Of a stretch of DNA of 64,000 nt, positions 1 through 64,000 are shown one piece after another (the first letter of the stretch is position 1; every line of letters begins with the position of its first letter). A model generated the notes under the pieces. The model did no database searches. It saw only the letters and a program-made list of their open reading frames with translations, and was not told the DNA's origin. Source of the DNA: an uncultured delta proteobacterium (lineage in GTDB: Bacteria > Myxococcota_A > Polyangia > Fen-1088); contig CAVYGB010000008.1 in the NCBI GenBank assembly GCA_963767925.1, positions 2,912,001 through 2,976,000 of the forward strand, given 5' to 3'. Both the position numbers and the translations under genes were made by a program.

Positions 1-865
1 GCCGGGGGGGCATCGTCGGACGGGCCGAGAACCGGGCCATGGTGGAGGCACTGAAGCATCCCGCTGGCCCCCATCGAGGAGCTGCACCCTCTCCCGCTTC
101 GATCGGCTGGCCATCGTCGACAGCCAGCCGGGCACCGGCAACAACTCGCTGCCCGCCAAGCGCAAGGTGGACGTCGTCGTCGATCATCACCCCCTGCGCC
201 AGGAGAGCACCAGCGCCGTCTGGTGCGACGTGCGCTCGGCCCTCGGCGCCACCTCGACCATCGTGCTCGAATACCTGCGCGACCGGCGCGTGTCGATCGA
301 CGCGCGCCTGGCCACGGGCCTGTTCTATGCGCTGCGGAGCGAGACCCGCGACCTGGGCCGCGAGGCCACCGACGCCGAGCGCGACGCCTACCTGTTCCTG
401 GTCCCCCTGGTCGACCACAAGACCCTCTCCCGCATCACCCACCCCAAGGTCCCGCGCGAGCACTTCATCGCCCTCGACCGGGCCATCCGCTCGGCCCGGG
501 TCTGGGGCAACGTGGTGGCCGCCAACCTGGGCGAGCTGTCTTATCCCGACCTGGTCGCCGAGGTCGCCGACCTGCTGCTGGCCTTCGAGGGCGCCCGCTT
601 CGTGCTGTGCGGAGGCCGCTACGACCGCCGCGCCTTCCTGTCGTTGCGCACCGACGCCTCCGAGCGCCGGGCCGGCACCCTGATGCGCGAGATCATCGAC
701 GCCCGGGGGGCCGCCGGCGGCCACGGCACCATGGCCGGCGGCCGCCTCCACGAGCCGGTCGATGACGACACCCAGCTCGAGACCGCCTTCGACGCCCTCG
801 TCGAACGCCTCCTGACCCGCGTCGGCGCCTCCTCCAGCACCGCCCACCCCCTGGTCGACCGCTGA
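1..865 (+). CDS. DHH family phosphoesterase (NrnA-like, DHH/DHHA1), 5'-truncated by the window edge, with two apparent frameshifts near 57 and 88
   Basis: GIVGRAENRAMVEALK, IPLAPIEEL and RFDRLAIVDSQPGTGNNSLP...VVVDHHP lie in three successive frames; DHH motif, GATSTIV and C-terminal AGGHGTMAGG present. Confidence 0.8.
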   Translation, partial: PGGHRRTGREPGHGGGTEASRWPPSRSCTLSRFDRLAIVDSQPGTGNNSLPAKRKVDVVVDHHPLRQESTSAVWCDVRSALGATSTIVLEYLRDRRVSIDARLATGLFYALRSETRDLGREATDAERDAYLFLVPLVDHKTLSRITHPKVPREHFIALDRAIRSARVWGNVVAANLGELSYPDLVAEVADLLLAFEGARFVLCGGRYDRRAFLSLRTDASERRAGTLMREIIDARGAAGGHGTMAGGRLHEPVDDDTQLETAFDALVERLLTRVGASSSTAHPLVDR

Positions 866-903
866 ATCTCGCGCTATCGTGCCCCCCTCTCCCGTCCCCT
901 CCC

Positions 904-986
904 GCCGGAGTGGCGAAATGGTATACGCAGCGGACTCAAAATCCGCCGGGGGCAACCCCGTAGGAGTTCAAGTCTCCTCTCCGGCA
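904..986 (+). tRNA. tRNA-Leu (anticodon CAA), CCA not encoded
   Basis: Acceptor stem GCCGGAG/CTCCGGC, D-loop with TGG, anticodon stem GCGGA/TCCGC with CAA at 937-939, long variable arm, T-loop TTCAAGT. Confidence 0.95.
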
Positions 987-1181
987 CACCGCGAGAAGCC
1001 CGAGGATTCCGCACCGTTTCAGCGACCAGCCGGCTGATTGTCCGCGTCGAGGTGGGCCGGACCGGGACTGCCAGGGCGCGCGCGCTGCGCCGGATGTTGT
1101 TTCAGCGACGGATCCGGACGGGACTTCCTCCTCGTCGGACGGCCGGAGGGCCCTAGACTTCAGCTTCGACGGGAGAGTCTC

Positions 1182-1397
1182 ATGTGGAATCGAGCGAAGG
1201 CGGGCAGCGCCATGCGGAAGGTCTTGAAGAAGGCGCAGACACACGTGCCGATGCCAGCGGCCTGGAAGTCGTGGCTGGGGAGCAAGCGGCGCCGGTCGAA
1301 CCATGTTCGCAACGTGGTCGTGCTGGTCGCCCTGGCGGCGGCCTATGTCTTCCGCACGCGCTCCGAGAAGAAGCGCTGGTACGAACGCCACGAGTGA
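1182..1397 (+). CDS. small basic hypothetical protein with one hydrophobic segment
   Basis: ATG preceded by GGGAGAG; MWNRAKAG...VVVLVALAAAYVF...; no family recognised. Confidence 0.45.
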   Translation: MWNRAKAGSAMRKVLKKAQTHVPMPAAWKSWLGSKRRRSNHVRNVVVLVALAAAYVFRTRSEKKRWYERHE

Positions 1398-1461
1398 GCC
1401 GGCCCGATCGTCCGTTGCGCTTGCCGGGGGTGGGCGAAAGGGGGCATGGTGGCGACTGCCG

Positions 1462-1707
1462 ATGGATGATGAGACGGGTCATGCTGGCGAGGGAATGGCG
1501 TTGCCCACCGGGCGGCTCGACGCGCGCCTGGGGAAGCTGGATGATCAGATCGCGCACTTCGGGCGGCGGATCGCCACCATGGAGACGCGGGTCGAGCAGA
1601 TCCACGGATCGATCCAGCAGCTCCGCCAGGAGCTCGCGGAGAACCACGCCGAGCTGATGGCGAAGCTGGAAGCGACGCTCGGTCAGCTCACGCTGGCGCG
1701 CAAGTAG
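1462..1707 (+). CDS. small coiled-coil hypothetical protein
   Basis: Heptad-like pattern LDARLGKLDDQIAHFGRRIATMETRVEQIHGSIQQLRQEL; GC3-rich codons; start uncertain. Confidence 0.55.
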   Translation: MDDETGHAGEGMALPTGRLDARLGKLDDQIAHFGRRIATMETRVEQIHGSIQQLRQELAENHAELMAKLEATLGQLTLARK

Positions 1708-1728
1708 CCGCCGGTTGGCTGGTGATGG

Positions 1729-2203
1729 CTACCGCGGGCGGTCGCGGTGGCGGAGGGTGCGGCGGAGCTCGGCCAGGATGACGGGCCAGCCCTGGGGGCC
1801 GGACATGCCGGCGCGGAGGGTGGCGCCGCTGTCGCCGTGGCGGGCGAAGTCCCGGTGCTCCAGCTTCAGGCGGGTGCCGTCGGCGGCTGGCTCGAAGCGG
1901 ACCTCGACCTCGCTGGCGTTTTCGGGGGGGATGGGTTTGCGGTCGGCGCCGATGCCGAAGCCCAGGACGAGGCGCTTGCCCTCCTCGTAGGCGCGCACGT
2001 CGCCCCAGTCGAGCTTCTTGGCCCTCGATGTCGCGCTCGTACCAGGTGCCGCCCTTGCGGCGATCGACGGCGCCGTCGTCGAAGCGGGCCTCGGAGAAGG
2101 TGTAGGCCAGCGGCCACCAGACACCCAGGTCGCAGAAGACGTCGAAGGTCTTCTGTGGAGAGGCCGGGATGAGCAGCTCCTTGGTGATGATCGCGTCGGC
2201 CAT
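1729..2203 (-). pseudogene. SRPBCC/AHSA1-like domain protein, frameshifted near 2020 (pseudogene or sequencing error)
   Basis: N-half MADAIITKELLIPASPQKTFDVF...WWP...GGTWYERDIEG and C-half KKLDWGDVRAYEEGKRLVL...SEVEVRFEP...GTRLKLEHRDF...GWPVILA are in different frames; removing one base at 2020-2021 joins them. Confidence 0.8.
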
Positions 2204-2413
2204 GGGACCTCCTGTTCCGGGATGAAGGTGCGTCTCTGGAGGGGCGGTGCACCTCGGGGCAGCCCCGTCAGAGTGACCCTGCGATTTTACCGGAGCGCGG
2301 GGCCGCGGGCTGCCGCCGACCGGGAGCGGGCCTATTGGGCGCGAGGGGGGGCACGCGGAGCCGGTGCGCGTACGCGCGCGGAGGCTGTAGGTGGGAGCTG
2401 GTAAGCTGACGCC

Positions 2414-2728
2414 TTGGCGCCGAAAGCGAAACGACCGCGGGCCGAGCGGCGGCAGGTGGAGCGGGCCCTGCGCAAGGAGGTCGGCGTCCGGGAGCGGCTG
2501 GCGGCCGCCGCGCCGGGAGGCGCCGCGGATCGGCCGCTGGTCGTCGCCTCGGCGTCGGTGATCGAGGGCCGCGCGCGCTCGGTTCCCTGCATTCAATGTG
2601 GGGGCGAGCTGGACCTGCGGCAGCACCGGGCCGGCAGCGGCGCTCTCCGCGTCGTCGCCCTGGTGTGCCGGCTGTGCCACGCCCCCCGCGAGATCTGGTT
2701 CAAGATCGAGCCCGCCGCGGCGAATTGA
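2414..2728 (+). CDS. hypothetical protein with a C-terminal zinc ribbon (CxxC...CxxC)
   Basis: CIQCGG and CRLCH motifs; TTG start 6 nt after TAAGCT. Confidence 0.7.
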   Translation: MAPKAKRPRAERRQVERALRKEVGVRERLAAAAPGGAADRPLVVASASVIEGRARSVPCIQCGGELDLRQHRAGSGALRVVALVCRLCHAPREIWFKIEPAAAN

Positions 2729-2858
2729 ATCCGGCCGGTGGCGCCGCGGCGAAGCCCGCCGCGGGGACGCGGACCCTGCCCCGGCGGGCGACGAACAGGC
2801 GCTCCCGAGGAAACTGCCCCGAGCGCCAACAGGAGGACGGGCGGCGAAATATTCAAGA

Positions 2859-3365
2859 GTGTACGAGCTGTCCCGCTCGTATTGGCTGCGGACGCAGCCG
2901 GAGGGCATGAGCAACGAGTGGCTGCTCGCCCGCCTGCTCGTCGAGGACCAGCTCGGGACCGCCCCCGCCGCCGCGGGCCTGCGGGCCCGCTTGCTCGATC
3001 GCCAGCAGGCCGATGGCGGCTGGCCATGGCTCGCCGGCCCGGCCAGGCAAGCCAGCGACGCCCTCACGACCGGCCAGGCGCTGTACGCCCTGCGCTTGGC
3101 GGGCCTGGACGGGGACCACGCCGCCATCCGCCGCGGGGCGGCCTATCTCATGCGCACCCAGAGGCCGGACGGCGCCTGGATCGTCCCCGCCAAGCTCGTC
3201 AGCACGCGGGACGAACCGGGCGGCAAGATCGAATACATCTACAAGTTCTGGGGAACCGCCTGGGCGACGATCGGCCTGGCCCGCAGCGCGAGGGACGTGA
3301 CCGCGGTGGCCGGCCCCGTCGACTCGGTGTCCACAGCGCGGGCCACGGCCCCCCTCCCCCGCTGA
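2859..3365 (+). pseudogene. prenyltransferase/squalene-cyclase QW-repeat protein, short, probably a C-terminal remnant
   Basis: QQADGGW and QRPDGAW QW motifs, SDALTTGQALYAL, GTAWATIGL; no recognisable N-terminal half; start uncertain (2859 or 2907). Confidence 0.6.
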
Positions 3366-3457
3366 GGTGACCTCGGGGGCGCATGGCTGAACCGCGCTGC
3401 GGTTCCCGGACGGGTGAGAAAGCTGCGGGGGTGGGGGCGGCGGGGTACGCTGGCGGC

Positions 3458-3775
3458 GTGGCCTGGTACGTCTATGTCGTGCGTTGCGGCGACGGCTCGC
3501 TCTACACGGGCATCAGCGTCGACGTGGCGGCGCGCGTGCGCGCGCACAACGAGGGGCGCGGCGCCCGCTACACGAGGAGCCGCCTGCCGGTGGGGCTGGT
3601 CCACACCGAGCGAAAGCGTTCCCGCTCGACGGCGCAGAGCCGGGAGGCGGCCATCAAGGCGCTCTCCCGCCAGGACAAGCTGAAGCTGATCGCTGCCTGG
3701 ACGGCGGCCCGCTCCACCCGAGCGACACCAGCCCCGGCTCCTCGGGTGCGACGTCCCCCGGGGCTTCGCACGTAG
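3458..3775 (+). CDS. GIY-YIG nuclease family protein (UPF0213/YhbQ-like)
   Basis: WYVYVVRCGDGSLYTGIS, RVRAHNEGRGARYT, REAAIKALSR. Confidence 0.88.
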   Translation: MAWYVYVVRCGDGSLYTGISVDVAARVRAHNEGRGARYTRSRLPVGLVHTERKRSRSTAQSREAAIKALSRQDKLKLIAAWTAARSTRATPAPAPRVRRPPGLRT

Positions 3776-3916
3776 CAACGGACGCCCACTCCTCCGTCGG
3801 GTGGGAGAAGGTCGTGGACGGATCCGGCGATGTCAGTAAAATCCCGGCACCTGCGCGCGGTGAGGCCCCATATCACGGGGTCTGCCCGCGCCCGCAACGA
3901 CGCACCGGAGGCCGCC

Positions 3917-5044
3917 ATGTCAAAAGAAGTCTCTCGTCGAGGGTTCATCTCGGGTCTGACCGTGAGCGGGGGGATGGCGCTGGCGACGACGGCGGAGGCC
4001 GCCACCACGCCGGAGGCGGGCGACAGCGCCCACCGCCACTTCCTCGAGCTCAAGCCCACCACCACGCCCATCCGCATGTTGCTGGCCGGCCGGCCGGGGC
4101 GCCCCGACGTGTTGACTTCGGCCGAGGTGGCGAAGGTGAAGAGCGGGGCGCCGGGGATCGACCTGGCGATCCCGAAGACCGAGGCCGACATGTTGAAGGC
4201 GGCGGCGCGCGCCGAGGCCATCCTCGGCGAGCCGACGGTGGAGACCATCCGGGCGGCCAAGAACCTCAAGTGGGTGCAACACTGGGCGGCCGGCGTGGAG
4301 AAGCTGCCCCCCGAGCTGATGGCCCACCCCTGTCTGCTCACCAACATGGCGCGCGTGTTCGCCCCGGTCATCGCCGAGAGCGCCTTCGCCATGTTGCTCT
4401 CGCTGACCCGCGGCCTGGCCAGCGACGCCTTCCCGAACTTCCAGAAGAAGAGCTGGCCGGCGCCGGCCCGCCCCTCGGTGCCGCTGGTCGACCTCTACGG
4501 CAAGACCATGGGGGTCGTCGGGCTGGGCGGGCTGGGCACCGAGATCGCCCGCCGGGCGGTGCACGGCTTCGGCATGAAGGTCGTCGCCGTCGACGCCAAG
4601 CCGATGCCGAAGCCGGAGTGGGTGGCCGACCTGCGCGAGCCGGCCTGGCTGCCCCAGATGGCACGCGAGGTGGACGTGCTGGTCAGCAGCGCGCCCCACA
4701 CGCGGCAGACCGAGAAGGTGTTCAACGACGCCCTGTTTCGCTCGATGAAGAAGACGGCCTACTTCCTCAACGTGTCCCGGGGCGGACTGGTCGACCAGGA
4801 GGCGCTGGCCCGGGCCCTCAAGGCGGGGACCATCCAGGGCGCCGGCCTCGACGTCACGACGCCCGAGCCCCTGCCCCCGGAAGACCCGCTGTGGTCCTGT
4901 CCCAACCTGATCATCACGCCGCACAACTCGGGCCAGGCGCCCATCCGCCAGGTTCGCCTGGTGGCGCTGGTGGCGGAGAACGTGCGCCGGTATGCCAGCG
5001 GTTTCCCGCTGCTCAACGTCGTCGACAAGCAGCGCGGCTACTGA
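3917..5044 (+). CDS. D-2-hydroxyacid dehydrogenase (NAD(P)-binding) with a twin-arginine signal peptide
   Basis: GGAGG RBS; SRRGFISG...AEA signal; GLGGLG Rossmann motif; catalytic R (NVSRG), E (PEPL), H (TPHNS). Confidence 0.9.
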   Translation: MSKEVSRRGFISGLTVSGGMALATTAEAATTPEAGDSAHRHFLELKPTTTPIRMLLAGRPGRPDVLTSAEVAKVKSGAPGIDLAIPKTEADMLKAAARAEAILGEPTVETIRAAKNLKWVQHWAAGVEKLPPELMAHPCLLTNMARVFAPVIAESAFAMLLSLTRGLASDAFPNFQKKSWPAPARPSVPLVDLYGKTMGVVGLGGLGTEIARRAVHGFGMKVVAVDAKPMPKPEWVADLREPAWLPQMAREVDVLVSSAPHTRQTEKVFNDALFRSMKKTAYFLNVSRGGLVDQEALARALKAGTIQGAGLDVTTPEPLPPEDPLWSCPNLIITPHNSGQAPIRQVRLVALVAENVRRYASGFPLLNVVDKQRGY

Positions 5045-5145
5045 CCAGGCCGGACAAGGCGAGCGTTTCCGGGGCCCCTCGGCCGGGGGAACACCGGGGC
5101 TAAGGCCCGGGCGGGGATCCACCGATCTCCTGAGGCGAGATTCCT

Positions 5146-6675
5146 GTGCATCTCGCCCTGGCACCGGAGCGCGTGGTCGACGGGCCACGTGGCCGCTACC
5201 GAATCGTCGCCGAACATGGGCGGGGGGGCTTCGGCGTCACCTACCGGGGCGAGCGCGAGGGCGATGGGCTGCCCGTGATCGTGAAGACCCTGCGGCTGGC
5301 GGGGCTGCCAGGGTGGAAGGCCTACGAGCTGTTCGAGCGCGAGGCGGCGGTGCTGCGCGCGCTCCGGCACCCCAACGTGCCAGCCTGGATCGACGACATC
5401 GTCTTCGGGCAGGAGGGAGACGTCGGCGCGGCCGCCGGCTTCGCCCTGGTGATGGAGCTGATCCCGGGGCGGACCCTGCGCGAGGCCACCCGGAACGGGG
5501 GCCTGTCGGCGGCGGAGATGACGGGCTGGCTGCGCAACGTGCTCGAGGTGCTGGCCTTCATCCACGGCCGCTCTCCGCCCCTCATCCACCGCGACGTCAA
5601 CCCCAAGAACATCATTCTCCGCCCCGACGGCAGCGCCGCCCTGGTCGACTTCGGCAGCGTGCAGGCGGCGCTGCGCTCGGCCGACACGGTCGCCTCGACC
5701 TCGGCCGGGACCTTCGGCTACGCGCCTCTCGAGCAGTTCATCGGCCACGCCACGCCGGTCAGCGACCTCTATGGCCTGGGCATGACCTTCCTGACCGCGG
5801 CCACCGGCCGCGAGCCCAACAAGCTGCCTTTCCAGGGGCTGAAGGTCGACGTCCGGAGCCTGCTGCGCGATCCGCCGCACCTGGTGAGCCTCATCGAGGC
5901 CATGGTCGAGCCCGATCCCCGCTTCCGCATCAGCGGCGCCAGCGTTGCCCTGGAGGTGCTGGCCGGCACCGCCCGGCTGCCCGCCTCCCCCGCCGGGGAG
6001 GCGCGCGCCGAGGGCCGCCGGATCGCCCGGCGCCGGGACGGCGATGACGACGACGATGACGTCAGCGCCGAGCGGGGCCTCGCCCGGGGCGAAGACCACC
6101 GGATGGACGGCGGGGTGGACGGCGAGATCGCCCGCGAGCGGGAGGCCTCCGCGCCGCTGCGGGCCGACGACTACCTGGCACGCCTGCGCGAGAAGCTGCT
6201 CGACCTCGGCTTCGAGGTCGAGCCCGACGGGGAGATCGGACGCAGCCCGCTCGAGGTGGCGGCCCATCGCCTGGCGGCCGGCTTCGCCGGCATCGGCGCC
6301 CACCTCTACGCGGTCCGGGGCGAGCGGGTCAACGGCGCCCGGGCCCACAAGCCCCTGCCCCCGGTGCCCGCCGCCCTCTTCGTCCAGTCCGCCTCGAGCT
6401 TGCACGCCCGCGACGAGCTCGGCTTCTGGGCTCGCCTGCTCGGCCAGCGGCAGGTGGTGATCCCCCTGTTCATCTGCACCGCGGGGGTGGGCCCCCGGAC
6501 CCGGGGCCACATCGCCGCCGCGCTCCGCGAGCCGGCCTCGATCGTCGTGGTGCCCGCCATCGTCGACCTGCTGGGCGAGGGGTTCGAGCTGATCACGCCC
6601 CCCTCCCTGCTGGCCGGCGACCCCGGCGGCGTGATGGAGACCGTCCGCCACCTGCTCTCCCTGCCGGGGCGCTGA
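5146..6675 (+). CDS. Hanks-type Ser/Thr protein kinase with an unrecognised C-terminal domain
   Basis: GRGGFGVTY, VIVK, HRDVNPKN, DFG, GTFGYAPLEQ, SDLYGLG. Confidence 0.88.
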   Translation: MHLALAPERVVDGPRGRYRIVAEHGRGGFGVTYRGEREGDGLPVIVKTLRLAGLPGWKAYELFEREAAVLRALRHPNVPAWIDDIVFGQEGDVGAAAGFALVMELIPGRTLREATRNGGLSAAEMTGWLRNVLEVLAFIHGRSPPLIHRDVNPKNIILRPDGSAALVDFGSVQAALRSADTVASTSAGTFGYAPLEQFIGHATPVSDLYGLGMTFLTAATGREPNKLPFQGLKVDVRSLLRDPPHLVSLIEAMVEPDPRFRISGASVALEVLAGTARLPASPAGEARAEGRRIARRRDGDDDDDDVSAERGLARGEDHRMDGGVDGEIAREREASAPLRADDYLARLREKLLDLGFEVEPDGEIGRSPLEVAAHRLAAGFAGIGAHLYAVRGERVNGARAHKPLPPVPAALFVQSASSLHARDELGFWARLLGQRQVVIPLFICTAGVGPRTRGHIAAALREPASIVVVPAIVDLLGEGFELITPPSLLAGDPGGVMETVRHLLSLPGR

Positions 6676-6677
6676 GG

Positions 6678-7181
6678 TCAGTGGGCGCCGCCCTCCACCA
6701 CGAAGCTCACGGCGGGATCCGCGGCGGTGACCCCCAGGACGTGGGTCCCCACCTGCAGCGGGTAGACGTGGCGCCCCTTCACCTCGGGGCAGGCGGCGCT
6801 GCTGCCCGCCGATGACTCGGCCGCCACCTCCCCGCCGGTGGGGCCCGTCACCACGAGCTGGACGGGCGCGCTGCTGAAGAACAGGTAGTCCCCGACCGCG
6901 CTGGCGGCGAAGGTGAGGTAGCCGGCTTTTCCCGCCGCGCCCGCGACGTCGACGAGGGTGACGTCGTAGCGGCGGTGGTCGGCCCCCAGCGCGGGGGCGG
7001 TGGGGCTGGCGGTGCTGGCCGCGGTGAGGGCGACCGCGCCTTCCGCCTGCGTCAGGTGCTCGCAGGCCTCGAGGTCGGGGTCCTCCTCGGTGTGGCCGTC
7101 GCCGCCGCAACCGGGGAGTGAGGCGGCGGCCAGCAGGAGCAGGGCGGGGAACGCGGGGAGAGATATGGCGAAGGGGTGCAT
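6678..7181 (-). CDS. lipoprotein of the metal-uptake locus
   Basis: Signal peptide ending LPGC; His/acidic N-terminus GHTEED..EACEH; follows the outer-membrane receptor on the same strand. Confidence 0.7.
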   Translation of the reverse strand: MHPFAISLPAFPALLLLAAASLPGCGGDGHTEEDPDLEACEHLTQAEGAVALTAASTASPTAPALGADHRRYDVTLVDVAGAAGKAGYLTFAASAVGDYLFFSSAPVQLVVTGPTGGEVAAESSAGSSAACPEVKGRHVYPLQVGTHVLGVTAADPAVSFVVEGGAH

Positions 7182-7259
7182 GGGTAGGTCCTTTCGTTCT
7201 GGTTACGTTATTCGAAGCAGGGCGGTCGAACCCCGCTGGCGGGATCGCAGGGGCGGCGG

Positions 7260-8147
7260 TCAGTCGGGGTGGCGCGCGACGGTGGCCGTGAGGACGCGTC
7301 CCTCGGCCAGGTTTCTGCGCAGGGTGGCGCCGGCGGCGGCCACGTCGAGGGCGCCGGCCGGCGCCGGCAAGGCGGCGAAGTCGACCCCGTCGAACAGGGC
7401 GGCGCTCAGCTCGACCGCCAGATCGACGGTGACGCCAGGGGGAGATGCGCGATCGAGAGGGATGTCGAGGTCGGTCTCGAGGACCGGCGGGCCGGCGGCG
7501 GCGCCTTCCCCGGTCGCGGCTGGGGCGCCGAGCTGCAGGCGGAAGGGCGTCTCGGGCAGGCGCGGCGGCTGGCGGAGATCGCGCACGGAGCCCTCCATGG
7601 CCAGCACCGCGATGGCCGCCGAGGCCCCCACGATCCGGGAGCGGTCGAGGTTGCAGCTCGGCTCGCACGGCAAGGAGCGCGTCTCGGGGACGAGCAGGTC
7701 GAGCGCCCCCTCGACCGGCAGGGTGAGCACGGCGGTTCGCTCGGCTCCCCCCACGGCGCCCGCGAGCTGCGCCTCGATCTCCCGGTAGGGGACCAGGCTC
7801 CCGTCGGCCGCGTGGCAGTGCCCGTTGTGGCACAGGCTGTAGCCGGGCGGCGGCCGGGCCGGGTCGAAGCGGGCCTCGGCGCCCGCCGGCGCGGCCAGCA
7901 GGCGGATGGCCGCGAGCGCGAGCCGCGCCCCGCTGACCCGGACCTGGTAGTCGTTGCTCAGCATCTGCCAGCCCGGCCCGGCGTCCCGATCGGCGCGGAC
8001 CTGGTAGGCGGCGGTCAAGCTCGGGCGCAGCGATCCGAACCATCCCCCCGGCTCGAAGGTGCAGCCGCTCGCCGCCCCGCCGGCGACGAGCGCGCAGGCC
8101 AGGGCGAAGGCGGTCAACGGAGCCCGGGTCGTCGTCATCCTGTCCAT
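7260..8147 (-). CDS. lipoprotein with a His/Cys motif (CHNGHCH)
   Basis: Signal peptide ending ASGC; PPPGYSLCHNGHCHAADG; GGAGG RBS; 10 bp after the receptor stop. Confidence 0.75.
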   Translation of the reverse strand: MDRMTTTRAPLTAFALACALVAGGAASGCTFEPGGWFGSLRPSLTAAYQVRADRDAGPGWQMLSNDYQVRVSGARLALAAIRLLAAPAGAEARFDPARPPPGYSLCHNGHCHAADGSLVPYREIEAQLAGAVGGAERTAVLTLPVEGALDLLVPETRSLPCEPSCNLDRSRIVGASAAIAVLAMEGSVRDLRQPPRLPETPFRLQLGAPAATGEGAAAGPPVLETDLDIPLDRASPPGVTVDLAVELSAALFDGVDFAALPAPAGALDVAAAGATLRRNLAEGRVLTATVARHPD

Positions 8148-8157
8148 GGTGCCTCCT

Positions 8158-9366
8158 TCAAAACGGGTGGGCGCCGTGAGCGCCGACCACGAACTCCGCC
8201 GCCAGGAAGACCGCCCAGCCGGTCTTCCCCGACCCGGCCAGGTGATCGGACGACCCCTGCAATCGCAGCCGGGAGAACTCGGTCGGCCAGAAGGTGGCGG
8301 CGGCGCTCAGCCGCTGCCGGTGCCCGGTCCAGTCGGGATCGAGGTCGTCGCCCACGACCCCCGCCCGGTTCCGGGTGGGGCTACCGTATTCGTAACGTAC
8401 GCCGCTGCCCCAGCGGCGGGCGAACCGCCAGGTCAGGTAAGCGTAGCCGCCGAGGTCGCGCAGGACGTCGCCGGGGACCTGCCGGCGCCGGTGGAACAAC
8501 TCCGCCTGCAGCGCGACGACGGTGTGGCTGCCGGTGGTGATGGGGCGATACTTCAGATAGACGTCGGTGCCGAAGATGTCGGTCCGGTTGCGGGGGCCGG
8601 TCGGGTTCGGTCCGAGCGCCGCCGTCAGCCCCCAGGCCAGCGACAGGTCGTGAGACAGGGGGAAGAACTGCTTGGCCGCCAGGGTGGTCTGGAAGTCGAG
8701 GGGCGAGCGGATCCCCAGGTCCTCCCCCCCATAGAAGCTCCGGGCGGTCGCCTCACCGGCCGGATCGGTCAGCGAGGCGACCAGCTCGACGTACCAGGGC
8801 AGCGGCGTCAGGTACGACAGCTCCAGCCCCAGCCCCCGGTTGCCCTCGCCGCCGAACAGCCGGCCCAGCACGAAGGGTTGATCGACGAAGTCCCAGCCGT
8901 GCGGATGGGTCGGGTTCAGCCGCCCCACCCGGGTCAGGAACTGCCCCGCCCGGAGCTGCAGGTTGGCCGGCAAGGCCAGGGTGGTGGCGTAGGCCTCCTC
9001 GATCTCCACCCCGAACTGGCTGAACACCAGGTTGCCGTCGAAGCGAAAATACGGGTCGACCGCCTTGCCGATCGACAGCTCGAGCTGCTGCAGGTTGAAG
9101 CCGTTCTTCCGGGGATCGTGGCCTCCGGTCTGGCGCGGGTCATCGCTGGAGAAGGCGGCCAGCGCCAGGTCGGTGATGACCGCCAGGTCCGGGTTGAGGT
9201 TGCTTGCCGCGGCCGCCGTCCCCACGGGGGCGCCCGGGGGCGGAGAGGGAGGGGCCTCCTTCGCGGCGGCGGTGTCGGCCTGCAGGGCCCGCTCGATCTC
9301 GCTGAGATCGGAGGCGGGCTGGGCGAGCTGAAGAACCATCGAAAACAAGAGACTCGGCACCAGCAC
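8158..9366 (-). CDS. outer-membrane beta-barrel of the 'zinc-regulated TonB-dependent receptor' type
   Basis: AGGAG RBS before GTG; NPDLAVI, GFNLQQLELSI...VDPYFR, EIEEAY, GRLNPTHPHGWDFVDQP, C-terminal GAHGAHPF. Confidence 0.8.
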   Translation of the reverse strand: MLVPSLLFSMVLQLAQPASDLSEIERALQADTAAAKEAPPSPPPGAPVGTAAAASNLNPDLAVITDLALAAFSSDDPRQTGGHDPRKNGFNLQQLELSIGKAVDPYFRFDGNLVFSQFGVEIEEAYATTLALPANLQLRAGQFLTRVGRLNPTHPHGWDFVDQPFVLGRLFGGEGNRGLGLELSYLTPLPWYVELVASLTDPAGEATARSFYGGEDLGIRSPLDFQTTLAAKQFFPLSHDLSLAWGLTAALGPNPTGPRNRTDIFGTDVYLKYRPITTGSHTVVALQAELFHRRRQVPGDVLRDLGGYAYLTWRFARRWGSGVRYEYGSPTRNRAGVVGDDLDPDWTGHRQRLSAAATFWPTEFSRLRLQGSSDHLAGSGKTGWAVFLAAEFVVGAHGAHPF

Positions 9367-9589
9367 GGTTTTTTCTCCTGGCCTGAGGAAAGAGGTCGTC
9401 GTCCAGAAAGGCGCGCACGCGCAGCAGGGGTGGCGTCCGGCGCAGCCCCCGAGCGGATCCCATCCCCGGGGACGCGCCCGGGGATTGCCGCGGGCTCGCG
9501 GGTAGCGGCACCGGAAGCGGTGACCACCGGCGCGGGCGATCGCCGGCCGGCCCGGCGGCGCGGCGGCCCGATCGGCGGATCCGGATCGT

Positions 9590-9994
9590 TCAGACCGGGG
9601 GCGACGTCTTGGGGGCCAGGGACAGGACGGCCAGGGGCGGCGCCGGCTCGGCCGGCGCGACCGCGACCAGCGGCGTCGGGTCGAAGTCGCCCGACCAGGC
9701 CGGGCTCCCCTGTCCGAACACCTGACCGAAGCGGCAGACCCGGGCGAAGGCGCAGCCGTCGTGGCCCGGGGGCTGCTGGGAGCCGTCGTGGGCCGCCGGG
9801 CGCGTGTCGGCCTGGGCCAGCGCCCCGGGCTCGACCGCCTCCTCCACCTTGCCGTGCTCGGCGCAGTAGCGGTGGACCTCCGCGTTCGCGTGCACGGAGG
9901 CGAGGATCGGCGCCGCGCACCAGAACACCCCCACCAGGAGCGCCGCCAGCCGGTGCGCCGCGCGCAACGACCGGGGCCGGCAGGTGGAGGACAT
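9590..9994 (-). CDS. DUF2946-like small exported/leader protein
   Basis: Hydrophobic N-terminus, HRYCAEHG and HDGCAF motifs, C-terminus LAPKTSPPV; directly upstream of a metal receptor. Confidence 0.6.
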   Translation of the reverse strand: MSSTCRPRSLRAAHRLAALLVGVFWCAAPILASVHANAEVHRYCAEHGKVEEAVEPGALAQADTRPAAHDGSQQPPGHDGCAFARVCRFGQVFGQGSPAWSGDFDPTPLVAVAPAEPAPPLAVLSLAPKTSPPV

Positions 9995-10146
9995 GATCGT
10001 GGGATACTGTCAGAGAGGACCCGCTGTCAAGCTGCGGCCACCGCTCCGGCCATCGACGCCGGGAGCTCGACGGCGCCGGCTTGTGGTCCCTCGGTGGCGG
10101 GCGCAAGATGACAGGGCGGCAGGCCTCCGGCTCTGCCCCGCGTCCA

Positions 10147-10959
10147 ATGCTGAAAGCCGTGCTCGCACGCCTCGCCCAGGGCCACCGGACCGCTCGCTTC
10201 CCCGACGAGCGGCCCACCTTGCCCGAGCGGTTCCGGGGCCGGCCCGCCCTCGACGCGAGCCGCTGCCCGGAGGGCTGCCAGGCGTGCAGCGAGGCCTGTC
10301 CCACCGACGCCCTCGCCGACGACGGCGACAGCCTCGCCCTCGATCTGGGCCGTTGCCTGTTCTGCCAGGCGTGCAGCGAGGCCTGCCCGGACGGCGCGCT
10401 GACCTTCACCCGCGACCACCGCCTGGCCAGCCGCACCCGCGCCGAGCTGGTGCTGCGATCGCCCCGCCACCCCGGCGGCGCCAGCCCCACCAGGCTGGAC
10501 CCCGCCGACGAGGCGCGGGGGCTCGCCCTGCACCAGGAGCTGCTGCGGCTGTTCGGCCGCTCGCTCAAGCTGCGGCAGGTGAGCGCGGGCGGGTGCAACG
10601 CCTGCGAGGCCGAGGTCAACGTCCTGACCAGCATCGTCTTCGACCTGGGGCGCTTCGGGATCCAGATCGTCGCCTCCCCCCGCCACGCCGACGGGCTGCT
10701 GGTGACCGGACCGATCCCGCGCAACATGCACCTGGCCCTGCGCAAGACCTACGAGGCCATCCCCGCCCCGAAGATCGTCCTCGCGGTGGGCGCCTGCGCC
10801 ATCTCGGGCGGGCCCTACCGCGGCCACCCCGAGGTCCACGACGGCGTCGACGGCGTCTTGCCCGTCGACCTCTATGTCCCCGGCTGCCCGCCCCACCCTC
10901 TCACGATCCTCGACGCCCTCCTCGGCCTGCTGGGCCGCCGGCGCCCGCCCCCGGCCTGA
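10147..10959 (+). CDS. Ehr/hydrogenase-4-like small subunit (NuoB/HyfI-like) fused to an N-terminal 2x[4Fe-4S] ferredoxin domain
   Basis: CPEGCQACSEACP and CLFCQACSEACP; GGCNACEAE, SPRHADGLLVTGP, VGACAISGG, PGCPPHP. Confidence 0.88.
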   Translation: MLKAVLARLAQGHRTARFPDERPTLPERFRGRPALDASRCPEGCQACSEACPTDALADDGDSLALDLGRCLFCQACSEACPDGALTFTRDHRLASRTRAELVLRSPRHPGGASPTRLDPADEARGLALHQELLRLFGRSLKLRQVSAGGCNACEAEVNVLTSIVFDLGRFGIQIVASPRHADGLLVTGPIPRNMHLALRKTYEAIPAPKIVLAVGACAISGGPYRGHPEVHDGVDGVLPVDLYVPGCPPHPLTILDALLGLLGRRRPPPA

Positions 10960-10989
10960 CCGGCGCGCCGCTCGCGCCGCCGCGCGAAC

Positions 10990-12516
10990 CTAGAGGTCGT
11001 GCCCGCAGTAGGAGAGGTCGAAGCTCTTGTTGCACAGGGGGAAGTCGGAGATGGGCTGCCCGCGCAGGGCGAGGGCCAGCCCGCTCCAGTTGTGGAACGA
11101 AGGATCGACGACCTTGTAAGCCGCCAGCCGCCCCTGCCCGTCGGTGAAGGCGACGTGGCAGATCTCCCCCCGCCAGCCCTCGACCAGCGAGACGCAGAGG
11201 TGGTCGGGCCGCAGCGGCGCCAGCGCCGACCGCACCGGCCCCGCCGGCAGCTCCTCGAGCTGGGTGCGCACGAAGGCGGCCGAGCGCTGCACCTCCAGCC
11301 AGCGGACATAGGCCCGGGCGAACACGTCGCCGCTGGCCCAGGTAGAGGTGGGGATGTGGGCGAACCGGTACAGCCCCCAGGGGTGGCTGGTGCGCACGTC
11401 GCGCTTGAGCCCCGAGGCCCGCGCCGCCACCCCCACCAGGCCGAGCTCGCGCGCCACTTCGGTCGGCACCCGACCGGTCTCGTCGAAGCGCGCCTGCACC
11501 GAGGCGGTCGTCCACAGCAGCTCGACCGCCCGCCCGGCGTCGCGCAGGGCCGCCGCCAGCCGGGCCGCCATGTTCGCGGCCAGCGGCGGGTCCAGGTCGA
11601 ATCCGACGCCGCCTGGCCGGACCAGCCCGCGACCGAACCGGCTCCCGCACAGCGAGGCGGTGAGGTTGAGCAGCTCCCCCCGCAGCCGGCCGCAGAACGA
11701 GGCGGTGGGCAGGAACCCGACGTCGGCGGCCAGGGCGCCGAGGCCGCCGAGGTGGTTGGCCATTCGCTCGAGCTCGAGGGCGATGGCCCGCAGGCCCTGG
11801 GCCCGCGCTGGCGCCCGTCCCCCGGCCAGCGCCTCGTGGAGCTGGCAATGGGCGCTGGCGTGGCCGACGCTTGTGTCCCCGGCCAGCGTCTCGACCAGGT
11901 GGATGGTGCGCTTGCCCGGCCCCCCGACGAGGGCGCGCTCCACTCCCCGGTGCTGGTAGCCGAGCGAGATCTCGAGGTGCAGCACCTCCTCGCCGTGGCA
12001 CTGGAAGCGGAAGTGGCCGGGCTCGATCACACCGGCGTGGACGGGGCCCACCGCCACCTCGTGCACCTCCTCCCCCTCGACCCGGTAAAACTCCGTCACC
12101 CCGATCTCGGGTCCCCCGCCGGCGCCCGCGGTGCCCGGCGCGAACCGCACCGGCTTGAGCCAGGGGTGGCCCTCCGGCGTCACGCCCCACTGCTCCCAGA
12201 TCTCCCGCTCGAAGAGCTGCACCTGGGGGCAGACCGGCGTCAGGGAGGCGAAGCCGGCCTCTTCGCCCGGGCCGGCGATCGCCGTCCGCCCCACTTCCAG
12301 CACCCCCTCGGCGTCGGCCGCCAGCACCACCACCAGCTCGATCCCGCCCTCGGCCCGGTGGCCGAACAGGGCGGCGACCCGCCGGCCCCCCGCGACCCCC
12401 GCCAGGATCGCCTGCCGGAAGGCCGCCGGATCGCAGCGGGGGACCTGCGCGCGCGGAACCGCGGCGGCGTTGCTCATCCGCAGCAGCCCGCCGGTCTCTC
12501 CGGCCGCGGCCGTCAC
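10990..12516 (-). CDS. Ehr large subunit (NuoC/D-like, HycE/HyfG homolog without NiFe-binding Cys pairs)
   Basis: GTG start overlaps the upstream TGA; FEREIWEQWG..PEGHPW, VGPVHAGVIEPGHFRF, LGYQHRGVE, EGWRGE, DPSFHNW, DFPLCNKSFDLSYCGHDL; no RxCGxC or DPCxxC. Confidence 0.88.
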   Translation of the reverse strand: MTAAAGETGGLLRMSNAAAVPRAQVPRCDPAAFRQAILAGVAGGRRVAALFGHRAEGGIELVVVLAADAEGVLEVGRTAIAGPGEEAGFASLTPVCPQVQLFEREIWEQWGVTPEGHPWLKPVRFAPGTAGAGGGPEIGVTEFYRVEGEEVHEVAVGPVHAGVIEPGHFRFQCHGEEVLHLEISLGYQHRGVERALVGGPGKRTIHLVETLAGDTSVGHASAHCQLHEALAGGRAPARAQGLRAIALELERMANHLGGLGALAADVGFLPTASFCGRLRGELLNLTASLCGSRFGRGLVRPGGVGFDLDPPLAANMAARLAAALRDAGRAVELLWTTASVQARFDETGRVPTEVARELGLVGVAARASGLKRDVRTSHPWGLYRFAHIPTSTWASGDVFARAYVRWLEVQRSAAFVRTQLEELPAGPVRSALAPLRPDHLCVSLVEGWRGEICHVAFTDGQGRLAAYKVVDPSFHNWSGLALALRGQPISDFPLCNKSFDLSYCGHDL

Positions 12517-13946
12517 CGCGCCCCCTCGAGGTCGGCGGCCGCCCCGGTGATCAGGGCCAGCAGGGGCGGCGGCAGATAGACCCCCAGCAGCAGCACCAGG
12601 CCCAGCAGCACCGCGATCGGCGCCACCGTGAGGAAGCTCTCGCGCCGCGGCCCCGCCGGCAGGCGCTCGCCCGGCGGGCCCTGCACGATCCGGATGACCG
12701 TCGCGCCCATGCCCAGGAACACGACGATCAACATCACCAGGAACAGCGCCGCCACCCCCGGCCGCCCGGCCGCCACCGCCGCCCGCAAGATCGTGAGCTC
12801 GCTGAGAAACGGCCCGAAGGGGGGCGAGCCCGTGATGGCGAAGAACCCCGCCAGGAACAGCGCCCCCGAGACCGGCAGGTGGCGGAGCGCGCCGGCCACG
12901 TCGTCGGTGAGCTTGCTGCCGTAGGCCCGGTGGAGGTTGCCGGCCGACAGGAACAGGACGCCTTTGGCGAACCCGTTGCTCAGCAGGTGCAGCAGGGCCC
13001 CGAAGGTGCCGGCGCCGCCGAGGCTCACCCCCACCGCCAGGATCCCCATGTGCTCGACGCTGGAGTAGGCGAGCATGCGCTTGTAGTCGCGCTGGCGGGC
13101 CACGAACACCCCCGCCACCGCCATCGAGAGCAGGCCGAGGGCCAGCATCAGCTCGCGGGCGAAGCGGGCCTCCCCCGCCGCCGTGCAGATCTTCACGAAG
13201 CGCAGCACCGCCAGGAAGGCGCAGCTGGTGAGCCCGCCGGCCAGCAGGGCGCCCACCAAGCCTGGCGCCTCCCCGTAGGCGTCGGGCTTCCAGGTGTGCA
13301 TCGGCGCCAGCCCCATCTTGGTGCCGTAGCCCACGAACAGGAGCACGAAGGCCGCGTGCAGCCAGGGCCGCGACAGGCGGGGCGCGTCGCGCACCAGGTC
13401 CTCGAACAGCAGGGACGAGCCGAGGCCCCCGTGCAGCGCGGAGTAGGCGAGGAAAAACGACCCCAGCAGGGCCAGCGCGATCCCCACCGATCCGATCAGC
13501 AGGTACTTCCAGGTGGCCTCGAGCGAGCGGGGGTTGCGATCGAAGTAGAGCAGCGGCGCCGCGGCCAGGGTGCTGGCCTCGACCGCCACCCACATCAGGC
13601 CCAGGTGGTGCGAGAGGACGATGAGGGTCATCATGCCCAGGAAGGCCAGCAGGGCCGCGCAGAACACCCGGGTGTGCGCCTCGGGCCGCCGCCGCAGGTA
13701 CCCCGGCACGTAGATCGAGCAGAGCAGGACGTGCAGGCTGAGGAACCCCAGCACCAGCCGCCCCAGGGGATCGAGGACGAGCCAGCCCCCGAATGCGGGC
13801 CCCGGCGGACGGGCCAGGCAGGCGGCGGTCAGCAGGGCGTGGACCGTGGCGCCGGCCGGCACCAGCCAGGGTCGGACCCCGGGCCGGGGCATGGCGAACG
13901 TGATCGCGGCCAGGAGCAGGGGCGCGAGGACGAGGGCCGCCAGCAC
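12513..13946 (-). CDS. hyfF: proton-conducting membrane subunit, HyfF-like (EhrD)
   Basis: Multi-TM; WVAVEAST, LEATWKY, GYGTKMGLAPMHTWKPDAYGEAP, KRMLAYSSVEHMG. Confidence 0.88.
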   Translation of the reverse strand: MLAALVLAPLLLAAITFAMPRPGVRPWLVPAGATVHALLTAACLARPPGPAFGGWLVLDPLGRLVLGFLSLHVLLCSIYVPGYLRRRPEAHTRVFCAALLAFLGMMTLIVLSHHLGLMWVAVEASTLAAAPLLYFDRNPRSLEATWKYLLIGSVGIALALLGSFFLAYSALHGGLGSSLLFEDLVRDAPRLSRPWLHAAFVLLFVGYGTKMGLAPMHTWKPDAYGEAPGLVGALLAGGLTSCAFLAVLRFVKICTAAGEARFARELMLALGLLSMAVAGVFVARQRDYKRMLAYSSVEHMGILAVGVSLGGAGTFGALLHLLSNGFAKGVLFLSAGNLHRAYGSKLTDDVAGALRHLPVSGALFLAGFFAITGSPPFGPFLSELTILRAAVAAGRPGVAALFLVMLIVVFLGMGATVIRIVQGPPGERLPAGPRRESFLTVAPIAVLLGLVLLLGVYLPPPLLALITGAAADLEGAR

Positions 13947-13947
13947 G

Positions 13948-14589
13948 TCACTCCTTGAGCGCGCTCAGCCGAGCCGTGTCGAGCGAGGCGTATTCGCGGC
14001 TGATGTGGTGGATGATGATGCCCATCACGAAGATGCCGACGAAGAGATCGAGCAGGGCCCCCACCTCGACAAGGAAGGGCATCGCCTCGAGCAGGGTGAG
14101 GCCCATGGCGAAGATGCCGTTCTCCATGACCAGATAGCCGACCACCTGGGTGATGGCCTTGCGCCGGGTGGTGAGGATGAGAAACCCGGTGATGATGGTG
14201 GCAAAGGAGGTGGGCAGGAGCAGCGACCCGCGGTGCTCCTCGACGAGGGGCAAGGTCCGCGAGAACAGCAGGGCCAGCACCGTGCCGAGGGCCGCCACCA
14301 GCAGCGAGGGGACGAAGCCGATGAAGGGCTCGACCTCCCGGTAGATGGCGGCGTCGCGCATCGCCTTGTGCAGGAGGCGGGGGATGAACAGCCCCTTGAG
14401 CAACACGGCGCCCACCCCCACCAGTACGGTGGCGGTGGTCAGGTGGCGGTGGACCAGCACCGCCACCGCGCCGAGCAGGATCCCCTGCGCCGCCGAGGCG
14501 TTGATCACCGCGCGCAGCCGGCTGGTGCCGACCAGGTACAGGTTGAGCAGCAGCAGCAGGACCAGGAGGGGATCGTGCTGGTGGTTCAT
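13948..14589 (-). CDS. hyfE: HyfE-like membrane subunit (EhrC)
   Basis: About 6-7 TM; LLKGLFIP, RRKAITQVVGYLVMENGI; position in the operon. Confidence 0.85.
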   Translation of the reverse strand: MNHQHDPLLVLLLLLNLYLVGTSRLRAVINASAAQGILLGAVAVLVHRHLTTATVLVGVGAVLLKGLFIPRLLHKAMRDAAIYREVEPFIGFVPSLLVAALGTVLALLFSRTLPLVEEHRGSLLLPTSFATIITGFLILTTRRKAITQVVGYLVMENGIFAMGLTLLEAMPFLVEVGALLDLFVGIFVMGIIIHHISREYASLDTARLSALKE

Positions 14590-14595
14590 GGCGCC

Positions 14596-15519
14596 TCAGC
14601 GGACCAGCAGGACGAGGCCGAAGCCGGACAGCAGGCAGGCGGCGATGAGCAGCCGGGGGACGTGGGCCAGCCGCACCCGGGCCATGCTGGACTCCACCAC
14701 CCCGATGGCCACCGCGAGGACCAGGCTGGACCCCAGGACGGCGGCCCAGCTCGCCCAGGGGCTGGCCCAGACCCGCGGCAGCACCAAGCGGCCCAGCAGG
14801 GCCACGAAGAGGAACAGCTTGAGCGCCGCCCCGTACAGGACCACGGCCAGACCGGGCCCGCCGTGGTCGAGCACCATGACCTCGTGGATCATGGTCAGCT
14901 CGAGGTGGGTGCTGGGATCGTCGACCGGGAGGCGGCTGTTCTCGGCCAGCAGCACGATGAACAGGCCGACAACGACGAGCACCAGGGAGGGCCCGCCCTG
15001 CCCCCAGGCCCGGGTCAGCGAACCGCCCAGCATGCCCGAGAGCGACAGGCTCCCCGAGCCGACGACGAGCACCAGCAGCCCCAGGAAGAAGGCCGGCTCG
15101 GCCAGCGCGGCGAAGCTCCCCTCCCGGGCGGCCCCCATGCCCTCGAAGGCCGAGCCGGTGTCGAGCGCGGCCAGCATGGTGAAGAAGCGGGCCAGCCCCA
15201 GCAGGCCGGCGAACAGGACGAAGTCGCCGTCGAAGGCGACGAGCGCGGGCCGGCTGCCGAGCGGCACCAGCGCCCCGGCCAGCCCCACCGCCGCCAGGGC
15301 CACCAGGGGGCCGGCCTGGAACACCCAGGTGCTCGACGTGCTGAAGACCGAGCCCTTGCCCAGCAGCTTGGCCAGGTCGCGGTAGGGCTGCAGCCAGGGC
15401 GCCCCCACCCGCCCGGCGAAGGCCGCCTTGGTCTTGACGATCACCGACAGCAGGAGAGGGGGGAACAGGAACAGCACCGCCCCGTGAATCGCCGCGTGCA
15501 AGGCGCCGGTCGCGCTCAT
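14596..15519 (-). CDS. hyfC: HyfC/HycD (NuoH-like) membrane subunit (EhrB)
   Basis: GRVGAPWLQPYRDLAKLLGK, DTGSAFEGMGAARE, AENSRLPVDDP.THLELTMIHEVMVL; ATGA overlap with the upstream gene. Confidence 0.88.
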   Translation of the reverse strand: MSATGALHAAIHGAVLFLFPPLLLSVIVKTKAAFAGRVGAPWLQPYRDLAKLLGKGSVFSTSSTWVFQAGPLVALAAVGLAGALVPLGSRPALVAFDGDFVLFAGLLGLARFFTMLAALDTGSAFEGMGAAREGSFAALAEPAFFLGLLVLVVGSGSLSLSGMLGGSLTRAWGQGGPSLVLVVVGLFIVLLAENSRLPVDDPSTHLELTMIHEVMVLDHGGPGLAVVLYGAALKLFLFVALLGRLVLPRVWASPWASWAAVLGSSLVLAVAIGVVESSMARVRLAHVPRLLIAACLLSGFGLVLLVR

Positions 15520-17501
15520 GGCCGCACCGAGGACCAGGCCAGGGCCCCTACCACGACGAGGAGGATATACAGCAGGTAGACGTGCAGGATCCCCTGGTGC
15601 AGCCAGCGCAGCCGCGCCAGCCAGCCGGCCCAGCGGTCGAACCAGGGCTGATACACCCCGCGGGTGAGCGGATCGGTGTAGTCGGCCGCGAGCCGCGCCG
15701 GCCCGGGCAACACCCCGACCGGCGGCTGCAGGTCGAGGCGCGCCCCCAGCGACCGGGGCAGCAGGCTCTCGGCGGCGATCCCGCTGAACGAGCTCGCGGT
15801 GTATTGCATGCGGGCGGTGGGCGCGAGGTAGCCGCAGCCCCAGGTCTCCGCCCGGGCGGCGGGGCGCCGGCGCAGGTGCCAGGCGTAGCCGAGCCCGAGC
15901 AGCGCCAGCAGGGCCCAGACGGCGCGGATCACCCAGGCCAGCGGCCCCACCGGGGCCAGCGCGGCGGTTAGGTCGGCGGGCGAGGCGCCGGGCAAGATCT
16001 GGCCGAGCACCGGCCCGAGCCCCGCGAGGATCGTCCCGGGGAGCAGGGCGGCGAGCAGGCCCAGCAGGGCCAGCGCGGCCATCGCCCCAACCATCGGCGC
16101 GGGCGCCTCGTGGGCCTGGCGGGCGCCCTCGCTGCGCGGCTCGCCCAGCAGGGCGATACCGAGGAGGCGGGTGTAACAGAGCGCGGCCAGGCCCCCCACC
16201 AGCGCCAGCCCCCCGATCGCCAGCAGCAGGAGCAGGGCGGTGGCCCCCGGCTGCCCGATCGCCCCCCGGACCAGGCCGAGCACGATCAGCCACTCGCTGA
16301 CGAACAGCCCCAGGGGGGGCAGCCCGGCCAGGGTGATGGCGCCCAGGATCATGAGCCCCCCGGTGCGGGGCATCCGCCGGAGCAGGCCGCCCAGCCGCTC
16401 TAGGTCGCGGCTGCCGCTGCCGTGCAGGACGCTGCCGGCGCACAGGAACAGCAGCCCCTTGCCGGCGGCGTGGTGCAGGAGGTGCAGGAGCCCGCCGCAG
16501 GCCCCCAGCAGCGCCACCGCCGGCTGCCCGCGGACGCTGGCCTGGAAGGCCACCCCCAGCCCGATCAGCACGATGCCGACGTTCTCGATGCTCGAGTAGG
16601 CCAGCACGCGCTTGAGGTCGCGCTGGGCCAGGGCGAGGGCGATGCCGAGGAGGGCGCCGCCGAGGCCGAGGGCGAGCAGGACCGGCCCCCAGTAGCGCGC
16701 CGGCTCGAGGAAGGTCAAGGCGCGCAGCAGACCGTAGACCCCGAGCTTGATCAGGATGCCCGACATGAGGGCCGAGACGTGCGAGGGGGCGGCGGCATGG
16801 GCCTCCGGCAGCCAGACGTGGACCGGCACCAGCCCGGCCTTGATGCCGAAGCCGAGGGTGGCCAGCCCGAAGGCGAGCAGCCCCCCGGGGCCGGCGGCCA
16901 GCCGGGCGGCGGAGAAGGCGGCGAAGCCGAGGTCGCCGGCGTGGTGCCCCAGCACCAGGAACAGCCCCACCAGGCAGGCGAACCCCACGTGCGCCGAGAT
17001 CAGGTAGGCCCAGCCGGCCCGGCGCACCTCTGGCTCGCCGTGATCGAAGGTCACCAGCAGGTAGGAGGTCAGCGACATCAGCTCCCAGGCGACGAGGAAC
17101 ACAAGGGCGTGCCGGGCCAGCAGCACGAGGATCATGGCGGCCACGCACAGGTTGAACAGGCACGCGGGCGCGGCCAGGTTTCGTCCCGGCGACCCGGCCA
17201 GCAGGTACGACCGCCCGTAGACCGCCGCCGCCGCGGCCAGCGCCAGCAGCGGGATCAGGAAGAAGCCGGTCAGGGGGTCGAGCCCGAGGACGATCTCGCC
17301 ACCGGGGACGGGCCAGGGCCGGCGCAGCTCGGGGAAGGGCGCGCCCGCCAGCGCGGCGAGCCCGGGCGGCAACCCCAGCCCCGCCGCCGCCAGCACCCCC
17401 AGCGTCGCCGCGGCGGTGGCGGCGCGGGGCCGGCGGTGCAGGACCACCGCCGCGACGGCGCCCGCGATCAAGGCGGCCAGCGCCAGCAGCACGAGGGTCA
17501 T
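15516..17501 (-). CDS. hyfB: HyfB-like (NuoL/MrpA-type) proton-conducting subunit (EhrA)
   Basis: FLVAWELMSL, GFGIKAGLVPVHVWLPEAHAAAPSHVSALMSG, KRVLAYSSIENVG, TWGCGY...RMQYTASSF; ATGA overlap. Confidence 0.88.
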   Translation of the reverse strand: MTLVLLALAALIAGAVAAVVLHRRPRAATAAATLGVLAAAGLGLPPGLAALAGAPFPELRRPWPVPGGEIVLGLDPLTGFFLIPLLALAAAAAVYGRSYLLAGSPGRNLAAPACLFNLCVAAMILVLLARHALVFLVAWELMSLTSYLLVTFDHGEPEVRRAGWAYLISAHVGFACLVGLFLVLGHHAGDLGFAAFSAARLAAGPGGLLAFGLATLGFGIKAGLVPVHVWLPEAHAAAPSHVSALMSGILIKLGVYGLLRALTFLEPARYWGPVLLALGLGGALLGIALALAQRDLKRVLAYSSIENVGIVLIGLGVAFQASVRGQPAVALLGACGGLLHLLHHAAGKGLLFLCAGSVLHGSGSRDLERLGGLLRRMPRTGGLMILGAITLAGLPPLGLFVSEWLIVLGLVRGAIGQPGATALLLLLAIGGLALVGGLAALCYTRLLGIALLGEPRSEGARQAHEAPAPMVGAMAALALLGLLAALLPGTILAGLGPVLGQILPGASPADLTAALAPVGPLAWVIRAVWALLALLGLGYAWHLRRRPAARAETWGCGYLAPTARMQYTASSFSGIAAESLLPRSLGARLDLQPPVGVLPGPARLAADYTDPLTRGVYQPWFDRWAGWLARLRWLHQGILHVYLLYILLVVVGALAWSSVRP

Positions 17502-18184
17502 CCCCGCCCCACCGGCTGCAAGCGCGCCTCCACCTCGCTGGCCCGGGCCAGGATCGCGGCGTCCGGCGCCCGGCCCGCCACCGCCGCCTTGAAGCCCAAA
17601 TCGAGCAGGGCCCGCGACAGCTTCGCCAGGAGCTGCAGGTGGGTGGGGATGGTCGGGGTGACGATGAGGAACAGGGTGTGCACCGGCTGCCCGTCGGACG
17701 CGTGGAAGTCGAGGGGCGTGTCGAGGAAGCAGAGGCTGATGGCGGGCCTGCCTCCCGGGCATACGACGGGGCTGCGCACGTGCGGGATGGCGATCCCCTC
17801 GCCGATCGCGGTCGAGCCACCCGCCTCGCGGGCCAGCACCAGCTCCGCGAGCAGCTCCCGATCGGGGCCGTCGATCCCGGGCAGGCAGGTGATGGCCGCC
17901 TGCAGGACCTGCCCCCGGGTGTCGCCGCCGACGGCTCGGTGGACGCCGCCGCGCTCGAGGACCTCGGTCAGCGCTGGCCCCCGCCCGCCGCCGCCCTCGT
18001 CCTCGAACAGCTCCGGGGAGACCGGCAGCCGCCGGGCCGTCGCCCACTCGAGCAGCTCGGTGCGGGCGAAGCGGGGCTGGTGGTTCACCAGGTAACAGGG
18101 GATGCTCCCCGCGTCGACCCAGCGGTAGATCTCGGTCTCGCCGACGGCCAGCAGCCTGGCGGCCTCGCGCACCGTGAGCTTCAT
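17498..18184 (-). CDS. excisionase-type HTH domain fused to PTS enzyme IIA (Ntr/Fru type)
   Basis: MKLTVREAARLLAVGETEIYRWVDAGSIP (HTH_17-like) followed by RE..GSTAIGEGIAIPHVR, DGQPVHTLF, HLQLLAKLS. Confidence 0.85.
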   Translation of the reverse strand: MKLTVREAARLLAVGETEIYRWVDAGSIPCYLVNHQPRFARTELLEWATARRLPVSPELFEDEGGGGRGPALTEVLERGGVHRAVGGDTRGQVLQAAITCLPGIDGPDRELLAELVLAREAGGSTAIGEGIAIPHVRSPVVCPGGRPAISLCFLDTPLDFHASDGQPVHTLFLIVTPTIPTHLQLLAKLSRALLDLGFKAAVAGRAPDAAILARASEVEARLQPVGRG

Positions 18185-18344
18185 CGGCGACGCCCACCGG
18201 CCCGACCGCGCGCTATCAGGTGCAGATGCGTGGCGGGTTTCTCCTCTTGCGACGCGCAGATTACCACGGCTACGCCTCCTTCCGGGCCAGCTCTTCCGCC
18301 CGCTCAGGCCCGGGCGCAAGAGCGCCGAACGGTTCCCCCGCGAA

Positions 18345-18526
18345 CCGGAGACCCCTCTCCCCGCTGGCGCAGGGCGAGGGCGAACGATTTGCCAGGTTCC
18401 CCGATTCTCTCCCGAGGAGCATCTCGGTATCGGAGATCCACGGAGGAGTCCCAGATCTCTGCACCCCGCTTGTCCGTTCGCCCTCGCCCCGCGCCAGCGG
18501 GGAGAGGGGGGGTGAGGGGTCTCCGG
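18345..18526. repeat. inverted pair of REP-like palindromic units
   Basis: 18345-18386 CCGGAGACCCCTCTCCCCGCTGGCGCAGGGCGAGGGCGAACG matches the reverse complement of 18475-18526 apart from one substitution and a short insertion. Confidence 0.75.
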
Positions 18527-18585
18527 CCAAACTGTTCGGTACGCCAGGCCTCCGGCGGCCGGCGGTTCGATGATAGAGATGGCTC

Positions 18586-20229
18586 ATGCGCTGGGAGCAG
18601 ACCTACAGTCCGGTCGGCGGCGGCGTCCTGATCTCGGCCCTGGTGGCGGCGGTGCCGGTGGTGGTGCTGCTGGGCAGCCTGGCCTTGCTGCACATGCGGC
18701 CCCACCGGGCGGCCTTGCTGGGGCTGCTCGCCTCGGGGGCGGTCGCCATCGGGGTGTTTGGCATGCCGGTCCCGCTGGCGGCCGCGGCGGCGGGCTACGG
18801 CGCCGCCTTCGGGCTCTTCCCGATCGGCTGGATCGTCCTCAACGCCATCTTCCTCTACGACGTCACGGTGGCCACCGGGCAGTTCGACGTCCTCCGGCGC
18901 AGCGTGGCCGGGCTGGCCAGCGACCGCCGGATCCAGGCCCTGCTCATCGCCTTCAGCTTCGGGGCCTTCATGGAAGGCGCGGCCGGCTTCGGCACGCCGG
19001 TGGCCATCTCGGCCGCCATGTTGATAGGCCTCGGGTTCCGGCCCCTGCAGGCCGCCGGCCTGACCCTGCTGGGCAACACCGCCCCCGTCGCCTTCGGCGC
19101 CCTCGGCACGCCCCTCATCGCGCTGGCCGCCGTGACCGGGCTGCCCCTCGGCGATCTGTCGGCGATGGTGGGGCGGCAGCTCCCCTTCTTTGCCCTGCTC
19201 ATCCCCTTCTGGATGATCGCGGCCATGGCCGGGCTGCGCGGCCTGCGCGACGTGTGGCCAGCCTGCCTGGTGGCCGGGGCCAGCTTCGGCCTGGCCCAGC
19301 TCGCGCTCAGCAACCTGCACGGCCCCTGGCTGGTCGACGTGCTGGGGGCCGCCGTGTCGATGCTGTCGCTGGTGCTGCTGCTCCGGTTCTGGCAGCCCCG
19401 CACGGTCTGGCGGTTCGAGCACGACGCCCCCGCCGGCGCCGAGGCGGCCGACCCCGCCGGCCCGCCCGACCGGCGGGCCACCGCCCGGGCCTGGATGCCC
19501 TGGGTGCTCCTGTCGCTGTTCGTGTTCGTCTGGGGCATCCCGGCGGTCAAGCGCGCGCTCGACGGCCTGTTCGCCCTGCGCCTCCCGGTGCCCCTGCTGC
19601 ACCAGGCGGTGGTGCGCATCCCCCCGGTGGCGCCCCGCCCGGAGCCGGAGAACGCCATCTTCAACCTCAACCTCCTGTCGGCGGCCGGCACCGCGATCCT
19701 GCTGGCCACCGTCGTCTCGGGCCTGCTGCTTGGCCTGCGCCCGGGGCGGCTGCTGGCCCTGTACGGGCGGGCCCTGCTGCGCGTGCGCCTGTCGCTGCTG
19801 ACCATCGCCGCGATGATGGCGCTGGGGTTCGTGACCCGCTATTCCGGCTCGGACACGACCATGGGCCTGGCCTTCGCCTCCACCGGCTGGCTGTTCCCCT
19901 TCTTCTCGCCCCTGCTCGGCTGGCTGGGCGTCGCGCTCACCGGCAGCGACACCTCGTCGAACGTGCTGTTCGGAAACCTGCAGAAGGTCTCGGCCGAGCA
20001 GATCGGCGTCTCGCCCATCCTCACCGCTTCGGCCAACAGCTCGGGCGGGGTGATGGGGAAGATGATCGACGCCCAGAGCATCGTGGTGGCCAGCGTGGCC
20101 ACCGGGTCGGGGGCCAGCGCCAGCGCGATCCTCCGCTACGTTTTTTGGCACAGCTTCGTGCTGGCGCTGCTGGTGGGAGGGCTGGTCCTCGCGCAGGCCT
20201 ATCTATTCCCGGGCATGATCCCGCGCTGA
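18586..20229 (+). CDS. lctP: L-lactate/glycolate permease (LctP family)
   Basis: [70 protein letters not shown]. Confidence 0.92.
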
Positions 20230-20280
20230 AACCGGCAAAGGTGGAGCGGCGCGCGACCGGCCGATATAATGCGATCCCAC

Positions 20281-20670
20281 ATGCCGAGGAAATCGCTCTC
20301 TCTCCTGCTGGCAGGCGCGCTCGCGCTGGCCGCGCTGCTGCCGGCGCCCGCGGCCCAGGCCCGGGATCTGGTGCGCGCCGCCGCCGCCGCCGCCCTGGCC
20401 CTCGCCGACGAGACCCCCCCGCCCACCCGGACGCAGGTCATCGCCAAGCAACAGCAGGACGAGGCCGCCCGGGCCGAGGCGCGCAAGCAGCAGCAGCGGG
20501 CCGACGTCCCCTATTACAAGAAGTGGTGGTTCTGGGCCCTGACCGCCGCGGTCGTCGGGGGTACCGTGGCCCTGGGAGTCTGGGCCATCGAGCCGAGCGA
20601 CCAGCCGGCCCGCGCCTGCACCCCGGGCGCCCTCGGGTGCTTCGGGGACGGTCGGAGTCAGCCCCTATGA
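20281..20670 (+). CDS. small exported protein with a PYYKKWWFW membrane tail
   Basis: Signal peptide ending AQA; PYYKKWWFW followed by a TM helix, as in many myxobacterial proteins; TATAAT at 20265-20270. Confidence 0.7.
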   Translation: MPRKSLSLLLAGALALAALLPAPAAQARDLVRAAAAAALALADETPPPTRTQVIAKQQQDEAARAEARKQQQRADVPYYKKWWFWALTAAVVGGTVALGVWAIEPSDQPARACTPGALGCFGDGRSQPL

Positions 20671-21089
20671 AGTCCCGCCCCACCTCTCCGGCCTGGGCTG
20701 CCCTCGGTGGCCTGACCCTGCTGGCCCTGCCCGCCTGCTCCGAGCCGATCGACTACGGGTACTTCGCCGTGAAGGTCACGGTCGACGCGCCCGCCGACGC
20801 CGACTATCTGGCCCGCATCGCCGCCTGTGGCGTGAACGTGGACGGGGTCGACGTCGACTTCGGCTCGCTCGCCTGCGCCGAGAACCGCTTCACCCAGCGC
20901 GAGCTGGGGACCTTCGAGTGGAGCACCAACACTCCCGGCGGCACGGTCGAGTTCACCGTGACGCTCAAGAGCATCATCGGCCGCGTGCTCGGCACGGGCA
21001 AGTCGGCCCCGGTCGCGATCTCCCCCGGAAACACGGTGGAAGCATCGGTGCTGGTCACCCCCGCCCCCGACGCCCTAACGCCACAGTAG
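20667..21089 (+). CDS. beta-rich lipoprotein, hypothetical
   Basis: ATGA overlap with the previous gene; signal peptide ending LPAC; GC3-rich codons. Confidence 0.7.
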   Translation: MKSRPTSPAWAALGGLTLLALPACSEPIDYGYFAVKVTVDAPADADYLARIAACGVNVDGVDVDFGSLACAENRFTQRELGTFEWSTNTPGGTVEFTVTLKSIIGRVLGTGKSAPVAISPGNTVEASVLVTPAPDALTPQ

Positions 21090-21146
21090 TCGGGACCCTC
21101 GCAGGGTCCCGCCCCCCCGCGAAGCTTCGCGCCGAGCAAGCTCGGC
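21086..21146. repeat. GTAG-led REP-like hairpin cluster between convergent genes
   Basis: GTAG then CGGGACCCT-cgc-AGGGTCCCG (21091-21111), palindrome CGCGAAGCTTCGCG (21118-21131), GCCGAGC-aa-GCTCGGC (21131-21146). Confidence 0.5.
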
Positions 21147-21180
21147 GGCTCGAGAACCGCCAAAGATTCCGGACCTCCGG

Positions 21181-22572
<1,392 letters not shown>

Positions 22573-22766
22573 CGAACCCGGGTTGCAGTCGGATTGAGCC
22601 ACGCCGAGTGCGCGCAGCATACGGTCAAACCCATCGGTCGTAAACCCCCCGTCCCCGGCCCGTCCCCAGCAACGATCGGCAGGATTGCCGACGGTGTAAC
22701 GCTTCGATGTCCTATCGGGTCGTCATGTTGAGCCGCATGGGAGCGTGTTAGTCTCCTGCCGGCGGA

Positions 22767-23684
22767 ATGAGCACGAACGCGGCGGACGGTGTAAATCGCG
22801 GCTTCTTGACCGGGAGAACGGTGCAGTGGTTTGCCCAGCTCGCCGGGGACTGGAATCCGCGCGACCTGCGCGACGGCGGGGGCTTCGCCGAGCTCATGGC
22901 CGCGCTGCTCAGCCTGGGGGCCGAGCCGGGGGACATCTGGTTCAACCACAAGCCCCGGGAGGAAGACGCGGGGGAGATCTTCCGCCGCCTCTCGCAGCGG
23001 GACCTGCTGGTGCTCCCCACCCGCCCGCCCCTGCACGACAAGGGGGAGGGCCAGCCCCGCCGCCACCTGCGCCCCAGCAGCACCGCGCTCGAGCGCGCCG
23101 TGCACGGCCCCTTCGAGCTGTTCTTCCAGCGCTGCGCCCGCAACGCCGTCACCCTCGCCGAGGAGCCCGCCCGCCGCCTCGATGCCGAGCGCAAGAACCG
23201 CCGCTCGACCACTTACTACCAGTACACGCGCAACGGCCTGGAGGTGACCTGGGCCTTTTACAAGACCCTCGAGGGGCGCAAGCCACCCAACAGCCGCGAC
23301 CGCAGCACGGCGGTCTTCCTCGTGCACGTCCCCCAGCTCTGGAAGGACGGGCCCGGCATGCTCAGCGCCTTCGGCATGGGGGCCAACGAGACCCTGCTCT
23401 GGTGCCACATCCTGCGCACCCGCATGCGGCAGCTCCTGATCGACGTGCTCCGCTCGAGCTCGCCCCGCTTCGTGATGTGCGAGCTGGGGACCACCGCCGC
23501 CTGGACCTCGGAGCCCCTGCGAGCCCCGCTCGACCTCCTCACCCTGACCGCGGCCGCCGAGCACTGGCAGGTCGAGCCCATCGTCGACTTCAGCGCCCTC
23601 ACCTGGGCCCCGCCCCTGCCCGAGACCTTCACCGTCCCCCCCGCCCGCGCCGGCGCCACCCGGGGCGTCGTCACGAGGCATTGA
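22767..23684 (+). CDS. hypothetical protein (305 aa)
   Basis: Normal protein composition and GC3-rich codons; no family recognised. Confidence 0.7.
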   Translation: MSTNAADGVNRGFLTGRTVQWFAQLAGDWNPRDLRDGGGFAELMAALLSLGAEPGDIWFNHKPREEDAGEIFRRLSQRDLLVLPTRPPLHDKGEGQPRRHLRPSSTALERAVHGPFELFFQRCARNAVTLAEEPARRLDAERKNRRSTTYYQYTRNGLEVTWAFYKTLEGRKPPNSRDRSTAVFLVHVPQLWKDGPGMLSAFGMGANETLLWCHILRTRMRQLLIDVLRSSSPRFVMCELGTTAAWTSEPLRAPLDLLTLTAAAEHWQVEPIVDFSALTWAPPLPETFTVPPARAGATRGVVTRH

Positions 23685-23708
23685 TTACAGACGCCTCGGG
23701 GGGCTGCG

Positions 23709-23960
23709 TCAGGTGCGGGGTTTGGGGGGTGGGAAGAAGCGGCGGCGGGCGGCCAGCATGGCCACCAGCAGGGAGGTCAACGCCACCGCGCGCAGCACCT
23801 TGACCCGGCGGGCCCGCTGGCGCAGGACCTCGTAGTAGGCGTGGGCCTCGTCGACCGGGAGCTTGCGCAGGATGGCCTCCTCCTGCTTGAGGCGGACGCC
23901 GTCGGACAGATGGGCGCCCAGCGCCAGGATCAGCACCACGAGCAGGACGCCGGTCAGCAC
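23709..23960 (-). CDS. small two-TM membrane protein (paralog B)
   Basis: Two hydrophobic helices flanking AILRKLPVDEAHAYYEVLRQRARRV. Confidence 0.7.
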   Translation of the reverse strand: MLTGVLLVVLILALGAHLSDGVRLKQEEAILRKLPVDEAHAYYEVLRQRARRVKVLRAVALTSLLVAMLAARRRFFPPPKPRT

Positions 23961-23967
23961 GGAGCCC

Positions 23968-24204
23968 TCACCGCTGCCCGCCCCCCAGCGCCAGGTCGAC
24001 GACCGCCGCCACGCCGACCAGGCCCAGCACCACCGTGACCACCAGCATGACCCGCTCGCTGCCGCGCCGGCGCGCCTCGTAGCCGTCGCGGGCCTTCCGC
24101 CCGGGCTGCTTCTCCAGGACGGCCAGCCGGTAGCGCTCCTGCAGGTATTGCCCGGCCACCGCCGCGGCCGCCGCCAGCACCAGCACGATCCGCAGGAGCT
24201 GCAT
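23968..24204 (-). CDS. small two-TM membrane protein (paralog A)
   Basis: Two hydrophobic helices flanking AVLEKQPGRKARDGYEARRRGSERV; ATG overlaps the kinase stop (TGATG). Confidence 0.7.
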   Translation of the reverse strand: MQLLRIVLVLAAAAAVAGQYLQERYRLAVLEKQPGRKARDGYEARRRGSERVMLVVTVVLGLVGVAAVVDLALGGGQR

Positions 24205-25985
24205 CAGCCCCCCAGCTCCTTGAGCGCGGCATCGATGTCTCTTCGCACGCAGTCGTTCCCTCCGCTCACTATGCCACCCATGGGGCCCCGCGCGCCGCGC
24301 GCCTTGCGCAAGCGGGTGACGGCCCGACGGTCGCCGGTGGCGCCGAGGCGGCGGATCGCCTCGCGCTTTTCCTCGCAGGTGCGAGCCTGCGTCAAGTCGA
24401 GCGCGTAGCTCTCGACCTGGTCCACTTGCGCGACGCAGCCGGCCCTGTCGCAGGCGGCGCGGGCGCTGGCCCGGAGGTCGGCGCGCCGATCCCGACTGGC
24501 GATCCGGGCCAGGTCCTCCCCGGCCGGGGCGCCGATCTCCGCCATCAGATCGAGGGCGGCCGAGGCGAGCTTGCGGTCCTTGTCCGCGACCAAGGCCCGG
24601 GTATTTAGCAGCAAGGCCGGGTCGGCGCGAAGGCCGGGGTCCAGCTCGAGCGCCGCGGCGTAGCCGGCCACCGCCGCCGTCGGGCGCTTCTCGACGAAGT
24701 CGAGGTGACCGAGCAGGTAGTGGACCCGCGCCTCGCGCGGGAACCGGGACAGGAGCTGCAGCAGCCGGGCCCGCGCCTCGGTGAACCGCCCGCTGGCCAG
24801 GGCCTCGTCGGCCTGCTGCAGGGGGATCTGCATCGCGGTCGCCACCGCCCGCCGCCCGGGGGCCGACACCAGCCGGTCGGCCTTGAAGCAGAGCGAGGAG
24901 GCCACCACGAGCAGCACGACCACTCCCAGCACCCCCGCCACCGGGGACCAGCGCTGCAGCTCGCCGGGCTGCCGCCGGTAGCGCGCCGCCACCTCGCGCG
25001 CCATCGCCCGCAGGCGCGCCCAGACCTGGCGCGCGCCGGTCATCGCCGCCGTCACCGCGGCCGGGGCCATCGCCAGCTCCAGCCCGGCCAGGGCCGCGGC
25101 GAAGTCGCCCGCGCTCTGGTAACGGCGGGTGCGGTCCTTCTCCAGGGCCCGCATGACGACCGCCTCCAGCGCGGCCGGCAGGTGCAGCTCGGGCGCGACC
25201 GAGGCGAAGGCGGGCGGCGCCCGGGTGACCTGCATGGCCAGCACCTTGACGAGGTCGCTGGCCATGAACGGCTTTCGCCCGGTCAACATCTCGTAGAGCA
25301 TGACGCCGCAGGCGTAGAGATCGGCCCGGTGGTCGGTGTCCTGGCCGGTGGCCTGCTCGGGCGACATGTAGCTGGGGGTGCCGAACACGACCGATGCCTG
25401 GGTCAGGGGCCGGTCGCCAGGGGGCAGCTCCTGGGTCAGCTTGGCCACCCCGAAGTCGAGGATCTTCACCGTGTCCTCGCTCTGCCCGTCGGGCGACCGG
25501 GTGAGCATGACGTTGGCCGGCTTGAGGTCGCGGTGGACCACGCCCTCGGCGTGGGCGTGGGCCAGGGCGGCCAGCATCTGGCGGGCGATCCCCAGGGCCC
25601 GGGGCAGGGGCAGGTTGCGGGCCTCCTCGATGGCGTCGTCCAGGCTCCGCCCGGGGACGAACTCCATCACCAGGTACAGCTCTCCCGACTCGGCCCGCCC
25701 GAAGTCGGTGACCGTGATGATGTTCGGATGGGACAGCCGGCTGGCCGACTGGGCCTCGCGCTCGAAGCGCCGGACCATGTCCTCGACCTGGCCGAGCTCG
25801 CCGTGCAAGAGCTTGAGGGCCACGGTCTTCTTCATCAACGTGTGCTCGGCCCGGTAGACCGCGCCCATCCCACCCACCCCGACCTTGTGGAGCAGACGGT
25901 AACGTTCCCCGACCAGCTTGCCGACGAAGGGATCGGCCCCCGCCTCGGTGGCCGGCTGCGTCGGGAGGGAGCCGGAGTCGTTCAT
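24204..25985 (-). CDS. transmembrane Ser/Thr protein kinase with a C-terminal TPR/HEAT-like region
   Basis: GVGGMGAVY, VALK, HRDLKPAN, DFG, GTPSYMSPEQ; TM VAGVLGVVVLLVVA; helical repeats after it. Confidence 0.92.
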   Translation of the reverse strand: MNDSGSLPTQPATEAGADPFVGKLVGERYRLLHKVGVGGMGAVYRAEHTLMKKTVALKLLHGELGQVEDMVRRFEREAQSASRLSHPNIITVTDFGRAESGELYLVMEFVPGRSLDDAIEEARNLPLPRALGIARQMLAALAHAHAEGVVHRDLKPANVMLTRSPDGQSEDTVKILDFGVAKLTQELPPGDRPLTQASVVFGTPSYMSPEQATGQDTDHRADLYACGVMLYEMLTGRKPFMASDLVKVLAMQVTRAPPAFASVAPELHLPAALEAVVMRALEKDRTRRYQSAGDFAAALAGLELAMAPAAVTAAMTGARQVWARLRAMAREVAARYRRQPGELQRWSPVAGVLGVVVLLVVASSLCFKADRLVSAPGRRAVATAMQIPLQQADEALASGRFTEARARLLQLLSRFPREARVHYLLGHLDFVEKRPTAAVAGYAAALELDPGLRADPALLLNTRALVADKDRKLASAALDLMAEIGAPAGEDLARIASRDRRADLRASARAACDRAGCVAQVDQVESYALDLTQARTCEEKREAIRRLGATGDRRAVTRLRKARGARGPMGGIVSGGNDCVRRDIDAALKELGG

Positions 25986-26113
25986 CTTTGCCCTGGGCGC
26001 GGTCCGGTACAACGAGCGCCGGATGCGCCGGTTTACTTTACCCCACGCCCGCGATTGACCACCAAAGGTCCCGGGCAGTTGACCTCGGGGCCGCTCCCCC
26101 CATTCTGCGCCTC

Positions 26114-27214
26114 ATGGTGTTGGGTGCCGAAAACGCGCTTCGCCGGCGGCTGGCCGATCTGGTCGCCTTCGACACGCAGAACCCCAGCGGCAACGAACGC
26201 CCGCTGGCGCTGCACCTCGCGCGCGAGCTGGCGGCCCTGGGGGCGGACAACGTCGAGGCCTTCACCGCCGGCCGCCACCACGGCGTGCTGGCCCGCTTCG
26301 GAGCGGCGCCCAAGCTGCTCCTCAACGCCCACATCGACACCGTGCCCGCGAACAACGGGTACACCGCGCCTCCCCACCGCCTGGTCGAGCGCGACGGGCG
26401 CCTGTACGGCCTCGGCTCGTGCGACACGAAGGGGTCGATCGCCGCCATCCTCGAGGCGCTGGCCCAGCGCCGCTCGACGAAGGCCCCCATCCGCGACGTG
26501 GCCGTCCTGTTCTCGGGCGACGAGGAGAAGGGCGCCACCGTGGCCCGGGCCTTCCTGGCCAGCCCCCGCGTCCGCGGGCTCGAGCGGGCCATCGTGTGCG
26601 AGCCCACGAGCTGCCGGGTCGGCCACCGCCACCGGGGCATGGCCGCCGTCGAGGCGGTGGCCACCTCCCCGGGCGGCCACTCCTCGCGGGCGGACGAGTT
26701 GCCCAGCCCGATGGTGATCCTGGCCCGCGCCGCCCTGGCCCTCGACGGGCTGGGACAGCGGCACCGCGACCTGGGGACCGAGGGGTTCCGCGGCCTGTGC
26801 GTCAACGTGGCGGGCTTCGAGGGCGGCCTGGCCTTCAACGTGATCCCCTCGCGCGCCCGCCTGACCGTGTCGGTGCGCCCCCCGCCCGGCAGCAACATGC
26901 GCGCCATCCTCGGGGAGATGGAGGCGGAGGCCAAGCGGGCCGCCGCCCCCGCCTCGATCGACTGGGCGGTGGTGCACGAGAATCCGCCCTTCGCCACCCG
27001 CGAGCTGCGCGCCTTCGAGCCGCTGCTGGGCGAACGCGCGCGCAGCCCCGTCGATCTGGCCTACTGGACCGAGGCGGCGCTCTTCGCCGTCGCCGGCATC
27101 GACGCCGTCGTGTTCGGCCCCGGCGACATCGCCCAGGCCCACGGCGCCGACGAGTTCGTCGAGATCGCGCAGCTCGAGATCGCGCGCGATGCCTTCATCG
27201 CCCTGCTGTCTTGA
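26114..27214 (+). CDS. argE: acetylornithine deacetylase / M20 family amidohydrolase
   Basis: NAHIDTVP, LYGLGSCDTKG, FSGDEE, VCEPT, GGHSS, GPGDIAQAHGADEFV; next to an arginine-pathway gene. Confidence 0.85.
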   Translation: MVLGAENALRRRLADLVAFDTQNPSGNERPLALHLARELAALGADNVEAFTAGRHHGVLARFGAAPKLLLNAHIDTVPANNGYTAPPHRLVERDGRLYGLGSCDTKGSIAAILEALAQRRSTKAPIRDVAVLFSGDEEKGATVARAFLASPRVRGLERAIVCEPTSCRVGHRHRGMAAVEAVATSPGGHSSRADELPSPMVILARAALALDGLGQRHRDLGTEGFRGLCVNVAGFEGGLAFNVIPSRARLTVSVRPPPGSNMRAILGEMEAEAKRAAAPASIDWAVVHENPPFATRELRAFEPLLGERARSPVDLAYWTEAALFAVAGIDAVVFGPGDIAQAHGADEFVEIAQLEIARDAFIALLS

Positions 27215-27227
27215 GCCCGAGGTCGCC

Positions 27228-28410
27228 ATGGATCCGGAGGTCGTACGCCGCTTCCTCGAGAGCGTCGGGCAGAAGGCCGACGTCGACCTGTACCTGAAGC
27301 TGTTCCGGTCGCAGGAGAAGGAGAGCTTCGCCATCATCGCCGCCGACGCCCAGATGGTGCGCACGGCGCTCGACCCCTTCCACTTCGACCTGCGCATCCT
27401 GGCCGGCATCGGCCTGCACCCGGTGGTGCTGCTGGGCCTGTTCGACGCCAAGGACGCCGACCGCCAGGCCCAGCGGGTCTACGAGTGGCTGGTCGAGGAC
27501 CAGGTCCCGGCCCGCATCGTCGAGGCGGGGGCGGCCATGGCCCCCGCCGACGTCGACCTCATCCGCCACACCATCCGGGGCAACACCATCCCCATCGTCT
27601 CGCTGGAGGAGGCGCGCGAGGGCAAGACCGACTGCCCGCTTCAACCTGCTGTCGGCCCTGGCCACCGCCCTCGGCACCCGCAAGGTCATCTTCCTCTCGC
27701 CCAGCCCGGGGCTGGAGCGGGAGGGGGCTCCCCACATCTCGGGCGTGAACCTCAACGTCGACTACGAGCGCCTGCTGGGCGCCCGCGGCCAGCTCGCCCG
27801 CCGCCACTACACCCTGCTGCGCCAGGTGAAGGAGCTGCTCGACGAGGTCCCGCAGCGGATGAGCGTGGCGGTGGTCAACCCCCTGGCCCTGCTGCGCGAG
27901 CTGTTCACCGTGAGCGGGGCCGGCACCCTGATCCGCAAGGGATCGCGCATCGAGATCCACGCCGACCTCGCCCGCGTCGACCGGGGCCGCCTGCGCGTGC
28001 TGCTCGAGTCGGCCTTCGGGCGGCCGCTGCGCGAGGAGGCCTTCGACGGCGAGGTCGAGCGGGTCTACCTCGAGGAGAACTACCTCGGCGCCGCCCTGCT
28101 CTCCCCCTGCCCCATCGCCTCGTACCTGTCGAAGTTCGCGGTCGAGCGGGCCGCCCAGGGCGAAGGCATCGGCACCGACCTGTGGTCGATCCTGGTGCGC
28201 GACTACCCCTCCTTCTTCTGGCGCTCGCGCCCGGACAACCCCATCACCCCCTGGTACGCCAAGCAGTGCGACGGCCTCGTGCGCACGCCCGAGTGGCACG
28301 TGTTCTGGCGCGGCCTGCCCCCCAGCCGGGTCGAGGCGGCGGTGACCTTCGCCCTCGGCCAGCCCGCCGACTTCCTGCAGCCGCTACCCGCCGCCGCCCA
28401 GGCCGGCTGA
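27228..28410 (+). CDS. N-acetylglutamate synthase-like protein (AAK-like domain plus DUF619 NAT domain), frameshifted near 27633
   Basis: N-terminus resembles NAGS/K proteins; LLRELFTVSGAGTLIRKG, YLSKFAV...AQGEGIG, FFWRSRPDNPITPWY..QCDG; halves join by removing T27633. Confidence 0.8.
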
Positions 28411-29589
28411 CCCGGGCGGCGGCCGGTCCACCCGCGACAGCGGCAGCAGCAGCAGGGCGACGAGGGCCAGGACGGCGCCCGTCGAGAAAGCCGTTGGCGG
28501 GCCGAAGCGCTGGTAGAGCAGTCCGAACAGCGCGCTAGCTGGCAGCAGCGTGACGCCGAGGCAGAGGTGGTAGGCCCCGTACCCACGGGCCCGGGCGGCC
28601 GCCGGCACGAGATCCGCGACCAGGGCCTTCTGCGCGCCGCCGACGAGCGCGTGGTGAAAGGCGTAGACCGTGAAGACGACGATGAAGCCGTTCAGCCCGT
28701 CGGCCAGCGCGAACCCGGCGTAGACGAGGGCGTACAGCGCCCAGCCGGCGGCCAGCGCCCGCCGGCGGCCGATCCGGTCGGCCAGGCCGCCCCCCCAGGC
28801 GGTGGCGGCCGCCTTGATCCCGTTGTGAAAGGCCCAGAGCAGCGGGATGGCGGCGGCCGGCAACCCGAGCTGGTTCGCGCGCAGCAGGAGGAACGCGTCG
28901 GCCGATCCGCCGAGGGCGAACACCGTGACCGCCGCCAGGTAGCCGAGAAACGGCCGGGAAAACGGCGCCGGGGAGGGCGAAGCCGGGGGGACCGCTCCCC
29001 GAAGCGTGGTCAGCGGGGCCGGCGGTGGCTCGCGCACCACCACCCCCACGACGAGGCAGGCCAGCGTGGCGGGAACGGCGCTGGCCAGGAACACCGACGG
29101 CAGCGACGCGCCCAGGGCCAGCAGCCCGGCCGCCGCCAGCGGCCCCGCCACCGCCCCGGCGTGATCCATCGCCTCGTGCACCCCGAAGGCCCGTCCCCGC
29201 TGCTCGGGCGCGACGACGTCGGCGATGAGCGCGTCGCGGGGGCTGGAGCGCACCCCCTTGCCGAACCGATCGATGAGCCGGATGGCGAGCACCGCGCCCG
29301 CGCTGCTGGCCAGGGCCAGGAAAGGCCGGGCCGCCGAGGCGACGAGGTACCCTGCCACCACGAACGGCTTGCGCCGCCGCGTGCGGTCCGAGGCGTAACC
29401 CGCCGCCAGCTTCAGCAGGCTGGCCAGCATCTCGGCCGCCCCCTCGATGAGTCCGAGGACCGCCGGACCGGCCCCGATGGAGGTGGCCAGGAACAGCGGC
29501 AACAGCGGGTAGATCATGTCGCTGGCCGCGTCGTTGAGCAGGCTCGTGAGCCCCAGCGCATAAACGGTAGCGGGCAGTTTTCGCCGCAC
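28384..29589 (-). CDS. MFS transporter
   Basis: SLLNDAASDMIYPLLP, GYASDRTRRRKP, DRFGKGVRSSPRDALIAD, GGLADRIGRR; about 12 TM. Confidence 0.9.
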   Translation of the reverse strand: MRRKLPATVYALGLTSLLNDAASDMIYPLLPLFLATSIGAGPAVLGLIEGAAEMLASLLKLAAGYASDRTRRRKPFVVAGYLVASAARPFLALASSAGAVLAIRLIDRFGKGVRSSPRDALIADVVAPEQRGRAFGVHEAMDHAGAVAGPLAAAGLLALGASLPSVFLASAVPATLACLVVGVVVREPPPAPLTTLRGAVPPASPSPAPFSRPFLGYLAAVTVFALGGSADAFLLLRANQLGLPAAAIPLLWAFHNGIKAAATAWGGGLADRIGRRRALAAGWALYALVYAGFALADGLNGFIVVFTVYAFHHALVGGAQKALVADLVPAAARARGYGAYHLCLGVTLLPASALFGLLYQRFGPPTAFSTGAVLALVALLLLPLSRVDRPPPGSAGLGGGG

Positions 29590-29611
29590 GGGTGGCGGGT
29601 ATACTGCGCCC
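29590..29611. promoter_or_regulatory. 22-bp divergent intergenic region with a -10-like TATACT
   Basis: TATACT at 29600-29605, 6 nt before ATG 29612; the overlapping GTATAC palindrome gives TATACC on the minus strand. Confidence 0.5.
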
Positions 29612-30145
29612 ATGATGACGCTCGCCACCGTTTTACCGTTGCTGTCCGCCTCCCTCCTGGCAGCGGGCACCCCCGTCACCATCGACGGGCTCACCTCCAG
29701 CGTTCCGGCCTCCTGGAAGGAGCTGCCGGCTACCCAGATGCGCTTCAAGCAGTTCACCATCCCGAAGGTCGCCGCCGACAAGAACGACGCCGAGCTGGTG
29801 GTCTTCTTCTTCGGCCCGGGCGGCGGCGGCGACGTGCAGGCCAACCTGGCCCGCTGGAAGGGCATGTTCGTCGCGCCCGAGGGCAAGAACATCGACGAGG
29901 CCGCCAAGACCCAGACCTTCAAGGTCAACGGGGTCGACGTCACGACCCTCGACGTGCGCGGAACCTACAAATACAAGCCCTCGCCGATGGCCCCCAACGA
30001 GGAGCTGCGGCCCGGCCACCGCATGATCGCGGTCGTCTTCGCCAGCCCGCAGGGACCCTATTTCATGCGCTTCGTGGGCCCCGAGAAGACCGTCGACAAG
30101 AACCAGAAGGACTTCGACAAGTTCCTCAAGGGCTTCAAGAAGTAG
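29612..30145 (+). CDS. conserved exported hypothetical protein
   Basis: Signal peptide; MRFKQFTIP, FFGPGGGGDVQANLARWKGMF, GPYFMRFVGPEKTV. Confidence 0.8.
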   Translation: MMTLATVLPLLSASLLAAGTPVTIDGLTSSVPASWKELPATQMRFKQFTIPKVAADKNDAELVVFFFGPGGGGDVQANLARWKGMFVAPEGKNIDEAAKTQTFKVNGVDVTTLDVRGTYKYKPSPMAPNEELRPGHRMIAVVFASPQGPYFMRFVGPEKTVDKNQKDFDKFLKGFKK

Positions 30146-30161
30146 CCGGTCGAGGAGGGAG

Positions 30162-30204
30162 AGGAAGGGAACGAAGGCGCGCGCGACGCGGTCGTTCCCT
30201 TCCT
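30162..30204 (+). terminator. 13-bp perfect inverted repeat downstream of the gene (possible terminator/stabiliser)
   Basis: AGGAAGGGAACGA (30162-30174) / TCGTTCCCTTCCT (30192-30204); no poly-U tail. Confidence 0.4.
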
Positions 30205-30507
30205 GGGAGGCGGGGCTGTCGCTGCCGCCCCGATGTGGAAAAATGTGCAAGTCGGAGTGGGAGAGCCTCTCCGCCCCCGACGGGGCTCGACACGACCGGT
30301 TCCGGTGCTGAGCGCCTCTGCGGGCCGGCTCTACTGCGCCTCTGCGGGGCCGGCTCTGCTGGGTTCGTTTTACAGATCTTCTCTACAGATTTGGGGGGCC
30401 CACGCCGATGACGTCCTCGTGCCAGGCGCGCTCGCGCAACCCATGGTAGGGGCCGGCGTGCCCGGCGTTTTCATGTTAAGGTAACCTTCCCGAGTGAAGC
30501 TTTCACT

Positions 30508-32457
30508 GTGTGCGGCCTCGCTGGAATCCTGAGCCTTTCCGAGGAGCCCGTGGCTCCCGGCGAGCTCGAGTCGATGATCCGCCCGCTGCACCACCGCGGC
30601 CCCGATGATACGCAGGTGTTCAGGCAGGGCGGCGTGGGGCTGGCCCACGCCCGCCTGAGCATCATCGACATCGCCGGCGGCCGGCAGCCCGTCCACAACG
30701 AGGACGAGTCGATCTGGACCGTGTTCAACGGGGAGATCTTCAACTACCTCGAGCTCCGGCAGGAGCTTGAGGCGAAGGGCCACACCTTCTATACGCGCTC
30801 GGACACCGAGGTCATCGTGCACGCCTACGAGCAATATGGGCTCGACTTCGTGCAGCGCTTCAACGGCCAGTGGGCCATCGCCCTCTGGGACCGCAACCGC
30901 AAGCGCCTGGTCCTGGCCCGCGACCGGCTGGGGGTGCGACCCCTGTTTTACCGGCGCACGGGCGATCGCCTGCTCTTCTCCTCCGAGATCAAGGGCATCT
31001 TCGCCCTGCCGGGGGCCGAGCGGCGGATCGACCGGCGGGCGCTGGCCAGCGTGTTCCACTTCTGGTCGCCCCTCGAGCCGGCCAGCATGTTCGAGGGCGT
31101 CTCGCAGGTGCCCCCCGGACACATGCTCATCGCCGAGACCGGCGACAAGAAGGGCGACCTCCAGGTCCGCCGCTGCTGGGACTGGAGCTTCCCCTCCGAG
31201 GAGATCCCCTTCGACCGCCCGATCAAGGACTACGCCGACGAGCTGCGCAGCCTGATGATCGATGCCGTCCGCCTGCGCCTCCGCTCCGACGTGCCGGTGG
31301 GCGCCTATCTGAGCGGCGGGCTCGACTCCTCGATCATCACGACCCTCATCAAGAACTACACCGACACGCCCTTGCGCACCTTCTCGCTGGGGTTCGAGGA
31401 CGAGGAGTTCGACGAGAGCCCCTACCAGCAGGAGCTGATCCAGCACCTCGGCACCACCCACACCTCCATGACCTGCACCAAGCGGGACATCGGGGCGGCC
31501 TTTCCCCGCACCATCTGGCACACCGAGGCCTCCATCCTGCGCACGGCCCCCACCCCGCTGATGTTGCTGTCGCAGCGGGTGCACGAGGAGGGCTACAAGG
31601 TCGTCCTCACCGGCGAGGGGGCCGACGAGGTGTTCGGGGGCTACGACCTGTTCAAGGAGGCGCACATCCGGCGCTTCTGGGCGCGCCGGCCCGACTCGAA
31701 GTGGCGGGCCTCGCTGCTCTCGCGCCTGTACCCCTACCTCAAGAGCTCGCCGACCGCCTCGCCCCGCTACGCCGAGAGCTTCTTCAGCCAGGGGATGGAC
31801 CGCATCGCCGAGCCCTTCTTCGGGCACCTGCCGCGCTGGTCGACCACCAGCCGCACCTGGCGCTTCTTCAGCGGCGAGCAGCTCGCCGCCCTCGAGGGCT
31901 GGAACCCGGTCGAGCAATACCGGCAGCAGCTCCCGGCCGAGATCGGCCGCTGGCACCCCTTCAACCGCGACCAGTACAACGAGGGCCACACCCTGCTGTC
32001 GGGCTACCTGCTCTGCTCGCAGGGTGACCGGGTGGCGATGGCCAACTCGGTCGAGGGGCGCTTCCCCTTCCTCGACTACCGGGTGCTCGAGCTGGCCAGC
32101 CGCTTGCCGATCTCCTGCAAGATGCTGGGTCTCAAGGAGAAGCACCTGCTCAAGCGGGCCATGGCCGACCTGCTGCCCCGGTCGATCACGAAACGGACCA
32201 AGCAGCCTTACCGGGCCCCCGACAGCCAGAGCTTCTTTCACGAGCAGAAGCCGCTGCCCTACGTGGCCGACCTGCTCAGCGAGTCGCGCATCAAGACGGC
32301 CGGCTACTTCGATCCCATGGGCGTCACCCGCCTGATGGAGAAGTGCCGCAGCGGGCGGGCCATCGGCTTCGCCGACAACATGGCCTTCGTCGGCATCCTC
32401 TCCACGATGCTCCTCGACGAGATGTACATCCGACGGCTGGGACCCCTGCCGTCATAA
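30508..32457 (+). CDS. asnB: asparagine synthase (glutamine-hydrolysing) family amidotransferase
   Basis: N-terminal MCG Ntn nucleophile, HRGPD, RLSIID, FNGEIFN, YLSGGLDSS, VVLTGEGADE, SVEGRFPFLD. Confidence 0.92.
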   Translation: MCGLAGILSLSEEPVAPGELESMIRPLHHRGPDDTQVFRQGGVGLAHARLSIIDIAGGRQPVHNEDESIWTVFNGEIFNYLELRQELEAKGHTFYTRSDTEVIVHAYEQYGLDFVQRFNGQWAIALWDRNRKRLVLARDRLGVRPLFYRRTGDRLLFSSEIKGIFALPGAERRIDRRALASVFHFWSPLEPASMFEGVSQVPPGHMLIAETGDKKGDLQVRRCWDWSFPSEEIPFDRPIKDYADELRSLMIDAVRLRLRSDVPVGAYLSGGLDSSIITTLIKNYTDTPLRTFSLGFEDEEFDESPYQQELIQHLGTTHTSMTCTKRDIGAAFPRTIWHTEASILRTAPTPLMLLSQRVHEEGYKVVLTGEGADEVFGGYDLFKEAHIRRFWARRPDSKWRASLLSRLYPYLKSSPTASPRYAESFFSQGMDRIAEPFFGHLPRWSTTSRTWRFFSGEQLAALEGWNPVEQYRQQLPAEIGRWHPFNRDQYNEGHTLLSGYLLCSQGDRVAMANSVEGRFPFLDYRVLELASRLPISCKMLGLKEKHLLKRAMADLLPRSITKRTKQPYRAPDSQSFFHEQKPLPYVADLLSESRIKTAGYFDPMGVTRLMEKCRSGRAIGFADNMAFVGILSTMLLDEMYIRRLGPLPS

Positions 32458-32475
32458 CGCGACTAGGACGGACGC

Positions 32476-34029
32476 ATGCTGCTGCACCATCAGCTCAGGG
32501 CCACCATCGATCGTTTTGGCGAGAAGACCGCCGTGCGCGTGGGCGACGCGCGCTACAGCTACCGGGACATCGATCAGATGGCGACCCGGCTGGCCCTGGC
32601 GATGCAGAAGCGGGGCGTGCGCCGGCACGACCGGGTGGGGCTGTTCTTGCCCAACGGCATCGACATGGTGGTGGGCATCTTCGCCGCCCTCCGCTGCGGG
32701 GCGGCCTTCATGCCCATCAACCCTCAGACCAAGGCGGCCAAGCTCCGCTACATGCTCACCGACTCGACCCCCCGCTGCGTGGTGGTGCAGGGCGAGCTGT
32801 CGGCGACCTGGAGCGAGGCGACCGCGGGGCTCAGCGAGCCGAGCTCGATCCTGGTGGCGGGCGGGTCGCCCGCGGCGGCGCCCGACGGGCCGAAGGACGC
32901 CCGGGTCGAAAGCCTCTCCGCCGCCGTCGAGACCGCCGGGGGCGGCCTGACCGATCCGGGCCTCATCGACCTCGACCTGGCCTCGATCATCTACACCTCG
33001 GGCTCGACCGGCGATCCCAAGGGCGTGATGCTGAGCCACCGCAACATGGTCTCGGCCTGCAACTCGATCTCCGAGTACCTGGGGCTGCGCGAAGACGACG
33101 TCATCATGTGCGCCCTGCCGCTCTCCTTCGACTACGGCCTCTACCAGATCCTGATGGCGTTCAAGATGGGCGCCACCGTGTTCCTCGAGCCGTCCTTCTC
33201 CTTCCCGGTGAAGATCCTGGAGGTCATGCAGAAGGAGCGGATCACGGTGTTCCCGGGCGTCCCCACCATGTTCGCCATGTTGATGGGCCTCGACATCTTG
33301 ACCCGCTTCGACCTGTCGGCGGTGCGTATGTTCACCAACACCGCCGCCGCCCTCTCGGCCAAGCAGATCGAGGATCTGCGCAAGACCTTCCCCCAGGCCC
33401 GCCTGTTTTCCATGTACGGCCTCACCGAGTGCAAGCGGGTCACCTACCTGCCGCCCGACCAGCTCGACAAGCGGCCGACCAGCGTGGGCCGGGGCATGCC
33501 GAACGAGGAGGTCTACCTGATCGACGAGGACGGCCGCCGCCTGCCCAACGGCAGCATCGGCCAGCTCGTGGTGCGGGGGAGCAACGTCATGGTCGGCTAC
33601 TGGAACAAGCCCGAGGAGACCGAGCGCCGGATCAAGCCCGGCCAGTACCCGGGCGAGCGGGTCCTGCACACCGGCGACCTGTTCCGCACCGACGAGGAGG
33701 GCTACCTCTTCTTCGTGGGGCGCACCGACGACATCATCAAGAGCCGGGGCGAGAAGGTCAGCCCGCGCGAGGTGGAGAACGCCATCCACGATCTGGTCGG
33801 CGTGTCCCAGGTGGCCGTGATCGGGGTGCCCGATCCGATGCTGGGCGAGGCCATCAAGGCCTACATCGTGCTCAAGGACGGCGTGACCTACAGCGAGCGG
33901 GAGATCGTCAAACACTGCCTGGCCCGCCTCGAGAACTTCATGGCCCCCAAACACGTGGAGTTCGTCACCACGCTTCCCATGACCAACACCGGCAAGGTAA
34001 GCAAGAGCGAGCTCCGCAAACGCAACTGA
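32476..34029 (+). CDS. AMP-forming acyl ligase (ANL superfamily)
   Basis: IIYTSGSTGDPKGV, LPLSFDYG, MYGLTEC, TGDL, GRTDDIIKSRGEKVSPREVE, terminal GK motif. Confidence 0.92.
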   Translation: MLLHHQLRATIDRFGEKTAVRVGDARYSYRDIDQMATRLALAMQKRGVRRHDRVGLFLPNGIDMVVGIFAALRCGAAFMPINPQTKAAKLRYMLTDSTPRCVVVQGELSATWSEATAGLSEPSSILVAGGSPAAAPDGPKDARVESLSAAVETAGGGLTDPGLIDLDLASIIYTSGSTGDPKGVMLSHRNMVSACNSISEYLGLREDDVIMCALPLSFDYGLYQILMAFKMGATVFLEPSFSFPVKILEVMQKERITVFPGVPTMFAMLMGLDILTRFDLSAVRMFTNTAAALSAKQIEDLRKTFPQARLFSMYGLTECKRVTYLPPDQLDKRPTSVGRGMPNEEVYLIDEDGRRLPNGSIGQLVVRGSNVMVGYWNKPEETERRIKPGQYPGERVLHTGDLFRTDEEGYLFFVGRTDDIIKSRGEKVSPREVENAIHDLVGVSQVAVIGVPDPMLGEAIKAYIVLKDGVTYSEREIVKHCLARLENFMAPKHVEFVTTLPMTNTGKVSKSELRKRN

Positions 34030-34051
34030 CTACCAGGGAAAGCAAGCGCCG

Positions 34052-34303
34052 ATGGACATCAAAGCCAAGGTCAGACAGTACATCTCCGAGAACATCCTCA
34101 TGACCGGAGCCGCTGCGGACCTCACCGATGACGCCTCGCTGTTGCAACGGTCGGTCCTCGACTCGACCGGAGTCCTCGAGCTGGTGACCTTCCTGGAGGA
34201 CACCTTCCACATCAAGGTGGCCGACGAGGAGATGTTGCCCGACAACCTCGACTCGCTGAACAAGATCGCCACCTACGTGCAGAGCAAGCTCCCCAAGGCT
34301 TGA
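34052..34303 (+). CDS. acyl carrier protein
   Basis: 83 aa, acidic; VLDSTGVLELV with the phosphopantetheine Ser. Confidence 0.9.
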   Translation: MDIKAKVRQYISENILMTGAAADLTDDASLLQRSVLDSTGVLELVTFLEDTFHIKVADEEMLPDNLDSLNKIATYVQSKLPKA

Positions 34304-34323
34304 AGGCCAGAGAGGTCGACCAA

Positions 34324-35325
34324 ATGAGCAGCGAGATCACGACCAAGCTCCGAGGTGTCCTCGATCTCGACCCGGCGGCCGAGACCGAGTTCATCTGCAC
34401 GCGCATGCGGGAGATCGTGAGCCAGCAGCTCAAGCGCCGGGGGGTGGTCGTCGCCGTCTCGGGCGGCGTCGACAGCTCGGTCTGCCTGGCCCTGGCCGCC
34501 AGGGCCTTCGGCCCCAGCAAGGTGTTCTCCCTGCTGCTGCCCGAGCGGGAGTCCTCCTCGGCCAGCGTCGAGCTCGGGCGCAAGATCTCCGAGCAGGTGG
34601 GGGTCCCCTGGTCGATCGAGGACATCACCCCCGCCCTCGAGGGGCTGGGCTGCTACCGGCAGCGCGACGAGGCCATCCGCAAGGTGTTCCCCGAATACGG
34701 CGAAGGCTGGAAGAACAAGATCGTCATCGCCGGCGGGGCCCAGGGCGGCGTGAACTTCTTCAAGCTCGTCGTGCGCTCCCCCGCCGGGGAGATGCGCGAG
34801 CAGCGGGTGCCCCACGGGCCCTATCTCCAGATCGTGGCCGCCCAGAACTACAAGCAGCGGGCCCGCAAGACCATCGAGTTCTTCCACGCCGACCGCCTCA
34901 ACTACGCCGTGGTCGGCACCCCCAACCGGCTGGAGTACGACCAGGGCTTCTTCGTGAAGAACGGGGACGGCTCGGCCGACATCAAGCCGATCGCCCACCT
35001 CTACAAGACCCAGGTCTACGCCCTGGCCCGGCACCTCGATCTGCCGGCCGAGATCTGCAGCGCCCGGCCCACCACCGACACGTACAGCCTGCAGCAGGGA
35101 CAGGACGAGTTCTACTTCGCCCTGCCCTACGAGAAGATGGACGTCGCGCTGTGGGCCTACAACCACGGGGTGTCGGCCGAGGCCCTGGCCGGAGCCCTGG
35201 GGGTGAGCGCCGAGCAGGCGTCCTTCGTGTACGGCGACATCCAGGCCAAGCGCGACGCGACCCGCCCCCTGCACTCCCGGCCCATCCTCATGCGTCCCGT
35301 GGAGGAGGTCCGGCCCCTCGGCTGA
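34324..35325 (+). CDS. nadE: NH3-dependent NAD synthetase-like ATP pyrophosphatase (NadE paralog)
   Basis: PP-loop SGGVDSS, NYKQRAR, VVGTPNRLE..QGFFVKNGDG..DIKPIAHLYKTQVY; no glutaminase domain. Confidence 0.82.
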   Translation: MSSEITTKLRGVLDLDPAAETEFICTRMREIVSQQLKRRGVVVAVSGGVDSSVCLALAARAFGPSKVFSLLLPERESSSASVELGRKISEQVGVPWSIEDITPALEGLGCYRQRDEAIRKVFPEYGEGWKNKIVIAGGAQGGVNFFKLVVRSPAGEMREQRVPHGPYLQIVAAQNYKQRARKTIEFFHADRLNYAVVGTPNRLEYDQGFFVKNGDGSADIKPIAHLYKTQVYALARHLDLPAEICSARPTTDTYSLQQGQDEFYFALPYEKMDVALWAYNHGVSAEALAGALGVSAEQASFVYGDIQAKRDATRPLHSRPILMRPVEEVRPLG

Positions 35326-35346
35326 CCGGCTGTTAAGATCGGGACC

Positions 35347-36132
35347 ATGAAGATCTACGAGTTTCTGGCCCGCTCGCAGCATCCGCTGGCCCGGGAGGCG
35401 CGGTCCCTGTACCGCCGCATGGAGCAGTTCTCCCTGCCCGCGCCCGCCCCCCTGGTCAAGCCGGCGATGTGGGCCTTCCTGGGCCTGCAGTCGGCCTACC
35501 ACTTCGGGGCCCGGATCATCTTCGCCGAGCCCCTCATGAAGGGCTACTGCAAGAGCTACGGCCGGAACTTCCACACCGGCTCCCACGTCCACTGGATCCA
35601 GGGCAAGGGCGACCTCATCGTCGGCGACGACGTGCTCATCGACGGCAAGTGCAACATCGCCTTTGCCACGACGTTGCACGATCGTCCAACCCTGCGCATC
35701 GGCGACCGGACCGTGATCGGCCACGGCTCGTCGATGGTGGTGGCCAGGGCGATCACCATCGGCGCCGATTGCCTCATCGCGGGCGGGACCTGGATGTTCG
35801 ACTCACCGGGGCACCCCTCGGATCCGACCGACCGCAAGGCCCACAAGAAGCCGGGGCCCGAGGACATCAAGCCGATCGTGATCGAGGACAACTGCTGGAT
35901 CGGGAGCGACGCCGTCCTGGCCCCCGGCGTGCGGGTCGGCGAGGGCAGCATCGTGGCGGCCAAGTCGGTGGTCCTGACCGACGTGGCCCCCTACACGGTG
36001 GTGATGGGCAATCCGGCCCGCCGCATCCTGCAGCTCAAGCCACCTGCCGGCACCGCGTCGACGGCGGCTCCGGCGGCCGTCACCCCGCCTGCCGCCGCCT
36101 CCGGCGCCGAGCCGTTGAAGGTCGCGACCTGA
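35347..36132 (+). CDS. hexapeptide-repeat (left-handed beta-helix) acyltransferase
   Basis: IGDRTVIG, IGADCLIAGG, DSPGHP, IEDNCWIGSDAVLAPGVRVGEGSIVAAKSVV, VVMGNPAR. Confidence 0.88.
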   Translation: MKIYEFLARSQHPLAREARSLYRRMEQFSLPAPAPLVKPAMWAFLGLQSAYHFGARIIFAEPLMKGYCKSYGRNFHTGSHVHWIQGKGDLIVGDDVLIDGKCNIAFATTLHDRPTLRIGDRTVIGHGSSMVVARAITIGADCLIAGGTWMFDSPGHPSDPTDRKAHKKPGPEDIKPIVIEDNCWIGSDAVLAPGVRVGEGSIVAAKSVVLTDVAPYTVVMGNPARRILQLKPPAGTASTAAPAAVTPPAAASGAEPLKVAT

Positions 36133-36190
36133 TACGCGTCCAAGACGGGTAGCAGTTGCCCGGCTGGCTTTTCCCGGGCAGCGTAGGGCC

Positions 36191-37486
36191 ATGTCGACAA
36201 TGCGCATATCCACGCTCGCTTCGCTGACCTGCCTGCCCGCCTTGCTGGGCGCAGCGCCCGCCCTGGGCGCGGAGTACTTCGTGGCCCCCAGCGGCAACGA
36301 CGGGGCCAGCGGCAAGGCCGGAGAGCCCTGGAAGACGCTGCAGAAGGCCGCCGACACCGTGCAGACCGGCGACCGGGTGGTCGTCGAAGACGGCACCTAC
36401 CGCGGCTTCACCGTCGACGAGCGGGAGTTCGGGCCCGGGCGGGTCACCTTCGTGGCCCGCAACAAGTGGAAGGCCCGCGTCACCTCCCCCTCCCTCAAAT
36501 ACGGGAAGAACGACGGCATCGCCATCGTCTCCTCGAGCTACGTCACCATCGACGGCTTCGAGGTGACGGGCGCCTCCCGGGCCGGCATCGTGGTGCGCAG
36601 CTTCGCCCCCGAGCCGGCCGGCAAGGACACCCGGGACAACATCATCCGCAACTGCTGGAGCCACGACAACGGGGCCTGGGGCAAGGGCGAGGGGGCCCAC
36701 GACGGCATCTTCACCGGCTGGGCCCTCAACGTGCTCATCGAAAACAACCTCGTCGAGCGCAACGGCGAACACGGGATCTACGTGTCGAACTCCGCCGACA
36801 ACCCCATCGTCCGGAACAACATCGTGCGGGGCAACTGGGCCCAGGGGATCCAGATCAACGCCGACGGGGACCTCGACGGCGACGGCATCATCACCAACTG
36901 GGAGATCTCCGGCAACATCATCACCGAGAACTCCATCCGGGGCGGGTCGACCGCGGTCAACCTCGACGGGGCGGTGCGGGGGCGGGCCTTCAACAACCTG
37001 ATCTACGGCAACGGCAAGGGCGGCTTCGTGCTCTGGCAGGGCAACGGCAACGCCTCCTCCAACGAGAACGTGTTTTACAACAACACAGTCTACAACCCGA
37101 AGGGGACCAAGGCCGCCTTCATCTTTTACACGGGCGCCTCCAACAACGTCGTCTTCAACAACATCCTCTACTCCCGCTCGGGCGGCATCGAGGTCGACGA
37201 GGAGGAGGCGGGCAAGGGCAACCGCCACGACTTCAACCTGGTGACCTCGGTGCTGGGCTCGAGCAAGCTGGGCCCCAACGAGGCCTCCCCCCCGGTGAGC
37301 GAGCTGTTCATCGACGCCGACAAGGGCAACCTGCGCCCCCGCCCCGGCGCCCCTTCCCTCGGCAAGGGCGCCGCCACCTTCGCCGGTCGCAAGGTGGTCC
37401 CCACCGACCTGGAGGGGCGCGCCCGACCCCAGACCAGCGCCCCCGACATCGGCTGCTACCAGAGCGCCGCGACCGCCCAGCGTTGA
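36191..37486 (+). CDS. secreted right-handed parallel beta-helix protein (DUF1565/pectin-lyase-like)
   Basis: Signal peptide; YFVAPSGND...PWKTLQKAA...GDRVVVEDGTY; Asn-rich repeats, HGIYVS; terminal PDIGCY. Confidence 0.85.
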   Translation: MSTMRISTLASLTCLPALLGAAPALGAEYFVAPSGNDGASGKAGEPWKTLQKAADTVQTGDRVVVEDGTYRGFTVDEREFGPGRVTFVARNKWKARVTSPSLKYGKNDGIAIVSSSYVTIDGFEVTGASRAGIVVRSFAPEPAGKDTRDNIIRNCWSHDNGAWGKGEGAHDGIFTGWALNVLIENNLVERNGEHGIYVSNSADNPIVRNNIVRGNWAQGIQINADGDLDGDGIITNWEISGNIITENSIRGGSTAVNLDGAVRGRAFNNLIYGNGKGGFVLWQGNGNASSNENVFYNNTVYNPKGTKAAFIFYTGASNNVVFNNILYSRSGGIEVDEEEAGKGNRHDFNLVTSVLGSSKLGPNEASPPVSELFIDADKGNLRPRPGAPSLGKGAATFAGRKVVPTDLEGRARPQTSAPDIGCYQSAATAQR

Positions 37487-37654
37487 CCGTTGCCCGCACC
37501 CGTTGTCCCGGGCGCAACGATCGGTCCGGGTCGCTGTCGGTGACGCTGCCCTCCACACGCCGGGTCGGGCCCGAGATGGGCGACTTCAAGAGGGTAATCG
37601 GGCGCCGGTCGGTTCCGGGGAGACGTGCACACTTCGTGCAGTCTCCCTCGGTTC

Positions 37655-39280
37655 ATGAGGGTGACGGCGACGCAGCGGGGGAGCGAAGTCCGGGCGCGGA
37701 GCAGCAGGCCGGGCTGGATCGCCGGGATGATCGCCCTGCTGGTGAGTGGGGCCGCCTGCCTGCCGCCGCCGGACGGCGACGGCGACAGCGAAGGCGACCG
37801 CGACGGCGAGGAGCCCTACCCGGTGGAGCCGGCCGACGTGGAGACCCAGGCCCGCGCCCTGCAGGGCAACAACTCGGGCGGGTACAACCTCGGCGGCGCC
37901 AACCTCGGCGGCGCGAACCTCGGGGGCGCCAACCTCGGCGGTGCCAACCTGGGCGGTTCCAACCTCGGGGGCAGCAACCTCGGCGGCAACAACCTGGCCG
38001 GCACCAACCTCGGGGGCAATAACCTCGGCGGCGTCAACCTCGGCGGCAGCAACCTCGGCGGCGTCAACCTCGGCGGCAGCAACCTCGGTGGCGTCAACCT
38101 CGGCGGTTCCAACCTCGGCGGATCCAACCTGGGCGGCAGCAACGTCGCCGGCACCAACCTCGGGGGCAACAACCTCGGTGGCAGCAACCTCGGCGGCAGC
38201 AACCTCGGCGGGTCGAACACCGGCTTCAACATCCGGAGCCGGGCCGCCGGCGTGAACGGCATGTTGTACAGTGGGGAGGACCTCGCCTCGCCAAAGACCG
38301 CCCAGTGCATCGTGATGGGCATCGGCTCGACCGCCTTCGCCAAGCTCCTCGGCCAGCAGAGCGCCAACGCCAAGATCTCGGTCGCCCTCGGCAAGCTCCC
38401 CTGGGGCTTCGCCAGCAGCAAGGGCGGGCCGGTGAACCTCGGCGCCTGGGAGGCCACCGTCTGGGGCGACAAGACCTTCTGCGTGTTCGTCCTCGCCGTC
38501 CCCCCGGGTGTGAGCTGGTCCGGGGTGGCCGGCTTCATCAAGTCGGTCTTCCGCTGGAACGCGCCCCCCAGCCAGACCATGGAGGTGAGCGGCATCGAGG
38601 CCAGCCGGCCCCACGACGCCAGCGTCAACACCGCCATCACCTCCTACACCGGCATGATGAACACCGCCGCCCTCTTCCGCTCGGGCAAGATCTCGGCCAA
38701 GAACTACCTCGCCGGCGCGCTCGGCTTCATCACCGCCACCACCAACAACGAGTCGGTGATGGTCGACTTCTCCTCCTGGGTGCTGGGCACCGGCACCAAG
38801 GCCATCATCCTCGGCAACGTGCAGGCCAGCAGCCCGCCCACCTACGTGGAGAGCGTGTTCTACGTGGTGGAGAACAGCGACGGGACGGTGGCGGTGAAGG
38901 TCTACTTCGGCGGGGTGACTTCACCGCCGGGCATCACCGTCTCGAACTTCGTGCTCGAGGCGGCCTACAAGAACTGGAAGAAGGGCCTGGTCGCCAAGCC
39001 GGTGCCCCGCCGCTGCGCCGGCGCCCTGCTGCTCAACTTCAACTACGGCGAGCCGATCGCCCCGGGCAAGTGCGACAGCGGCCTGAGCTGGCAGACCGCG
39101 GGCGCCTCCTTCGCCGGCAAGCGCTGGAACACCGAAGCCGGGACCACCGCCCCGATGAACACGTACATGGAGATGCCCAACGGCAGCAGCGAATACTTCA
39201 AGCGCGGCCCCACCTCCACCACGATGAAGAAGGTCCTCTCCGAGACCTACATCCACCTCTGGGAGAAGAGCTTCGACTGA
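37655..39280 (+). CDS. exported protein (possible lipoprotein) with 22 NLGGx pentapeptide repeats and an unknown C-terminal domain
   Basis: Hydrophobic IALLVSGAAC, acidic linker, repeat block, then about 350 aa with Cys/Trp; start 37655 or 37727. Confidence 0.8.
   Translation: MRVTATQRGSEVRARSSRPGWIAGMIALLVSGAACLPPPDGDGDSEGDRDGEEPYPVEPADVETQARALQGNNSGGYNLGGANLGGANLGGANLGGANLGGSNLGGSNLGGNNLAGTNLGGNNLGGVNLGGSNLGGVNLGGSNLGGVNLGGSNLGGSNLGGSNVAGTNLGGNNLGGSNLGGSNLGGSNTGFNIRSRAAGVNGMLYSGEDLASPKTAQCIVMGIGSTAFAKLLGQQSANAKISVALGKLPWGFASSKGGPVNLGAWEATVWGDKTFCVFVLAVPPGVSWSGVAGFIKSVFRWNAPPSQTMEVSGIEASRPHDASVNTAITSYTGMMNTAALFRSGKISAKNYLAGALGFITATTNNESVMVDFSSWVLGTGTKAIILGNVQASSPPTYVESVFYVVENSDGTVAVKVYFGGVTSPPGITVSNFVLEAAYKNWKKGLVAKPVPRRCAGALLLNFNYGEPIAPGKCDSGLSWQTAGASFAGKRWNTEAGTTAPMNTYMEMPNGSSEYFKRGPTSTTMKKVLSETYIHLWEKSFD
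37886..38215 (+). repeat. in-frame 15-bp tandem repeat, 22 units (consensus AACCTCGGCGGCNNN)
   Basis: 22 x 15 bp encoding N-(L/V)-(G/A)-G-(A/S/N/V/T); synonymous variation between units. Confidence 0.95.
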
Positions 39281-39286
39281 TCGGCG

Positions 39287-41017
39287 TCAGTGGATCTCGG
39301 GCTCGCTGATCGGGGCGGTGCCCTCCAGGAAGTCGAAGTCGCAGCCCCGGTCGGCCTGGGTGATGTGGCGGGTGAACATGGCCCCGTAGCCGCGCTGGTA
39401 GCGGGGGGGCGGCGGGGTCCAGGCGGCCTTGCGGCGGGCCAGCTCGGCGGGGTCGACCCGCAGGTCGATGCGCCGGTTGGGGACGTCGAGCTCGATGAGA
39501 TCACCCTCGCGCAGCAGGGCCAGCGGGCCGCCCACGTAGGACTCGGGGGCCACGTGCAGCACGCAGGTGCCGTAGCTGGTGCCGCTCATGCGGGCGTCCG
39601 ACAGGCGGACCATGTCCCGCACCCCCTGCTTCAGCAGCTTCTTGGGGATCGGCAACATGCCCCACTCGGGGAACCCGGGACCACCCAGGGGCCCGGCGTT
39701 GCGCAGGACGAGGACCGAGTCGGGGGTGACCGCCAGGTTCTCGTCGTCGATCCGGCGCTCGAGATCGTTGTAGTCGTCGAAGACGACCGCCGGCCCGGTG
39801 TGGGTCAGCAGGCGGGCCTCGCAGGCGCTGGTCTTGATGACCGCCCCGCTGGGGGCCAGGCTCCCGCGCAGCACCGCCAGCCCCCCCTCCTGGGAGAGGG
39901 CCTCGCTCACCGAGCGGATGACGTCCTTGTTGTAGATCCGGGCCCCGGCGATGTCCTCGCCGAGGGTGCGCCCGCTGATGGTCCGCTCCTGCAGGTGCAG
40001 CAGGTGCTTGAGCTCGCCGAGCAGCGCGGGCAGCCCGCCCGCGTAAAAGAAGTCCTCCATGAGGTACTTGCCCGAGGGGCGCAGGTTGCAGATCAGCGGC
40101 GTCCGCCGGGAAAAGGCGTCGTAGTCGTCGATGCTGAGCGGCACGCCCGCCCGCCCGGCCATCGCGATGAGGTGGACGAGGGCGTTGGTCGAGCCGCCCA
40201 CCGCCATCAGCACCGTGATGGCGTTCTCGAACGACTGGCGGGTCAAGATGTCGCGGGGCTTGAGATCCTCCCACACCATCTCGACCGCCCGCCTGCCCGC
40301 CGCCGTGCCCATGCGCCCGTGGTTGGAGTCGACCGCCGGGATCGACGAGGCGCCGGTGAGCGACAGCCCCAGCGACTCGACGATGGCGGTCATGGTGGAG
40401 GCGGTCCCCATGACCATGCAGGTGCCGGCCGAGCGGGCGATGCCCCCCTCGATCTCCTTCCAGTCCTGCTGGTTGATGGTGCCGGCGCGCAGCTCGGCCC
40501 AGTATTTCCAGACGTCGCTGCCGCTGCCCAGCACCTCGCCCCGCCAGTTGCCCCGCAACATGGGCCCGGCCGGGAAGAAGACGGTCGGCAGGTTGACGCT
40601 CGTCGCCCCCATCACCAGCGCGGGGGTGGTCTTGTCACAGCCCCCCATGATGACCGCCCCGTCGATGGGGTAGGACCGGAGCTGCTCCTCCGTCTCCATC
40701 GCCAGGAGGTTGCGGTAGAGCATGGTGGAGGGCTTCTGGAAGTTCTCCGACAGGGAGATGGCCGGCAGCTCGATGGGGAAGCCCCCCGCCTGCCAGATGC
40801 CCCGCTTTATCTCCTCGGCTCGCGTGCGAAAGTGCTGGTGGCAGGGGTTGATGTCGTTCCAGGTGTTGACGATGGCGATGACCGGCTTGCCGGCATAGTC
40901 CGCGCGGTCGTAGCCCATCTGGGCCACCCGCGAGCGGTGGCCGAAGGCTCGGAGGTTCTCCACCCCGAACCAGCGGTGACTGCGCAGCTCCTCGGGACGC
41001 TTGCGTGGGGGGGCCAT
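39287..41017 (-). CDS. araD: IlvD/Edd family sugar-acid dehydratase (L-arabinonate dehydratase-like)
   Basis: NPCHQH, MLYRNLLAM, GGCDKTTP, GTCMVMGTASTM, GGSTNA, SDARMSGTSYG. Confidence 0.85.
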   Translation of the reverse strand: MAPPRKRPEELRSHRWFGVENLRAFGHRSRVAQMGYDRADYAGKPVIAIVNTWNDINPCHQHFRTRAEEIKRGIWQAGGFPIELPAISLSENFQKPSTMLYRNLLAMETEEQLRSYPIDGAVIMGGCDKTTPALVMGATSVNLPTVFFPAGPMLRGNWRGEVLGSGSDVWKYWAELRAGTINQQDWKEIEGGIARSAGTCMVMGTASTMTAIVESLGLSLTGASSIPAVDSNHGRMGTAAGRRAVEMVWEDLKPRDILTRQSFENAITVLMAVGGSTNALVHLIAMAGRAGVPLSIDDYDAFSRRTPLICNLRPSGKYLMEDFFYAGGLPALLGELKHLLHLQERTISGRTLGEDIAGARIYNKDVIRSVSEALSQEGGLAVLRGSLAPSGAVIKTSACEARLLTHTGPAVVFDDYNDLERRIDDENLAVTPDSVLVLRNAGPLGGPGFPEWGMLPIPKKLLKQGVRDMVRLSDARMSGTSYGTCVLHVAPESYVGGPLALLREGDLIELDVPNRRIDLRVDPAELARRKAAWTPPPPRYQRGYGAMFTRHITQADRGCDFDFLEGTAPISEPEIH

Positions 41018-41029
41018 GGACGTCCTCGC

Positions 41030-41959
41030 CTATCCCGGGGCCAGCGCCTTGTCGGCGGCCAGCAGATCCTGGGCCGCCTTGGCCACCTCGGCGTGTCGTT
41101 CGGGGTCGAGGTTCGACAGCAGCGGCAACATCGGGCCGGTGTCGGCGATGCCGGCCAGGCGAACCGCCTCGTGCAGCACCCGGATGGGCGAGAGGGCGTC
41201 GCGCCGGTCCTCGAGGGGGATGTACTTTTCCCGGAGGCGGGCGGCGGTGTCCCAGTCCTTACGCTTGCAGGCCTCGAGGATGCGGGTCGAGCCCCGGGGC
41301 GCCACGCAGACCGATCCCGAGGTGAACCCCTGCAGGCCGTAGTCGCGCAGGTGGGTGATCACGGGCCGCTCCCCGATGCCGCTCACGATGTAACGGCGGT
41401 CGACGATCTCCACCAGCCGGCGCAGGAAGACGTCCTCCAGGGGGTCGATGCGCACGATGGCGTATTTGATGGCCGCCACCAGGCCGTCGTCGACCAGGCC
41501 CTTGACCAGCTCGGGCGTGAGGTAGCCCTCGGCCTTGATGTAGACGATGACCGGCTTGCCGAGCGCCTCGGCGAAGCGGCGCAGGCCGGTGGCGGCCCCC
41601 GCGGGGGTCATCGGGAAGGTCATCGGCAGCACCATGGCGGTGGGGAACGACCGGCTCTTCAGCGCCGCCGCCTGATCGATCAGCTTGCCGTAGTCGGGGC
41701 CCACCGAGGGGATGAGCCAGGTCTTGGCCCCCGCCAGCTCCCCGAGCTGGTCGAGCACCTGCCCGTATTCGTAGAGCCCGATGTTGTAGAAGTTGGCGTT
41801 GCCCCCGTAGAGCAGGGTCGTGACGCCCCCCGCCTCGATATGCCGGATCAGCGCTGCGTTCCCGGCGCGGCTGAAGCTCAGGTCGGCATTGCGGGCCAGC
41901 GGAGGGACCGCGAGCACCGAGGACGACAGATCGGCGAACGTGACAGCATCGATCTTCAT
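41030..41959 (-). CDS. dihydrodipicolinate synthase family protein (probable keto-deoxy acid dehydratase/aldolase)
   Basis: AVPPLAR, LLYGGNANFY, VIVYIK, Schiff-base Lys AIKYA; co-oriented with the dehydratase. Confidence 0.8.
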   Translation of the reverse strand: MKIDAVTFADLSSSVLAVPPLARNADLSFSRAGNAALIRHIEAGGVTTLLYGGNANFYNIGLYEYGQVLDQLGELAGAKTWLIPSVGPDYGKLIDQAAALKSRSFPTAMVLPMTFPMTPAGAATGLRRFAEALGKPVIVYIKAEGYLTPELVKGLVDDGLVAAIKYAIVRIDPLEDVFLRRLVEIVDRRYIVSGIGERPVITHLRDYGLQGFTSGSVCVAPRGSTRILEACKRKDWDTAARLREKYIPLEDRRDALSPIRVLHEAVRLAGIADTGPMLPLLSNLDPERHAEVAKAAQDLLAADKALAPG

Positions 41960-42063
41960 GGCGTTTCGCTTGTACTACGGAGCGCAGAGCTGTCACAAGC
42001 CGCGCCCTCCCGTGAGGCGGCGGTCCGGCGGGACGTTATGGTATAGAGTCCCCCGACTTTCCC

Positions 42064-42804
42064 ATGGGCCTCCTCGATCTCTTCTCGAAAGACAAACGCG
42101 ACGAGCGCGCCCGAACCAAGAACGTCGAGCGGGCCGTCAACAAACACGCCCAGTCCATCGACCGGATGAAGGCGCTGGAAGCGCTGGCCAACGACGGCTC
42201 CACGGAAGCGTTTTATGGCCTGTTGCGTCGCTTCGGCATGCACTACCACAAGACCATCGAGGACGAGCAGGAGAAGGAGTGGGCCTTCGAGACCCTCGTC
42301 TCCAAGGGCAAGGCCGTCCTGCCCGCCGTCCGCCGGTACCTGGTGAGCGCCGACTCGATCTCCTGGCCCCTGCGCCTCCTGCAGAAGGTGGCCGACCGCC
42401 AGGAAGAGCTGGTGGCCCTCGAGGAGGTCCTGGCCCGGCACGAGCCCGGCTACGAGCGCGACCCCACCAAGAAGATCCAGCTCCTCAACTACCTCGGCGG
42501 CTTCAAGCACGAGAAGGCCACCCCCCTCACCGTCCCTTACCTGAAGGACATGGACGAGGGGGTGCGCTTCACCGCGGTCGAGGCGCTGCTGCGCCAGAAG
42601 CGGGAGGAGCTCACCCGGGAGCCGCTGCTCGAGCTGTTCGTCTCCAACGAGGAGGAGAGCTTGCGCATCCGCCTCCGCATCGCCGAGGGGTTCGCCGAGC
42701 TGGGCTGGCTGGTCCACGGCCACCGCGGCGCCCTCGAGAAGAAGCTGCCCGAGGCCTACCACCTCGATCGCGAAGGCCACATCAAGCGCAAGCCCCAGGG
42801 TTGA
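42064..42804 (+). CDS. HEAT-repeat protein
   Basis: Helical repeats; YLKDMDEGVRFTAVEALL, EESLRIRLRIAEGF. Confidence 0.78.
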   Translation: MGLLDLFSKDKRDERARTKNVERAVNKHAQSIDRMKALEALANDGSTEAFYGLLRRFGMHYHKTIEDEQEKEWAFETLVSKGKAVLPAVRRYLVSADSISWPLRLLQKVADRQEELVALEEVLARHEPGYERDPTKKIQLLNYLGGFKHEKATPLTVPYLKDMDEGVRFTAVEALLRQKREELTREPLLELFVSNEEESLRIRLRIAEGFAELGWLVHGHRGALEKKLPEAYHLDREGHIKRKPQG

Positions 42805-42825
42805 GCGGCGGGCCAGTCGGCAAGA

Positions 42826-42866
42826 TCAGTCAGTCACTCAGTCAGTCAGTCACCAAGGTCAGTCAG
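42826..42866 (+). repeat. (TCAG/TCAC)n tetranucleotide repeat
   Basis: TCAG TCAG TCAC TCAG TCAG TCAG TCAC caagg TCAG TCAG between the HEAT gene and carB. Confidence 0.85.
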
Positions 42867-42884
42867 CGAGGCTAAGACGTCTTC

Positions 42885-45800
42885 GTGCCCAGACGCAGCG
42901 ACATCAAGACCGTTCTGCTCATCGGATCGGGCCCCATCGTCATCGGACAGGCCTGTGAGTTCGACTATTCCGGGACCCAGGGCATCAAGGCCCTGAAGGA
43001 GGAGGGGTTCCGGGTCGTCCTGGTCAACTCCAACCCGGCGACGATCATGACCGACCCCGAGCTGGCCGACCGGACCTACGTCGAGCCGCTCACGGTGGAG
43101 ATCGTCGAGAAGATCATCGCCCGGGAGAAGCCCGACGCCCTGCTGCCCACCCTCGGCGGCCAGACCGCCCTCAACCTCACGATCGAGCTGGCCAAGGCCG
43201 GCGTGCTCGAGCGGCACGGGGTCAAGCTGATCGGCGCGCAGCTCGACGCCATCGAGAAGGCCGAGGACCGGAACCTCTTCAAGAAGGCCATGCAGAAGAT
43301 CGGCCTCTCGGTGCCGCTGTCGGGCTACGCCCGCTCGCTCGAGGAGGGCCACAAGATCCAGAAGGAGATCGCCGCCACCTGCGGCCAGGGCTTCCCCCTG
43401 ATCCTGCGCCCCTCCTTCACCCTCGGCGGCTCGGGGGCGGCGGTGGCCTGGAATGCCGAGGAGTTCGACAGCAAGATGTTGTGGGGCCTGCAGCAGAGCC
43501 CCCGGGGCGAGGTGCTGGTCGAGCAGTCGGTGCTCGGCTGGAAGGAGTACGAGCTCGAGATCATGCGCGACCGCAACGACAACGCGGTCATCGTCTGCTC
43601 GATCGAGAACTTCGATCCCATGGGGATCCACACCGGCGACTCCATCACCATCGCCCCGGCGATGACCCTCACCGACAAGGAATATCAGGTGATGCGCGAC
43701 GCGGCCATCGCCGTGATCCGCGAGATCGGGGTGGAGACGGGCGGGTCGAACATCCAGTTCGCGGTCAATCCGGCCAACGGCCACATGATCGTCATCGAGA
43801 TGAACCCGCGCGTGTCGCGCAGCTCGGCCCTCGCCTCGAAGGCCACCGGCTTTCCCATCGCCAAGATCGCCACCAAGCTGGCCATCGGCTACACGCTCGA
43901 CGAGATCCCCAACGACATCACCAAGGGGACGCCGGCCTGCTTCGAGCCGACCATCGACTACATCGTCACCAAGATCCCCCGCTTCGCCTTCGAGAAGTTC
44001 CCGGGCGCCGACACCACCCTGGGCCCCCAGATGAAATCGGTCGGCGAGGTCATGGCCATCGGCCGCACCTTCAAGGAGTCGTTCGGCAAGGCCCTGCGCT
44101 CGCTGGAGATCGGCCGCTGGGGCCTCGACCTCTACGATTCCGGCCCCCCTCGCGATCGGCTGCCCACCCTCGAGGAGCTCAAGCGGGCCATCGCGGTGGC
44201 GGGGCCCGACCGGCTGTGGCAGCTCGCCGAGGCCCTGCGGCAGGGGCTGTCCCAGGAGGAGGCCCACCAGCTCACCGCCATCGATCCCTGGTTCCTCACC
44301 CAGATCGGTCAGCTCGTCGACGAGGACGAATCGGTCCGCAAGGCCGGCGCCGCCCTGCTCGACGATCCCGCCGCCCTCGAGCGGGCCAAGCGGCTCGGCA
44401 TCTCCGACCGGCGCATCATGAAGCTGGCGGGGGTCACGGAGGAGGACGTCCGCAAGGCCCGCCACAAACACGGGCTGCGCCCGGTCTACAAGCGGGTCGA
44501 CACCTGCGCGGCCGAGTTCGACGCCGGCACCCCCTACCTCTACAGCACCTACGAGGCCCGCAGCGAATGTGAGGCCCGCCCCACCGACCGCAAGAAGGTG
44601 ATCATCCTCGGCGGCGGCCCCAACCGCATCGGCCAGGGGATCGAGTTCGACTACTGCTGCGTGCACGCCGTGATGGCCCTGCGCGAAGCGGGCTACGAGA
44701 CCATCATGGTCAACTGCAACCCCGAGACGGTGTCGACCGACTACGACACCTCGGATCGCCTCTACTTCGAGCCGCTCACCCGCGAGGACGTCCTCGAGAT
44801 CGTCGACATCGAGCGCCCCCTGGGGGTGATCGTCACCTTCGGCGGCCAGACGCCGCTGCGCCTGGCGGTGCCCCTGCAGAAGGCCGGTGTCCCCCTGCTG
44901 GGCACCAGCGCCGACTCCATCGACCGGGCCGAGGACCGCCAGCGCTTCGGCGAGCTCGTGAAGAAGCTGGGCCTGCGGTCCCCCGCCTGGGGCACCGCCC
45001 ATGGCCTGGCCGAGGCCCGCCAGATCGCCAGCGAGATCGGCTACCCGGTGATGGTGCGCCCCTCCTACGTGCTCGGGGGGCGGGCCATGCAGATCGTCCA
45101 CGACGAGTCGGGGCTCGAGCACTTCGTCAATCAGGCCCTGGAGGCCTCCCGGCGCGAGAGCCTGGCCGGCGGCAGCGGCACCGGCGACGACGCCGCCCCC
45201 ATCCTCGTCGATCAGTTCCTGCGCGACGCCATCGAGGTCGACGTCGACGTCGTGTCGGACGGGCAGCAGGCCATCGTCGGGGGTGTCATGGAGCACATCG
45301 AGGAGGCGGGCATCCACTCGGGCGACTCGGCCTGCTCGCTGCCTCCCTTCTCCCTGGCGAGCGCGGTCATCGAGGAGATCAAGACCCAGTCCCGCGCCCT
45401 GGCCCTCGAGCTCGACGTGCGGGGCCTCATGAACATCCAGTTCGCCGTCCCCCGGGACGGACGCGGCGTGTTCATCCTGGAGGTCAACCCGCGCGCCTCC
45501 CGCACGGTCCCCTTCGTGTCAAAGGTGACGGGGGTTCCCCTGGCCAAGGTGGCGGCCCGCATCGCCGTGGGCCACACCCTGGCCGAGATGGGCATCAAGG
45601 AGGTCACCCCCCGCCACATCGCGGTCAAGGAGGCGGTGTTCCCCTTCGTGAAGTTCCCGGGCGTCGACACCCTGCTGGGGCCCGAGATGCGCTCGACCGG
45701 CGAGGTCATGGGCATCGACCGCAGCTTCGAGGCCGCCTTCGCCAAGAGCCAGATCGCCGCCGGCACCCGCCTCACGGTGCCCGGCCCGGCCGGCTCGGGG

Positions 45801-46202
45801 CCCCGACAGACCGCCTTCCTGTCGCTGCAGGATTCGGACAAGGCGGGCGCGGTGCCGCTGGCCCAGGGGCTGCGCGAGCTGGGGTTCTCCCTGCTGGCCA
45901 CCTCGGGCACCTACCAGCACCTGCGCCAGGCGGGGGTCGAGGTGGAGCGGATCAACAAGGTCCGGGAGGGGCGCCCCCACTGTGTCGACCGGATGCTCGA
46001 CGGCGAGATCCACCTCGTCATCAACACGACCGGCGGCGCCGAATCGCACCGCGATTCTTTTTCAATTCGGCGAAACGCCCTCCAGCGAGGGCTGCCATAC
46101 TTCACGACGCTGGCCGGTGCCCGCGCCGCGGTGGGCTCCCTCGGCCAGCTCAAGGCGGGGGCGCTGCAGGTCTGCTCGCTGCAAGAGTTCCAGAACGGTT
46201 AA
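42885..46202 (+). CDS. carB: carbamoyl-phosphate synthase large subunit
   Basis: [60 protein letters not shown]-terminal MGS domain. Confidence 0.98.
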
Positions 46203-46243
46203 CGCTCAGAGGAGAGCCAAGGGCTCGAAAGAGGCGGGAAGAG

Positions 46244-46732
46244 ATGGCACTCGATCGCATCCCCATGACACCCCGCGGGCTGCGCCGGCTCCGGGATGAG
46301 CTCAAGCACCTGCGCGAGGTCGAGCGTCCCAAGAACGTACGGGACATAGAGGAGGCCCGGGCCCACGGCGACCTGCGGGAGAACGCCGAATTTTCGGCGG
46401 CCAAGGAGCGGCAGGCCTTCATCGAGGGGCGCAGCCGCGAGGTCGACAGCATGATCGCGCTGTCGGACGTGATCGACCCGGGCAAGCTGTCCGGCACGCG
46501 CGTGGTCTTCGGGGCCACCGTGCGCCTGGCCGACACCGAGACCGCCGAGGAGACCACCTACACGATCGTCGGGGACCACGAGGCCGACATCAAGCAGAAC
46601 CGGCTGGCGATCTCGGCCCCCCTGTCCCGGGCCATGATCGGCCGGGACGAGGGCGACACCGTCCTGCTGCGCAGCCTCAAGGGGACACGCGAGTACCAGA
46701 TCGTCGAGGTCCGCTTCGAACCCTGTGACTGA
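46244..46732 (+). CDS. greA: transcription elongation factor GreA
   Basis: ARAHGDLRENAEF, VVFGATV, ISAPLSRAMIG; follows carB. Confidence 0.95.
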   Translation: MALDRIPMTPRGLRRLRDELKHLREVERPKNVRDIEEARAHGDLRENAEFSAAKERQAFIEGRSREVDSMIALSDVIDPGKLSGTRVVFGATVRLADTETAEETTYTIVGDHEADIKQNRLAISAPLSRAMIGRDEGDTVLLRSLKGTREYQIVEVRFEPCD

Positions 46733-46746
46733 GCACCCCGTCCCCC

Positions 46747-47958
46747 TTGCAGCAGCAGTCTCGCCGCCTGGCCTGGACGAGCGCCGTCATTCACGGCCTC
46801 GTCCACGCGTCCGTGCTCCTGCTGCCGCCCTTGCTGGGGGACCTGCAGCGGGCCTTCGGGGTATCGCTGCTCGAGCTGCTGGCGGTGGCCAACGCCATGT
46901 ACCTGGTGTACGGGCTGTCGGCTATCCCCGCCGGCTTCCTCGCTGACCGCTTCGGCTCGCGCCGCATGCTGGTCGTCTCGGCCGCCGGCTGCGGCCTGGC
47001 GCTGGTGCTCATCGCCGCCGCCCCGAGCTTCCCGGTGCTGGCGGTGGGCCTGGTGACGCTGGGGGTGTGCGCGGGGGTCTACCACCCGAGCGGGCTCTCG
47101 CTGCTGTCCCGTGGGGTGGCCTCCGGCGAGCGGGGCCGGGCCATCGGCATCCACGGCGCCGGCGGAAACCTGGGGGAGGCCATCGCCCCGGCCTGGGCCG
47201 CCGCCTTCGCCACCGCCCTGCACTGGCGGGCCGGCTTCGCGGTGGGCGCCCTGCTCTCCTTCGCCTGCGCGGCGCTGGCCACCACCTTGCCGGCCGGCGA
47301 GGCGGCGGCATCTGCCCCCCACAGCCACGGGCCACCCACCCTGAAGGCGACCCTGCGGGCCCTGTCGGACACGCTGATCGGGTTCGCCCGCAACCGGCCG
47401 CTGCGCTGGCTGCTCCTGTCGCTGGTGGCGGCGGGCTTCACCTACCGCGGGTTCCTCACCTTCTTGCCGATGCACCTGTCCCGGGATACCGGCAGCGGCG
47501 CCGCCGCCTCCTACGTCATGTCGGCGGTCCTGCTGGCCGGGATGGTCGCCCAGCGCTTCGGGGGCGAGCTGGCCGACCGGCGCGGGCGCGAGCGGCTGTA
47601 CCTGGTGCTGGCGGCGCTCGGGCTGCCGGTGCTGCTGGCGCTGGCCCTCACTTCGGGGGGGGTGGCGATCGGGGCGGCGCTCGCCTTCGGGTTCGTATGG
47701 GCCCTGGCCCAGCCGGTGGCCAACGCCTTGACCGCGACCTATGCCCGGGCGACGGACCACGGGCTGCTGTACGGGATCCAGTTCGCGGCCACCTTCGGGG
47801 TCGGGTCGTTCGCCACCACCACGGGGGGCGTGCTGGTCAGCGAGGGGGGCACCCGGCTGGTGTTCCTCGGGCTGGCGGGGGCCACCCTGCTGGCCATCGC
47901 CGCCGCCTTCGCCCTCCTGCGCGCCCGGACCCACCCGGACCCGCTCTCTGCCCGCTGA
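46747..47958 (+). CDS. MFS transporter
   Basis: GFLADRFGSRR, GVYHPSG, RGRAIGIHG, GELADRRGRE; about 12 TM. Confidence 0.88.
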   Translation: MQQQSRRLAWTSAVIHGLVHASVLLLPPLLGDLQRAFGVSLLELLAVANAMYLVYGLSAIPAGFLADRFGSRRMLVVSAAGCGLALVLIAAAPSFPVLAVGLVTLGVCAGVYHPSGLSLLSRGVASGERGRAIGIHGAGGNLGEAIAPAWAAAFATALHWRAGFAVGALLSFACAALATTLPAGEAAASAPHSHGPPTLKATLRALSDTLIGFARNRPLRWLLLSLVAAGFTYRGFLTFLPMHLSRDTGSGAAASYVMSAVLLAGMVAQRFGGELADRRGRERLYLVLAALGLPVLLALALTSGGVAIGAALAFGFVWALAQPVANALTATYARATDHGLLYGIQFAATFGVGSFATTTGGVLVSEGGTRLVFLGLAGATLLAIAAAFALLRARTHPDPLSAR

Positions 47959-47976
47959 GCGCCTCCCGGCGCCTTC

Positions 47977-48141
47977 CTAGTCCCCTGGAACGGTGAAGGC
48001 TTGCATATGTCGGCGAGGCATCTTCGTTCCTGGCAAGGCGCGAGGAGGGCGAATACCGGGCGTATTTGACCGACGAGCAACGCAGCCAGGGACGAAGAGG
48101 ACCGGCGAGATATGCAAGAAATCACCGTTCCAGGGGACTAG
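47977..48141. mobile_element. MITE-like 165-bp palindromic element bounded by CTAG
   Basis: CTAGTCCCCTGGAACGGTGA..CTTGCATAT at the left end and its reverse complement at the right end; internal pairing TCTTCGTTCCTGGC/GCCAGGGACGAAGA; no convincing coding frame. Confidence 0.7.
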
Positions 48142-48485
48142 CTGCCGCTGGCGGCATCGGGGCTGGCGTCCGTGGCGGCGACGCCGGCGTCGGGGGTCGT
48201 GTCCGGGCTGGCGTCGGGGGCCAGGTCGGGGCTGGCGTCGAGGGCGCGGTCGGGGGCCAGGTCGGTGGGGAGGCGGTCGGGGGTGGCGGCGTCCACCGGG
48301 CGGCTGCCGGCCTGGCTGCGGCAGGTGCCCTCGGCGCGGCCTTGCGTCAGGACGCAGACCAGCTCGCCGCTGCAGTCGTCGTCGATCTCACAGCGATCGC
48401 CCTCACCCTGGCCGCACCCGAGGCCGCCGAGCGCCGCGAGGAGAGCCAGAGCCGGAAGCACCTTGATTCCGCGTGTGGGCAGCAT
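48138..48485 (-). CDS. small Cys-rich lipoprotein with a DA/PD-rich tail
   Basis: Signal peptide ending GLGC; GDRCEIDDDCSGELVCV...GTC; DASPDLAPDASPD repeats. Confidence 0.7.
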   Translation of the reverse strand: MLPTRGIKVLPALALLAALGGLGCGQGEGDRCEIDDDCSGELVCVLTQGRAEGTCRSQAGSRPVDAATPDRLPTDLAPDRALDASPDLAPDASPDTTPDAGVAATDASPDAASGS

Positions 48486-48568
48486 GGGGGCGTGGGTTAC
48501 CACGCCCCGCCGGCTTCGTAAAGCGCCCCACCGCCTCGGGGAGAGCCCACCGTGCTAGCGTCGGGGGG

Positions 48569-50446
48569 ATGCTGCTCCCGCTGCTCGGGCTGTTGCTGGC
48601 CACGGCGGCCCCCCCCGCCGCACCGCCCACCCCGAGGTCGCCGCCGCGGGGGGCGACCGAGCGGGAGGCGCGCGCCTTCCTCGAGATCGTCACCGGCCTG
48701 TACCAGCCGGTCGCCCGGGTAGCCGCCGAGGCCGCCTGGCAGGCCTCGGTCGACGTCTCCCCCATCCGCACCGCCGAGCGAGAGGGGACCGAGAAGAGCG
48801 CCGCCGCCCTGGTGGGCTCCCGCCTGATCATCGACCGGGCCCGGGCGCTGCTGGCCCTGGAGCGGCGCCTGGACCCGCTCACCGCGCGCCAGCTCCGCCG
48901 GCTGCTGCTGACCGCCGCCGAGAGCCCCGGCAGCCTGCCCGAGGTGGTGGCCAGCCGCTTCGAGGGCGAGGCCCGCCAGGCGCGCCTCCTCGAGGACTTC
49001 ACCTTCTGCCTGGATCCGGCGCCGCCCGCCGTCGCCGACGCCGCCCCGGCGGCCGGGCGCCGCTGCGCCCGCCCCACAACCTTGGCCCGCATCGACGAGA
49101 TCCTCCGCCGCTCCACCAGCCTCGAGGAGCGGGCCCGGGCCTGGAACGCCTCCAAGGAGGTCGGCGCCGCCCTCAAGCCCGGGCTGCACCGGCTGGTCGA
49201 GCTGCGCAACCAGATCGCCCGCGAGGTCGGCTACTCCTCCTTCTTCGCCCTGCAGGTCGCCGACTACGGGATGACCGTCCCCGAGATGAGCGCCCTGCTC
49301 GACGCCACCTTGCTGGCCACCGCCCCGCTCTACGAGGGCCTGCACTGCTGGGCCCGGCAGACGCTGGCGAAGCGCTTCGGCCAGCCGCTCCCCCGGCTGC
49401 TGCCCGCGCACTGGCTGGCCAACCGCTGGGCCCAGAGCTGGCCTGGCGTCGTCGAGAACGCCGACCTCGACCCGCTGTTCGCCGGCCGCAACCCCGAGTC
49501 GCTGGCCCGCCAGGCCGAGGAGTTCTTCGTCGGGCTGGGGTTCGCCCGCCTGCCCGAGGCCTTCTGGCAGCGGTCGGACCTGTTCCCGCTGCCGCCGGGG
49601 GCCACCCGGCGCAAGAGCGGCCAGGCCGCCGTCTGGCACATCGACGGCGAGCAGGACGTGCGCGCCCTCATGAGCATCGAGCCCGGCCAGCACTGGTTCG
49701 GCGCCGCCCACCACGAGGTGGCCCACGCCTATTATTACCTGGCCTACGCCCGCCCCGAGGTCCCCTTCCTGCTGCGCACGGGAGCCAACCGGGCCTTTCA
49801 CGAGGCGGTCGGCGAGCTGGCGCGGCTGGCGAGCCTCTCGACCCCCTACCTGCGGCGGGTCGGCATCTTGCGGGGAAGCGACGAGCCGGAGTCGACGAGC
49901 TGGCTGCTGTCGGCGGCGATGGACGCCATCGTGTTCCTGCCCTTCGCGGCCGGCACCGTGACCAGCTTCGAGCGGGACCTCTACGAGGGCGGGCTGCCGA
50001 TGGACCAGTGGCAAGACCGCTGGTGGCAACACGTGGAGCGCCACCAGGGGGTGGCCCCGCCCGGGCTGCGCTCGGACGAGCTCTGCGACGCCTGCACCAA
50101 GAGCCAGCTCTCCGATCACCCGGCCCGCTACTACGACTACGCCATCGCCACCCTCGTCAAGTTCCAGCTCCACGACCATATCTGCCGCAAGCTCCTGCGC
50201 CAGGACGTGCGGGCCTGCGACTACGGCAGCAGCAAGGTGGTGGGGGACTTCCTGCGCACGTTGATGGGGGTGGGGGCCACCCGCGACTGGCGCCGGCTGA
50301 TCAAGGACACCACCGGCGAGGAGATCGGCCCCCGGGCCCTGGTCGAGTTCTTCACCCCCCTCACCCCCGAGCTCGCCCGCCGCGCCCAGTGCAGCGGCGG
50401 CGACCCTCCCGCCGCCCCCCCGCCGTCCCCCGTCCCGGGGACCTAG
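48569..50446 (+). CDS. M2 family metallopeptidase (peptidyl-dipeptidase A / ACE-like)
   Basis: Signal peptide; LPAHWL.NRWAQSW, HHEVAH (HExxH), GANRAFHEAVGE, YYDYAIA..KFQLH. Confidence 0.9.
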   Translation: MLLPLLGLLLATAAPPAAPPTPRSPPRGATEREARAFLEIVTGLYQPVARVAAEAAWQASVDVSPIRTAEREGTEKSAAALVGSRLIIDRARALLALERRLDPLTARQLRRLLLTAAESPGSLPEVVASRFEGEARQARLLEDFTFCLDPAPPAVADAAPAAGRRCARPTTLARIDEILRRSTSLEERARAWNASKEVGAALKPGLHRLVELRNQIAREVGYSSFFALQVADYGMTVPEMSALLDATLLATAPLYEGLHCWARQTLAKRFGQPLPRLLPAHWLANRWAQSWPGVVENADLDPLFAGRNPESLARQAEEFFVGLGFARLPEAFWQRSDLFPLPPGATRRKSGQAAVWHIDGEQDVRALMSIEPGQHWFGAAHHEVAHAYYYLAYARPEVPFLLRTGANRAFHEAVGELARLASLSTPYLRRVGILRGSDEPESTSWLLSAAMDAIVFLPFAAGTVTSFERDLYEGGLPMDQWQDRWWQHVERHQGVAPPGLRSDELCDACTKSQLSDHPARYYDYAIATLVKFQLHDHICRKLLRQDVRACDYGSSKVVGDFLRTLMGVGATRDWRRLIKDTTGEEIGPRALVEFFTPLTPELARRAQCSGGDPPAAPPPSPVPGT

Positions 50447-50459
50447 AAAACCGTCGGGA

Positions 50460-51392
50460 TCAGGCCGCTCGCAGGTCGAGGGCGGCGTGGAGATAGGTGG
50501 TGATGCCGGGGACGTCGTTGTTCAGCCAGGGGGCCGGGTCGTGGGGGTTGAAGCGCCAGAAGAGGGTCGGGGCGCGGAGGTGCTGGCGGAAGCTCGCCCA
50601 CCAGGGGAAGGTCTCCAGGCAGACCGCCCAGGTGCCGTGGTGGTGGTGCTGGTAGTCTTCCATCTCGCCGGTGAAGGTGTCAAAGTGGCGGCTGGCCAGG
50701 CGACCGTAGCGCGCGCGCGGCTGGGCGCGGGCGAAGGCCCGGCAAAGATCGCGGTAGGTGCGAGCGCTGGGGGCGTCCTCGACGTGGGCGGGGATGAGAC
50801 GGCCCATGAAGCAGTGGCCGTTGGTCGCGGCCACCAGGGGGTGCTCGTCGAGCAGCCGGGCCAGGGCGGCGGTCTCGGGCTCGGACAGCGGGCCCGCGCC
50901 GACGTAGGTGGCGGCCCCCGGCCGGGTGGATCCCGCCCCGGGCAGGGCCAGCCGGCGGCGCCCCGCGGGCAGGGGGAAGTTGCGGTTGAGGTCCACCCCG
51001 CGGGCGTTGGGGCGCAGCTCGGTCAGGCGCCCCACACCGCCCCGCTCCCAGACCCGGGCGTAGCCGTCGGGATTGATGCAGGGGATGACCCACAGCTCGG
51101 CCCGCTCGCGCAGCCGGCGCAGCTCCGGGTCGGCCTCGGCCCGCTCGAGCAGGGCCAGCACGACCGCGGTGGCCACGTATTCGGGGCCGTGGATCCCGCC
51201 CGAGACCAGCACCCGCGCCGCCGGACGCTGCTCGCCGCGCCCGAGCTGGGGCAGCCGCCCGGCGTGCAGCGCCCGCCCCTCCACGCTCAGCCCGTAGCGG
51301 ACCAGCTCCCCCCCACCCCGCGCCACCAGGGCCTGCAGCCGCCCCTCCCGCGCCTCGGGAGAGAGGTAAGGCGCCAGCGGGCTCGCGCTCAA
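50460..51392 (-). CDS. M14 family zinc carboxypeptidase
   Basis: GGIHGPE (HxxE), IPCINPDG, RPNARGVDLNRNF, PLSEPET; TTG start overlaps the upstream TGA. Confidence 0.85.
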   Translation of the reverse strand: MSASPLAPYLSPEAREGRLQALVARGGGELVRYGLSVEGRALHAGRLPQLGRGEQRPAARVLVSGGIHGPEYVATAVVLALLERAEADPELRRLRERAELWVIPCINPDGYARVWERGGVGRLTELRPNARGVDLNRNFPLPAGRRRLALPGAGSTRPGAATYVGAGPLSEPETAALARLLDEHPLVAATNGHCFMGRLIPAHVEDAPSARTYRDLCRAFARAQPRARYGRLASRHFDTFTGEMEDYQHHHHGTWAVCLETFPWWASFRQHLRAPTLFWRFNPHDPAPWLNNDVPGITTYLHAALDLRAA

Positions 51393-52765
51393 GAGCGCCG
51401 GCGGAGGCAGGCCAGGCCGAGCACGAGCATGATCGCGGCCAGCGCCAGCAGGCCGCCGTCGGCCGGGCCCCCGCCTGCGCCGGGACCGCCGCCGCCGATG
51501 AAGCAGCCCAGGCGGGGCCGGGGCGCCTCGACCGGCGCGCTCGAGGGGCCGGAGCCGCCCGAGGGCGTCGTGGTGGGCCCCGGAGTGGGACCCGGACCGG
51601 TGGGGGGCGCGCCGGCGTCGACCCCGGGGGCCCCGCCGTCGGCCTTCTGGGTGGCCGCCGCCTCCGCCGCCTCCTGCGAGGTGAGGCAGAAGCCGTTCAT
51701 GCACATGCGGCCTTCCATGCAGAGGTTCGACCCGTTGTCGACAACCCCGTCGCAGTCGTCGTCGAAGGCGTTGCAGGTCTCGACCCGGGGCGGCCCCGGG
51801 ACGCAGGCCGAGGCCTCGCAGGTGGGCGACAGGCGCCGGCACCAGCCCTGGCCACAGGCCGCCCGGGCCCCGTCGTCGACGCGCCCGTTGCAGTCGTCGT
51901 CCCGGGAGTTGCAGGTCTCCTTGACCCCGGGGTGGACTTCCTTGTTCATATCGTCGCAGTCGTCCCGGCTCGAGGAGAAGCCGAAGCCCGACCCGCAGCC
52001 CATCTTCGACTCGCCGAAGCGGCCGCCGTAGCCGTCGCCGTCCTCGTCCCGGTAGACCATCACCCCGTCGAGCCCCTCGTTGATCATCCCGTCGCAGTCG
52101 TCGTCGTAGAGGTTGCAGGTCTCGACGCCCATCGGGTTGGCCCGCCGGTCGTAGTCGTTGCAGTCACCCGGCTTGAGCGTGTAGCTGGGCGGCAGCGTGC
52201 AAAAGCGACTCGGCCCCCGCAGGTCGGGGATGCCCCAGCCGTCGCCGTCCTGGTCCAGGTAGGCGTCGACCCCCTCACCCTCACAGCCGAAAGAGACGTT
52301 GAAGCGGACGATCCCCTCCGAATCGCCCCCGCTCCCGCCGTTGCGGTTGGAGGAAACGGCGGCCACGTCGAACTCCACCCCCCCCGGCTCGCCGGGCGCG
52401 GTCCAGCGGATGCGAAAGATCGTCTCGTTCCCGTCGGCCGCCTTGGGCGAGGTGTGGGTGGCCTGGGTGTTGGCGGTCTTCTTCATCCCCCCGCCGTCGA
52501 CCTCGGTGAAGCTGCCCTTGTTGTTCGAGCTGAGGAACAGCCCGGCGGTGGGGCCGTTGACGGCGGGAATGTGGATCGACAGCACCGCGCTCTGACCCGG
52601 GGCGATGCGGGCCGGCTCGATCGTGACCCGCGGCTTGAAGGTCTGACCGCCCTTGTGGCAGCCGGAGCAGGAGTCGGTGGGAAACCCGTTCTCCTTGGCC
52701 GCGCTCTCGCGCGCAGCGAGGCTGATGCCGCAGAGCACTACCAGCGAAAAAAGCGTCTGCCTCAA
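51389..52765 (-). CDS. exported protein: Reeler-like domain with CxxCH, MopE-like Asp/Cys repeats, MYXO-CTERM-like anchor
   Basis: Signal peptide; CSGCH; FRIRWTAP; DxDGDG.G...DCND...E.CN..DDDCDG repeats; GC-spacer-hydrophobic helix-RRR tail; start uncertain (52765 or 52840). Confidence 0.8.
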   Translation of the reverse strand: MRQTLFSLVVLCGISLAARESAAKENGFPTDSCSGCHKGGQTFKPRVTIEPARIAPGQSAVLSIHIPAVNGPTAGLFLSSNNKGSFTEVDGGGMKKTANTQATHTSPKAADGNETIFRIRWTAPGEPGGVEFDVAAVSSNRNGGSGGDSEGIVRFNVSFGCEGEGVDAYLDQDGDGWGIPDLRGPSRFCTLPPSYTLKPGDCNDYDRRANPMGVETCNLYDDDCDGMINEGLDGVMVYRDEDGDGYGGRFGESKMGCGSGFGFSSSRDDCDDMNKEVHPGVKETCNSRDDDCNGRVDDGARAACGQGWCRRLSPTCEASACVPGPPRVETCNAFDDDCDGVVDNGSNLCMEGRMCMNGFCLTSQEAAEAAATQKADGGAPGVDAGAPPTGPGPTPGPTTTPSGGSGPSSAPVEAPRPRLGCFIGGGGPGAGGGPADGGLLALAAIMLVLGLACLRRRS

Positions 52766-52915
52766 AACCAGCGCATGGTAGCCCAAACGCGCACCGTCAG
52801 GCGAGCGCCGCGCGAAGCCGGGCCGTGAAAAACGCGTCATTTTTTCCGCCAGGACCCTGGGATCCTTCAGATAAGTGCCGCCGCGCCTACATCGGCGCCA
52901 GAAAAAACACCTGCG

Positions 52916-55195
52916 CTAGTTCTCGATCTCTGGCGGCTCGATCTGGGGCGGACGGAAGGTGATCCGTCGGACCCAGGCCATGCATTCGGCCTCGCTCATG
53001 CTCCGCCCCACGACGTCGAACAGGAGCGGCTCGGTCAGCGCGAGATTGTACTCCTCCTCGGTCAGGCGCCCGCGCTCGTAGGTGCGGGTCAAGATCCGCC
53101 GCACGTATTTGTCCCAGGGGGGGAAGGGCTGGCCGTGGCAATACTGGATGTAGCGCCGCTTGGGGCTGGGCAGGATCGAGGAGAAGAAGGCCGCCTGCAG
53201 GGGGGTGAGCTCCGAGGGGTGCTTGTTGAAGTAGTGGCGCGCCGCCGGGCCGATGCCGTAGAGCCGCGGCCCGAACTCGATGGCGTTGAAGTAGAGCTCG
53301 AGGATGCGCTCCTTGGGGAGCTGCTGCTCGATGACCCACACCAGGAACAGCTCCTGCAGCTTGCGCGAGAGGGTCTTCTCCCGGGACAGGAGCACGTTCT
53401 TCACCATCTGCATGGTGATCGAGGAGGCCCCCAGCCGGAACCCGCCGCCGGCCAGGTTGCGGCGCAGGGCGGTCTTGAACTCCGAGGAGACCCAGCCCCG
53501 GTGCCGGAAGAAGCCGTTGTCCTCGGTGGTCATGATCGACCCGATGAGGTAGGGCGACAGCTTGTCGTAGGTGACGAAGTTGGGGTTCTCGGGGCCGACC
53601 GAGAAAGCCATCAGCTCGGTGGCGCCGGGGGAAGCGTTGCGGTCGGCCGAGGGGATCTCGACGATCTGGGTGATCGATCCCGGACCGCCCAGGGCCAGCA
53701 CCTCTTCGGGCGCCTTGACCACCCGGCAGCCGTCGATGGCCACCTTGCCCTCGAGCTCGATGGCCTCCAGGTTGGCGTAGTCGATCTTTGTCGAGACGTT
53801 GGCCTCGAACATCCCCTGCAGCACGAAGCCCTGCAGGTGAGGGATGACCGGACCGGGGATGCTCTCGATCAGCTTGGCGCAGCCGATGCGGGGCACCTTC
53901 AGGTTGATCTCGATCTTGGGGACCATCGGCAGCTCGGTGCCGTCGGTGAACTTGAACTTGCCGGGCGCCAGCTCGACCGCGCCCGAGAGGGTGCCGGTGA
54001 GCGCCCGGGTCCGGCCCTCGAAGCGCGTCAGCTCGAGCCGCCGGCGCTCCGGGTCGAGGGTGCCGTCGAGGACCAGGGCCAGGTTCAGGTTGCGGACGGG
54101 GGCGCTCGAGACCGCCTCGTGCTCGAGGCTGAGGCCGGCCACGTCGAGGTTGCCGGAGAAGCCCAGCTTCCCCTCGGCGTAGCGCAGGTCCAGGGCGGCG
54201 TTGACCATCGTGCTTGCCGGGCTGAGGATCGAGGGGGGCAAGATGTCGCGGATGCGGTCGAGGGTGAACTGGGCCGCCCGCACGTTGATGGCCAGCTCGG
54301 CCCCCCGCCCGTCGCCACCGTCCGGTGGCTTGACCTCGCCGGTGGCGCGCCAGAGCGACTCGCGGGCGCCGCCGTAGCTGCCCTGCAGGCTGACCACCAG
54401 GGGCTGGGGGGCGGAGGCGTTGTCGCTGGCCCCTGGCGCCGGCCGGATGGTCCCCCGGATGCCGGTGAGGCCCAGCTCCGGCAAGGGCTCGACATAGCCG
54501 CCCGAGACCTCCACGGTGGGCAGGGGCAAGGGGCGCATGCCCCGCAGGGGCACCTGCACGCGCACGCTGGAGGCCCCGAAGCGGGGATCGCTGTCGCCGC
54601 CGCGCAGGCGCACGATGCCCGCCGACACGCCCGTCTCGATCAGCAACTCTCGCCCCGGCCACAGCTCGACGCGAAGGCTCTCGACGACCAGGGCCGCGCC
54701 CCGGGCCACGTCGCGCGCGCGCAGGCTGCCGCTGCGGACGGCAACCGCCGCCACCCGCGGGGGGGCGGGATCGCCCCGCGTCTCGGCCGGCGCCTTCGGG
54801 CGGGAGGCCCGGGCGGCCAGCTTGCCGAGCAGCACCTTCGTGTTGTCGGTGGGGCCGCCCCGCTCGATCTCCAGCTTGAGCCCGTCGACCAGCACCTGGC
54901 CCCGGCCCCAGGCGGCCGCGTAGGGGATGCGGATGCGCTCGGCCTGGGCCACCGGGGCGCGCCCGGCCTCGCCGATGCGCAGCCCGTGCAGGGTGACGGT
55001 GGTGAGACCGGCCCGTCCCTTCTCGATCGACACCCCCACCCCCAGCCGTTCGGCCAGGGCGGCCTGGCCGATGCTGGCGGCCAGCGCGCCCCCCCAGAAG
55101 GGGAAGGTCGCCAGCACGACGAGCAACGCGACTCCGCCGATCAGCAGGCGCCGGTCGGCTCGAGCGACGCGGATGGGCGGCTCACGCCAGAGCAT
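52916..55195 (-). CDS. peptidoglycan transglycosylase (GT51) with a large N-terminal periplasmic region, no transpeptidase domain
   Basis: N-terminal TM; EDNGFFRHRG, GASSITMQMVKN, RKLQE, KERILELYFN, YGIGPAARHYF. Confidence 0.87.
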   Translation of the reverse strand: MLWREPPIRVARADRRLLIGGVALLVVLATFPFWGGALAASIGQAALAERLGVGVSIEKGRAGLTTVTLHGLRIGEAGRAPVAQAERIRIPYAAAWGRGQVLVDGLKLEIERGGPTDNTKVLLGKLAARASRPKAPAETRGDPAPPRVAAVAVRSGSLRARDVARGAALVVESLRVELWPGRELLIETGVSAGIVRLRGGDSDPRFGASSVRVQVPLRGMRPLPLPTVEVSGGYVEPLPELGLTGIRGTIRPAPGASDNASAPQPLVVSLQGSYGGARESLWRATGEVKPPDGGDGRGAELAINVRAAQFTLDRIRDILPPSILSPASTMVNAALDLRYAEGKLGFSGNLDVAGLSLEHEAVSSAPVRNLNLALVLDGTLDPERRRLELTRFEGRTRALTGTLSGAVELAPGKFKFTDGTELPMVPKIEINLKVPRIGCAKLIESIPGPVIPHLQGFVLQGMFEANVSTKIDYANLEAIELEGKVAIDGCRVVKAPEEVLALGGPGSITQIVEIPSADRNASPGATELMAFSVGPENPNFVTYDKLSPYLIGSIMTTEDNGFFRHRGWVSSEFKTALRRNLAGGGFRLGASSITMQMVKNVLLSREKTLSRKLQELFLVWVIEQQLPKERILELYFNAIEFGPRLYGIGPAARHYFNKHPSELTPLQAAFFSSILPSPKRRYIQYCHGQPFPPWDKYVRRILTRTYERGRLTEEEYNLALTEPLLFDVVGRSMSEAECMAWVRRITFRPPQIEPPEIEN

Positions 55196-55314
55196 GGAGA
55201 AAAAACATGATATGCCACGGCCAACGCCGCCCTCAAAGCGGAGACGCCCCGGCAGCGTCTGGCGGTCGCTGCGGCGGGGCGTCCCCTCGTGTTCCCGTCG
55301 GGTTTCGAGGCGCG

Positions 55315-55986
55315 TCAGGCGGCCAGCGCGGCCAGCTCGGGCTCCATGGCGGCCTGCAGCTCCTCGGCGAGCCGCTTGCGGGCGTGGTGCAGGCGCGACA
55401 TCACGGTGCCGATCGGGCAGGCCGAGATCTGGGCGATCTCCTCATAGGAGTGCTCCTCGATCTCGCGCAGAGTGACCGTCTGGCGGTGAGCCGGCGACAG
55501 CTCGGCCAGGGCTCCGTGCACCAGCCGGTGGGCCTCGCTCCGGGCCAGGACGCGCTCGGGCGTCTCGCTGGTGGCCGGCTCGGGCCGCGGCGGGCGCTCG
55601 CCGCCCTCCTCCTCGCCGCCCAGTGTGCTCGGCCGGCACGCCCGGCGCCTCAACATGTCGAGGCTGCTGTTCATGACGATCCGATGGATCCAGGTGGCGA
55701 AGGCCGAGCGCCCCTCGAAGCGCCCCAGGTTGCGCCAGGCCTTCAGGAAGGCCTCCTGGACCGCGTCCTCGGCGTCGTCGGGATCGTGAAGCACCTTGAT
55801 GGCGACGGCCAGGGCGCGCGGCCGCGCTTCGGCCAGCAGCTGCTCGAACGCGCGGGTGTCTCCCGCGAGCGCGCGCCGGATCAGCTCGGCGTGCACGGCC
55901 GCCACGGTGGTCTGTGGCGTTCTTGCAGGTGCGCTGGGCGCAACCGGGCCATCGATCGGGCTGAAAGCCGCAAAACCGTTTTCCAT
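55315..55986 (-). CDS. ECF RNA polymerase sigma factor
   Basis: DAEDAVQEAFLKAW, FEGRSAFATWIHRIVMN, SYEEIA...PIGTVMSRLHHARKRL; start uncertain. Confidence 0.92.
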   Translation of the reverse strand: MENGFAAFSPIDGPVAPSAPARTPQTTVAAVHAELIRRALAGDTRAFEQLLAEARPRALAVAIKVLHDPDDAEDAVQEAFLKAWRNLGRFEGRSAFATWIHRIVMNSSLDMLRRRACRPSTLGGEEEGGERPPRPEPATSETPERVLARSEAHRLVHGALAELSPAHRQTVTLREIEEHSYEEIAQISACPIGTVMSRLHHARKRLAEELQAAMEPELAALAA

Positions 55987-56134
55987 GCCTCTCCCTTTTG
56001 CAACCCTCGGACCCATTCTCGATGGGGCCGGTAAAGGGGTGCCCACATGTCTCCGGACGGCCTTCGACGCAATCTCTGCGGAGTGTCCGGGACCGCGCGT
56101 CCTTTACGCGCTACTATTCTGGCCTGCGGGGATC

Positions 56135-59100
56135 ATGAGCGAGATCGACAGGATCCGCGGTTTTTTGCGAGAAGTACGGCGGCGGGCTTACTGGGAAGCG
56201 TCGCTCCGGCTCGGCGGAATCACGCTGGCGGCGATCCTCGTGACGCTGTTCGTGATGGCGCTGTGCGCGTCCCACATTGGCCCAGCGGGCTTCTGGCCGA
56301 AAGTCACGGTCACAGTGTTGATAATTCTCACACTGCTGGGCGTCGCGGCTGGCGCGTTCGGTCCGATCCGGAGGCTGCGCAGCGAGGTTGGCGTGGCCCG
56401 CTTCGTCGGCCGCCGGCATCCGCCCCTGGCCAGCGACCTGCTGTCGGCGGTCGAGCTGGCCGGAACCGAGGCGCCCACCCGGGGGACGTCGACGACCATC
56501 CTGCGCGCCTTCCTCGACTCGGTCGCCACCGCGGTGACCCCCGTCGATCTGCGCCGCCTGGTCCCGTTCCGGCCGGCCGCGCTGGCGGGAAGCGCCGTGG
56601 GCGCCGCCGGGCTGCTGCTCCTGCTGACCGCCCTCCTCCTGCCCGGCACGGTCGCCCGGGGCCTGGGCCTGCTTCTGAGGGTGCCCACCCGCTTCGAGGG
56701 GGCGGTGGTCTCGAACGAGCCGCTCATCGGCGACGTGCGCATCTCTTATAGCTATCCCCCCTACACCGGCCTGCCCGGTCGGGTGGTGGAGGGCTCGACC
56801 GGCGACATCGTCGCGGTCAAGGGGACCCAGGTCGTGCTCGAGACCCGGCTGCTGCGGAGCGCGCGCGAGGCCCTGCTCCTGCTGGGCGACGCCGGCGACG
56901 CGGGCGAGCGGCCGGTCGAGCTGCTCGATGGCCGGCTGCGCGCCACCTTCAAGCTCGAGGAGAGCGGCAGCTACCGGGTCTGGCTGTCGCCGCTGCTGGG
57001 GCGGCCGGTGCGGGAGGCGCGCGCCCACCGCATCGTCGCCGAGCCCGACCAGGCGCCCCGGGTGGAGATCTTCGGCCCCGCCGATCGGCTCGAGCTGGCG
57101 ACCCCCCGGCCCATCGAGGTGGGGTTCTCGGCCACCGACGACTTCGGGCTGGGCCCGGTCGAGCTTATCTACCGGGTCGAGGACGGCGCCGAGCAGCGCA
57201 TCCGTCTCAAGGAGGGCGCCCCCGGCATGCGCGCCACCCAGGGCCGCACCGTCTTCGAGCCCAACCTCGACCGGGCGGCGCCCGGCTCGCGGGTCGCCTA
57301 TCGGGTCGAGGCCAAGGACAACGACGGCGTCTCGGGCAACAAGACCGGCTCTTCCCGAACCCTCTACCTCGTGATCGCCGACCCGCGCGAGAGCCTCGAC
57401 GAGCAGCTCCTGCGCGAGCGGGAGATCCTCGATCAGCTCCTCGACAACCTGGCCGACCGGCTCGAGGCCCTCGACCCCGAGCCGGAGGGGGCCCGCCCGG
57501 CGGCCAGCGGGGCGGCGCGCTGGTCGGGCGCCTCCTCGTCGAGCTGGGACGCCTCGAGCAAGCTGGTCCCCTGGTTCGCCGCCCACGAGGCCCTGGAGTC
57601 GCACGTCGCCGCCCTGGGGCGGATCATCGACGACGAGCGGCGGGCGGGCAGCGGGTCCAAGGCGGTCCTGGCCGCCCTGTCCTCGATCGCCGACCGCCTG
57701 GCCCGCCGCCTGCGGGAGGAGTCGGCGCTGCTGGGCAGCTTGCGCGGCCGGGCCCACCTGAGCCTCAGCAACCCGGAGACCCCCGGGGGCAGCAGCTACG
57801 ACCGCCTGCTGAAACACGAGGCCAAACACGCCGAGGAGCTCGAGACCGCGGTCCTGCTGCTCGACGATCTGATCGGGCGGCAGCGGCTCGAGGATCTGGC
57901 CGACATGGCCAAGACCCTGGCCGACACCTACAAGCGCCTTCAGGACCTCCTGAGCCGCTACCAGGCGACAAAGGACGAGGCCCTGCGCCGCCAGATCGAG
58001 CGGGAGATCCGGGACCTGCAAGCCCGCATCGAGCAGCTCGGCAGCAAGATCGCCGCCCTCAAGGCCCGCAACGAGGTCCCCAGCGAGTGGCAGAACATGC
58101 CCGACCTGAGCAAGGCCATGGAGCGGGCCAGCGCGTTCTCCAACCTGCTCGAAAAGGGTGACCCCAAGTCGCTGCAGAAGGCCCTGTCCGATCTGGGCAG
58201 CGCCCTGGGCGACGTGCGCAAGATGCTCGAGGGCAACGCCGAGTCGTTCGGGGAGAACCGCTTCGCCCAGGAGAACAAGGCGGTGTCCGAGGCCCTCCGT
58301 CAGATCGGGGAGCTGGAGAGCGACGAGCGCATGCTGGCCGGGGACAGCTCGGCCCTGGCCGAGGAGACCGAGCAGCAGGCGGCCAAGGCCCGGGCGGCCG
58401 AGATGGACCGCTTTCTGGCCGAGGCCCGGGACAAGGCGGAGAAGCTCCGCCGGCGGCTCGGCAAGTCCGCCCCCGAGGACCTGTCGGAGGACGGGCAGGA
58501 CGAGCTCAAGCGGGCCCAGGAGAGCGCCAAGCAGCTCCGCCGCCTTCTGGGTGAGCACGAGTGGGGCGAAGGGAAGAAGGAGGCCGAGCGCGCGGTCTCC
58601 AGCCTGCGCCGGCTGCGCCGCGAGCTGGACCGGCGCGAGCAGAAGAACCCGGGCCCCTCGGCCGAGGGCGAGGAGTTCTCGGAGTCGATGGGCGAGGCCC
58701 GGAGCATCGCCCAGGAGATCGCCTCGGACCTCGAGAAGCTGACCCCCCGGCCAGGTGAAGGCATGAGCGGAGAGCAGCGCGGGCGGGCCCAGGGCATGGC
58801 CCAGCGGCAGCGGAGCCTGGCCGAGCGGGCCGAGGAGCTGGCCCGGGAGGCGTCCCGCAACGCCGGCAAGGCGGGCGGCCTGGACCAGGCGGCCAGCGAG
58901 CTGCGCGAGGTGGGCGAGCAGATGGGGCAGGCCCAGCAAGACATGTCGCGCGGCGATCCCCGCGAGGGCAGCGGCAAGGCCCGGGAGGCCGCCGACCGCC
59001 TGGCCAAGCTGCGGGACGAGCTGCGCGATGGCCGCCGGGAATCGAGCGGGCGCAACCGCCGCGAGCCGGTGCGCATCCCGGGCGCCGACGAGAGCAAGGC

Positions 59101-59203
59101 CCCCCGCGAGTGGCGCCAGGAGCTGCTCGAGGCCATGCGCGAGCGGGCGCCCGAGCAATACGGGGAGGAGGTTCGCAAGTACTACGAGGAGCTGCGCAAG
59201 TGA
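56135..59203 (+). CDS. DUF4175 family membrane protein
   Basis: Three N-terminal TM, SDLLSAVEL, YPPYTG, ATDDFGLG, YRVEAKDND..SG, long coiled-coil, terminal PEQYGEEVRKYYEEL. Confidence 0.8.
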   Translation: MSEIDRIRGFLREVRRRAYWEASLRLGGITLAAILVTLFVMALCASHIGPAGFWPKVTVTVLIILTLLGVAAGAFGPIRRLRSEVGVARFVGRRHPPLASDLLSAVELAGTEAPTRGTSTTILRAFLDSVATAVTPVDLRRLVPFRPAALAGSAVGAAGLLLLLTALLLPGTVARGLGLLLRVPTRFEGAVVSNEPLIGDVRISYSYPPYTGLPGRVVEGSTGDIVAVKGTQVVLETRLLRSAREALLLLGDAGDAGERPVELLDGRLRATFKLEESGSYRVWLSPLLGRPVREARAHRIVAEPDQAPRVEIFGPADRLELATPRPIEVGFSATDDFGLGPVELIYRVEDGAEQRIRLKEGAPGMRATQGRTVFEPNLDRAAPGSRVAYRVEAKDNDGVSGNKTGSSRTLYLVIADPRESLDEQLLREREILDQLLDNLADRLEALDPEPEGARPAASGAARWSGASSSSWDASSKLVPWFAAHEALESHVAALGRIIDDERRAGSGSKAVLAALSSIADRLARRLREESALLGSLRGRAHLSLSNPETPGGSSYDRLLKHEAKHAEELETAVLLLDDLIGRQRLEDLADMAKTLADTYKRLQDLLSRYQATKDEALRRQIEREIRDLQARIEQLGSKIAALKARNEVPSEWQNMPDLSKAMERASAFSNLLEKGDPKSLQKALSDLGSALGDVRKMLEGNAESFGENRFAQENKAVSEALRQIGELESDERMLAGDSSALAEETEQQAAKARAAEMDRFLAEARDKAEKLRRRLGKSAPEDLSEDGQDELKRAQESAKQLRRLLGEHEWGEGKKEAERAVSSLRRLRRELDRREQKNPGPSAEGEEFSESMGEARSIAQEIASDLEKLTPRPGEGMSGEQRGRAQGMAQRQRSLAERAEELAREASRNAGKAGGLDQAASELREVGEQMGQAQQDMSRGDPREGSGKAREAADRLAKLRDELRDGRRESSGRNRREPVRIPGADESKAPREWRQELLEAMRERAPEQYGEEVRKYYEELRK

Positions 59204-60849
59204 TCACCCGCGGTCTGACCCTCCTCTTGCCGCTCGTCGCCGCCCTGGCGACCCCCGCCGGGGCCCAGGCCCCCGCCGCCGGTCCCCCCGCGGCGGTGAA
59301 CCAGTCGCTGGCCAAGGGCACCGGCAAGTACCTGCCCACCGAGGACGGGGCCAAGGTCGAGCGTCTGCTCGACGAGTGGCGCTTCGCCGAGGGGGAGGCC
59401 GCCCTGTCCGCCCTCGGCGCCAGCCGGGGCAGCACGGCCGAGGTGCTCTACCTGGGCGGCTACGCCCGCTTCCTGGCCGGCGACTACCCCGCCGGGGTGG
59501 CCAAGCTGCAGGCGGCGCTCGAGCTGGCCCCCGACGACAACAACATCAAGAGCCTCGGCGCGCTGGTGGCGGCGGCCCAGAAGGCCGTCGAGGGGCACAG
59601 CGAGCGGCGATCGAAGCACTTCGTGCTCCGCCATCCTCCCGAGGACGACGTGCTGGCCGAATACGCCCTCGAGGCGCTGGAGGCGGCCCTCGGCAACCTG
59701 AGCGCCGATCTGGGCTTCGTCCCCAGCCGCCCCATCCACGTCGACCTTTACCGGGCCCCCAGCGACCTGGCGGCGGTCTCCACCTTGACCGAGCAGGAGG
59801 TGCAGCGGACCGGCACCATCGCCCTGTGCAAGTGGGGCCGGCTCATGGCCACCAGTCCCCGGGCCCTCAGCTACGGCTATCCCTGGATCGACAGCCTGTC
59901 GCACGAGCTGGTCCACTACGTCGTCTCGGCGCTGTCGCGGGACCGGGCCCCGGTCTGGCTGCAGGAGGGGCTGGCCAAGTTCCTCGAGCGGCGCTGGCGC
60001 GATCCCCCCAGCCCGGCCCTGCCGCCCGTGATGCAGCACCTGCTGGCCAAGGCCCTGGCGGCCAACAAGCTCATCGGGTTCGATCGCATGCACCCCTCGA
60101 TGGCCAAGCTGCCCACCGCCGAGGACGCCTCGCTGGCCTTCGCCGAGGTGGCCACCGCGGTGGCCTCGCTGCACGCCCGGGGCGGGATGCAGGCCCTGCG
60201 CGAGGCGATCGCGGGCGTGCGCGAGGGGCTCGACGCCCGGGCGGCGGTGGCCCAGGCGTCCGGGGGGAGCTGGGCGGAGTTCGAGCGCAACTGGAAGGGC
60301 TTCATGGCCGCCCAGAAGTACCGGACCTTCCCGGGGATGGAGCCGGTCACGCGCAAGTTCCGCAAGTCGGCGGCCATCAACTCCCGCCGGGCCCCGACCG
60401 AGGACGAGGAGATCCTGTCGCTCAACGCGCCGGCCAGGTATTTGCGGCTGGGCAACATGCTCCTGCGCCGGAACCGCCCCCGGGCGGCGGCCATCGAATA
60501 CGAGAAGGGATCGCGGCTGGCGGGCCGCGGGCACTGGCTGTTCGAGGTGAAGCTCGGGCGCACCTACCTCGCCCTGGGGCAGCCCGACCGGGCGATCAAG
60601 GCGGTGTCCGACCTGCTGACCCTGCAGCCCGAGCTGCCCTGGCCGCACCTGATCGCGGGCCAGGCCTTGCTGGAGAAGGGTGAGGCGCAGGCGGCGATCT
60701 CCGCCCTCGAGATGTCGATCGCCACCAACCCGTTCGATCCCGGCGTTCACTGCAGCCTCGCCGAGGCCTACGCCAAGCTCGCGAGCCCCGAGGTCGCCAC
60801 CCGCCGCGCGCGGGCCGAGCGCCACTGCCGCGAGCTGCGCGTCCAGTAA
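59200..60849 (+). CDS. TPR-containing peptidase MA-like metalloprotein
   Basis: GTGA overlap with DUF4175; signal peptide; HELVH...PVWLQEGLA gluzincin-like motif; TPR-like helices at both ends. Confidence 0.82.
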   Translation: MITRGLTLLLPLVAALATPAGAQAPAAGPPAAVNQSLAKGTGKYLPTEDGAKVERLLDEWRFAEGEAALSALGASRGSTAEVLYLGGYARFLAGDYPAGVAKLQAALELAPDDNNIKSLGALVAAAQKAVEGHSERRSKHFVLRHPPEDDVLAEYALEALEAALGNLSADLGFVPSRPIHVDLYRAPSDLAAVSTLTEQEVQRTGTIALCKWGRLMATSPRALSYGYPWIDSLSHELVHYVVSALSRDRAPVWLQEGLAKFLERRWRDPPSPALPPVMQHLLAKALAANKLIGFDRMHPSMAKLPTAEDASLAFAEVATAVASLHARGGMQALREAIAGVREGLDARAAVAQASGGSWAEFERNWKGFMAAQKYRTFPGMEPVTRKFRKSAAINSRRAPTEDEEILSLNAPARYLRLGNMLLRRNRPRAAAIEYEKGSRLAGRGHWLFEVKLGRTYLALGQPDRAIKAVSDLLTLQPELPWPHLIAGQALLEKGEAQAAISALEMSIATNPFDPGVHCSLAEAYAKLASPEVATRRARAERHCRELRVQ

Positions 60850-61177
60850 CGCCGGCGTTTCGGCCCGGGGAACGCGCGGGATACGCCGGAGGTCCATCCG
60901 GCGATCGAGCCGCGCGCGTCCGGTGCGCGCCGATCTTCCGTCGAGGATCGTGTTCGAACGTCGGCGCGGATCTTCCTCGGCGACGACAAAAAAAAACAAT
61001 TCTTCCAAACCCGCCGTGAGCAGCAGCACCTGATTGCGCGCGCGTTCTCGGTGTGAGTCCGCAGTCGATCTGATCGCGTGGGCGAGGAAAGCCAAACATC
61101 GTCACATCGCTTTCCTTCACCTACGAACGAGACTATGGTATCGCCCGGAGCTGACGACTCTTCCAGGAGGACACTAA

Positions 61178-61750
61178 ATGAAACGTAGTCTCGCTATGAC
61201 AGTGCTGGCCCTCGGACTCATCGCTTTTGGTTGCGATGATGAACCGAGCGGAACCCCGGACGCCGCGTCCGGTGGTCGCGGCGGCTCCGGTGGCTCGGGT
61301 GGTTCCGGCGGCACCGGCGGCGGCACCGGCGGTACCGGCGGTGGCACCGGCGGTACCGGCGGCACCGGTGGTCGCGCTCCGGATGCTCGGCAGCCGGACG
61401 CCAACCGTTCGGAGCGCCCTCGTGACTCGGGCGGGGCCGATCGGGCCGGCGACGGTCGCCGTCCGGACTCGGCCGGTGCGGACACGGGTGGCGCTTACGC
61501 CGACCTTTGCAGCAGCTACCAGGGTGGCGGTCTGCTGGCCGGAATCTCGGCTGGCGACTTCTGCAACCAGTACATGAACACCTGCTCGTTCGGAGCGAAG
61601 AACCGCCCCTCCAACATGGGCGATTGCGTGAAGAAGTACGCGGCTTCGGGCAACCAGGGCCGTCGCGCGGGCTTCCTCTGCAGCGCCAAGGGCGGCCTCG
61701 GCCTCCAGAACTGCGATCGGGCGGCGGGCTTCGGTCTGACCGTCGAGTAA
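61178..61750 (+). CDS. lipoprotein with a Gly/Thr linker and a six-Cys C-terminal domain
   Basis: AGGAGG RBS; signal peptide ending IAFGC; GGS/GGT repeats; own terminator. Confidence 0.8.
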   Translation: MKRSLAMTVLALGLIAFGCDDEPSGTPDAASGGRGGSGGSGGSGGTGGGTGGTGGGTGGTGGTGGRAPDARQPDANRSERPRDSGGADRAGDGRRPDSAGADTGGAYADLCSSYQGGGLLAGISAGDFCNQYMNTCSFGAKNRPSNMGDCVKKYAASGNQGRRAGFLCSAKGGLGLQNCDRAAGFGLTVE

Positions 61751-61772
61751 TCGCGACAAGCGGTTCGAACAG

Positions 61773-61810
61773 CGCCCGTCACCCTCCGGTGGCGGGCGTT
61801 TTTCTTTTCT
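61773..61810 (+). terminator. Rho-independent terminator
   Basis: Stem CGCCCGTCACC-ctcc-GGTGGCGGGCG followed by TTTTTCTTTTCT. Confidence 0.85.
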
Positions 61811-61962
61811 GACGCGCAAATCGGAACAATCGGAGGAGCAGCCACGAGAAAAATCCCCCGGTTGACGCGTCGCCCGTAACCTATTATAAGGACCCCCTGG
61901 CGTGGTTCCGATGGCGGGCTGAGCCGTTGATCTGAGACCCCGAGTCCGACAAAGATTCAGAC

Positions 61963-63744
61963 ATGCGCCTTCCCTTCCGTGCCTGGACCGCGCTCGCGTT
62001 TTGTTGCGGTCTGGTACCGGTGGCCAGATCGGCGGAGGCGCAAGGGCCCGCCGGCGGTCTCCGCCTGCGTTACACGTTCCAGCCCGACTGTTACCGGTCG
62101 TCGCTGAGCGCGGCCTGCGAGACGCCGAAGACGAACATGCGGCTCGACCTGGGCCCCCAGATCGCCGTCTGGCTGGAGAAGGCCGACCGCAGCACCTTCG
62201 TGGCCGACCTCATGGTCACCAACCTGACGGCGGTGCGGGGAATCGGAAACCGCCCCGGCTACTGGAAGTTCCCCTCCACCTGGCGGTTCCCCTACGGCAA
62301 GCGGAAGATGTCGCTCCCGGTCTGGGCTCACGCCCGCGGCCGCCTCTACGACACCGTCATGATGCAAGACGATGGTGGCGACTCCGGGGGCGAGATGGGG
62401 ATCGGCTTTCACGAGTCGATCTCGTCGCCCGACCCCTACCACTGTCTGACGTTCATGACCTCGCAATGGGTCTTCAACGCCGAGACGGTGGACGCCATCA
62501 CCTGTCCCACCGGCGTGTTCAACAGCTCGAAGGGCCGCCTCGACAGCAGCCAGAAGACGCCCTACCCACCCCGCAGCGACCTGGTCGACTTCATCGACCG
62601 GGACTGCGACGTGGTCTGGAACCAGCCCGGGCAGTGCCCGCAGCAGATGAAGAGCTCCACCCGCTACGCCACCATGAACGACCTCGACATGGTGGCCGCC
62701 GCGACCCCCCTCTACGGGCGCCCTTACACCGGCACCTGGACCATGCCCGCCGACCTGCCCGACGGGGACTACGCCCTCATGGTGGAGATCAACAAGGAGT
62801 TCGACGGCAACGCCAGCCACCGCTACGAGTCCTACGTCGATCCCCGCCTGCCCGACGCCGGCTTCACCAACAACTTCGGGCAGCCGGCGGTCGTGTACCG
62901 GGTCCCGATCCGGCTCGATCGCACCGCCGCGGAGCAGGCGGTGGCGGTCGACATCACCGGTTACGCGGACTGGGACGGGGCCAGCGGCAAGTTACACCCC
63001 GCCGACGCCACCATCAGCGACGCGCCCGGCTCGGGCCGGGGCCGCCTGCTGACCATCGATCAGCCCTCCGTGAAGGGGGGGCCGGCGCTGCGGGGGCGGG
63101 TGCACGTGCTGACCGAGGTGGAGGCGAACCAGGGCCGCTGCCGGCCGTCGCTGATCGGCACCGGCGAGGTGGCCACCCTGGAGGTGCCGAGCGCCACCGT
63201 GACCGCCACCCAGGCCACCGTCCAGTTCGTCGAGCCGGCCGACGGCGACGGCCCGGTCGAGCAGTTCGACATCCGCTACCGGCAAGGCCAGAGCCTGACC
63301 GAGGAGGAGTTCGTCAGCGCGATCCCGGTGCCCACCGTCGCCCCCACCGGCCCCGGCGCCTCCCGCAGCTTCACCCTCCTCGGCCTCAAGCCGAGCACCC
63401 CTTACGTCGTCGGCATCCGGGCCACCGGCGGGTGCCTCAAGCAGGGGCCCCTCGCCCGGCGCACCTTCGTGACCCCGATGCTCGAGTTCAAGCAGCTCTC
63501 CGGCTGCTTCGTCGCCACCGCGGCCTACGGATCGCCCCAGGAGCCCCGCCTGGGCCCCCTGCGCCGGCTGCGCGATTCGGCGCGCCCGCGCAGCCCCCTG
63601 GCCGCCGCCGCCGTCGACGCCTACGAGCGGTCGAGCCCGCCGGTCGCGGCGGTGCTGCGCGAGAGCGAGCTGGCCCGGGCGCTGGTCCGCCGGCTGCTCG
63701 CCCCGCTGGTCGAGGCCCTCGACCCGCGTACGTCTTCGAAGTAG
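61963..63744 (+). CDS. secreted protein with a fibronectin type III domain and a CFI-box-CTERM tail
   Basis: Signal peptide ending AEA; PQIAVWLE; FN3-like LLGLKPSTPYVVGIRA; GCFVATAAYGS...LRRLRD. Confidence 0.82.
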   Translation: MRLPFRAWTALAFCCGLVPVARSAEAQGPAGGLRLRYTFQPDCYRSSLSAACETPKTNMRLDLGPQIAVWLEKADRSTFVADLMVTNLTAVRGIGNRPGYWKFPSTWRFPYGKRKMSLPVWAHARGRLYDTVMMQDDGGDSGGEMGIGFHESISSPDPYHCLTFMTSQWVFNAETVDAITCPTGVFNSSKGRLDSSQKTPYPPRSDLVDFIDRDCDVVWNQPGQCPQQMKSSTRYATMNDLDMVAAATPLYGRPYTGTWTMPADLPDGDYALMVEINKEFDGNASHRYESYVDPRLPDAGFTNNFGQPAVVYRVPIRLDRTAAEQAVAVDITGYADWDGASGKLHPADATISDAPGSGRGRLLTIDQPSVKGGPALRGRVHVLTEVEANQGRCRPSLIGTGEVATLEVPSATVTATQATVQFVEPADGDGPVEQFDIRYRQGQSLTEEEFVSAIPVPTVAPTGPGASRSFTLLGLKPSTPYVVGIRATGGCLKQGPLARRTFVTPMLEFKQLSGCFVATAAYGSPQEPRLGPLRRLRDSARPRSPLAAAAVDAYERSSPPVAAVLRESELARALVRRLLAPLVEALDPRTSSK

Positions 63745-63771
63745 CGCAGCAGCCGGCGGCCCGGCTGGCGA

Positions 63772-64000
63772 TCAGTCGACCCGGGTCTGGCAGCCGAAGC
63801 GGAGCTGCACCGAGACCCCGGCGGTGTCCTTGACCCGCGTGCAGGTCGCCGGGCAGAGGAGCACCTGGGTGGGGCGGCCGCCCAGCGGATCCACGTCGTA
63901 ATACCAGCCGCCGCGGGCGGGATCGCAGCGGTCGCTGCTGACCACGTAGCGCAGGTCCTCGCTGCCGGTGGGGGCCATGTAGCGGACGTTGACCTTCTCG
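63772..64000 (-). CDS. C-terminal end of a myxobacterial Cys-rich exported protein (often VWA-containing); runs off the window
   Basis: KVNVRY...C...GGWYYD.DP...PTQVLLCPATC...FGCQT. Confidence 0.7.
   Translation of the reverse strand, partial: EKVNVRYMAPTGSEDLRYVVSSDRCDPARGGWYYDVDPLGGRPTQVLLCPATCTRVKDTAGVSVQLRFGCQTRVD

Follow-up and report, generated by a model that had tools for sequence, protein, structure and literature searches.

An operon in the order asnB, SMb20651 (acyl carrier protein, ACP), SMb20650 (ligase) and nadE is reportedly present on pSymB of Sinorhizobium meliloti, and is said to have been described by Ramos-Vega et al. 2009. According to one paper, holo-SMb20651 is acylated in vivo by SMb20650, which is unable to substitute for FadD (PMC7232532); this agrees with an earlier reading, made from sequence only, that the ligase acylates the ACP. 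A second paper calls for further study of the operon's functions (PMC5686131). The DNA analysed here, a 64,000-nucleotide stretch (the window) from an uncultured delta proteobacterium, carries this gene set too, again as direct neighbours in one orientation. The sequence-only reading had pointed to such an operon, and rhizobial megaplasmids do carry asnB-acp-ligase-nadE, with a NadE 56 % identical to that of the window. Compared with the Sinorhizobium medicae and Mesorhizobium copies, identity was 47–48 % for AsnB, 49–51 % for the ligase, 43–51 % for the ACP and 56 % for NadE. The rhizobial and window ligases are also alike in the type of their pocket, both having Asp '235' and Arg '330' (provisional numbering). 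The loci differ in that acp precedes the ligase gene in rhizobia whereas the ligase precedes the carrier protein in the window, and in that a hexapeptide acyltransferase follows nadE in the window but is absent from the rhizobial loci. The window copy is nearer to Burkholderiales versions (60–68 % identity) than to the rhizobial operon.

A five-gene cassette and its conserved four-gene module

Five co-oriented, adjacent genes occupy positions 30508–36132 of the + strand, in the order AsnB-like, ligase, carrier protein, NadE-like and hexapeptide acyltransferase. This layout, including the close spacing noted previously, was confirmed for every gene; intergenic gaps were 18, 22, −4 and 21 nt and GC3 was 0.87–0.96 per frame. 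A Pfam scan of 40 window ORFs likewise upheld the absence of ketosynthase and condensation domains. A terminator-like hairpin with a T-rich tail (36146–36162, +) lies directly 3′ of the fifth gene and marks a possible end of the operon, as a weak indication from a consensus scan that returned 7 sites against 4.4 expected. Beyond it is a co-oriented gene for a secreted right-handed beta-helix protein (36191–37486, +; 431 aa; Beta_helix 76 bits; signal-peptide-like N-terminus), whose membership of the cassette is uncertain; of 80 loci, 4 have weak relatives (24–26 % identity) no more than 10 kb from the cassette. The final co-oriented gene before the convergent ilvD encodes a pentapeptide-repeat protein (37625–39280, +; 551 aa), for which no relatives were found next to the cassette among 102 loci and hence no cassette link. 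Upstream lies a divergent MFS transporter gene (28384–29943).

The first gene (30508–32457, +) encodes a 649 aa AsnB-like glutamine amidotransferase with an N-terminal Cys2 glutaminase domain (Met-Cys-Gly N-terminus) and a PP-loop synthetase domain. It matched Asn_synthase (316.9 bits), GATase_7 and TIGR01536 (500 bits, cut-off 267), and its nearest solved chains were the hydroxyamidotransferase 7YLZ (215 bits) followed by Escherichia coli AsnB 1CT9 (187 bits). The genome holds at least five AsnB-family loci, the cassette gene among them. The adenylate-forming ligase (32476–34029, +; 517 aa; PF00501 307.6 bits plus AMP-binding_C) is the presumed loader of the cassette carrier protein. Its nearest solved chains were NRPS A domains, the stand-alone 3WVN, beta-aminoacyl-ACP synthetases and MatB, which are loaders of amino acids or malonate. 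The amino-acid adenylation model TIGR01733 was rejected for it (295 bits, under the cut-off of 317). Its pocket residues, at provisionally assigned motif positions, read DYYPTTMRVK. By the same numbering, Arg '330' was conserved in 54 of 55 cassette ligases, and Met '322' and Lys517 in all 55. The near-invariant Arg fits the carboxylate-bearing substrate suggested earlier. The amine-binding Asp of amino-acid adenylation domains, again placed provisionally, was present in only 21/55, and the substrate may therefore vary between cassette subtypes. Of 15 loci with Asp-type ligases, 11 had an NPPY (HemK-like) N-methyltransferase no more than 4 kb away, against 0 of 34 with non-Asp ligases, which fits an amine- or amide-bearing product.

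The dedicated carrier protein (34052–34303, +; 83 aa) fell slightly below the PF00550 cut-off (20.7 against 20.8 bits); it shares 43–51 % identity with rhizobial proteins that bear an acyl carrier protein annotation, and its phosphopantetheine motif, Asp37-Ser38, was kept in 20/20 aligned homologues. The fifth gene (35347–36132, +) encodes a 261 aa left-handed beta-helix (hexapeptide) acyltransferase (PF00132 47.3 bits) whose first 85 or so residues form a distinctive region. It most closely resembles acetyl-CoA-using sugar O-acetyltransferases, and shares 42 % identity over 255 residues with the C-terminal half of a NadE-like::hexapeptide fusion (P0006, 11 member sequences). A hexapeptide acyltransferase adjoined the cassette in 6/80 and 7/20 loci, so that, despite this fusion, the acyltransferase is not a constant member of the cassette.

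Within 6 kb of the NadE-like gene, 72 of 80 loci drawn from many phyla had the ligase, 69 the carrier protein, 53 AsnB and 51 the full trio; restricting the count to the 43 loci flanked by 6 kb or more on each side gave 40, 39, 36 and 36. The arrangement is thus far beyond chance, the same partners recurring beside the NadE-like gene in most of the 80 related loci, and the first four genes are a conserved, widespread module. Fusions join the NadE-like domain to its partners: among 39 long relatives, 11 clusters were ligase::NadE-like fusions, P0022 (16 members) was an AsnB::NadE-like fusion and P0028 joined the domain to an NRPS condensation domain. A stand-alone NadE-like subclade lacking ligase, carrier protein and AsnB accounted for 7/80 loci, four of which were flanked by 5.7 kb or more on each side.

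The window NadE-like protein grouped in a clade of eight with Burkholderiales and betaproteobacterial rows (SH-aLRT 97) and did not join the 20 rows that represent its own phylum. GC content was 0.66–0.70 at 30–44 kb, against 0.72–0.74 just upstream and 0.71–0.75 downstream. This grouping and the lower-GC stretch indicate that the cassette was probably acquired horizontally from a betaproteobacterial-type donor.

A NadE-like family distinct from housekeeping NadE

The fourth gene (34300–35325, +), which shares its first 4 nt with the end of the carrier-protein gene, encodes a 341 aa PP-loop amidoligase of PRK00876/NF002048 type. Profile searches found no glutaminase domain, as anticipated; PF02540 matched at 140.7 bits, split over two stretches, and NF002048 (NAD(+) synthase) at 479 bits (cut-off 313). 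SGGxDS is invariant in the family and the canonical core FFVKxGDG and QxDE is also retained. Relative to solved NadEs, the protein carries an insertion of about 65 residues with three strands at 138–169, at the edge of which Cys118, in a Gly-Cys-Tyr motif, was invariant in 34/34 sequences. The structure model (pLDDT 87.9) best matched 2E18 and 3FIU, and all structural neighbours were NadE or NMN synthetases. The PP-loop region also matched QueC (20.4 bits) and LarE (32 bits) weakly.

The tree split 25 NadE-like rows from 11 canonical NadE rows (SH-aLRT 100, branch 1.31 + 3.01). A canonical NadE was also present in 10/10 other genomes checked, making the NadE-like gene a second copy, and the family occurred in only 23/301 genomes of the phylum. 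The NadE-like protein therefore belongs to a family distinct from housekeeping NadE, as the sequence-only reading had held. The genome itself does contain another nadE, of the glutamine type, but it reads in three frames, and counts as a second nadE only if the shifts are assembly errors. Both shifts lie within C runs and the assembly is only 83.8 % complete by marker genes, which indicates sequencing errors, and the three-frame reading is probably an artefact of assembly. Genuine shifts would mean that NAD synthesis could depend on the NadE-like gene.

Proposed pathway and alternative explanations

We favour, at a probability of roughly 0.55, a carrier-protein-centred acyl-amide pathway in which an acid is loaded, amidated by PP-loop enzymes and passed as an acyl group to an acceptor. 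The ligase would adenylate a small acid with one or more carboxylates left free, an acidic amino acid or short dicarboxylate being the likeliest, and load it onto the dedicated carrier protein as a thioester. The two ATP-dependent PP-loop enzymes would then convert the free carboxylate(s) to carboxamide, the AsnB-like protein using glutamine and the NadE-like protein, drawn out of NAD synthesis to act on a substrate attached to the carrier, using ammonia. A locus-specific acyltransferase would deliver the finished group to its acceptor; this would be the hexapeptide transferase in the window and a GNAT/FemAB-like protein within polysaccharide loci in other genomes. Substrate, step order, number of amidations, acceptor and product are all as we infer them. 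Complex prediction weakly supports an association between NadE-like protein and carrier protein. The NadE-like dimer with the carrier protein scored 0.40 (best of three controls, 0.01), from custom alignments and with chains arranged 2+1, which differs from the calibration, and runs agreed in at least 59 % of contacts with a partner pLDDT of at least 79. In calibration, the mark was reached by 116/157 solved complexes and 2/215 mismatched pairs, at scores of 0.60 or below by only 18/157 solved complexes plus both passing mismatches. Against the proposed pathway, the canonical core motifs and the above-cut-off NF002048 score leave the sequence compatible with NaAD amidation, and the pathway gives no reason for having two amidating enzymes. 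The stand-alone subclade, the scarcity of the amine-binding Asp, the inconstant acyltransferase with its likeness to acetyl-CoA-using enzymes, the lack of polysaccharide genes among the 40 window ORFs scanned and the three-frame nadE also count against it.

A clearly less likely explanation is that the product is a small molecule bearing an amide (a signal, a solute or a building block for an antibiotic) that is released from the carrier protein and exported, with no polymer decoration. The rhizobial operon stands alone, with no acyltransferase or glycan genes within 10 kb, and no glycan-synthesis, glycosyltransferase, Wzx/Wzy, export, exosortase or EPS genes were found among the 40 window ORFs scanned. 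Only the polysaccharide-locus context in other genomes points to the previously proposed glycan acceptor. The divergent MFS transporter gene, the ligase's kinship to natural-product loading enzymes and the condensation-domain fusion P0028 are also in keeping with a free product. However, most non-rhizobial cassettes lie inside polysaccharide loci alongside polysaccharide deacetylases and GNAT/FemAB-like transferases, with Wzy, glycosyltransferases and chain-length/export genes also among the neighbours. In the window, no thioesterase was seen next to the cassette, and the secreted beta-helix protein downstream is of a kind common in glycan metabolism.

It is improbable that the NadE-like protein, instead of repeating AsnB's reaction, takes the same carbon through a further ATP-dependent conversion or else performs sulfur chemistry. 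QueC-type PP-loop enzymes convert an amide to a nitrile or amidine, and LarE-type enzymes perform sulfur chemistry via a cysteine, for which invariant Cys118 could serve. A single amidation needs only one amide-forming enzyme, yet both were kept in 36/43 fully flanked loci. The QueC and LarE matches nevertheless span only the shared PP-loop, and elsewhere the protein has motifs specific to NadE and, in structure, exclusively NadE and NMN synthetase neighbours. Least credible is a true NH3-dependent NAD synthetase isozyme merely travelling with other genes, which the NF002048 name and score, the conserved catalytic motifs, the three-frame nadE and the stand-alone subclade would allow, but which is opposed by synteny with ligase, carrier protein and AsnB held across phyla, the fusions to partner enzymes, the extra copy in other genomes, the patchy distribution, the long branch and the probable sequencing errors in the other nadE.

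Comparison with known systems

Exosortase A (XrtA/PEP-CTERM) loci include an accessory TIGR03108 amidotransferase and a TIGR03098 acyl-CoA ligase with a carrier protein, and many gamma- and betaproteobacteria have the cassette among PEP-CTERM-type EPS genes. These were the best-scoring specific NCBIfam models for the window AsnB (429 bits) and ligase (447 bits), but neither score reached its curated cut-off (817 and 592, respectively), and neither assignment was accepted; the window also has no exosortase or EPS genes. The NadE-like protein shares fold, PP-loop and core motifs with short NadEs (Pyrococcus horikoshii 2E18, Helicobacter pylori 1XNG) and with 3FIU (Foldseek probability 1.00, target-normalized TM-score 0.84–0.88), yet differs in its 19–24 % identity to them, its insertion, its separate clade and its occurrence as an extra copy linked to a carrier protein. 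From its entry title, we take 3FIU to be a Francisella NMN synthetase; substrate shifts thus presumably occur within the NadE family.

In D-alanylation by DltA/DltC and glycine addition to lipid A by AlmE/AlmF/AlmG, a stand-alone ligase loads a small carrier protein, from which the group passes to an envelope polymer. The cassette would, by analogy, follow the same logic of loading then transfer, and its carrier protein matched the DltC model weakly (27.7 bits, cut-off 68), but it lacks DltB/DltD or an AlmG-type transferase, and two amidating enzymes stand in between. OxyD-type AsnB homologues convert carrier- or CoA-bound malonyl to malonamyl in tetracycline biosynthesis. The proposed step would similarly have an AsnB-family enzyme amidate the carboxylate left free on a dicarboxylate held as a thioester, in a cassette that, unlike the OxyD-type system, has no polyketide synthase. 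If the amide-building reading is true, the label 'NAD synthase' on the NadE-like protein is probably a misnomer. The window cassette adds a member to a widespread kit that includes the rhizobial asnB-acp-ligase-nadE operon.

The five-gene locus and its conserved core

The window has a G+C content of 71 % and lies in a source genome of 9.3 Mb, in which Ser/Thr kinases, MopE-type repeats and an OmpA-type protein are encoded. A sequence-only reading had placed five co-oriented genes at 30508–36132, and all five ORFs were found at exactly these coordinates, with GC3 values of 0.87–0.96 and successive intergenic gaps of 18, 22, −4 and 21 nt. They encode, on the plus strand, an AsnB-like enzyme (30508–32457), an adenylating ligase (32476–34029), a carrier protein (34052–34303), a NadE-like protein (34300–35325) and a hexapeptide acyltransferase (35347–36132). 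Domain assignments were strong for four of the five, the carrier protein scoring 20.7 bits, slightly below the Pfam cut-off of 20.8. The latter is 43–51 % identical to the products of rhizobial genes annotated as acyl carrier protein, and its Asp-Ser attachment motif is invariant in 20 of 20 homologues; assignment to the OlsHI ornithine-lipid carrier family (NF052616) was rejected (54.7 against a cut-off of 130). The absence of ketosynthase and condensation domains, also claimed from the sequence alone, was borne out among the 40 window ORFs scanned with Pfam. Directly after the fifth gene, a consensus scan alone placed a terminator-like hairpin at 36146–36162 (+), downstream of which lie two further co-oriented genes, encoding a secreted right-handed beta-helix protein (36191–37486, +) and a pentapeptide-repeat protein (37625–39280, +), the next gene being a convergent ilvD. 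No sigma-70-like promoter was found in 29800–39500, and a riboswitch or leader ahead of asnB was discarded, the Rfam search of 29900–30600 having returned only three chance-level matches (E 0.59–0.98), far below gathering scores. At 29612–30145 (+), a 177-aa ORF that matches no Pfam family (GC3 0.92) overlaps the 5′ portion of an MFS transporter ORF at 28384–29943 (−); the start of one or the other has probably been called wrongly.

Scanning one genome per species identified relatives of the NadE-like gene in at least 598 stretches. The best 80 of these displayed 58–68 % identity and spanned Beta- and Gammaproteobacteria, Myxococcota, Verrucomicrobiota, Gemmatimonadota, Krumholzibacteriota, Fibrobacterota and others. 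Partners were counted by tblastn with the window proteins (at least 40 % coverage, within 6 kb of the NadE-like gene), and the 43 of these 80 loci flanked by 6 kb or more on each side were also counted separately. A ligase was present in 72 of 80 loci (40 of the 43 fully flanked), a carrier protein in 69 (39 of 43) and AsnB in 53 (36 of 43), all three occurring together in 51 (36 of 43). Seven of the 80 carried none of the three, including three short contigs. The hexapeptide transferase lay within 6 kb in only 6 of 80 loci (3 of 43), and in 7 of 20 loci of the window's own phylum, where the usual order is nadE-asnB-ligase-acp. The conserved unit is thus four genes, with the hexapeptide transferase, initially taken as a fifth member of the cassette, outside it. 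Relatives were also found in 212 plasmid records, 83 of them from Sinorhizobium.

Elsewhere, the neighbours of the cassette are typical of PEP-CTERM/XrtA (exosortase A) polysaccharide loci: polysaccharide deacetylases in 18 loci, KAS III in 6 loci, FemAB/Acetyltransf_6 proteins, Wzy, glycosyltransferases, chain-length and export genes and, immediately 3′ of nadE, a 352-aa protein (17 ORFs from 16 loci). All GNAT matches of the latter were below threshold (Acetyltransf_9 in 6 of 14 members, best E 6.6e-4), and its profile matched aminoglycoside acetyltransferases at E 0.002; on these sub-threshold matches we refer to it as GNAT-like rather than GNAT. The reading we favour, slightly more likely than not, is a pathway that builds an acyl amide on the carrier protein, as set out below. 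A bolder reading, at a probability of roughly one in four, is that proteins of the NF002048 type, to which the NadE-like protein belongs, would not be NAD enzymes but PP-loop amidoligases acting on a carrier-tethered acid. Together with AsnB they would yield an acyl group modified twice with nitrogen, either a diamide or an amide converted further to a nitrile or amidine, and locus-specific acyltransferases would attach it to exopolysaccharides or different acceptors across hundreds of species. A rival reading, in which the product of the cassette is a free exported metabolite, has the polysaccharide neighbours seen in other genomes against it and, on its side, the window itself, where the 40 ORFs scanned with Pfam include neither a glycosyltransferase nor a polysaccharide-export gene; we consider it unlikely, if worth keeping in view.

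A NadE-like family distinct from housekeeping NAD synthetase

PF02540 matched the NadE-like protein at 140.7 bits (cut-off 21), split in two stretches by an insertion, and NF002048 at 479 bits (cut-off 313). The insertion comprises three strands (residues 138–169) in the predicted model (pLDDT 87.9), and the nearest solved relatives were short-type NadEs at 19–24 % identity, along with Francisella NMN synthetase. Within the family, mean column identity is 65 %, and the motifs SGGxDS, GTPNRxEYDQGFFVKxGDG and QGQDEFY are invariant. A Gly-Cys-Tyr motif containing Cys118 (window 34651–34653), at the start of the insertion, is likewise invariant in 34 of 34 members, including copies that stand alone. 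NF002048 exceeded its cut-off in one of 14 well-known control genomes, that of Methanosarcina acetivorans, so the family reaches Archaea.

These stand-alone copies (loci L043, L044, L056, L080 and L083; located at about 10001–10990 in the stretches retrieved with full flanks) form a subclade (SH-aLRT 97) with no ligase, carrier protein or AsnB and with a different insertion sequence. Their hosts are Krumholzibacteriia, Fibrobacteraceae and one unclassified MAG, all of which also carry a canonical NadE. The only neighbour common to them is an acetate-kinase-like gene roughly 1–2 kb downstream. To our knowledge, no NadE-family enzyme uses an acid tethered to a carrier protein as substrate. Some other chemistry of the NadE-like enzyme is a further rival reading, which we regard as improbable.

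In phylogenetic analysis, 25 NadE-like sequences hand-picked out of 100 stood apart from 11 canonical NadE domains of the same genomes (SH-aLRT 100, across a branch of 1.31 + 3.01). All 10 of the 10 other genomes examined, five with the cassette and five with a stand-alone copy, encode a full-length canonical NadE as well. Within the window's phylum, the NadE-like family was found in just 23 of the 301 genomes sampled, in 22 cases above cut-off. As the sequence-only reading had proposed, the tree and these distributions indicate that the gene is not the housekeeping NAD synthetase. The expectation of a second nadE in the window's own genome was upheld in part: a glutamine-type copy outside the window (contig C10:1789482–1791127, −) spans profile positions 3–542 of 546, but is split over three reading frames. 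Because both one-base shifts fall in runs of C and the assembly (13 contigs) is only 83.8 % complete by marker genes, we read them as probable sequencing errors, a pattern suggestive of homopolymer indels across the whole assembly. That the protein is nevertheless a genuine isozyme of NAD synthetase is very improbable, given the long branch between it and the canonical enzymes.

Elsewhere in the window, two regions each hold a pair of long ORFs of high GC3 that overlap out of frame: one at 15516–18583 (−), where a Proton_antipo_M ORF overlaps a PTS_EIIA/HTH ORF, and one at 55790–60849 (+), where an ORF with no Pfam match overlaps a Peptidase_MA/TPR ORF; these may be further frame-shifted genes.

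Ligase, AsnB-like enzyme and a proposed pathway

The ligase is closest to NRPS adenylation domains, the stand-alone enzyme 3WVN, beta-aminoacyl-ACP synthetases and malonyl-CoA synthetase, scoring 295 against the cut-off of 317.4 for amino-acid adenylation (TIGR01733). Using motif landmarks assumed to be correctly placed, the ten specificity positions of the window ligase read DYYPTTMRVK, with '235' presumably being the amine-binding Asp of the FD motif. We compared 55 ligases, namely that of the window and 54 of 61 clustered ORFs retained by length, a few of which represent the second ligase of a locus. At these assumed positions, Met '322' and Lys517 were present in all 55 and Arg '330' in 54, and the near-invariant pocket arginine fits a substrate that would keep a free carboxylate. 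The Asp at '235' was retained in 21 of 55 ligases, including those of the window and rhizobia (type I), whilst Ser, Ala or Gly replaced it in the other 34 (type II). Among 15 type I loci, 11 had an NPPY (HemK/PrmC-like) N-methyltransferase no more than 4 kb away, versus 0 of 34 type II loci; as these loci are related, the counts are descriptive. The GNAT-like protein occurred mostly with type II (9 of 34 loci versus 1 of 15). In the window's genome, no cassette-type NPPY methyltransferase was found apart from one distant match (34–40 % identity) on C2, and none lies near the cassette.

The AsnB-like enzyme matched TIGR01536 at 500 (cut-off 267), and its N-terminus, MCG, carries the N-terminal Cys nucleophile. 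A role as the single-copy AsnB supplying asparagine was rejected, as the genome contains at least five AsnB-family loci, three above cut-off, and the E. coli-type asnB model NF006949 gave 327 against 499.

In the mechanism that we consider most likely, the ligase would load a small acid with a free carboxylate onto the carrier protein, an acidic amino acid being our best guess for the Asp-type ligase of the window. The AsnB-like enzyme, using glutamine, and the NadE-like enzyme, using ammonia, would convert the free carboxylate or carboxylates into amides, after which a locus-specific acyltransferase, here the hexapeptide enzyme, would pass the group to an acceptor. Two amidating enzymes might be kept because the acid has two carboxylates, because a single carbon is modified twice in succession, or because one enzyme takes the free and the other the tethered substrate.

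Gene fusions link the same components. In a survey of 39 longer NadE-like relatives, with domain order checked in 13, ligase::NadE-like fusions were found in 11 clusters and AsnB::NadE-like fusions in several, one of which (P0022) has 16 member sequences. Another cluster, P0006 (11 members), fuses the NadE-like domain to a hexapeptide transferase, its C-terminal half being 42 % identical to the window acyltransferase over 255 residues, unusual N-terminal region included. Many of the other long relatives are known from one metagenomic sequence each and may have arisen through faulty gene calling. Structure prediction of the carrier protein in complex with a NadE-like dimer scored 0.40, against 0.01 for the best of three controls, with contact agreement between runs of at least 59 % and partner pLDDT of at least 79. 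In the calibration, which used a set-up unlike the one here, 116 of 157 solved complexes passed the mark, as did 2 of 215 mismatched pairs; just 18 of the 157 complexes passed at a score of 0.60 or less, as did both of these mismatches. The prediction hints that the dimer may bind the carrier protein.

Origin of the cassette and comparison with known systems

The window's NadE-like sequence grouped in a clade of eight with Burkholderiales and other betaproteobacterial sequences (SH-aLRT 97), apart from 20 sequences of its own phylum. Its AsnB and ligase were 60–65 % identical to those of the same betaproteobacterial loci versus 46–52 % for the loci of the phylum, and the gene order also matches the betaproteobacterial arrangement. 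G+C content is 0.66–0.70 across 30–44 kb versus 0.72–0.74 just upstream and 0.71–0.75 downstream. The simplest reading of these sequence comparisons is that the cassette was acquired horizontally. Besides the cassette, the lower-G+C stretch (30000–44000) takes in the genes for the beta-helix and pentapeptide-repeat proteins, ilvD-like and DHDPS-like genes on the minus strand, a HEAT-repeat gene and the first part of carB.

The cassette is present in at least 598 species-level genomes, in which annotation pipelines label its key enzyme NAD synthase. If the NadE-like enzyme amidates a carrier-bound acid, hundreds of genome annotations would be wrong, and so would metabolic reconstructions in which it figures as NadE. 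Its product would then be a chemically undescribed acyl-amide group, probably a common polysaccharide decoration in many bacteria from the environment or associated with plants. The window copy indicates that the module is able to move between phyla and that its terminal transferase can be swapped, being of the hexapeptide type here, a type that also occurs fused to the NadE-like domain, and GNAT-like or methyltransferase-containing elsewhere; beyond this it adds little.

Among specific NCBIfam models, the XrtA accessory models gave the best scores for the window AsnB (429; TIGR03108 amidotransferase cut-off 817) and ligase (447; TIGR03098 ligase cut-off 592), and membership of these curated families was rejected, both scores being below cut-off. 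The Pfam scan of 40 window ORFs also turned up no exosortase or EPS gene. The Dlt and Alm decoration systems use a membrane transferase of the DltB/DltD or AlmG type, none of which was found among the window ORFs scanned, whereas the window has a soluble-type hexapeptide transferase instead.

The locus is another example of the asnB/ACP/ligase/nadE cassette, a kind first noted in Sinorhizobium meliloti. The S. meliloti-type operon named in the sequence-only reading does exist, in annotated Mesorhizobium and S. medicae loci with the order asnB, acyl carrier protein, adenylate-forming enzyme and nadE, although acp precedes the ligase there. One study reports that the S. meliloti ligase gene smb20650 and the ACP gene smb20651 share a transcript, that expressing smb20650 in E. 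coli yields acylated SMb20651, and that SMb20650 does not substitute for FadD in growth on oleate (PMC7232532). Another stated in 2017 that the function of SMb20651 needed further investigation (PMC5686131). Our search of the literature on rhizobial genes, the PEP-CTERM/floc context and NadE paralogues returned no description of the cassette product. Compared with the S. meliloti-type cassette, the window likewise has four adjacent co-oriented genes including a NadE of the NF002048 type, and differs in its terminal transferase.
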